From Eledone cirrhosa (Eukaryota), in the NCBI GenBank assembly GCA_964016885.1, contig OZ024741.1:269948001-270012000 (forward strand): DNA of 64,000 bases. Reading direction: 5' to 3'. This document shows, piece by piece, positions 1 through 64,000 of the stretch. A program made the translations under genes and the position numbers. Below the pieces are notes generated by a model. That model did not search any database. It saw only the letters and a list, made by a program, of their open reading frames with translations, and was not told the origin of the DNA. The stretch's first letter is position 1; each line of letters starts with the position of its first letter.

Positions 1-516
1 AAATAAAATTAAATATAATAAGATAAATAAATACATACACAAGCACATAAACACACACTAGTCACCCAGCAGACACAACACTATACACACTAGTCACACA
101 TCACACATAACACTATACACACACGCAAACGCATGCGCAAAGAAGACAAAATAAAATAAGATAAACAAACAAGCAAATAAATAAATAAATATATAGACAG
201 ACTGAACAAAAAAAAATGGCGTAGACATACAACACAACAGGAGGAACAATGAATATAACACCACTGACGATGTTGCAGATGTGCAACGAAAGATTTATGT
301 AAATTATGTAAACTATATATATGTGTTTGTGTCTATATTGTATCTGTATTATTTTTGACCGCCGGTCAGTCAATGGCAACATTGAGGACCGAGTAAGTTA
401 GATCGCAGATATATATATATAAAAGACAGCGAGAAGCGAAAAAAACCAACCAAACAGTGAGTGTGTTCTGTTATTAATTCTGGCAATATTACGCAAATAT
501 GACCCTCCCCAAATAT

Positions 517-584
<68 letters not shown>

Positions 585-586
<2 letters not shown>

Positions 587-680
587 TCATCATCATCATC
601 ATCATCATTTCATTTTACGTCCGCTTTTCCCTGCTTGCAAGGGTGGGACGGGAACTGATTCTGGCTCGATTTCTACAGCT
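585..680 (-). mobile_element. 3' end of an RTE-type LINE or SINE with a (ATG)n tail
   Basis: (CAT)n is followed by tttcattttacgtccgcttttccctgcttgc. The reverse complement of this string is inserted at about 19219-19262. Confidence 0.55.
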
Positions 681-927
681 GACAGTTGAAAATTGCAAAC
701 TCGACTGTCACCACATATTATGAACCTGAAGATTGCGAAAGCATGAAAGTACTTGTTCAATTAACACTTAGAATTTAATATTCTATCATACTATTTCATT
801 ATAATACCATTATATATTTTAAAGGATTGTAAATAAAACGAGTAAATCAGACAAAGTTGGAATTCCTCTTATTAATATAATCTTCTATACACAATCATAC
901 ACACCTGTGTATATTTACCTATCTATA

Positions 928-979
<52 letters not shown>

Positions 980-1002
980 TATATAAATATATAAATATAT
1001 AT

Positions 1003-1258
1003 CAAGTAAGAATATTTTCGAAACAGTGAGCGAGTTTGAAATTATAAATATAAGCTATCGCCGTATTTTGACTAAAGAAATTAAAGAAATTATTTAGCCT
1101 GATAGTGGAGTTAAGAACCCTCGGAGAAATGGAAAAAGATGAGTATTGACGTACATACTCATCTTTTTCCATTTCTCCGAGGGTTCTTAACCCCACTATC
1201 AGGCTAAATAATTTCTTTAATTTCTTTAGTCAAAATACGGCGATAGCTTATATTTATA
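1003..1258 (-). mobile_element. Fold-back element in (TA)n: 104-bp inverted arms plus a one-sided 40-bp tail
   Basis: 1043-1146 is the reverse complement of 1155-1258 (one mismatch, 8-nt loop). The extension 1003-1042 is unpaired. No canonical HHR core is visible. Confidence 0.75.
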
Positions 1259-1259
1259 T

Positions 1260-1706
<447 letters not shown>

Positions 1707-2545
1707 TTATTCAGCTGTAATAATAAAGGTTTATTGTCCATGTTTTGTTGAATTTGTCTGTTTCGTTTGATGTTCGGGTCGATAATCATTATTAATTATA
1801 TGTATTTTTCAAATTCTTGAAACATTGTATTAAATTCTTTTACGTGTAATTTCCATCGTGTGTTCTTCTTTGACTTTTTAATTGTCTGTTTCTTCGTATC
1901 CACGCTGTTTATCCAAATTAAGAAAGGCCGTGACCAGTTAACTTGATCAACATTTTGAATCCATGTCAAGATTTTTCATTCTTCTATAAAAAGGTTTTTG
2001 AAGTCATTTTTTTCCCCCTACAGGATAGGCCTTTTTCCTCAACAAAGAATGTTTGTCGTAAATCCCATTTATTTATTTTTTATTTTATATTTTCAAAAAA
2101 TCGGAATATTTTTCCGAGATATTTTCTCCTGCACTTAAAGTCTCGCCTGTTATCCGAACACTGTGAATTCGTGTTCGAGTTTTGAACTGATCTAAGTAAC
2201 TAGAACATACTGTAAAACGTTCTTCAGTTCATTCTGAAATCTCATTTTCTTTCATTAAGCGTGTTTTTTTTTTATTATTATCATCTAAAAGTACCAGTAA
2301 CGCATTATGTTTCTGAGCTGTTTAAACATAATTGGTATTTTATAAGAATCCAGCTTCTACAGCTCACAGCAAAACCAGAGGCAATGTATAACCTTGAGAA
2401 CCGCTAAACAACGAGAAACGATCGATCGCCGGTTTGTTTTCGCTACCTTAAATTCATAGCGAAAGTCCTTCAAAATGTTTTAAAATAAACATACAGTATA
2501 TCATTAAATATACAATACATACATTCAATTATTATTATTATTATT

Positions 2546-2711
2546 ACGGCCCTTTACATTCTGAGTTCAAATCCTGCCGAAGTTAGCTTTGCCTTTCATC
2601 CTTACGGTGTCGGTAAAACGAAGCACCAGTAATGCACTGGGGTTGATATAATCGACTTTCCCCTCCCCCAAAATTGCTGGCCTTGTGCCTATATAAGAAA
2701 CCATTATTATT
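2546..2711 (+). mobile_element. 5'-truncated SINE family A between (ATT)n runs
   Basis: B box GAGTTCAAATCC, the central block, and a 3' end ccttgtgcctatataagaaaccattattatt. Confidence 0.85.
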
Positions 2712-3087
2712 GCAGTGAACGTGGTTACAACTTTTATTGTACTTAAATGAATTCGATTTTGGTTACAATTTTCTTAGAAACAAAGACAAAAGGTATTTGA
2801 ATCAAAATACTGTCTGTTCATTATTGCTTACTATTCTAAATCTGATGCAGCTTTTTTCTCTCTTATAGTCATTTTCTTTTCGTGCACTGTTCACAATGTT
2901 GCTTCATTCTTTCTCAAATCTCGCCCCATTTTAGTTTTGTTGTCACAACGTTCATATCTTTTTATAACTTGGAATTTACTATCTGAAATTAATGCATTCT
3001 TCTTCTTACATTGGGACATTTCTCATCAGTCATTCTTTTATCTCTAGTAATTGAAGTTAGATTAAGTATTGTATTGAGATGGATTAA

Positions 3088-3420
3088 GGTAGCTAATTGG
3101 CAGAGTCGTTAGAACGCCGGATAGAATGCTTTACAGTATTAGTTTCGGCTCTCTGCTATCTGAGTTCAAATCCCGCCAAGGCCAACTTTGCTTTCCATCC
3201 ATTCAAGGTCAATAAAAAAAAGTACCAGTCAAGAACTGGGGTTGATTCTTCCTCTATATCTCTTCCTCGCTTCCATTCTTTCGTGTTTTATCCTTCTCTA
3301 GAAGAAATCTGCTGTATTCTGACCTGGAGAGGAGATGGTCGCCGCCAGTCTTTAAAATGCCCTAGAAACGCCGTTTGTCTATATGGCGCAACTACGACTC
3401 CCTCGGGAGTTACGGGCCCA
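3088..3420 (+). mobile_element. SINE family A variant with an alternative long 3' part (paralog at about 8448-8765)
   Basis: A and B boxes are present. The tail gacctggagagg...cgactccctcgggagttacggg is shared with 8683-8763. Confidence 0.7.
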
Positions 3421-3789
3421 TGCATTCATTTAGGTGAAGTGGAACATGACGATCACTACAGGGAAACACAACTCTTACAACCACACAGAAATTATCTAAC
3501 GACCTTATTCTTCACCGTTTGAAAATCTCGGAAAACTGAGCCCAACAACTTTCCGCATGACTTTCGAAACCTTGTTCGAAATTGAAATGAAGTCCCGTGT
3601 TTGTGGGATTTGATGTCAATTTATGAAACGTTGTGCTTTTATATCCCGTGTTAATCGAATTATATTCATCTATCTATGACCCAAAGACATTCGATCTATC
3701 TAAAACCACACCCTATCGTTTTTTGTTGTTTTTAAGCCATTTCATATGAGAGGTCTGGGAGCCGATCAGAAAAATGAATTGCTTTTAAT

Positions 3790-4530
3790 TTAGGGACAAG
3801 CCAACAATTTAAATTCGATGACAACGACCCCAGTACTTGACTGTTACTTTATACTAAAATAAAGGATGAAAGATAAAGTCATCCTCGGCGGGATTTGAAC
3901 TCAGAACGTAAAGGGAAATCTATTGACTCTGTTAATCCATTTCCATCATTGTCTGAGAAAAATAATTATTTCTAATATCAGCACAAGGCCAACAATTTGT
4001 GGTCTGGTGTGTGTGGGGGGAGGGGGTAAAGTCAATTATATAGACCCCAGTTCTTGACTAGTATTGTCTTTTCTTGACCTCGGAAAGAGGAAAGACAAAG
4101 TTGACTTTGGTGAGATTTGAACTCAGAACGTAAAGGGCTGCAACCCTATGCCGCGAAGCAGGGTGTCCGACGTTCTACTGATACTGCCAATCCACTGCCC
4201 TTTTTATTTAATAATAATAATTGTTTCTACTTTTGGCACAAGGCCAGCAATTATTCCAGTGTATTACTGGTACTTTATTTTATCGACCCTGTAAGGATGA
4301 AAGGCAAAGTTAACCTCGGCGGGATTTGAACTCAGACCATAAAGGGCCGTAACTCTTTGCTGATAAGGATGGCGTCCGACCCTCTACCGATACTGCCAAT
4401 CCACTGGGTCCCTGGTTTAGGCACAAGGCCAAGAATTTTTTGGGTAGTCGATTAAATCGAGCCCAGTGCGTTACTGGTATTTCATTTCATCGACTCCGTA
4501 AGGATGAAAGGGAAAGCTAACCTCTGCGGG
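3790..4530 (-). mobile_element. Cluster of about four SINE family A copies separated by AAT-rich runs
   Basis: The motif gcacaaggcc...ggatgaaaggcaaagttaacctcggcgggatttgaactcag recurs through the interval. Confidence 0.85.
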
Positions 4531-4619
4531 AATAATGATTTGTACTATTGCTAGAAAAGCATATAGTTTAGGGAACACAACTGATCAGTGATATTGATAT
4601 TATCAACAATAAATGACAA

Positions 4620-4897
4620 ACTGGCTGGTTGGCTGGTTGGCTGGTTGGCTGGTTGGTTAGTTGGTTGGCCGGTTGGTTGGTTGGTTGGTTGGTTGGCTAA
4701 CTGGTTGGTTAGTTGGTTGGCCGGTTGGCTGGTTGGTTGGTTGGTTGGCTGGTTGGTTGGCTGGCTGGTTGGTTGGTTGACTGGCTGGCTGATTTGGTTG
4801 GTTGGTTGGTTTGCTGGCTGGCTGGCTGGTTTGGTTTGTTGGTTGGTTGGTTGGCTGGCTGGCTGGAAGGTTGGTTGGTTGATTGGCTGGTTAGTTG

Positions 4898-4930
<33 letters not shown>

Positions 4931-5015
4931 AAGGTTGGTTGGTTGATTGGCTGGTTAGTTGGCTGGCTGGCTGGCTGGCTGGCTGGAAGGTTGGTTGGTT
5001 GATTGGCTGGTTAGT

Positions 5016-5046
<31 letters not shown>

Positions 5047-5241
5047 TTTGGTTGGTTGGCTGGCTGGCTGGTTTGGTTGGTTGGCTGGCTGGTTGGTTGG
5101 ATGGGTGGTTGGCTAGCTGGTTGGCTGGTTGGCTGGCTGGTTGGTTGGCTGGCTGGTTAGTCGGTTGGTTGGTTGGCTGGCTGGCTGGTTGGCTGGTTGG
5201 TTGGCTTGTTGGATGGATGGATGGATGATTGGCTGGCTGGC
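4620..5241. repeat. (GGTT/GGCT)n tetranucleotide array
   Basis: Seen directly; it is the source of the WLVG/WLAG pseudo-ORFs. Confidence 0.95.
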
Positions 5242-5416
5242 TAGATAGCTTGCTTTACTTTGGCCACTTCCACTGATGTAATCGTAGGTGTGCCGTCCGG
5301 ATATTCACCGTCTTAGACATTTAAAGCTTAGGAAAGCGTATCCTTCTGCAGATCGTAACGCAGCCGACTTCTTATAGAGTAAGGAAGAGAGAGAGTGAGA
5401 TATAGAAAAACAGGAG

Positions 5417-5447
<31 letters not shown>

Positions 5448-5580
5448 GAGGGAGAGGCAGAGAAAGGTTTCCTCAGCTAGGAATAGTGCTAGAGTGGTTT
5501 GTTTATGTATGTATGTATCTCCCCTACGACTTTATCAGGAGTTACGAGTTTAAGAGAAAGAGAGAAAAACAGGTTGACTA

Positions 5581-6500
5581 TCTATATATATAAAGCTGAG
5601 GATGTGTGTCTGTGTGTGTGTGAGTTTGAATCCCTAAAACTCGAGAACCACCCAACCGACTGTTTTTAAACTTTACAGATGTAATACTTATGTTTCAGGG
5701 AGTGTTCTGAGCAAAAGAATTTCAAATTTTCAATGTCCTAGGGACCACATTAGGCGATTTAACGATCTCTCTCTATAATTCTTGGTCTTTCTCTTTTTAG
5801 ATAGATACATACATATAACATTGCGTCCTTATAATATCTGTCTGTATGTCTGGCTGTCTGCATTACGTCACTTCCCTGAGGATGTCTGTGTGTGTGCGTG
5901 AGTTTGAATACCTAAAACTCGAGAGGTACCCAACCGACTTTTTTCAAACTTTACATGTGTATTACTTATATTTCAGGGAGTGTTATGCACATTAAAAAAT
6001 TCCATTTTTTTATCCCCTAGGGCCCGCATTAGGTGAAAAACTGCGTTTTTTCAGGTTTTTAGGGGTTTTTTGAGGCGTTACGTGAGACCGATTTCCTTGA
6101 AATTGTAACTATGTATTAGTCAGTCTCTTCTTCATACCGTGAGCAAAGAAAATCCAATTTTTTTATGGCCTAGAGCCCGCATTAGGTGAAAAACTTCGTT
6201 TTTTTCAGCTTTTTAGGGCTTTTTTGAGGCGTTACGTCTAGCTTATTTTCCCGAAATTTCAAGGCATATTATGCACATAAAAAAAAATTCATTTTCTTGA
6301 TCCCCTAGGGCCCGCATTAGGTGAAAACCTGCATTTTTCCTGCTTCATCGAGGAAAATCTTAAAGATTATCCAGCCATCAGAGTATTCGGTTTATTTTCT
6401 TTACATATTGTCCAGGCATGCAGTTTTTCCACGATTAGGTCTGTTGGCGGCCCGCGCTCCAAAATACCTTATCCCGTGCAACGCCGGGTACCACTGCTAG
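5581..6500 (+). mobile_element. Non-autonomous Helitron
   Basis: 5' TC follows an A and 3' CTAG precedes a T, giving an A^T target with no TSD. It has a subterminal hairpin cccgtgcaacgccggg, an internal duplication (about 5596 vs 5876) and repeated gcccgcattaggtgaaaa subunits. Confidence 0.85.
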
Positions 6501-6508
6501 TATTATAT

Positions 6509-6564
<56 letters not shown>

Positions 6565-6600
6565 TGCATAACGTTAACAGTCTTTTATATATATATACGA

Positions 6601-6657
<57 letters not shown>

Positions 6658-7337
6658 ACTGTTAACGTTAAGCAATAGATTGGATTATACACATGATACT
6701 TTTTCTCTTATCATATATGGAAAGAAACCGAGATGGTGAACTGATAAAGGAGAAGAAATAAAGAAAAGAAGAGTAAGAATAATTCCTATAAAGCGTTTTG
6801 TGTTTAAGTAAATAGAGCGAGAGAAAAGGCACACGTTAAATATGTATAGCATTGCTAGGTTTTAGACCTGGCTCTCTTACAAATCTTTTCATCTTAGAAT
6901 TGGTGTGAAAAAAAAAGAGTGTTTTGACGTTGCGTTAAAGGATATGAGGCTTGGTTCTGTCGTGTCTATTTGATGGATGATATTTCAAGTACCAAGAAGA
7001 AAACGGTAAAACGAAATTTAATAGCAAAATAAAAAAAAAATTACATAAAAAGAAATATGCACTCACATACATACTCGTAGCACGAGCCTGCAGTGATTTC
7101 ATTCGTGGTGTTGTCACCTACTGAGATTTGCTTGAAATAAGATTAGGGTTTAAAGAAAAAACAGAGAATAATAAATTCAAACCCTGCCCTCACATCCTCA
7201 GATAAGTAATCAATGTTACTTAAGCTTATGTAAGTAAATAGTGAAATAAAACATCAACAGATTTCACGAAAATATCTGGATTTGAAAAACTATCAAACCT
7301 ATCCATGATTATAGAAATAGAAGAAAACAATACAAAT

Positions 7338-7580
7338 ACCACCACCACCACTACCACCATCACCACCGCAGCCACCGCCACCACCACTGCCACAAGCATC
7401 CCCACCGCCGCCGCCACCATCACTGCCACTACTATTACCACCGCTGTCACCACCATCACCACCACTGCCACCACCACCACCACTGCCACCACCATCACCA
7501 CCGCCACCCCCCACCCCCCACCACCACTGCCACCACCACTAACACCACCACCACCATCACCACCGCCATCACCACTACCC
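7338..7580. repeat. (CAC/CCA)n trinucleotide tract
   Basis: Seen directly. Confidence 0.9.
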
Positions 7581-7756
7581 TCAACCTTTCCTCTTTCTCA
7601 AGAAATGATTCTTAGAAAAATATATTTTTTAAATATTAGCTCAATAGACAAAAGCAAACGGTTAAGAAATTCTCTTTGTCTTCATAGAGTTCCGTGTTTC
7701 ATTCATCTTGGGGAAATGTCTTTTATCAGAGCCAAGGATGAACTAAAGACAATGTG

Positions 7757-8071
7757 GGTGGCTTTGTGGTTACGGTATTCTCCTCACAATCGTAAGGTCG
7801 TCAATTCGATTCCTGGCGGCGCATCGTGTTCTTGAGCAAGACACTTTATTTCACGTTCCTCCAGTCGACTCAGCTGGCAAAAATGAGTTGTACCTGTAAT
7901 TCGAAGGACCAGCCTTGTCACACACTGTGTCACACTGAATCTCCCTGAGAACTACGTAAACGGTACGCGTGCCTGTGGAATGCTCAACGACTTGCACGTT
8001 AATTTTACGAGCAGGTTGTTCCGTTGATCGGATCACCTGGAACACTCGTCGTCGTAACCGCCAGAGTGCCT
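7757..8071 (+). mobile_element. tRNA-derived SINE family B
   Basis: A-box-like TGGCTTTGTGGTT and B-box-like AATTCGATTCC, followed by a body (ccagtcgactcagctggcaaaaatgagt) unrelated to family A. Confidence 0.7.
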
Positions 8072-8087
8072 CCATATGATCAACCAA

Positions 8088-8765
8088 GTGGCAGAGTCGT
8101 TAGAACGTCGTAGAGAATACTTTGCAGTATTTCATCTGGTTTCTTTTGCTTTGAGTTCGAATAATGATTTCTAGTATAGGCACAAGGCCAGTAATTTGGG
8201 GGGAGAGGAAAGTCGATTAAATCGACTCCAGTACATTACTGGTACTTTATTTTATCGACCCCGTAAGGATGAAAAGCAAAGTTAACCTCGACGGGATTTG
8301 AACTCAGACCGTAAAGGACCGTAACTCTATGCTGCAAAGCATGGTGTCCGACTCTCTACCCATACTGCCAATCCATCGCCCTTATTCTGAGTTCGAATAA
8401 TGCCAAGGTCAACATTACCTTTCATTCTTTTGAGGTTGATAAATACAAGGTGGTGAATTGGTACAGTCGTTACAACGTCAGATAGAATGTCTTTGTGGTA
8501 TCGGTTTCGGCTCTCTACTCTCTCAGTTCAAACCTCATCGAGGTCAACTTTGCCTTTCATCCATTCAAAGTAGATAAAAAAATGTACCAGTCAAGTACTG
8601 GGGTCGATTCTTTCTCTATATCTCTTTCTCACTTCCTCTCTCTCACTTTCTATGCTAATCAATAAGACGTCAGCTGTGTTCAGACCTGGAGAGGTATAAA
8701 ATGCCCAAGAGACGCCGAATGTGCATGCACGGCGCCCCAACGACTCCTTCGAGAGTTACGGGACG
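8088..8765. mobile_element. Nested SINE family A cluster: a minus-strand copy (8166-8382) inside or between plus-strand copies
   Basis: Family A motifs occur in both orientations, and gagttcgaataatg is duplicated around the minus-strand copy. Confidence 0.75.
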
Positions 8766-9009
8766 ATGCACGCATGCATAGGATTAACCAAAGCCTTGTG
8801 GGGGAAATTGGTCAGACGGAAACTGTTTGGAAGCCCACCAGATGTATTTTACCAGGAATTCAAAAGATCCAGTCTCGTGACATTGTCGCGTTGATTTTGT
8901 CTGAATTTGTTTATGTTGAGGCTACATATGTCTATATTAGAATACTATATTACATTACGTTGAACCTTTTGACTGCGAAGCGAGCGTCTTAACCACTCAG
9001 TCATGCCTA

Positions 9010-9100
<91 letters not shown>

Positions 9101-9803
9101 ACTGAAGTAAAAATTAAGTGGAAATATCCAAGAGTAAGAGCACTCAGTCCATAGGACGAGTTTAGTATAAATAATTACAACAGTGATATAAACAGGTACT
9201 CAAGTTTCGTCGGGTTCTGGGCTCCAACTCATTCAGCATGTCATGAGAAAAATAAAAACAAAGATGTCCGCCTAAGGTTGATTGTGCTTTCCTTTTAGGG
9301 ATGTAACATAAGAGTTTACGCTTGGGCAGGTAATTTAGAAAAAGTTTACAGAAAGGATTCTTTTTTAATTATGGGTAAGATCAAGGGAGGTAACTCTTGA
9401 GAAACCACAGTCAATTTTGAATGAAAATAGAAGCACAATAATATCTTCTAGTTGGCTCAAAAAATCAAATTTCACTGAATTACAATATAGTCAGTAAATC
9501 AAAAGATACTTCTAGACCTGTTAGCCAGGCGTAAGCCATTTATCCAAAATATACTTCTTCGCATGGGAACATCTGCCAAAGCAATCGAGTCGTGTGTTGA
9601 GGCAGTGCTTATCTGAAGTTAATTGTGTGAGTGGATACTCTCACAATTAGCTTATATATATATTCAAATATATATGTATTCATTCCAATGCACATTGGGA
9701 TACAATAAAACAGGTAGAAATGACTTATGCCATTAGGCAAATTACACAAATACGGAGTGCACAGGGGCTTAGCCAAAAGAGAAAAATATAGAAATGAGGG
9801 AAG

Positions 9804-9805
<2 letters not shown>
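9101..9805 (-). mobile_element. 5'-truncated Penelope-like element: degenerate endonuclease C-terminus and a 3' HHR
   Basis: The minus strand at 9521-9620 reads KHCLNTRLDCFGRCSHAKKYILDK, resembling the PLE C-terminal LNxRxExxxxCxHxxK(F/Y)xL. Upstream is SLLAKP...CNL. An HHR-like motif lies at 9192-9241 and microsatellites flank the element. Confidence 0.55.
9192..9241 (-). ncRNA. Hammerhead ribozyme-like motif (type I, extra nucleotide in core)
   Basis: acatg CUGAAUGA guugg-loop-ccgac GAAA cuugag UA ccugu. Helix III is near-palindromic (ACUUGAGU) and helix I has one mismatch. Confidence 0.55.
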
Positions 9806-9852
<47 letters not shown>

Positions 9853-9854
<2 letters not shown>

Positions 9855-11275
9855 TGGCAGTTTAGCCCGGCGTTGCTCGGGTTTGTTCATTTGCTATGAA
9901 AAGTTTCATACAGGTAAACGTGGCTTGAAAGCGAATAAGTTTATCAATTAAGTGCATAAAGCAGTTGAACCGGTTATTAAAAGTTACGAACCAATTAGTA
10001 TTTTGGACAATCAATGATGGGTTAATAATCTTCTAATACCGAATTTAGCAGACCAAAGTTGCAAGATGTTGGCCCTGATACCGCTGGGTGTCAGATCTGT
10101 CCGCCATGGGTGACCCTACCAGGAAATAGTTTTCCAGACGGCATAGCTCCAACACCTCCAACACCTGCACCAACATCTATAGCACCTCTTTGTAGACGAT
10201 ATTGCGTGTCATCACTTGAGGAGTGTAAGCAAAAAGTCCATTCCTGCTCCCTACGCGGGAACAAGCAACATAAAGTTGGCATGGGAGAAGCATGGCTCCC
10301 CCAAATGGATGCCTGCCACCGACAATGTTTGCCCTTGTGACTTGTTAATGGACATGGCAAAACATGGTCTCACCGGGAAATGGGATCGCGGAAATCGAAC
10401 GGGATATCTGACGCCGAAGGGAAAAGGTTCATCCTTGGCAGTGAATTCGGCAGAATTGCCAGAAGTACAACACTATGGGTGTTGTCATATTAATATTTAA
10501 CCAATTAAAGTCGTAAAAATAAATAATTTAAACATTCCAATTCATATGTCTATAGCATTAATATATTGTATGAAGTGTTATTTTGCGGGTTGTTATTTGC
10601 CCCAGAAAAGCCGTATGTCTATACGGAACTCCAATGACTCCCCCAGCAGTTAAATTATAGAGAGGGGGAATAATCTATTATAGAGAGAGGGAAGAGCGAC
10701 GGAGAGAGTAAAGCTAAGAAACTATAGGGAGGTGTGTAAAACAGTGTTGTCATATAGAGTGAAGAGCGACAGAGAGAGTAAAGCAGTTAAATTATAGAGA
10801 GTGGAACGATCTATTATAGAGAGAGGGAAGAGCGACAGAGAGAGTAAAGCTATGTTTCTTGTATAAAGTGATGTGTTGCTTAGTTTTCAAAGTTTATGTC
10901 GCGTTCCTGAACGAAGTTTTGTCGCTGTTGTAAACTGTAATGGTGATAGGGTAGTAGAAGGAGGCATTAACCGTTTAAAGAGAGTTGCAGAGGAGATTGA
11001 GAGGGGAGTAGAGGGAGGGATGAACCTTTTAAAGAGAGTTGCAACATGAATGTAGTTTCATAGATTGTTGAGGGTAGTAGAGAGAGGCATTAAGCGTGTA
11101 AGAGAGAGGGTTACAGCATGTATTTAGTTTCATCGATTTCTTTAGTTTATTACGCGTTGACCATCGTTGGTAAATTTGGAGCACATTTGGGAAAAAATCA
11201 TCAAAATCGGTAGAGAACTGTGGAAATGCATAAAAATCATACACACACACAGACAGACATCTTCCGTTTTATATA
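9853..11275 (-). mobile_element. Internally deleted Helitron
   Basis: The minus-strand 3' end is cccgagcaacgccggg...gCCAG, the same hairpin type as 5581-6500. The 5' end (tataaaacggaagatgtctgtctgtgtg) resembles the other Helitron. It contains a RepHel fragment. Confidence 0.85.
10177..10410 (-). pseudogene. Helitron RepHel PIF1-like helicase C-terminal fragment (frameshifted)
   Basis: Translates across frameshifts as FPVRPCFAMSINKSQGQTLSVAGIHL / EPCFSH / QLYVACSRVGSRNGLFAYTPQVMTRNIVYKEVL*, matching PIF1 motifs V and VI. Confidence 0.9.
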
Positions 11276-11288
11276 TATATATATATAT

Positions 11289-11371
<83 letters not shown>

Positions 11372-11373
<2 letters not shown>

Positions 11374-14300
11374 TAACGAAATGACAGGAGGCTGGATTTG
11401 TGTAAATCCGTGAAAGGTTTATTATACTATGATCATTTCAATGACCGGGTTCCGTATGAATCCGGTGATATCATCAGGTATTCGAAATATAATACGTGAA
11501 TGTAATAGGTAAAATCCATGGGGCTGAAAATCGAGACCCGAGGGCGACCGCTATTCTGTTCCTTCAACCTCAGCCGGTCGCCCTGGAATGACGTGGCTAA
11601 ATTTTATAGTATGCTACTACCGGTCAGATGAACGAAAACAGAAAGGGATGGGAGCATAAGTTAACGTCGATCCCATGACACAAGGTAAAAGAAAGAAAGA
11701 AAGAAAGGAAGGAGAGAGAAGAAGGGGGAAGAAAGAAGAAGAGAAGCCAGGGTTAATGTCAGCTAAAAGAGGAAGGCAACTACTACTGGTCAGATATAGG
11801 CAAGCAAGAGGGGGAAGGAAGATAAGTCTGCGGGAGGAAGACAGGAGGAGGGGAGAAGAGAAGGAAGGGAAGAGAGAAGTAGAAAAGTAAGGGTTGATGG
11901 CTACAAGAAGGAAGATAGAAAGAAAGAGGAAGAAAGGTCGATATTAATGTCAGACCACAGTCAAGCCAGGAGTGGCGCGAGAAAATTTTCACAGGGACCC
12001 GCATCTTAGCAGAGATGAATATATTGGGAGTCAGTGTTTTACAGTGTTTAGACTTCTAGGATGAAGTTAAAAAAATTAATAATCAATATTCAATATTAAA
12101 GAGGTTAGAAAATTTAAAGTTCAACAGTTTAACATTTAATTATATAATAGTTCCGATTTGTTCTGTAATTTAAAGGTACTATTTGGCGGTTAAAACACCG
12201 GCCGCGCCCCGGGCCCCATGGCGAACTAAGCCACGCCGAGTATTTTCATTTACTGAAAGAAGAGGAAATTTATTTTTCCAAGCACTCCAGGTGGGCTCGT
12301 TCGCCAGGGAGCCGGTCGCGCCGCCATCAAAACCCACCCAACAGTCCGACAGAAAGTTGGAACTTTAAAATTTTGCTTAGAGAAGTAAAAGAGTAATGGT
12401 TGATAGCTACAAGAAGGAAGATAGAAAGAGAGAGGAAGGAAGGTCGATATTAATGTCACACCACAGTCGGGCCAGGAGTGGCGCGACAAAATTTTCACAA
12501 GGACTCGCATCTTAGCAGAGGTGAATATATTGGGGGTCAGTGTGTTACAATGTTTAGACTTATAGGATGAAGTTAAAAAATTAATAAATTAATAATCAAT
12601 ATTCCATATTAAAGAGGTTAGAAAATGTAAAGCTCAACAGTTTCAGGTTGATATATCTAATAGTTCCGATTTGTTCTGTAATTTAAAGGTACTATTTGGC
12701 GGTTAAAACACCGGCCGCGCCCCGGGCCCCATGGCGAATTAAGCCACGCCGAGTATTTTCATTTACCGAAAGAAGGGGAAATTTATTTTTCCAAGCACTC
12801 CAGGTGAGCCCGTTCGCCAGGGAGCTGGTCGCGCCGCCGCTAAAACCCACCCAACGGTCCGACAGAAAGTTGGAACTTTAGAATTTTGCTTAACTCTATC
12901 GGATGAAGTTGAAAGAATTCAGAATAACATTATAAAACTAAGGAGTAAGAGGATTGAGAATTGAACAAACAGAAAATTGAAGATTAAACATTCAAATAAC
13001 TTCTATGAGGTTTTGGGTTGCGGGGTTTAATTAAATAGTCTTTTATGAAGAAACGTTAATTGTATTATGTAGATCTGTAATTTATCCTAGTGGGATGTAG
13101 AGTACGGGATATAGTCGTGTAATGTTTAATTTTTGTTCTCAGGAGGAGACATTCTAGTGTCGTGTGCTAATGGGTACAGGTCCCAATGTGAGGAGTAGAA
13201 ATACATGGATACATAGAAGTGGAATACGTGGAAGAGCACATTGGTACAGCAGAGGTATAAATATATAAACATATCAATATATAGGTATAAACATGTAAAT
13301 AAACCAACAAGAGTGGTGTTGGAGTAAGATGGAGAAATCAGGACATTAATACAGCAAACAAAGATGTGAAGATATAGATAAACAAACAATAGTCGTTGTC
13401 TAGTAAATGTAGAGTTCGAGACACAGGAGAAATATAATATAGTTCAGGTTGTATTATTTATGTTCCCAGGGGGAGATATTCCAGTGACGTGTGCTAAGGG
13501 TACACGCGAGTAAAAGTCTGAATAAGGAAAGTAGAAAGTACATGGATGTATAGAGGTAGAATACGTGGAGGAGCATTAATACAGCAAATAAAGATGTAAA
13601 GATATAAATAAACAAACAAGAGTCGTTGTCTATTAAATGGAGAGTTCAAGACACAGGAGAAATACAATATAGTTCAAGTTGCAGTCAGATAATGCATATA
13701 GATGTGGAAACAGTGTGTGTTCGAGTCTGGGAGTTCAGTGTGAGTTATACATGCCCAGAAGTATAGGGTAGCGATTTAGTTAATACAGTGCAGTACAATA
13801 CATGTTATGGTCCAGTCCGTGGAGTTTCGTCGAAGTTCGGATATTCTGTGAGGGGAGTAGCAAAGGGCCAGGCGAAGGCACCGGGTAGCCAAAGTTCGAA
13901 TTGTGGTTAGATATATTCAGTCCCATGCCGCTGTTGATTATTACATTTTGAAGTGCTCAACATTTCAGGAGCGTTATTTATTCAGGTTTGAGGTTCACCA
14001 CTGTATAGAGCTGGTCTATTCCGTATGGTCAATCGTAATGCAATAATATAGAGAGTACTCAACGTAAAGCAGTTCAACCGTCTTTGTTTTTGCCCCATGG
14101 ATTTTACCTATTACATTCACGTATTATATTTCGAATACCTGATGATATCACCGGATTCATACGGAACCCGGTCATTGAAATGATCATAGTATAATAAACC
14201 TTTCAAGGATTTACACAAATCCAGCCTCCTGTCATTTCGTTATAATATTTAACTCCGTAATAGCACCACCAACTACAAAAACAAAGACGGTTGAACTGCT

Positions 14301-14390
14301 TTACGTTGAGTACTCTCTATATTATTGCATTACGATTGACCATACGGAATAGACCAGCTCTATACAGTGGTGAACCTCAAACCTGAATAA

Positions 14391-14392
<2 letters not shown>
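11372..14392 (-). mobile_element. About 3-kb non-coding HHR-bearing element with inverted pseudo-LTR architecture, inserted in (TA)n
   Basis: 11372-11523 is the reverse complement of about 14093-14245, and 13976-14092 is the reverse complement of about 14276-14392. There is no long ORF. Internal direct duplications are about 510 bp (11900/12410) and about 240-330 bp (13145/13471). Confidence 0.8.
14135..14192 (+). ncRNA. Minimal type-I hammerhead ribozyme (mirror copy on the minus strand at 11424-11481)
   Basis: auac CUGAUGA u-aucaccgg..ccggucau-u GAAA ugauca UA guau. Helix III is the palindrome AUGAUCAU, and AATAAA follows immediately. Confidence 0.85.
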
Positions 14393-14424
<32 letters not shown>

Positions 14425-14431
14425 CTGTGTG

Positions 14432-14499
<68 letters not shown>

Positions 14500-14533
14500 T
14501 ATATATATGTTTATATATATATGTTTATATATA

Positions 14534-14958
14534 ATGGAAAAATTTGAACAGGAACAAAACAGAGAGGCAGTACAACGAATGTTTATTAATTTCACGCTCT
14601 GGAGAGTGGGGTGTTGGTGGGGAACGACGTTTCGGGCATAAGCCCTTCCTCAGGTGAGAAGTGTGTGGGAACAGAGTTCAAAGGGTGTGTAGGGGAGTGG
14701 TGGAGAGACATATAGCGAAAGGAAACGGTGAGAATGAAATTAAAAATAAAAATAAAAATAAAGCATGATCAAAATAAAAGGAATGAAATAAAAATAAATA
14801 TAAAAGCATGATCAAAATAAACTGAAATTAAAAAGGGGTAAAACAGGTGGTGGAAGGATGTGGGGTGTGTAGGGGTGGTGGCGGGTGGAGTGGGGAGAGG
14901 GAGACGGGGTGTCCAAGCGGGGGGGGGGGCTGAAGGTGGTGTGTGTGTGTAGGTGTAC

Positions 14959-15012
<54 letters not shown>

Positions 15013-15280
15013 ACTCGACCTGCCTTTCGCTGTCAGGTCTCGTCTCTTGTCACTGATCTGTTTACGACTCTTGCCGGGGAGAAAGGACTCGAGGGCGACG
15101 TTCACGAACCGCACGCCCTCTCGTACCAGCTGTTCTCCCTTAGACTCAAGGATATCGATCTCCGTGTTAGACCAACAACCTTTTCCCCTCAGACGTGGAG
15201 CGGGCTCGGGCCCAGCCCGCGCCAGAGCGCGTTTCTCTCTCTTCCTTTCCAGTTCCTTCGCATAACTGGCGATTATGTTT
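14534..15280 (-). mobile_element. Chimeric insert in (TA)n: R2-like Myb fragment, (CA)n, and a PLE-like 3' end with a partial HHR core
   Basis: The minus strand reads CWSNTEIDILESKGEQLVREGVRFVNVALESFLPGKSRKQISDKRR. CUGAGGA agggc-uuau-gccc GAAA cgucg lies at 14623-14653, with AATAAA downstream. Confidence 0.55.
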
Positions 15281-15417
15281 ATATATATATATATATATAG
15301 TAGAAAAAATTATATTTTTACCAAACTTTTACCACACTATGTATATATATGTGTGTCTGTGTGTGTATGTATGTATGTATGTATGTATGTATGTATGTAT
15401 GTATGTATGTATGTATG

Positions 15418-16006
15418 TCGGGTCACTCTTGGGTGCTACTGGTAACATGTAACCCAGTACAACCTGTCGCATGGTCGGGTCGTCGGCGACTAAACCGGCA
15501 ACCCCACCAAGTTTATTTTGTCAGCAGGGTGATTTTGGACACCCTGCAGGTCAAAAAAACAAAACCTGACAAAGGGCGGAAGAACTCATAAGAGTCAACG
15601 ACCATCCAAAAATGTGTAAATATGTATATACACATGTAAATATGTATGTGTATGCGCGGGGACATAGAAATAGTTGGGCTGGATACCCGATCGCGCGGTT
15701 AAACCACTGGGAGTGAAGGATCCCTAGCCTTTGTCAGGGCATTCTTCTAGGAGAAAGCAGCTCGGGAAACTTGGATAATTTCAACATAAAACCTACTGCT
15801 TAGTAGTTACCGATGATGTTGATCATTTCTTGTTTTCGGGTTATAGCTACTGTCGCTCAGAGAGCGGGATTGGCTCAGTGCACAGTCTTTCCTCACTTTA
15901 AATAATATCTTCGCGCACAGGCATTGCACGATAGAATTAATTAATAATTACTAATAATGGTATATCGTGCAATGGCCATACTCGACAATGAGGGGGCAGC
16001 CATCAT
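15418..16006 (+). mobile_element. Bipartite non-autonomous RTE derivative (5'UTR plus 3' terminus)
   Basis: 15654-15930 matches the reverse complement of 60317-60596 (RTE 5'UTR). 15965-16006 matches the reverse complement of 55967-56013 (RTE 3' end). Confidence 0.8.
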
Positions 16007-16295
16007 GTATGTGTCTATATAAATAACAGTGACAGGTCTATTCAATTATATGTGAAGGTAGTGCATGTCTGAGCTAAATCTCCGTTTGAATCCCACACCA
16101 CCACCACCAACACCACCACCCTCACCACTCTCACCACCACCACCACTACTACCATCATCATCACCAGCATCGTTCTTCTATTGATCTGTGTATATTATGT
16201 CAGCTAAGAAAAGACAAGAATGACCAAAGCTGACCAAAGCTGGATCACGTTTAATCATAGTCGTCCTTTTAGTCGGGATCTAACAATTGGATCTC

Positions 16296-16360
16296 ACTAC
16301 TACTACTACTACCACTACTACTACTACTACTACTGCTACTGCTACTATTACTACTACTAT

Positions 16361-16399
<39 letters not shown>

Positions 16400-16521
16400 C
16401 GCTACTACTACTGCTACTATTACTACTACTACTACTACTGCTACTACTACTACTACTACTACTGCTACTACTGCTACTACTACTACTACTGCCGCTACTA
16501 CTAATGCTACTATTACTAATG

Positions 16522-16568
<47 letters not shown>

Positions 16569-16619
16569 GCTACTGCTACTACTACTACTGCCCTACTACT
16601 ACTGCTACTATTACTAATG

Positions 16620-16660
<41 letters not shown>

Positions 16661-16679
16661 GCTACTACTACTACTACTG

Positions 16680-16712
<33 letters not shown>

Positions 16713-16748
16713 TTGCTGCTCCTGCTACTACTACTGCTACTACTACTG

Positions 16749-16796
<48 letters not shown>

Positions 16797-16808
16797 TTGC
16801 TGCTCCTG

Positions 16809-16856
<48 letters not shown>

Positions 16857-17148
16857 TTGCTGCTCCTGCTACTACTACTGCTACTACTACTGCTACTACT
16901 ACTACTACTACTACTACTTTTGCTGCTGCTGCTACTACTACTACTACTACTACTTTTGCTGCTGCTGTTGCTGCAGCCACTGCTACTACTACTACTACTA
17001 CTGCCGCTGCTGCAGTTGCTGCTACTACTACTACCACTACTACTACTACGAATAATACTACTACTACTACAACTTCTACTACTATCACTACTACGACCAC
17101 CACCACAACTACTACTGCTGATGCTGCTACTACTACTACTACTACTAG
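16296..17148. repeat. (CTA/CTG)n trinucleotide array with about 60-bp higher-order units
   Basis: Seen directly; ttttgctgctcctg recurs at about 16711, 16796 and 16856. Confidence 0.95.
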
Positions 17149-17177
17149 ATACAACGTGGTCACAGCATCGACGATAT

Positions 17178-18305
<1,128 letters not shown>

Positions 18306-18405
18306 GTCCCAGGCATAGTGTATAGTAAAGTATTTCATTTTGAAGCCACGTGGGTCGAGGTTCTATAGCGCAGCGCTTCCAGTAAATGTCGAAGTTTGCT
18401 GTTTG

Positions 18406-18451
<46 letters not shown>

Positions 18452-18456
<5 letters not shown>

Positions 18457-19121
18457 CACCAACGTGTGGTATATGATTTTAAATGCAATGAAATATCTAT
18501 GATCGTTGGCAAATCACTGATGAGGGACTCATTTTATAACATGTTATCCATGTGCAACCATGCAGTATTCTTCTCCCCATTTTTTCACCTATATTTACCT
18601 AAACTGCGATTCTGTTTTTCTCTCTCTCTCTCTCTCTTACTGCTCCCTCGTTCTCTCTGTTTCTCTTACTTTCTTTCGCCCCCTCTGTCATATTAGTTAA
18701 CACTTTCTCTCTACTGACCTCTTCCTCACACTTCCACTCACTCACTCACTGTTTCTCCCCTTCTCACTTCACCCCGTTCGCGACGAAAACAATTTCCTTC
18801 TTTCTTACATTGGATTCATCTCGAAAGGTCTATTTTTTACTCGCTCATATATTCACCCAGCTTATGCTGATAGAATAACTATGTAGCTTGTGCCTCTTCC
18901 TATCTACGGTTAGCTTTCCTCTTTGTTGTTTACTTGTCTCACTCGCTTTACGCGTTTTAATTGTCCTAATAACTTAATTTAGTTATTATTGCACCAACGT
19001 GAGGTATATGATTTTTAATGCAATGAAATATCTATGATCGTTGGCAAATCACTGATGAGGGACTCATTTTATAACATGTTATCCATGTGCAACCTGCAGT
19101 ATTCTTCTCCCCATTTTTTCA
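18452..19121 (+). mobile_element. Non-coding element with about 135-bp direct terminal repeats (period 535 bp) in (TA)n; each repeat contains CTGATGA
   Basis: 18452-18587 is nearly identical to 18987-19121, with a pyrimidine-rich interior. The HHR core is only partly recognisable. Confidence 0.7.
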
Positions 19122-19135
19122 TATATATATATATA

Positions 19136-19297
19136 TAAATGGAAAAAATGAAAGAAATTTCATTTCCCACTCTTAGTACGGCTGTTACTTAAATATAAGT
19201 ATGTACACGTACATACATGCAAGCAGGGAAAAGCGGACGTAAAATGAAATGATGAAATGAAAGACGTACAGTAGTATGTCTATATATACATACATGT

Positions 19298-19359
<62 letters not shown>

Positions 19360-19820
19360 GTATGGGTTTACCGAACATTTATTATAATGTTCGGTGTGTT
19401 TGTAAACAAACATCCCGAATTAAGCCGTACAGTGTTCGGCAACCATCGTTGCCCTTTTGTTCAACACTGACAAAGGAACGATGTACTAGTTTCAAGCTTA
19501 TTAGCTATCGGCAGCATCGTATACCTTCTTGCCAGATGATTGAACGTCTGAAAGTATATACTTTCCTTATGCATGTTAACAGCTGACGATAGCTAATAAG
19601 CTTGAAACTAGTACATCGTTCCTTTGTCAGTGTTGAACAAAAGGGCAACGATGGTTGCTAAACACTGTACGGCTTAATTTGGGATGTTTGTTTACAAACA
19701 AACCGAGCATTATAATAAATGTTCGGTAAATCCATACGTACATATATATATGTGTGCATGTATGTATATATATACATACTACTGTTCGTCTGTATACATA
19801 TATGTATGTACGTATACATA

Positions 19821-19828
<8 letters not shown>
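19136..19828 (-). mobile_element. Fold-back HHR element, family C, copy 1
   Basis: Inverted arms at about 19193-19514 and 19582-19828, and a tail at 19136-19192. HHRs lie at 19478-19520 (minus; core CUGcCGA) and 19583-19619 (plus; core CUGACGA..GAAAcuagUA). Confidence 0.8.
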
Positions 19829-19906
<78 letters not shown>

Positions 19907-19913
<7 letters not shown>

Positions 19914-20115
19914 GTGAGGTTTTTTTTACAAAATGAAAAATAACCGAGGTGTCCTACACGAGTGGAAGTATAAAGAAAAAGGGATGAAATCGAAAATGCA
20001 ACTGAAGTCTTATTTTTTTAAAAATATATATATTTATTTGGTTCCTTTACCGGTTTCGCAGTTCTTCTGCTTTTCAAAAGGTGAGTTGAGATGGAGGGTC
20101 TGTGGTTTTTCTCAC
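19907..20115 (-). mobile_element. About 210-bp HHR element in (TA)n, family D, copy 1
   Basis: Nearly identical to 24832-25043. The HHR at 20044-20081 reads ccuu UUGAAAA gcag-aagaa-cugc GAAA ccgg UA aagg. Confidence 0.75.
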
Positions 20116-20142
20116 ATATATATATATATATATATATATATA

Positions 20143-20200
<58 letters not shown>

Positions 20201-20212
20201 GATATATATATA

Positions 20213-20650
20213 TACGATATTAAATAAATGGAAACTATATTTATAAAACCATATTTATTTCATTATATATATTTCAGGGATATCATATTAAAAATATGTT
20301 ATGCCTTCTTCAGACAAAATACAATATAAACAGTCTTATAAATAGATAGATTCGACATACCTTTCAACTTCGACTTCTATTTGAAAAGTTGATTTCAAAT
20401 AGAAGTCGAAGTTGAAAGGTATGTCGAATCTATCTATTTATAAGACTGTTTATATTGTATTTTGTCTGAAGAAGGCATAACATATTTTTAATATGATATC
20501 CCTGAAATATATATAATGAAATAAATATGGTTTTATAAATATAGTTTCCATTTATTTAATATCGTAAATATACTCCAAATACTTGTTGAGTGCTTTTATA
20601 TCAGTTATAAATATTTACTCGTTGTTAACCCAACAATTTAAATAAAACTT

Positions 20651-20653
<3 letters not shown>
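20213..20653 (+). mobile_element. Fold-back HHR element, family E: 174-bp arms plus an 87-bp tail
   Basis: 20213-20386 is the reverse complement of 20393-20566. The HHR at 20461-20520 reads uuugu CUGAAGA agg..ccu GAAA uauaua UA augaa, mirrored at 20259-20318. Confidence 0.85.
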
Positions 20654-20682
<29 letters not shown>

Positions 20683-20685
<3 letters not shown>

Positions 20686-21160
20686 AATGAGTTGAAGACT
20701 TAGTTGACTTATGTGTTGACTTAGTTGACTTATGTGTATAACAGATATAAAGCACTCAACAAATAATATTTATCTGGAGTATTATAATAATAATAATAAT
20801 AATTGTTTCTATTTTTGGCACAAGGCCAGCAATTATCCCAGTGTATTATTGGTACTTTATTTTATCGACCCCGTAAGGATGAAAGACAAAGTTAACCTCG
20901 GCGGGATTTGAACTCAGACCATAAAAGGCCATAACTCTTTGCTGTAAAGCATAGCGTCCGACCCTCTACCGATACTGCCGATCCACCGCCCTAATAATAA
21001 TTGTTTCTACTTTTTGGCACATAAATGAAAGATATATACTTTATATCATCACTATTTATTTCATTATATATATTTCGAGGATGCAAAAATGTATGTTTAA
21101 CATAAATTAGAACATGCCCTCATCAGACAAAATATATATGAGATGTATAATTTTGTCATG
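20683..21160 (-). mobile_element. Family E-related HHR element interrupted by a SINE family A copy (20803-20991)
   Basis: The minus-strand HHR at 21060-21131 reads uuugu CUGAUGA gggcaug..gcauccuc GAAA uauaua UA augaa. The tail motif gttgagtgcttta lies at about 20748-20760. Confidence 0.75.
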
Positions 21161-21418
21161 ATATACCAGCACCAAAGATCTTGGTGCCTCAGTATGTAAG
21201 CTCGCGAGCTTACATACTGTGGCATATTTGAAGATCATTCGATTCCAGAGTCAGGTTAGATCAATAATAGATCGTTCCTCGAGCTGATCGACAGTGAAAC
21301 ATATGTAATGTGTTATTCAATATGTTATGATGCAACACTGATTCTTTGTTCCGTTATTCTTATACTATTATACTCTGCTCGAGCATCGAGTGCTCATCCG
21401 GCATACGGCCTGTGTGTC

Positions 21419-21506
<88 letters not shown>

Positions 21507-21929
21507 TGTGTGTGTGCCTTTGTTCTGTATGTAGATATATATATAAATATGTGTATATGTGTGTATATATATTTGTGTGTGCGTTTATATATATATATAT
21601 GTGTGTGTGTTTGTGTGTGTGTATACATGTATATGAGTGTGCGTGTGTGTGTATATATATATGTGTGTGTGTGTGTGTATGTGTGTGTGCCAGTGTGTAT
21701 ATGTGTGTGTGCCAGTGTGTATATGTGTGTGCCAGTATGTGTGTGTGTGCCAGTATGTGTGTGTATGTGTGACAATGTGTGTGTGGGTGCCAGTATGTGT
21801 GTATATATATGGGTGTGGGTTTATGCATGACACTCTGTGTATGTATGTGTACGCCAATGTGTGTGTGTATATATATATATGTGTGTGTGCCAGTGTATGT
21901 GTGTGTGTGTGTGTAGCAGTATGTGTGTA

Positions 21930-22670
21930 TGCGTACGCCAATGTGTGTCTGTATACCAGTCTGTGTATGTATGTGCATGCCAATGTGTGTGTGTGTGTGT
22001 GTACCAGTCTGTGTATGTATGTGTACGCCAATGTGTGTCTGTATACCAGTCTGTGTATGTATGTGCATGCCAATGTGTGTGTGTGTGTACCAGTCTGTGT
22101 ATGTATGTGTATGCCAATGTGTATGTGTGTGTACCAGTCTGTGTATGTCTGTGTAAACCAATGTGTGTGTGTGTGTGTGCCACAATCTGTGTATGTCTGT
22201 GTATGCCAATGTGTGTGTGTGTGCCAGTCTGTGTATGTCTGTGTATACCAATGTGTGTGTGTATGTGTGCCAGTCTGTGTATGTCTGTGTATACCAATGT
22301 GTGTGTGTGTGTACCAGTCTGTGTATGTCTGTGTAGGCCAATATGTGTGTGTATGCCAGTCTGTGTATGTCTGTGTATACCAATGTGTGTGTGTGTGTGC
22401 CAGTCTGTGTATGTATGTGTATACCAATGTGTGTGTGTGTGTACCAGTCTGTGTATGTATGTGTATGCCAATGTGTGTGTGTGTGTACCAGTCTGTGTAT
22501 GTATGTGTATGCCAATGTGTGTGTGTGTGTGCCAGTCTGTGTATGTATGTGTATGCCAATGTATGTGTGTGCCAGTCTGTGTATGTATGTGTATGCCAAT
22601 GTGTGTGTGTGTGTGTGTGCCAGTCTGTGTATGTATGTGTATACCAGTCTGTGTATGTGCGTGTATGCCA

Positions 22671-22702
<32 letters not shown>

Positions 22703-23262
22703 CAGTCTGTGTATGTATGTGTATGCCAATGTATGTGTGTGCCAGTCTGTGTATGTATGTGTATGCAAGTCTGTGTATGTGCGTGTATGCCAATGTGTGT
22801 GTGTGTGTGTGCCAGTCTGTGTATGTGCGTGTATGCCAATGTGTGTGTGTGTGTGTGCCAGTCTGTGTATGTATGTGTATGCCAATGTATGTGTGTGCCA
22901 GTCTGTCTATGTGTGTGTATGCCAATGTGTATGTGTGTGCCAGTCTGTGTGCCAGTCTGTGTGCCAGTCTGTGTATGTATGTGTATGCCAATGTGTATGT
23001 GTGTGTGTGTGTGTGTGTGCCAGTCTGTGTATGCCAATGTGTATGTGTGTGCCAGTCTGTGTACCAGTCTGTGTATGTATGTGTATGCCAATGGGTGTGT
23101 GTGCCAGTCAGTGTATGTATGTGTATGCCAATGTGTATGTGTGTGTGTGTGCCAGTCTGTGTATGTATGTGTATGCCAATGGGTGTGTGTGCCAGTCTGT
23201 GTATGTATGTATATGCCAATGGGTGTGTGTGTGTGCCAGTCTGTGTATGTATATGCCAATAT
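21930..23262. repeat. Microsatellite-derived minisatellite (unit about ccagtctgtgtatgtatgtgtatgccaat(gt)n)
   Basis: Seen directly; it is the source of the long His/Thr and Cys/Val pseudo-ORFs. Confidence 0.95.
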
Positions 23263-23489
23263 GTGTGTGTGTACCCACGTTTGTTTATATTTGCTTACTA
23301 AACTCCAACTATGCGACTATTTTATGTTCGATGAAATAACAAACAGTTTCACTTAAAGATCGATAAAGTAAATAATAACCAGAGTGAAATAACTACTGAG
23401 CTGGATATGATCGATTAAAACCCTTAATATTGATGAAATCCAGAAAAGAATACAAAAAATTATAATGTGTGTGTGTTATATCTTCCATA

Positions 23490-23523
23490 TACTGTACCCA
23501 TTGTGTTGTTATTTCTGTTTACC

Positions 23524-23575
<52 letters not shown>

Positions 23576-23825
23576 ACACATATATATATATATAATATAT
23601 ATAATATATATATATATATATCTTTCATATACTGTAACGATTGTGTTGTTATTTGTTTACCTTTTACACACACACATACACACACACACACACACACATA
23701 TATATATCTACTGTAACGATTGTGTTGTTATTTGTTTACCTTTTACACACACACACACACACACACACATACACACACACACATATATATATCTACTGTA
23801 ACGATTGTGTTGTTATTTGTTTACC

Positions 23826-23873
<48 letters not shown>

Positions 23874-37355: not shown

Positions 37356-40300
37356 TCAGGCCATTCTTGCCTCTCTCACCCATCTTCCAACAAAATTCTG
37401 GGAAGAGAGCACTTCCCTTTCTACCCTGATTTTCCTTTTCAAATGAAATTTGAAAAAGTCAATCAGGGCATCACCGAAGAGGTAAGTGCTCGTCTTCATC
37501 AGCCCTTTCAAACGTGTCCACCATACTATCTCTTTCGCCATGGCCACCAGACAGATAAAAACTTCCTGCCCTTCCCGGCTAAAGGAAGAGGGCGGGGAAA
37601 TCCTCTCGATGGACTCAGATGATAGCCGGATCCGTCCTACACGCGACAGAAGGTGTTCGACATAAACCCACAAGTCAGCAAAGCTCGGACACTGGACGAG
37701 TGCGTGCAGGACGGTTTCGTCGCCCTGCGCGCATCTCGGATATGCCCGGCTGACGGCACCTCCATGCCTGTAGAGTTTATCCCGAACTGGCAAAGCTCCT
37801 CGGTAGCACTGCCAGGCCAGAGATTTCTGGAAGTTGTCCATAGACCCCGGCCCGAAAGTTCTTCCGAAGAGATTGGCTAGTTGATTTTCGTCGACGCCTA
37901 GAGTTTCCCCAAGTACGTCGTCGCTCTTCCCCTCCACTAATCCTCTATAGAACGCCGAGGTGGAGTTTCCACCGATCACATTGCCCGATTGGTCGAGGGC
38001 TGTGAGCGCCTGAAGACATTCCAGTCTCCAAGCGCTCCCTCTCGGTCTTCGCTTTACCCAGGACTGCAGCTCCGTCAAGGAAGCGAGCTGGGAAAAGACG
38101 CGTCTAGCAAACGGCGACCACACCTGATCACCGTCGAGGAAGAGGTGGAGATGTCGTAGTCTGAGAGCGTGTCTGCGCATCATCAGCCACGGCATGCCCA
38201 GCCCTCCACGTAGCGGGTGTTGACAACAGATGGACCGCCTGACCATCGGAGCGCGTCCCTTAAACAAAAAGCGAAAGAGCAAACGCTCCAGCGCAGTCAG
38301 GCGGGGCTTAGGACAAGGTAAGACGGCCAGGCGGTAACAGATGACGGACGCGATGTACGCGTTAGCCACCTCCGCTCGACCTTTCGGGAATAGCTTCCTC
38401 TCCGCCCATTTCTGGGTGAGAGAAGCCACCCTGCTCGTCCCCTCGTCCCAGTTTTTTTCCGTCTGGAGGTCCGGACCGAACTAGATCCCTAGCAATTTAA
38501 CCGGTCCGTCCGTCCAGCGCCCGACGACGCTGTTGGACGGCATGGACCTGCCTCTCCAGGTGCCGAGCTGCAGGCCCACTGACTTTTCCTGATTGATCAT
38601 TGCTCCTGTCACCGCTTCGTATTCTCTTAGTGTAGTGCCGATCGCCTCGATGTGTTTGGCGTTCGACACCACTACTGTGACATCGTCCGCATATGCTGAC
38701 ACGGATCTTCCGCATCCTAGTTCGCGCGGGACGCCCCTCAACGTCTCCAGTTTGTGCAGTAATGGCTCGAGAGTCAATACGTACAGGAGGGACAAGAAGG
38801 GACATCCTTGGCGGACCGAGCGCATGATGTTGAACGGTTCTGAAAGGTGACCGTTCACTCTCACCACAGAGCAGATGTCGCTGTGCATGGCAGTTTTCCA
38901 GCCTCTGAAGACGAGCCCAAAGCCAGCCGCCTTCAGGGCTGCCGCTAGGTAAGCTTTCGACTGATCTAAATTGATCAAGGACCCACCCGTGCCAGGAACC
39001 CTAGCAACCCTCTCTACGATGTATCGCATGAGGTGGAGGTTGTGGTGGATGGATCTGTCGGGAATGGCGCACGTCTGCGCCTCTCCCACCAGACCACAAA
39101 CGACAAGCGCCAACCTCTTTGCTATCACCTTCGCCAAAATCTTGTGCCTAAAATATGTGCCTGAAATGATCTATGTTATCCTCCTTTCTCAGCAGCGCCA
39201 CCGCTCCTCGGCTCACAGAGCTGGGAATTCTCCCGTTCTGTTGCCAGTTGCAGTAGACGTCCGCCAAGAGGCCTCCGAACGAGTCTGGCATCTGTACGTA
39301 AAGTTCATAGGGCAGACCATCCAAACCAGGCGATTTACCCCTTGTGCAGCCAGTCATTGCCTCCCGTACTTCAGCGGCTGTTATCGGCTTTTCGCAACAC
39401 TCCGCCTCAGTGGCCGAGAGCTGCGGCAGTCCGTCGAGGTAGACACTAAAGTCCATCCCTCGACCCGGCCCGCCGCTTCGTGGGCCACCAAAGACCGGAT
39501 CGTGTCTTTGTTGCCACGACGCGCCTCCGCCACTCAGGCCCATTGAACGGCTTTCGTCCCCTCGTGTCTGAGAGCACGCACCCTAGCTCTGACAACGCAG
39601 CCTTCGTGCTTTACATTGAAGAATTGGTCAAGGGCCAATTTCGCCGCAAGTACGTCGGTCGCGATGCCTTTGCTAAGCGCCTCATCTAATTTTCTAACTA
39701 ATTCTCCCTCTGCTCTATTTTTCTCTATTGCTAAAGTCTTACTAAACCTAATGGACTCTATTCTAATTGCTCTTTTCAGAGCAAACCACCACTTGTTGTT
39801 GACAATGGCCCCCGTCAACGCCCGCTTAACTAGTTCGCTAATCCGGTCTCTGTAGGCCTTGCGCGCTGGTAAGGACGCGTTTAGCTTCCAGTAGCCGGGT
39901 CCTCGTCTATGAAGCCTATCTAAGTCAAGCACACAGATCACGAATTTGTGGTCCGTGTAGCTGACTATCTTGAATTGTGGACAGCCTATGCTAGACCTAT
40001 CTATTTCCCTACAAAATACTCTATCTAGATATGATCTGGATGACCCTATGCGATTTGTCCAAGTCCACATTGGTACATTCGGGAAATCCATTCGGTACCT
40101 GTCAGACAGTTCAAAACGTCTGAGCAGGTTGGTGAGACTCTTGCACCCTCCTTCCCTATCCACTAATCCCACACAATCCCAGCGTGCATCTAAGATCCCG
40201 TTCCAGTCGCCCACTAACACTAAAGAGCGGGACGTTCGAAGAAAGGTCTCCAGACGCCGGAAGAAATCAGGCCGCCCTGCTCCTGTCGGGGCATAGACGG

Positions 40301-40628
40301 CCACTAACCTGAAAGCTTGGCCGTCCCCGCTGGTCACGTCCAGCACCACCAAGTTACCGTCTGGGTCCAGGAAGATGGCCCGTATGGCAAGATCCAAACC
40401 TCTCCGAAAAAGCACAGCAACTCCTCCCCCCGATCCCGGACGGCTGGGAGATGCGTACACATCGTAGCCGCCGAAGATCGGTGCGAAAGCCTGTGCTTCG
40501 GAGATTCTGGTCTCGCTGATGGCCACTACATCTATGTTTAGTAACCTGAGGTCGTTGAGCAGGTGGCCCTGCTTCCATGACGACCCCAAGCCACGCGCAT
40601 TTATGCTGCCTATTCTGAGTGAGGTCAT
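37356..40628 (-). pseudogene. Tx1 ORF2: AP endonuclease, reverse transcriptase and C-terminal Cys/His motif (disrupted)
   Basis: APE motifs SINARGL, SET, VYAP, GDWN, YLDR and YTDH; PGYWKLN; KSPGLDGLPYELY; RT motifs VRQGCP and AYADD; C-terminal CPRC..ETVLHALVQC (intact in the 3' duplicate). The ORF is split into four pieces. Confidence 0.92.
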
Positions 40629-40662
40629 GTTGAAAAGGAGTGGAAAAGATGGGAAAGACCAC

Positions 40663-42695
40663 TTACCTTACTTCTCGTAGGGGAAGGACAGTTTTTCCAT
40701 CCTTTTCACTGCTTGTGGCCTCCTCAGGAAGGATGTCCTTATAAATCCTCCTGGAGAGTGCTTGTCGGAAGTCTCCGATGTCTTTGGGGAATTTTTGCTT
40801 TAGTGTCATGTACGTTTTCTGTGTGATGCGAGTGATTTGTATGTGTGGAGGTGGTGTGAATTTTGGGGTTGTTGTGTAGTCTTTTTCTGTGATGCTGGTG
40901 TTGTGTTGGATGTAGTGTAATAATTGCTTGTTGTTCAAATTTAATGCTGTGTAGTGTGTATCGTTTTGGTTGTTTTGTTTTGTTTGCGTTTGTTGTGGGT
41001 TTGTTTCTGTTTCGCATTTTGGTGACTTTTGTGGTGTAGGTGATGGTGGTGTTGGGGTTAATGATGGTGATGGTGTTGGTGTTTGGGTTGATGGGGTTGG
41101 TGATGCTGGTGTGGATGGTGGCATATCTGTCCTAACTTTTTTGTTTCTTAATTTATTTGTTTCCCTCTGTATTTTGTTTTTGGAGGGGGAAGGAAGAGAA
41201 TTTTTTCTTTTTGGGTTTCTTTTTTTTTTCCGGATATCGTTTCCCACTCCTCGTCGTCACAATCTGTCTCCAGTTGTGATAGGCCGGGGAGTGGAAAATC
41301 CTCCACAGCCGTTAGTTTTGGTTGTGGCGTGGTGGATGGTGTAGGCGCTGGTGCTAGTTCTGAAGCGTTGGGTGATGGTGGTGTTGGTTTTGCTGGTGGT
41401 GGTGTTGGTGTTGGTTTTGTTACTGTTGCTGGGGTTGTTGCTGTTATAGTTGCTTCTGTTGTTGCTGCTACAGTTTTTGCTGCCATCTCTGCTACTGGTG
41501 GTGTTGATGGTTGTGTCACTGGGGTGGGTAGGAGAGGTGGCCTCAACCTTTTAGCCTGAGGGCAGAAAGCCCTTAGGTGGGTTCCTTCACCACAAACGAC
41601 ACACCTAGGTCTTCTGCCCTCGACAATTACCGTGAGGTGGCTGCCGTCAGTGAGGTCTATTACCTCTGGGATCTCCTCAATGCTTTTTTGGTCCGCTTGG
41701 ATCAGGAGCTCCATCCCAGATCCGGACCAGTTCTCCTGCTTTTCTTTTGCTATTGATATTATTTTCGTGTTGGCTTCGATGCCGGCGAGGACAGCCGCTA
41801 TTAGCCAGGGAATTTCGATGGCCGGTGGAACGTGGGTCACCCTGATCTTTACGAGTCTCTGGCCACAATAACTTGGGACGAGTGTGAAGTCGTCACTTCT
41901 TAATGGGGCCATGGAGTGTTCTCTAGCCTCCTCTGGTGTTTCAAAGAACACGTCCACGGTTCCATACTTTTGCCCACGTCTGATGTGGGTTTTTCTTGCC
42001 CACACATGTCCCAAAGCTTTTTGGATTTGGGACTCGGATGCCCGTTCTACTCGGCGCGATTTTACATTTATTGTTCTATACGACACGGTGCATAGGCGCC
42101 GATGCTCCATTTTATTAGGTGGGGGGGTGAGGCTGACCCTGTACCCATCTTTCTTTACCATTTGTTTGGCATTTTCTAAATCCTCCTGAGTTACCGTATA
42201 TGCTTCGAACTGTTTTGCTACTATTGCAAAACTGAGGGGCGTTTTTATAATGTCATTGTTGTTGTTGTTGCTATCGTTATTTGTGTTAATATTAATTTTA
42301 GTTTCAGTTGTGGTGGTGGTGACGTCAGTCGTCTTTGGTGGGGAAGAGTCCATTTTGCTTGATTTCATTTCGACATCACGAGTTAATTTATTTTTTTCTT
42401 CTTTTGTTTCTGTTGTCGCGGTGGTGGTGGTGGTTGTCGCGGTGGTGGTGGTGGTGGTGGTGGTGGTGGTTGTCGCGGTGGTGGTGGTGGTGGGGGCTTT
42501 AACACATGCAGTCATTGGTAATGGCGGGAAATGAATGTCTGCCTGAGACAAATTTAAAATATTGCTAGTGCTTATATTTTTTTTTGTGTTGGCAAACGTA
42601 TTAACATTTACAATGGTGGTGTCGGTGTGAGGTGTTAATTTGTGAGGAAGGCTTTCAGCTGCTTCGTGCAGAGGTGAATTAGCCATTTTTTTCAA
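40663..42695 (-). pseudogene. Tx1 ORF1 (gag-like, CCHC knuckle; frameshifted near 41200)
   Basis: CVVCGEGTHLRAFC fits CX2CX4HX4C, with Pro/Thr-rich linkers, directly upstream of ORF2. Confidence 0.85.
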
Positions 42696-42918
42696 AGAAA
42701 TTTTTTTGATAATAATAAAAGTTTAAATTTTGGGCACAAGGCCCCAATCTTTTTGGGTGTCCTTTTCGGAAAACAATGTATGTGCGCTTATAAACAGTTA
42801 ACAATAAAATTTTCCATAAATGACAATTTTTAACAAACGGAAATAACAAACCTTTGCGGAGCTCACGATGATACGATTTACTACGTGGGTCGCCAATAAT
42901 AATAATAATAATAATAAT

Positions 42919-45900
42919 AAAGAAGTCCTTGAGGCTTTCTACACTGCCATGTACTACCCATCAAATACATCGAATACAGAACAAACATATATCAACTGGA
43001 AAAAGAAACATCCCGAAAACAGAGGCTATATTGACAGTAACAAACTAGCCAATATACGAAGAAATATTGTAAGAAAAAAGTTACTAACTGATATAGAAAT
43101 TGATCAGATCAAGCTAGTAGCACAAAGTCAGCGAAGGGAAAATGAAGCATGTGTCAGTGAAAACGAGGTAAACTGTAACACTTCGAATCCCAGGGTTGGG
43201 GCGGAATCACTGGCAACAGAACAAATTAAAGAAAGGATCGAAAAAGTGGAGGGAGTGCATGCTCAGGATGAAACTCCAAATGAAAATAATGAGATCGTAA
43301 ATGATAAAGAAATGAATGAGAATGAACTTGCCAACTTGAAGGATGAAATTATGATCGAATGGATGAAAATGAAAGAATCTGACATGGGGGAACGAGACAC
43401 CCTCCCTAAGATCCAGAACTCCAAACAGAACCAAAAGATAATACACAAGACTAACATAATTCTCAAAAACATTATCATCACAAACAAACTAAACATTACT
43501 GACTTAAATCATCTCTATTATGCATCGGCTAAAGTCACCACTCACTTATGTGGAGTGAAGATGAAAAAACAAAGGAATTCCCACAAGAAATCTACTTGGC
43601 AAGATAACATCAATCGCCAAATAAACCTTCTCCGATCTGACATAGAAATTTTAACAAACTATAAAGTAGGTGAACATGTTAAACAAACTAAACTTAGAAA
43701 ATTGAAAAAAAAGTACAGTATAAGATCAACATGTGACATAGACATGCTGATAGAAACAATCAAGCAAAAAGTGTCGGCCAAAGCTGCTCGTATAAGACGC
43801 TTTGAAAAATGATCTAGATTCTATAAGGACAATAATATGTTCAAAAACAACCAAAGAAACTTCTACAGAAAAATTGGTAAGTCAACAATAACTGCTAAAT
43901 CAATACCACTCAAGGAGGAAGTGCAAGAATTCTGGGAAAAGATCTGGGCCGAAGAAAAAGTTCATAACATACATGCCCCATGGATAGACAGACAAATGAA
44001 AGATACAGCTCACCTTGAGGAACAAACATGGGAAAATATAACAGTTGAACAGTTGCGCTTGGCTCTAAGAAAAACCAGCAAATGGAAATCCCCAGGAAAA
44101 GACAAAATACAAAACTTTTGGATAAATGCCTTCACAGAGTCTCATGAGCTGTTAGCCCAACTTTACAATGAAATAGTTAAGGAGCCAGAAAAGATACCAT
44201 CATGGCTAGTTAACGGCATTACATTCCTGCTACCGAAGAATGATGAGACAAACAATCCCAAAAATTACAGACCGATAACTTGCTTGACCACAATGTATAA
44301 AATTTTAACATCAGTCCTAACTGAATACACATATGACCACCTGATAACAAATGACCTATTTCCCATTGAGCAGAAAGGGTGTAAACGAGGCTCATATGGC
44401 TGTAAGGATCAGCTTCTGGTTAACAAAATGATACTGGAAGATGTCATAATAGACACAAAAATCTATCGATTGCTTGGATAGATTATAAAAAAGCATTCGA
44501 TAGTTTGCCACACAGTTGGATTGAAAAATGTTTAGAGATTTTCAAAATATCCCCCGTTGTCAGAAGGTTTTTGTCATTCAGTATGAAGACATGGAGAACG
44601 ACACTCCTTTTGAATAGTGAAACAAAATCACTGGAAGCTGGAGAAGTTAATATTAATTGTGGAATTTTTCAGGGTGACTCTTTATCACCGCTTTTATTCT
44701 GCATCGCACTTATACCATTAAGTAAAATGCTCAATGAAACAAAACATGGATATAGAGTCTATGACAAAACCATTAATCACCTGTTCTACATGGATGACCT
44801 GAAACTATTTGCAAAAAATGATGAACAATTGCAAGGGCTATTATCCACTGTGAAGCAGTTCAGTGATGACATTAAAATGGAGTTTGGACTGGATAAATGC
44901 GCCAAAGCAACGTTCACCAGAGGAAAGCTGCTGAAGAGTTCAGACATTAATCTTGATCGGGGGAACGTGATAAGAGAGCTTGGTCAAGAAAAAACTTACA
45001 AATATCTAGGTGTTTGTGAAGGAGACGGAATCAAGCACTCGACAATGAGGGAAAGGATAAGGAAGGAATGTTACCGCAGAGTCAGAGCAATCTTAAGAAC
45101 GGAATTGAATGCAAGGAATAGGATCGATGCCATAAACACGCTTGCCATACCAGTAGTAACCTACAGTTACAATGTCATCAACTGGTCAAGCACAGAGATC
45201 CGTAGGCTCGATACAAAAATCCGAAAATTCTTAACCATGCACAGAATGCATCACCCTAAGGCAGACATAGATAGAATATATCCCCCTAGGAAAGAAGGAG
45301 GACGTGGGTTAATCCAGTTAGACATTGCGTTGAAAACTGCAACAATTGGATTATTCACATATCTAAGGGAATCACATGATTGGATGATCAAACTCGTTTT
45401 GAAACACGAAAGCACCAAAAGATCATATTCCATTACAAAAGATGCACAAAGATACAGTAATGGACTACAAATTTCAGAAGTCCCATTTACTGCTGAAATG
45501 GAAAACACAGAAAAAGCAAAGCAGGTAAAAGTAACTGCAAAGAAAGAACTGCTACAGAAACTGGCTAAGAAATGGCAAGAAAAGCCTCTGTATACCCAGA
45601 GCGAGCTAATAATCCTTATGTTGACAAAACTTTAACCCATCAGTGGTTGGCATCCTCTGGACTGAAATCAGAGACTGAAGGACTGATTATATCGGCACAA
45701 GATCAGTGTCTGCCAACAAAAAATTACCAAGCCAACATAATAAAAAATGGGTGCAGCCCATTATGCCGTGTATGCAAAAAACAACCAGAGACCATTGACC
45801 ATATAATTTCAATGTGCAGTCATATAGCTCCAACCGAATACCTAAGCAGGCATGACAGAGCTGCACAATACATACATTGGATAATGTGTAAGCATTTTGA

Positions 45901-46469
45901 CCTGCCCCATCAAAAGAATTGGTGGGAGCATCAACCACCTCCCATACTTGAAAAAGATCACATCTCAATCTTGTGGAACTTTAGCATCCAAACAGACCGA
46001 AAAATAGATGCAAATAGACCTGATATAATATTGAAGGACTTTCAAAGGAGGGTATGCCTGCTAATTGATATGTCTGTTCCAATAGACAAGAATGTATCTA
46101 TAAAAACATTTGAAAAATTGAGCAAGTATAAGGACCTGGAGATAGAAATTGGAAAAATCTGGAAATTGAGAACTAAAACAATACCAGTGGTTGTAGGCGC
46201 TCTGGGAATGACACCTAAGGGGTCTAACGACTACTTATCGCAAATCCCAGGAAACCCGCGTATAGGAGAAATACAAAAGATAGTACTAATGGGAACTGCC
46301 CATATACTAAGGAAGATCCTGTCAATATAAGTACATCACAAGTCTAAACACTAAGGATGCATGTGTGAATATGTATGTTCTTTCTTGAACATGGCGGACT
46401 TGTTGTCTCTTGAGGTCACTGGTTGTGACTTGGTGATAACTCGTATGAACATAAAGCAAGATAAATGCA
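42919..46469 (+). mobile_element. R4/Dong-clade retrotransposon, family 1 (5'-truncated; one stop and two frameshifts)
   Basis: [44 protein letters not shown] and RPDI..IDMSVP..KLSKYKDL. (AAT)n lies on both sides (42895-42919 and 46470-46549). Confidence 0.92.
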
Positions 46470-46549
<80 letters not shown>

Positions 46550-46714
46550 GGGAAGAAGACGCACGAGGTGACGGAGGTCATGAAATCGCTCCCGTAAGTT
46601 TTGAATTTTTAACATATTTAAATCATTTGTGAAATAACAACTCTTAGTACAAATGCTACGTAAAGCACCCGGCTTGAGCCCCAAAAAAATTCGGACCCAA
46701 AATATATTGTTATA

Positions 46715-47358
46715 AGGCTCAAATATTCAAATATTCAACTTTGTATTGTACACTGTATATCCAAAAAAAAAATGGCTATAAATGGAAGAAGAAGAACCCC
46801 CCCCCCTCCTCTCCTCTGGCTACTCTATATAGGACAGCTAAACTCACCAACACCAGAAACTAGATACACCACCCACCCCATCATCTGTGTACACTGAACA
46901 CAACAGCATTTTCACCTTCACCGCCACCGCTCACTACGGCCATCATTACCACCACTATCCCATCACCGCCGCCACCACCCCTTGACTCCTTCACTGCTGC
47001 TGCCACCGCTACAGCACCATCACTACAGTAATACGGCTCAAATATTCAAATATTCAACTTTGTATTGTACACTGTATATCCCAAAAAAAATAAAATGGCT
47101 ATAAATGGAAGAAGAAGAACCCCCCCCCCTCCTCTCCTCTGGCTACACTATATAGGACAGCGAAACTCACCAACACCAGAAACTAGATACACCACCCACC
47201 CCATCATCTGTGTACACTAAACACAACAGCATTTTCACCTTCACCGCCACCGCTCACTACGGCCATCATTACCACCACTATCCCATCACCGCCGCCACCA
47301 CCCCCTGACTCCTTCACTGCTGCTGCCACCGCTACAGCACCATCACTACAGTAATACG
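46715..47358 (+). repeat. About 320-bp direct tandem duplication upstream of the intact R4/Dong ORF
   Basis: ggctcaaatattcaaatattcaactttg...cactacagtaatacgg occurs twice, nearly identical. Confidence 0.9.
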
Positions 47359-47928
47359 GTCGCATCACCGCCACCACTGCCTCGGTATCGACATCACCAC
47401 CACCACTGTCTCAGTATCGCCAACGCCGCCAGTCTCTGCTGGCTACCACTTCCACATTATAGAATTCCTACTACTAACAAAGAGGAAGGCATCAAAATAT
47501 ATAGATAGACTCAAAAGAAAAAAGAAAAAAGAAACAACAAAAGCAGCACAGCAACAACAGTAAAAAACGAGAAAAACAGAGAAAAACAAAAACAAAAAAA
47601 GAAACCCCAAAAACGTAAAGAAAATAAGAATGAAGAGAGAAGCAGGCGGACGGACAGAGAAGAGGGGCGAAAAAGTAAAACTTAAAAAACAAAAACTAAG
47701 TCAGACATTCGAATACTACATTACAATGAAACTTATGCTTATTCATTTTTGGGGCCCTTTCTGTCCGTGTGTTTGTTTGTTTATGTGTGTCCGTATACAG
47801 CGTGGTGATAATGCCACACAAGGGCCAAGTGGGATGGCGGATCCACAGATGGCTATGTAAACATACATTCGCCAATCCTCGATAAGAGTGTTTAAATATC
47901 GAACATAAACAGTTCGAATAACGGTGAA

Positions 47929-50900
47929 ATGGAGACTAGAACGTCATGTGACAGACTCTCACCCAACAGGTGCCCCCTGGCTCAGCAGCAGGAACCTGAC
48001 TGTCAACCAAATACTGCTGATGTTGGAGGAAGAAGAAGAAGGAAAGGGGCCAGAACCAACTGGACGAAAGAATTGAATAGAACTGTTATGCAATGCTACC
48101 TGAAAAGTAACCCCAAGGAGAGGGGCTACAGGAGACGGATGCATAACATCTGGAACGAGATTGGTTTATTTAAATTAGATGAACAAAAATTGGCCGGGCA
48201 GGCTCGGGTAATAAGAACTAATGGGTGGATAAGCGAGCTGGAACTGGAGGAACTGAGCAGAGAGAATGGCTTGGAGATGGCGGGTGTAGTATGCCAGACA
48301 AGCGAGACGGCGGGAAATGAAGGTGAGGAGGTCCTGAGAACGGAGGAACCACCCGAAGCAGACAATGATCTGAATACTGAGATAAATAATACCTGGAACA
48401 GAGAAACGGCCACTGAGGAGATGAATGCTGACGGGCTAGGACAAGATTCGGTTGACATCCTAAATTTAGTGGTAGATGAGTTGAACAATGATAGTGGGAG
48501 ACCTATGAACCTAAGATTTGTAGACAGGAAAAAGTTAAAAGAAACAACAGCTAAGGTAAACAAAGTCATCCCATACCTTGAGGCGAGGAGTCTTCACCAG
48601 TGCAACAATATCCTCAAAGCAACAGCAAATACGGTGAGGAAACTACTTGGTATAAAAGCGAGAGGAAACAACAGACAAGAAAGAGCAGAGCCGTGGTGGA
48701 AGAAGCGACTGAGTGGGCAAATCGGGGAAATGAGAAATGACATAGGAAAGCTTGAGTCACTACTGAATGGGACACTAAAAAACATAGGCACTAAAAATAG
48801 ACTGGAAATAAAATACAAAACTAGGAGTAAAAAGCTAAATATTATCATAGAGGAATTGAAGCAACGCATTGTAGCAAAGAGTGCCAAAATCAGGCGATAC
48901 GAGAACAGAGTCAGTCAGTATAAACAGAACCGCATGTTCGACAACAACCAGAAGATGCTGTTTGGACAGCTTGAGGGGAAAGAAAGAGGCAACGACTTGA
49001 TCCCTGGGGCGGAACAAGCTAAAACATTCTGGAGAGGAATATGGGAGCAGGATGTTAGACACAATGCCCAGGCAGGGTGGATTGAGACAGTACAGAGGGA
49101 GATCGGTGAGCAGGCACAGCAACAGACTGATTTGAGTATCACAGTTGAAACTCTTAAGGGGCAAGCCAAAAAACTAACCAACTGGAAATCACCAGGCCCA
49201 GATGGTGTGCAGGGGTATTGGATTAAACATTTAACATCCCTCCACCCGAAGCTGACGGCCATGTTCAATGACTGCTTGGTGTCGGGTGAGGTGCCAGAGT
49301 GGTTGACAAAAGGTACCACAGTTCTGATAATGAAAGACCGAATCAAGGGTAATGATGTTACCAACTATAGACCTATCACATGTCTGCCCGTAATGTGGAA
49401 ACTGTTGACGAGCATTGTATCTGAGGAAATCTACCATCACCTCCACACAAACAACTTGTTGCCGGACGAACAGAAAGGATGCCGAAAGAAGTCACGTGGT
49501 ACAAAGGACCAGTTGCTTATTGATAAGATGGTAATGGGGAATTGCAGGAGGAGACACACTGATCTTGCCATGGGATGGATAGACTACAGAAAGGCATTTG
49601 ACATGGTGCCTCATTCCTGGATCACCAAAAGCCTGGAGATCTTCAGGGTGGCAGATAACATCAGACAGTTGCTGGGCAGGAGTATGGGGTCCTGGGAGAC
49701 AGAGTTGACATCAACTGGAGTATCCTTGGGAAGCGTGAAGATCAAGAGAGGTATCTTCCAGGGAGATAGCCTGTCCCCTCTGTTGTTTGTCCTTGCCCTG
49801 ATGCCCTTGACCATTATGCTGCGAAAAGTGAGAGCAGGATACAAGTTGGGAAGGGGAGAGCTTACCATCAATCACCTCCTCTTCATGGACGATCTTAAGC
49901 TCTTCGGGAAAAGTGAGAAGGAGTTGGATGTGCTTGTTGACACTGTCCGTATTTTCAGCAGTGATATATGTATGCAGTTTGGTATTGGTAAATGTGGAGT
50001 CATTGTGATGAGGAGGGGTAGGTTGAGCAGAAGTAACGGGATCCAGATACCTACAGGTGAGATGATAAAGGAAATTGACTCTGAGGAAGGATACAAGTAT
50101 TTGGGCGTTCTGGAGGCTGATGGCATAAAGAACAAAAAAATGAAGGAATTGTTAAGAACTGAATACATTCGGAGAGTAAGGAGCGTATTGAAGTCACATC
50201 TGAACAGCAGAAATGCCATAAGCGCAGTAAATTCCCGAGCTGTGTCTATTATTAGGTACAGTGCGGGAATTCTGAGATGGAATGTTGCTGAACAAAAAGA
50301 AATGGATAGGAAGACTAGGAAGCTATTGACTATCTACAACATGTTCCACAAGAGGAGTGATGTCGATAGACTCTACCTAAGGAGATCTGAGGGTGGAAGA
50401 GGTCTTATCAGCATAGAGGACTGTGTTCAGATGAAGAAAAACAACCTATACAAATACGTGACCTATAGTAAGGAGCCAATGCTCAGAGCTGTACTGAAGG
50501 AGGGGACAGTAGGCCAGGGGATACCCAAGGAGGAAATAACATCAAGGAGGAAGAGCAGCCTTAAGGGAAAATCCCTTCATAGTACCTTCTTTGAGAAAAC
50601 TGAATTTAGAGATCCACAGACATGGAACTGGTTGAGAAGAGGAGACCTCAAAAAGGCTACAGAAGGAATGCTAATGGCTGCGCAGGAGCAGGCCCTCAAA
50701 ACGAAGTGGTTGAAGCACCATATCTACAAGGAGGAGGCTAGCCCACTGTGCAGGATCTGTGGAGAGAGAGAGGAGACTGTGGCTCACATTGTGTCCGAGT
50801 GTAAACACCTAGCCCAGACCCACTATAAGGGCTGGAGACACGATGTGATGGGCAGGGTGATCCACTGGCACCTGTGCAAAGTAAACAATCTACCACATTC

Positions 50901-51321
50901 TGAGAAATGGTATGAGCATAGGCCAGAGGCGGTGATGGAGAACAGTCAGGTGAAGGTGCTGTGGGATTTTAGGATACAGACGGACAAAAAACTGGAACAC
51001 AATAGACCTGACCTGGTGGTTGTGGACAAAGAAAAAAGATCGTGCCTGATTGTGGATGTGGCCTGCCCGTTCGACACGAGAGTGCAAGAGAAGGAGAGGG
51101 AGAAAATTAACCGATACCAGGACCTAAAGTGGGAGGTGAAAAGGATTTGGAACTGCCATGAAGTCAAAGTGATCCCGATTGTCATAGGCGCACTGGGGAC
51201 TATCTCCAAAGGTTTCCAGGGATGGTTAAAGAAAATCGGCCCCTTCACGCTTTTTGGAACGCTTCAAAAGGCATGCTTGCTTGGAACGGCAAGAACCCTC
51301 CGATACGTCCTGAATATCTGA
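47929..51321 (+). CDS. Intact 1130-aa R4/Dong-clade ORF (Myb-like N-terminus, RT, CCHC knuckle, RLE), family 2
   Basis: Uninterrupted ORF with [47 protein letters not shown] and RPDLV..VDVACPFD..KINRYQDL. A short 3'UTR is followed by an (AAC/AAT)n tail. Confidence 0.95.
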   Translation: METRTSCDRLSPNRCPLAQQQEPDCQPNTADVGGRRRRKGARTNWTKELNRTVMQCYLKSNPKERGYRRRMHNIWNEIGLFKLDEQKLAGQARVIRTNGWISELELEELSRENGLEMAGVVCQTSETAGNEGEEVLRTEEPPEADNDLNTEINNTWNRETATEEMNADGLGQDSVDILNLVVDELNNDSGRPMNLRFVDRKKLKETTAKVNKVIPYLEARSLHQCNNILKATANTVRKLLGIKARGNNRQERAEPWWKKRLSGQIGEMRNDIGKLESLLNGTLKNIGTKNRLEIKYKTRSKKLNIIIEELKQRIVAKSAKIRRYENRVSQYKQNRMFDNNQKMLFGQLEGKERGNDLIPGAEQAKTFWRGIWEQDVRHNAQAGWIETVQREIGEQAQQQTDLSITVETLKGQAKKLTNWKSPGPDGVQGYWIKHLTSLHPKLTAMFNDCLVSGEVPEWLTKGTTVLIMKDRIKGNDVTNYRPITCLPVMWKLLTSIVSEEIYHHLHTNNLLPDEQKGCRKKSRGTKDQLLIDKMVMGNCRRRHTDLAMGWIDYRKAFDMVPHSWITKSLEIFRVADNIRQLLGRSMGSWETELTSTGVSLGSVKIKRGIFQGDSLSPLLFVLALMPLTIMLRKVRAGYKLGRGELTINHLLFMDDLKLFGKSEKELDVLVDTVRIFSSDICMQFGIGKCGVIVMRRGRLSRSNGIQIPTGEMIKEIDSEEGYKYLGVLEADGIKNKKMKELLRTEYIRRVRSVLKSHLNSRNAISAVNSRAVSIIRYSAGILRWNVAEQKEMDRKTRKLLTIYNMFHKRSDVDRLYLRRSEGGRGLISIEDCVQMKKNNLYKYVTYSKEPMLRAVLKEGTVGQGIPKEEITSRRKSSLKGKSLHSTFFEKTEFRDPQTWNWLRRGDLKKATEGMLMAAQEQALKTKWLKHHIYKEEASPLCRICGEREETVAHIVSECKHLAQTHYKGWRHDVMGRVIHWHLCKVNNLPHSEKWYEHRPEAVMENSQVKVLWDFRIQTDKKLEHNRPDLVVVDKEKRSCLIVDVACPFDTRVQEKEREKINRYQDLKWEVKRIWNCHEVKVIPIVIGALGTISKGFQGWLKKIGPFTLFGTLQKACLLGTARTLRYVLNI

Positions 51322-51407
51322 GGCTGCAGGTAGTGGCTTGATATTCAATCCAACGGACTTTCCAGTTAACCAACATCAATGACTGAGATTCAAGGAATAA
51401 CAATAAC

Positions 51408-51443
<36 letters not shown>

Positions 51444-51447
<4 letters not shown>

Positions 51448-52036
51448 CCTAGCCCAGACCCACTATAAGGGCTGGAGACACGATGTGATGGGCAGGGTGA
51501 TCCACTGGCACCTGTGCAAAGTAAACAATTTACCACATTCTGAGAAATGGTATGAGCATAGGCCAGAGGCGGTGATGGAGAACAATCAGGTGAAGGTGCT
51601 GTGGGATTTTAGGATACAGACGGACAAAAAACTGGAACACAATAGACCTGACCTGGTGGTTGTGGACAAAGAAAAAAGATCGTGCCTGATTGTGGATGTG
51701 GCCTGCCCGTTCGACACGAGAGTGCAAGAGAAGGAGAGGGAGAAAATTAACCGATACCAGGACCTAAAGTGGGAGGTGAAAAGGATTTGGAACTGCCATG
51801 AAGTCAAAGTGATCCCGATTGTCATAGGCGCACTGGGGACTATCTCCAAAAGTTTCCAGGGATGGTTAAAGAAAATCGGCCCCTTCACGCTTTTTGGAAC
51901 GCTTCAAAAGGCATGCTTGCTTGGAACAGCAAGAACCCTCCGATACGTCCTGAATATCTGAGGCGGCAGGTAGTGGCTTGATATTCAATCCAACGGACTT
52001 TCCAGTTAACCAACATCAATGACTGAGATTCAAGGA
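51444..52036 (+). mobile_element. 5'-truncated R4/Dong family 2 copy (RLE plus 3'UTR)
   Basis: Matches 50804-51396 with about five substitutions by eye; (AAT)n lies on both sides. Confidence 0.92.
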
Positions 52037-52099
52037 ATAACAACAATAATAATAATAATAATAATAATAATATTAATAATAATAATAATAATAATAATA

Positions 52100-55000
52100 A
52101 TGCATAACATCTGGAACGAGAGTGGTCTATTTAAATTAGATGAACAAAAATTGGCCGGGCAGGCTCGGGTAATAAGAACTAATGGGTGGATAAGCGAGCT
52201 GGAACTGGAGGAACTGAGCAGAGAGATTAGCTTGGAGATGGAGAGTGGAGTATGCCAGGTAAACAAGCCAGTGGGAAATGAAGGTGAAGAGGTCGAGAGA
52301 ACGGAAGAACCACCCGAAGCAGATAATGATCTGAATGCTGAAATAAATAATACCTGGAACAGAGATACGGCCACTGACGGGCTAGGACAAGATTTGGTTG
52401 ATATCCTAAACTTAGTGGTAGATGAATTGAACAATGATAGTGGGAAACCTATGAACCTAAGATTTGTAGACAGGAAAAAGTTAAAAGAAACAACAGCTAA
52501 GGTAAACAAAGTCATCCCATACCTTGAGGCGAGGAGCCTTCACCAGTGCAACAATATCCTCAAAGCAACAGCAAATACGGTGAGGAAATTATTTGGTATA
52601 AAAGCGAGAGGAAACAACAAACAAGAAAGATCAGAGCCTTGGTGGAAGAAACGACTGAGTGGTCAAATCAGGGAAATGAGAAATGACATTGGAAAGCTTG
52701 AGTCCCTACTGAATGGGACACTAAAAAACATAGACACTAAAAATAGACTGGAAATAAAGTACAAAACTAGGAGGAAAAAGCTAAATATTATCATAGAGAA
52801 ACTGAAGCAACGCATTGTAGCAAAGAGTGCAAAAATCAGGCGATACGAGAACAGAGTCAGTCAGTATAGACAGAACCGCATGTTCGACAACAACCAGAAG
52901 ATGCTGTTTGGACAGCTTGAAGGGAAAGAAAGAGGCAACGACTTGATCCCTGAGGCGGAACAAACTAAAACATTCTGGAAAGGAATATGGGAGCAGGATG
53001 TTAAACATAATGACCAGGCAATGTGGATTGAAACAGTACAGAAGGAGATTAGTGAACAGGCACACCAACAAACTGATTTGAGTATCACAGTTGAAACTCT
53101 TAAGGGGCAGGCCAAAAAACTAACCAACTGGAAATCACCAGGCCCAGATGGTGTGCAGGCGTATTGGATTAAAAATATAACATCCCTCCACCCGAAACTG
53201 ACAACCATGTTCAATGACTGCTTGATGTCAGGTGAGGTACCAGAGTGGTTGACAAAAGGTACCACAGTTCTGATAATGAAAGACCGAATCAAGGGTATTG
53301 ATGTTACCAACTATAGCCCTATCACATGTCTGTCCGTAATGTGGAAACTGGTTGACAAGCATTATGTCTGAGGAAATCTACCATCACCTCCACACAAACA
53401 ACTTGTTACCGGACGAACAGAAAAGATGCCGAAAGAAGTCCCGTGGTACAAAGGACCAGTTACTTATTGATAAGATGGTAATGAGGAATTGCAAGAGGAG
53501 ACACACTGGTCTTGCCATGGGATGGATACACTACAAAAAGGCATTTGACATGGTGCCTCATTCCTGGATCACCAAAAGCCTGGAGATCTTCAGGGTGGCA
53601 GATAACATCAGACAGTTGTTGGGCAAAAGTATGAAGTCCTGGGAAACAGAGTTAACATCAGCTGGAGAATCCTTGGGAAGCGTGAAGATCAAGAGAGGTA
53701 TCTTCCAGGGAGATAGTCTGTCCCCTCTGTTGTTTGTCCTTGCCCTGATGCCCCTGAGCAGTGTACTGCGAAAAGTGAGAGCAGGATACAGGTTGGGAAA
53801 AGGAGGGCTTACCATCAATCACCTCCTCTTCATGGACGATCTTAAGCTCTTCGGGAAGAGTGAGAAGGAGTTGGATGTGCTTGTTGACACTGTACGTATT
53901 TTCAGCAATGATATATGTATGCAATTTGGTATTAGTAAGTGTGGAGTCCTTGTGATGAAGAGGGGTAAATTGAGCAGAAGTAACGGAATCCAGGTACCAA
54001 CAGGTGAGATGATAAAGGAAATTGACACTGAAGAAGGATACAAGTATTTGGTGTTCTGGAGGCTGATGACATCAAGAACAAAAAAATGAAGGAATTGATA
54101 AGAACTGAATACATTCGGAGAGTAAGGAGCGTATTAAAGTCACATCTGAACAGTAGGAATGCCATAAGTGCAGTAAATTCCCGAGCTGTGTCTATTATTA
54201 GGTACAGTGCGGGAATTCTGAGATGGAATGTTGCTGAACGAAAAGAAATGGATAGGAATAATAGGAAGCTATTGACTATCTACAACATGTTCCACAAGAG
54301 GAGTGATGTCGATAGACTCTACTTAAGGAGATCTGAAGGTGGAAGAGGTCTTATCAGCATAGAGGACTGTGTTCAGATGGAGAAAAACAACCTACACAAA
54401 TACGTGACTGATAGTAAGGAGCCAATGCTCAGAACTGTACTGAAGGAGGGGACAATAGACCAGGGGATTCCAAGGAGGAAATAACATCAAGGAGAAAGAG
54501 CAGCCTTCAGGAAAAATCCCTTCAAAGTACCTTCTTTGAGAAAACTGAATTCAGAGATCCACAGACATGGAACTGGTTAAAAAGAGGAGACCTTAAAAAG
54601 GCTACAGAAGGAATGTTAATGGCTGCGCAGGAGCAGGCCCTCAAAACGAAGTGGTTGAAACACCATATTTACAAGGAGGAGGCTAGCCCACTGTGCAGGA
54701 TCTGTGGAGGGAGAGAGGAGACTGTGGCTCACATTGTATCCGAGTGTAAACACCTAGCCAAGACTCACTATAAGGGTTGGAGACATGATGTGATGGGCAG
54801 GGTGATCCACTGGCACCTATGCAAAGTAAACAATTCACCACATTCTGAGAAGTGGTATGAGCATAAGCCAGAGTCGGTGATAGAAAACGATCAGGTGAAG
54901 GTGCTGTGGGATTTTAGGATACAGACGGACAAGAAACTGGAACACAATAGACCTGACCTGGTGGTTTTGGACAAAGAAAAAAGATCGTGCCTGATTGTGG

Positions 55001-55340
55001 ATGTGGCCTGCCCATTCGACACGAGAGTGCAAGAGAAGGAGAGGGAGAAAATTAACCGATACCAGGACTTAAAGTGGGAGGTGAAAAGGATTTGGAACTG
55101 CCATGAAGTCAAAGTGGTCTCGATTGTCATAGGCGCACTAGGGACTATCTCAAAATGTTTCCAGGGATAGTTAAAGAAAATTGGCCCATTCACGCTTTTT
55201 GGAACGCTTCAAAAGGCATGCTTGCTGGGAACAGCAAGAACCCACCTATACGTCCTGAATATCTGAGGCTGCAGGTAGTGGCTTGATATTCATTTCAACA
55301 AACTTTCCAGTCAACTAACATCAATGACTGAGACTCAAAG
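52100..55340 (+). mobile_element. Older 5'-truncated R4/Dong family 2 copy (frameshifts, 15-bp deletion, premature stop)
   Basis: Colinear with 48139-51396, followed by an (AAT/AAC)n tail at 55341-55409. Confidence 0.92.
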
Positions 55341-55407
55341 AATAATAATAATAATAACAACAATAATAACAACAACAATAATAATAACAACAACAACAAT
55401 AATAATA

Positions 55408-55570
55408 ATTGTTTCTACTTTTGGCACAAGGCCAGCAATTATTCCAGTACATTACTGGTACTTTATTTTATCGACCCCGTAAGGATGAAAAGCAAAGTTA
55501 ACCTTGGCTGGATTTGAACTCAGACCATAAAGGGCCGTAACTCTTTGCTGCAAAGCATGTCGTCCGACCC
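55408..55570 (-). mobile_element. SINE family A lying tail-to-tail with the Dong array
   Basis: Central block and 3' end motifs. Confidence 0.85.
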
Positions 55571-55589
55571 TAATAATATACATATATAT

Positions 55590-55901
55590 ATATATATACA
55601 CACACACACATAAACATATCTACACACACACACGATGGCAATTAACAGCGCTGCGATCGAATGTGGCTTTTTAGCCCAGCCAATGATCTAAAATGTCTTG
55701 CACAGAGTTGGCAACCAAAACATTCACTGGGAATAGCCGGCTGTGGTTGGAGTTCATGTACTTTTGCATGTCGTTTGAGCCCTCCTGCTGATTTACATTC
55801 TCTACCACATGCGAGACTCTGCCAAAGCTGGACTGGAAAGTAATTTCACAATCATAAAATAAGACCAGTGGTTGACTACCAGGCTGCTGTTGGAGATGCT
55901 A
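55590..55901 (-). mobile_element. Short RTE 3' copy with a 5' inversion
   Basis: 55610-55811 is colinear with 56667-56869, and 55812-55901 is the reverse complement of about 56887-56983. Confidence 0.8.
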
Positions 55902-56239
55902 CATGCATACATAGAGGCATACATACATGCATACCTACACACATGCATATATACATACATATATACATGATGATGATGGCTGCCCCCTCGTTATCGAGTA
56001 TGGCCATTGCACGAGGAAAAAAAATTAATAAATAAATAAAAAAGAAATAAAAATAAAATAAAATAAATATATATTTTTTTCTTATATCAAAGTTTAATGG
56101 GCTTCCACTAAAGATTTATAAGTGCCCACCTAAATATATTCTTACATGAATATATGTTAGGCTTCTACATAAACTGGAAACATTCTCCCAATGTGTAGAA
56201 AACTTATAATGAAACAATTGTTTGGAAAGAGGGATATAT

Positions 56240-56396
56240 TTTAACTTTAATTATATCTCATAAAATAATACAACTGGCTTTCCACAAAATACATATAGTT
56301 AGCACCCCAAACATTTAAATTGGGTTTATACTAACATATAACCTAATGTTTGTTGAGTGAGATGGTTACCAGTCGGAGTTTAGCTTTAAGCTATCT
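56240..56396. repeat. About 157-bp dispersed repeat, also at 61368-61524
   Basis: tttaactttaattatatctcataaaataatacaactgg...gagtttagctttaa.ctatct is present at both sites; the family is unknown. Confidence 0.8.
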
Positions 56397-56402
56397 TGTA
56401 TT

Positions 56403-56528
<126 letters not shown>

Positions 56529-56699
56529 TATACATACATACATATACATATATATACACACATATACATTAATAACAATAATAATAATAATAATAATAAC
56601 AACAATAATAATAATGACAACAACAATAATAATATACATATATATATACACATACACGCACACACATAAACATATCTATACACACACACACGATAGCAA

Positions 56700-59600
56700 T
56701 TAACAGCGCTGCGATCGAATGTGGCTTTTTAGCCCAGCCAATGATCTAAAATGTCTTGCACAGAGTCGGCAACCAAAACATTCACTGGAAATAGTCGGCT
56801 GTGGTTGGAGTTCGTGTACTTTTGCATGTCGCTTGAGCCCTCCTGCTGATTTACATTCTCTACCACATGTTTGGCAAGCATGATGAGTAGCATCTCCAAC
56901 AGCAGCCTGGTAGTCAACCACTGGTCTTACTTTATCACTGCGAAGATGACTTTCGAGTCCAGCTTTGCTTAGGCAGAGTCTCGCACAGACGCTGCATGTC
57001 AGCACCATAGGAGGACCCTCGCCGTCTGGAAGTGCAACAGCAATGCCCTTCCTCCAATCCCGCTTTACTTTCTCGTATGCGATTCGAGATGGCTCAAAGG
57101 CAACTTTTCCCTCATATACAGTCTTTCTCCATTTATTACGATCAGCAGCAATATTTTCCCATGTATCAGCAGAGATGTTAGCGTCTTTCAGAGATGCTTT
57201 CAAGGAATCCTTATACCTCTTTTTTGGTTTATGTGGCGGTCGTTTTCCTTTAACCAACTCTCCATAAAAGAGTTTTTTGGGGTATTATAGAATCCTTCAT
57301 CTTGGCATGGTGACCACTCCAACGGAGTCGTTGCTTAATCACAAGAGCTTCTATACTGTCACACATAGAGCTTTCCAAAATCTCGACATCACTGATGTGG
57401 TCCCTCCAGTGAACGCCATGGATCCGTTTGAGACACATCTGATGGAAACGCTCCAATTGCTTAAGGTGGTGTCGATATGTGACCCAAGTCTCGCAGGAAT
57501 AAAGAAGACAAGAGGGCACACATGCCCTGTACACCTTTACCTGTGTCCTCCTGCATATGTCTCGCCGACCCCAGAGTCGCCTTTCTAGCTTTCCGAAAGC
57601 ATCACTTGCTTTCCTAATCCTAAGTGAGATTTCACTGTCAAGGTTGCTGTATCGATTGACAGTGCTTCCCAGGTAGACAAACTGATCAACCACTCCAAGT
57701 CGTTTGCCATACACATAGATCTTTGGTTCAGTGTACTGCTTACTAGGGGCAGGTTGGTACATGACGACGGTTTTCTTGAGACTGACAGTCAGACCTAGGG
57801 CAGTGCAAGCGTCAGAAAATGCATTCAAAATGTGCTGCATATCACTCTCTGTGTGCGCTACAAGATCGCAATCATCTGCATACAAGAGGTCTCTTATGAT
57901 TGATGTAAACACCTTTGTCTTCGCAGCAAAGAGCCTGATGTTAAATATGCTGCCTGAGGTTCGATATCGGATGTAAACACCATGCTCGCAATTCCTGAAT
58001 GCAATACAGAAAACCATTGCAAGGTATATGGCAAACAGAGTCGGTGCTGGAATATCCCCCTGTTTCACTCCATTTTTTACTGAGATAGGCTCCGACATGT
58101 TACCCCCGACATTAACCCAAGCCCTCATGTCGTCATGGAAAGACCTAACTAAAGTTTCTGGAGAACCTTCCATAATGCATCTCTGTTAACAGTATCGAAA
58201 GCTTTTGTCAGATCGACAAAAACCTGATACAGATCCAAGCCTTGTTCCATGCACTTCTCCTGGAACTGTCTAGCTGAGAAGATCATATCAGTAGTGCCGC
58301 GTCCAGCACGAAAACCAGATTGACTTTCAGGAAGAACACAATCTGCAATGTGTGTCAGCAGACGGTCCAGAAGCACCCTACATAAAACTTTCCCTACGAC
58401 ATAAAGCAATGATATACCTCTGTAGTTCCCACAATCGTTCCTGTTACCCATTCCCTTGTACAAGACCATCATTACTGCATCTCTCCAGTCCTCAGGTACG
58501 GATTCATTAGCCCATATTCTGCCAAACAAAGAGTGAAGATGTTGCAGGAGTCTCTCACCACCATATTGTAGGAGCTCAGCATGTATGCCATCCATACCTG
58601 GAGATCTTCCACTGTTCAGCTTCGAAATAGCCACTGCAGCCTCCACAAGCGTCGGAGGTTCTGCGAGAGCTACTTTCACAGGACTTTCTGGAATGAGATT
58701 GAGGAAATCTTCACTGACGACAGACGGCTGATTCAAAAGATCATCAAAGTGCTCTCGCCACCTTCGTAGAATTCCTTGTGAGTCACGAAGAAGTTCTTTG
58801 CCATCCTTGCTGCGAAGCGGTGTCACCAGAGAAGAAGACGGTCCATAAACCTCACGCAAGAGACTGTACAACAGCTTTGTGTTATTGGAATCAGACGCAG
58901 TTTGTATCTCACCAGCCTTCTCACTCCACTACTGATCCTTCATCTGAGAAAGACTCCGCCTAACACGTGATTTTACATCCCTGAGTTCCTCATGCAACGT
59001 ATTCCTCTCCTGTGGTTTTGCCGTCAAGTAGCGTGACAGAGCACGCCTCTTATCAGCCAACAAGTTCTCTATATGTACATCATTCTCATCAAACCAGTCC
59101 TGATGTTTCCTCTGCGCCAATCCCAGAACACGCCTGTCTACATCATAAACCGACTTTTTAAGGGTCGGCCAATCATCACCAAGATCTGCAGCCTGCATCT
59201 CTTCTTCCAATGTCCTCTTCACATTTTTATCCTTAAGACGAGCAGCATTCAATCTTTTGGGCAGGGCAACACCAGGAGCCCGGATTTTACGTTTAGTCAT
59301 TAGTTTCACTTTTGCGCGTACCAGGCGGTGGTCCGTCCAGCACTCAGCTCCACGAAGAACACGAACACACTGCACATCCTGTCTGTCGCGCATCCTGACT
59401 AGGACGTAGTCCAAAAGATGCCATTCCTTAGATGCAGGATGCATCCATGTGGTCTTGAATTTGTTCTTTTGTTGGAACATGGTGTTGGTAACACACAGAT
59501 CCAGCTCCTCACACATCTGCAGCAGGAGCATACCATTGCTGTTACACTTCCCCACCCCATGCCTTCCGATTACATTCCATGTGTTAAAATCGCTACCCAC

Positions 59601-60221
59601 TCTAGCATTAAAGTCACCAAGCACGATGACTTTGTCTGCCTGGGGGATATTTCTTAAAACACCTTTCAAGGCATGGTAAAAGGACACCTTTTCCTCATCG
59701 ACAGAACTCATAGTTGGAGCATACACACTCACCAGGGTAGCATATCTTCCCTTGTCCAGCGGAACTCTCATGGACATAAGACGCTCACTAATCCCTACTG
59801 GGAATTCTTCTAATTTGTTCACAAGCACAGTCTTAACAACAAATCCTACCCCAGCCTCTCTTCTGGTTCCTTCATCTCTTCCTTTCCAGAAGAATGTATA
59901 TTCTCCACAAAATTCCGTAAGATGACCATCTCCAGCTAGCCTCGTCTCAGATAAAGCCACGATGTCAAGATCGTAACGTCGAAGCTCCTTTGCAACAAGA
60001 GCGGTCCTTCGTTCAGGACGCCCCAAGGAATCCCTGTCAAGCAGCATCCGTACGTTCTAGCAGCCAAGAATAAATGCCTTGTTTGGCTCTATTACAATGG
60101 CACGATGACGAGCGGGCCCAGGCTGTGATAACCTGGGGCCCCTGCCCTTATTTTTAATGATCTTTTTTGTTCCAGAACCTAAATTGCCAATTATCTCTTT
60201 TATATTGTTCTGGAACATCAT
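56700..60221 (-). pseudogene. RTE ORF: APE, RT and three C-terminal C2H2-like fingers (disrupted)
   Basis: NVRMLLD..RPERRTALVAKEL, SETRL, GDFNARVG, HLLDYVL, WTDHRLV, NYRGISLL, GVKQGD, LLYADD and QRLRWSGH. The fingers are of the form CxxC..KAGL.SH, three times. Confidence 0.92.
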
Positions 60222-60724
60222 TGAATTGGAAAAAAAAAAAAAAGAAAAAAAAAAGTAATAATAATAGTAATAATAAAAATAATAATAATAATAGTACACT
60301 ATTAATAATTATTAATGCACTCGTGCAATGCCTGTGCGTGACGAATATTTTTAAAGTGAGGAAAGACTGTGCACTGAGCCAATCCCACTCTCTGAGCGAC
60401 AGTAGCTATAACCCGAAAAGAAAAGATCAACACCATCGGTAACTACTGAGCCGCAGGTTTTATGTCGGAGTTAACCCAGTTTCCCGAGATGCCTTCTCCT
60501 AGAAGAATGCCCTGACAAGGGCTAGGGGTTCTTCACTCCCAGTAGTTTAACTGCGCGATCGGGCATCCAGCCCGATTATTTCTATGTCCCCGCGCAAAAA
60601 AAAAAAAAAAAGAAATCACTTATTGACACTTATACATACGACATACACACACACGCATACATATGCGCGCACACAACAACACTCATACATACAAACAAAC
60701 ACACACACGCTACTCTACTCACTT

Positions 60725-60756
<32 letters not shown>

Positions 60757-60859
60757 TACCGTCATTACTGATACAAGATTACAAGATTATGTCAACTGTT
60801 GACTTTCAAGAGTTTGTATAGTTGAAGCCGATCGTACTACAGTCCAGTATTATTATAAT

Positions 60860-61016
60860 TGCTTTACAGCATAGAGTTACGGCTCTCCACGCTCTGAGCT
60901 CAAATCCCGCCGAGGTCAACCTTGCCGTTCATCCCCACGGAGTCAACAAAAGAGAGTACCAGTGATGCGCTGGGCCAGTCGCTGGATCCGTGCCAAAAGC
61001 AGAAAAATTATTATTA
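60860..61016 (+). mobile_element. Degenerate SINE family A
   Basis: ctgagctcaaatcccgccgaggtcaac...gtgccaaaagcagaaaaattattatt. Confidence 0.75.
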
Positions 61017-62132
61017 AAGTTGTTTTCTTAAGGCCCGGTCGCTGGTGATGGTGATGGCGGCGGCGGTAGTGGTGGTGGTGGCAGTTGATGTTGTTGTGTT
61101 GTGTGCGTGTGTGTGTGTGTGTTTTGTTATTTTGAGTTTTTTTTTGTTTTTTTTTTAAATCTTTTGATGCCGCTGTTGTTGTTGTTGTAAATGTTCATTT
61201 CAGTTCATTCTGAAGCTGTTGTTGCTGTAAACATTATTGCCGGTGTTGTTGTAGATGTTGGGGTTGAAATCTGGTCGTTTGACTGAGTGATGTATATACA
61301 CACATATACATACATATATATATACATACATATATATATATATATACATACATATATATAGATATCCTTTAACTTTAATTATATCTCATAAAATAATACA
61401 ACTGGTTTTTCCACATTATACATATTGTTAGCACCCCAAACACTTAAATTGGGTTTATATTTTAATATAACCTAATGTTTGTTGAGTGAGATGGTTACCA
61501 GTCAGAGTTTAGCTTTAAACTATCTCTGTTATTGTATTACATTCAACAGAGAGTAAAGAGTTTGACAACAGGTCGATGACTTTAGTCTAGATAGGGTAAT
61601 GACATGTGATGGTGGGGAGAGAGTGTAGAAGTTATAGTGGTGGCGGGGGACAGTGCTATGTATCTAGTTCATTTGACCGTTTTCTTCTCTTTGCAAAATT
61701 TGAATTTTAGCCATGTTATATTGAGATGTAAGTAAATGTAAAATGTAAAATATAAATAAGGATTGCTCTGCTAAAATATACTAAAATATTTGTGTAACTT
61801 CCACAAACTTCTGTCGTGACATTCCCGAGTCCAGTGACCAACAAATTGTTGTATGTTGATGTTTCAGAATACAAAAATTAATTAAAAACTTACCCCACGA
61901 AAAGACAGAGTGTGTTGTCCTATCTATAAGCTCCCTCATACATACATACATACATACATACATACATACATACATACATACATACATACATACATACATG
62001 ATAGAACTGCTATACTATAGGAATATAGGTGTTCTCATATAGTAGTTCGACACATTAGGAAAATATACCCTGCTAACTCTAATTCTATAGCTGCCTCCAT
62101 CGTCTTAGTTTATGTCTTTCTCTTTCTCTCTC

Positions 62133-62194
<62 letters not shown>

Positions 62195-62345
62195 TCTCTC
62201 TCTCTCTCTCACTCACTCTTTCTCTTTCTTTTTCTCTCTTTCCCTATCCCTCTCTCTCCCTCGCTCTCTCTCGCTCTATCTATCTATCTCCCCTTCTCTC
62301 TGTCCCAACCTCACTCTCCCCCCTCTCTCTCTCTCTCTATCTGGT

Positions 62346-62378
<33 letters not shown>

Positions 62379-62477
62379 CTTTATCTATATATCTCCTTCT
62401 CGCTCTCTCTCTCTCTCTATCTCTATCTCTCTATCTATCTATATATATCTCTCTATCTCTCTATATATCTATCTATC

Positions 62478-63443
62478 CATCTATGCGATACATCATAGAG
62501 AGGGTAGGGTGTAAACCCGGCTTCGGTGGGGCCCTGATCAACTTGGATCAGTCTAAGGCTTTCGATAGGGTTGACCATCGTTACCTAGATGCGGTGCTCG
62601 AGGCGGCATGCTTCGGACCCGTGGTCAGAGGCTGGATTGCTGCAATGCACAACAGCAACATCTGCTCAAGGGTCAAGGTGAACGGCTACCTCTCAGAGCC
62701 GTTCCCTCTCTCCTCCCTTCTGTACGTACTGACTCTCGAGCCACTACTGCGGAAGTTGGAGCTATTGCAGGGCATCCCTCTGGAACCGGGACTGCGGAAA
62801 GCGGCGTCGGCCTACGATGTAACAGTAATGGTGTCGAGCACCTCGCAAATCAAGGAAGTCGGCACCTTACTGAAGGAATACGAAAGGTTCATAGGAGCGA
62901 AGCTGAACCGTGACAAGTCCGTCGGTTTGCAACTCAGATCGTGGAGAGGCAAACCGATGCCTTCCGATGGCGTCGTCGGACGCTGGACGGAATGACCGGT
63001 AAAGCTGCTCGGGGTCTAGTTTGGTCGGGACCTCCAGAGAAGAACTGGATGGAGGTGACGGCCAAGGTGTTTGCACTCACCCAGAAGTGGGCCGAGTGAA
63101 AACTATCCTTGAAAGGTCGATCGGAGGTGGCGAACACTTTTATAGCGTCCGTCATCTACTACCGCTTGACCGTCGTGCCTTGTCCAGCCAAAACGCTCAC
63201 CAAAATGGAGCGTGCGATCTTCCAATTCCTTTGGAAGAAACGGGCTCCTTTGGTGAGAAGATCCATCTGCTGCCAACACTCTTCCAACGGAGGGCTGGAG
63301 ATGCCGTGGCTGACGATGCGCAAATACGCGCTCAGGCTGTGGCACCTCCACATATTCCTCACCGGAAAACCGGTGTGGGCCCCGTTCGTGAGGCGAGCCT
63401 TCCCATGACTCGTCTCGCTGACCGGGCTGCAGTTCTGGATCAA
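62478..63443 (+). pseudogene. Internal RT fragment of a second, diverged Tx1 family
   Basis: HLCDT/MRYIIERV..LINLDQSKAFDRVDH..LLYVLTLEPLL..KSVGLQL..GRSEVANTFIASVIYYRL..RRSICCQH is homologous to 38050-39040. Microsatellites flank it. Confidence 0.9.
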
Positions 63444-63575
63444 TTTTGTGCATGCATATGTATACATTTATGTATGTGTATGTATGTACGTGTGTATATA
63501 GGTATGATTGTGTGTATGTATGTATGTATGTATATGTATGTGTGTGTGTATGGCTATGTATGTGTATGTGTACGC

Positions 63576-63665
<90 letters not shown>

Positions 63666-63836
63666 TTCTATATATATATATATGTGTGTATATATGTATG
63701 TGTGGTTGTATATATGTATGTGTATGGATATGTTGATACTTATGTGTGTATATATGTATGTGTATATGTATGTGTATGTGTGTGTTTATATATACACACA
63801 TGTATGTATATGTGTGTGTGTATGTATGAGTGTATG

Positions 63837-63871
<35 letters not shown>

Positions 63872-64000
63872 ATGTATATAATTGTGTGTGTGTGTGTGTG
63901 TTTGCATGTGTGTTTTTATTTTTTTATTGTATTTTTCCTTTCCTTCTTCCTTCTCCAGCCTCACTTTCATATAGATTGCATTTTTGTTTTTAGAATCCAA

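Follow-up and report, generated by a model that had tools for sequence, protein, structure and literature searches.

Introduction

Penelope-like elements (PLEs) that encode an endonuclease (EN), among them Penelope/Poseidon, Neptune, Nematis and Hydra, leave insertions that are partial tandems with 5' truncation; many carry an inverted, likewise 5'-truncated copy at their 5' end. A tail of 30-40 bp is present at one end, and (TA)n tracts serve as targets (PMC8557442). The same pattern is reported in a second study, in which head-to-head is the usual orientation, unrelated sequence between pLTRs is mobilised in trans, and self-priming is favoured for head-to-head junctions (PMC3846280). In vitro, AT-rich DNA is nicked by a PLE protein, which extends both strands and uses uncleaved RNA; the RT of an anole PLE starts internally at two sites bounding the tail, mostly 111-118 nt into the ORF, which is 85-92 nt after the hammerhead cut at position 26 (PMC11167929). 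Metazoan PLE hammerheads are described as having a palindromic helix III, dependence on dimers and low activity in vitro, and the G10.1-C11.1 pair is described as highly conserved (PMC4209133).

Here we describe a locus in a 64-kb window, by which we mean the whole stretch of DNA that was analysed. Its focal element is very probably a young, non-autonomous PLE derivative of 2.75 kb. The architecture, the hammerhead type and the trans-mobilised cargo are already known for PLEs; the long tail extension is the feature that stands out.

Results and discussion

Anatomy of the insertion

The element lies between two (TA)n tracts, at 11270-11369 on the left, within which any target-site duplication is unreadable, and at 14387-14413 on the right. 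Reverse-complement alignment confirmed, with small coordinate shifts, the order A', interior, B, A, spacer and B' given in a preliminary description of this DNA. A' (11370-11524, minus strand) is the reverse complement of 14092-14246 at 154 of 155 positions, with a sole mismatch at 11410/14206, and B (13975-14092, minus strand) matches B' (14276-14393) in the same way at 118 of 118 positions, in agreement with the earlier statement that the arms differ at about one position. In PLE terms, A' is the 3' pLTR of a body copy that continues through an ORF-less interior (11525-13974, minus strand) to its 5' start in B, and A (14093-14246, plus strand) is an inverted, 5'-truncated pLTR that stands head-to-head with the body at the body's 5' end, with 1 nt of microhomology at the joint. 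The unit, read as B'-interior-A plus the gap, comes to 2723 + 29 = 2752 nt.

A and B' are separated by a gap of 29 nt (14247-14275), which had been described as a 30-bp spacer. The gap is present, but the real tail consists of spacer and B' together (14247-14393, plus strand) and measures about 146 nt (144-147 nt), roughly four times the published 30-40 bp. The gap is shorter than the tail because the body copy failed to reach that stretch of it, and B therefore represents the distal 118 nt of the tail.

The element resembles EN-bearing PLEs (PMC3846280; PMC8557442) in its head-to-head inverted, 5'-truncated pLTR, its 3' extension on one end only, its (TA)n target, the hammerhead in its pLTR, and in having truncated ends that are far commoner than interiors. 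This match to the published pattern bears out the proposal that the element integrated recently, in the PLE manner, and left an inverted copy at its 5' end. In contrast to those PLEs, the element is ORF-less, its tail is long (about 146 nt here, with 89 and 117 nt at two other loci of the window), and it lacks a direct 5' pLTR, so that part of the tail is duplicated instead.

Hammerhead motif and the ends of the copies

A hammerhead-like motif at 14135-14192 (plus strand) in A is mirrored at 11424-11481 (minus strand) in the 3' pLTR. It combines a CUGAUGA/GAAA core with a helix I of 4 bp, a helix II of -9.1 kcal/mol and a self-complementary helix III; the cut triplet AUA ends at 14188, and cleavage is predicted after 14188 in A and after 11428 in A'. 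A descriptor of the motif, composed after the motif had been seen, matched none of 1000 Markov-sampled sequences. Rfam returned no hammerhead at gathering score in the whole 64-kb window, and none at E<=10, where only chance miRNA-like matches appeared, on microsatellites and on the B/B' hairpin. Unconstrained folding likewise failed to yield the hammerhead fold (z -0.24 and -1.16). Given the negative Rfam result and a helix II without the G10.1-C11.1 closing pair, the motif is not the textbook hammerhead that it was first taken for. Instead, it is a PLE-type variant of the type I hammerhead, with a palindromic helix III, a position in the pLTR and putative cleavage activity. A helix III variant in one loose end of the sequencing runs described below still self-pairs via two G-U pairs, which is the single, weak hint of selection on the motif.

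Counted from the predicted cut, the ends of the inverted copy lie at -95 and +205, and the body copy begins at +88 of the preceding unit and ends at +58. The cut coincides with none of these four ends and is read through in both copies; the idea of a hammerhead-delimited unit is thus unsupported. Since both copies read through the cut, the template would have been either uncleaved RNA or a re-ligated circle. A tandem or circular template of about 2.75 kb had been proposed for the element, and the end-to-start junction of that proposal is present, but a circular, retrozyme-like template is unneeded. The permuted order is accounted for by a linear pLTR-tail-body-pLTR transcript, which is an ordinary PLE partial tandem.

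In anole Poseidon PAc (PMC11167929), as here, two 3' ends bound the tail, an AC-rich stem-loop lies about 85-92 nt after the cut, and the cut is read through. The focal element differs in that +88 is the 5' stop of the body, in that its 3' ends lie at +58 and +205, and in that it encodes no protein.

These ends also bear on a giant non-LTR retrozyme, in which a dimeric hammerhead would cut a multimer into 2.75-kb monomers, circles would be ligated, and RT would yield permuted copies. We consider this account distinctly unlikely. It fits an ORF-less unit with one type I hammerhead and an end-to-start junction, a helix III that is self-complementary and keeps pairing in the G-U variant, and the proposal of circles for PLEs (PMC4209133); reading through the cut would likewise be expected of a circle after re-ligation. 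However, no end lies at the cut, and where non-LTR retrozymes have tandem short monomers, each with a type I hammerhead, the focal locus has a single 2.75-kb unit and no array. Published retrozyme monomers measure 51-972 bp in a search with an upper period bound of 1000 (bioRxiv 10.64898/2026.07.22.740005), or about 300 bp, with canonical hammerheads (PMC7229834). Thus the element shares with metazoan non-LTR retrozymes the lack of ORFs, a type I hammerhead and kinship to PLE pLTRs, but its unit is about 3 to 50 times longer and its hammerhead is non-canonical. A combined version, in which the 2.75-kb unit would be a giant retrozyme RNA, cut by dimeric hammerheads, circularised and copied by a PLE lineage, with RT loading on a conserved tail hairpin and priming 90-150 nt apart, is also unlikely. 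If this combined version held, PLE bodies would be linked to small retrozyme circles, and a compact cis signal would mobilise kilobases of cargo.

The interior

An autonomous PLE has an ORF for a telomerase-like RT with a GIY-YIG endonuclease. The longest ATG ORF of the focal element is 86 aa, and neither Pfam on its six read-through frames (no family below E 0.31) nor protein searches of the three minus (sense) frames found an RT or GIY-YIG remnant tying the interior to PLEs. Of these sense frames, one gave 0 matches by phmmer against 1.84 billion representatives, and the other two, searched over residues 1-720 with word seeding, gave matches in 0 of 3803 and 0 of 8000 candidates, which were limited to lengths of 470-1498 aa. 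The three plus frames were covered by Pfam alone, and decay by frameshifts could evade every protein search. Within these bounds the claim that the element has no RT or endonuclease ORF holds.

The preliminary description overlooked a tandem duplication of 506/513 bp in the interior (11873-12379 and 12379-12892; 91% identical) and shorter repeats at 13123-13681. The duplication carried no coding signal: in all six frames, 3-5 synonymous and 13-14 non-synonymous codons were counted, with no synonymous bias.

Cargo between pLTRs has precedents in Adineta Pen3a-NRPS (PMC3846280) and in non-autonomous Chlamys such as MRC1 (PMC8557442), in which non-PLE sequence is moved in trans. By contrast, the focal family is multicopy, occurs under at least two organism labels, bears a hammerhead and has a cargo without a recognisable gene. 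A literature search, mostly of freely accessible main texts, found no multi-kb, hammerhead-bearing, non-autonomous PLE family of animals.

On the sense strand, a GC-rich hairpin (11541-11584) directly precedes the pLTR. Its predicted fold is non-significant. Among the loose ends of the sequencing runs, relatives retain one arm of this hairpin amid differing surrounding sequence.

Copies in sequencing runs

Copies of the element were sought in four sequencing runs out of 15 (X1, X4, X5 and X13 among those cited); the runs with small shares, X6-X11, are not among the four, and figures from the runs refer throughout to the matches listed (letter rows, loose ends and pieces). Depth was recorded over 30, 29, 24 and 30 of 30 bins of the element in the four runs, and run X1 gave 2885 records in four identity bands (827, 1034, 862 and 162). 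The whole unit, interior included, is therefore a multicopy family, found under at least two organism labels, and not a single-copy locus.

In X1, summed depth was 1.0-3.2e5 over A and 2.6-4.0e4 over B/B'; most of the interior had about 0.9-26e3, and the bin just inside B had 402. Such sums over contigs do not measure copy number, and the RAD reads may stem from a small number of loci. The steep loss away from the 3' ends has the shape of fixed 3' ends with 5' truncation, and it suits fixed starts better than the rolling-circle copying that a giant retrozyme would use. Recurrent 3' ends occurred near +58 and +205, and depth fell beyond 13975. In X13, 93 molecules end at 14246, and a further 203 turn loose behind 14248 and enter an (ATC)n repeat; a contig from X5 (organism B) covers 14187-14389 and continues into (TA)n. 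Together with the depth gradient, the (TA)n and (ATC)n ends are the 5'-truncated, dispersed copies in AT-rich or microsatellite targets that are typical of PLE insertions. Read ends in X13 also piled up at 14350 and 12683; this pile was discounted as probably a RAD library effect.

A partial tandem of the pLTR, inverted at the focal locus, was found in direct order in X4. There, a contig of 838 nt contains 56 letters of the A end and the gap, followed by B' and the interior (joint 14092/14275). A-spacer-B' is accordingly the end-to-start junction of the unit, as had been proposed, with the direct order seen in one short-read contig, which may be an artefact of the assembly graph because its path includes a 117-nt repeat.

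Within 11873-13033, joints in the runs connect 12135 with 12641, 11935 with 13028, and 12137 with 13033. These joints point to relatives in which a single repeat unit is present or a larger internal stretch is deleted, and may partly reflect mapping between repeats.

Gradation of depth is also where a non-autonomous DIRS-type or TIR DNA element would differ. In such an element, A'/A would be the ITRs and B an internal complementary region (ICR), and the layout does resemble the ITR/ICR definition (PMC8969392): B lies inside the element and is complementary to its right end, the left end is mirrored by A, and TA sequence flanks the whole. However, no separate internal copy complements the left repeat where it starts on the outer side, relatives continue beyond the inner edge of A into the interior, and the runs suggest that 5' truncation and inversion points vary among copies. 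The hammerhead and the pairing of a long with a short 3' end are PLE traits. Fixed TIRs in other copies had been named as the outcome that would indicate a DNA transposon; instead, the two outer ends do not form inverted repeats, and depth is graded, not flat. We regard this assignment as extremely unlikely.

Whether the inverted end could be an assembly artefact, i.e. a mis-join of pieces of an abundant repeat, was considered from the junction itself. Among the matches listed (24 pieces), no record spans the inversion junction 14092/14093 by at least 31 letters, B and B' are 100% identical, and tandem and inverted PLE structures often break assemblies (PMC8557442). Against a mis-join, the two arms, which differ at one base, carry identical alleles at three sites where most copies in the runs differ. 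Moreover, the loop is not a mirror of the adjoining sequence, as it would be in a fold-back chimera, and two smaller loci of the window show the same head-to-head design with unequal arms. An artefact of this kind is thus very unlikely. The alleles common to the arms fit a single donor lineage, and the runs may represent another population.

Proposed order of events

The reading that we prefer is a PLE family member that would be moved in trans by the RT-endonuclease of a hammerhead-bearing PLE helper. Its template would be an uncleaved linear transcript of the form pLTR-tail-interior-pLTR. A (TA)n tract would be nicked on both strands, and each would prime cDNA internally on the RNA. One cDNA would start at the short site, +58 of the downstream pLTR, and extend for 2.72 kb until it reached the tail hairpin, in the loop of which it ends (+88); the other would start at the long site, +205 of the upstream tail, and stop at -95. 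The two cDNA ends would then be joined head-to-head through the 1 nt of microhomology. Such a two-primer scheme resembles twin priming of L1, and our literature search found no paper linking twin priming to PLEs. The scheme draws on the in vitro behaviour of PLE protein, with extension of both nicked strands and internal RT starts on uncleaved RNA (PMC11167929). We give this order of events a slight preference. The identical sequence would also arise from a complete palindrome if 183 bp had later been deleted in one of its arms, and self-priming is the origin favoured for such junctions in PMC3846280.

Tails and comparison loci

Two further head-to-head hammerhead palindromes lie in (TA)n tracts of the window. 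At 20207-20653 the arms end at +49 and +138 and the tail is 89 nt; at 26021-26421 they end at +33 and +150 and the tail is 117 nt. Both loci have unequal arms and share a tail motif with the focal element, whose long 3' end lies at +202 to +205. Each of the three long tails starts just before this motif, ACTCC...GTTGAGTRCT. For a 10-letter half of the motif the window has 5 matches, where 0.33 would be expected, an enrichment that is generous since the motif was chosen from those very sequences. The five matches represent four loci, the fourth of which (20751-20760) lies downstream of a hammerhead at 21126, past an intervening insertion. Among 11 hammerhead-like cores checked, the motif follows downstream in 4, the sequence runs out into a (TA)n tract before any motif in 4, and it is absent in 3. 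The same literature search, with the scope given above, found no such motif and no PLE tail longer than 30-40 bp.

In the focal tail the motif forms a predicted hairpin (14252-14311, plus strand) with an ACUC:GAGU closure and an AC-rich loop (14275-14288), and the body copy starts within this loop, at 14276. ACUC:GAGU pairing is predicted in 4 of 4 tail folds; the pairs are invariant across the four and thus give no covariation support. Compared with shuffled sequences, the focal hairpin folds with z -2.53, and the other three do no better than their shuffles (z -0.9 to -1.1). The hairpin is a candidate signal for loading RT.

These results reduce the claim of a circular, ribozyme-delimited template to known PLE anatomy, and the locus in itself is unsurprising. 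Its interest lies elsewhere. Three head-to-head insertions with tails of 89-147 nt and a common hairpin motif would allow the RT start to be predicted and the bound RNA element to be located. Moreover, a young multicopy family whose pLTR and tail enclose about 2.4 kb of non-coding cargo suggests that little cis sequence is needed for a PLE passenger.

Other features of the window

Further hammerhead-like sequences occur nearby. The region 20683-21126 (minus strand) is a further PLE end with a hammerhead and the tail motif described above; a SINE-like insertion of roughly 200 bp, next to an (ATT)n tract, interrupts it. A compact hammerhead-like motif of a different family (14523-14660, minus strand), with a short GC-rich helix II and a 4-nt palindrome, ends in the (TA)n tract to the right of the focal element. 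Cores at 726, 19583 and 26676 (all plus strand) are each followed by (TA)n; those at 726 and 19583 have a 6-nt palindromic helix III and are without the tail motif.

Around the element, the sequence is typical of an animal genome rich in microsatellites and contains LINE-like RT frames, labelled from their translations. Long, partly broken LINE-like RT/endonuclease frames occupy 37359-42722 (minus strand), 42847-55167 (plus strand) and 56703-60056 (minus strand), and include a frame of 1141 aa (47896-51318) and its near-duplicate (52010-55167). A 165-aa frame at 14815-15309 (minus strand) has a putative resemblance to the Myb-like N-terminus of R2/R4-type retroelements. Finally, a tandem array at 23630-24567 consists of 11.5 copies of an 83-bp unit built round (AC)n.
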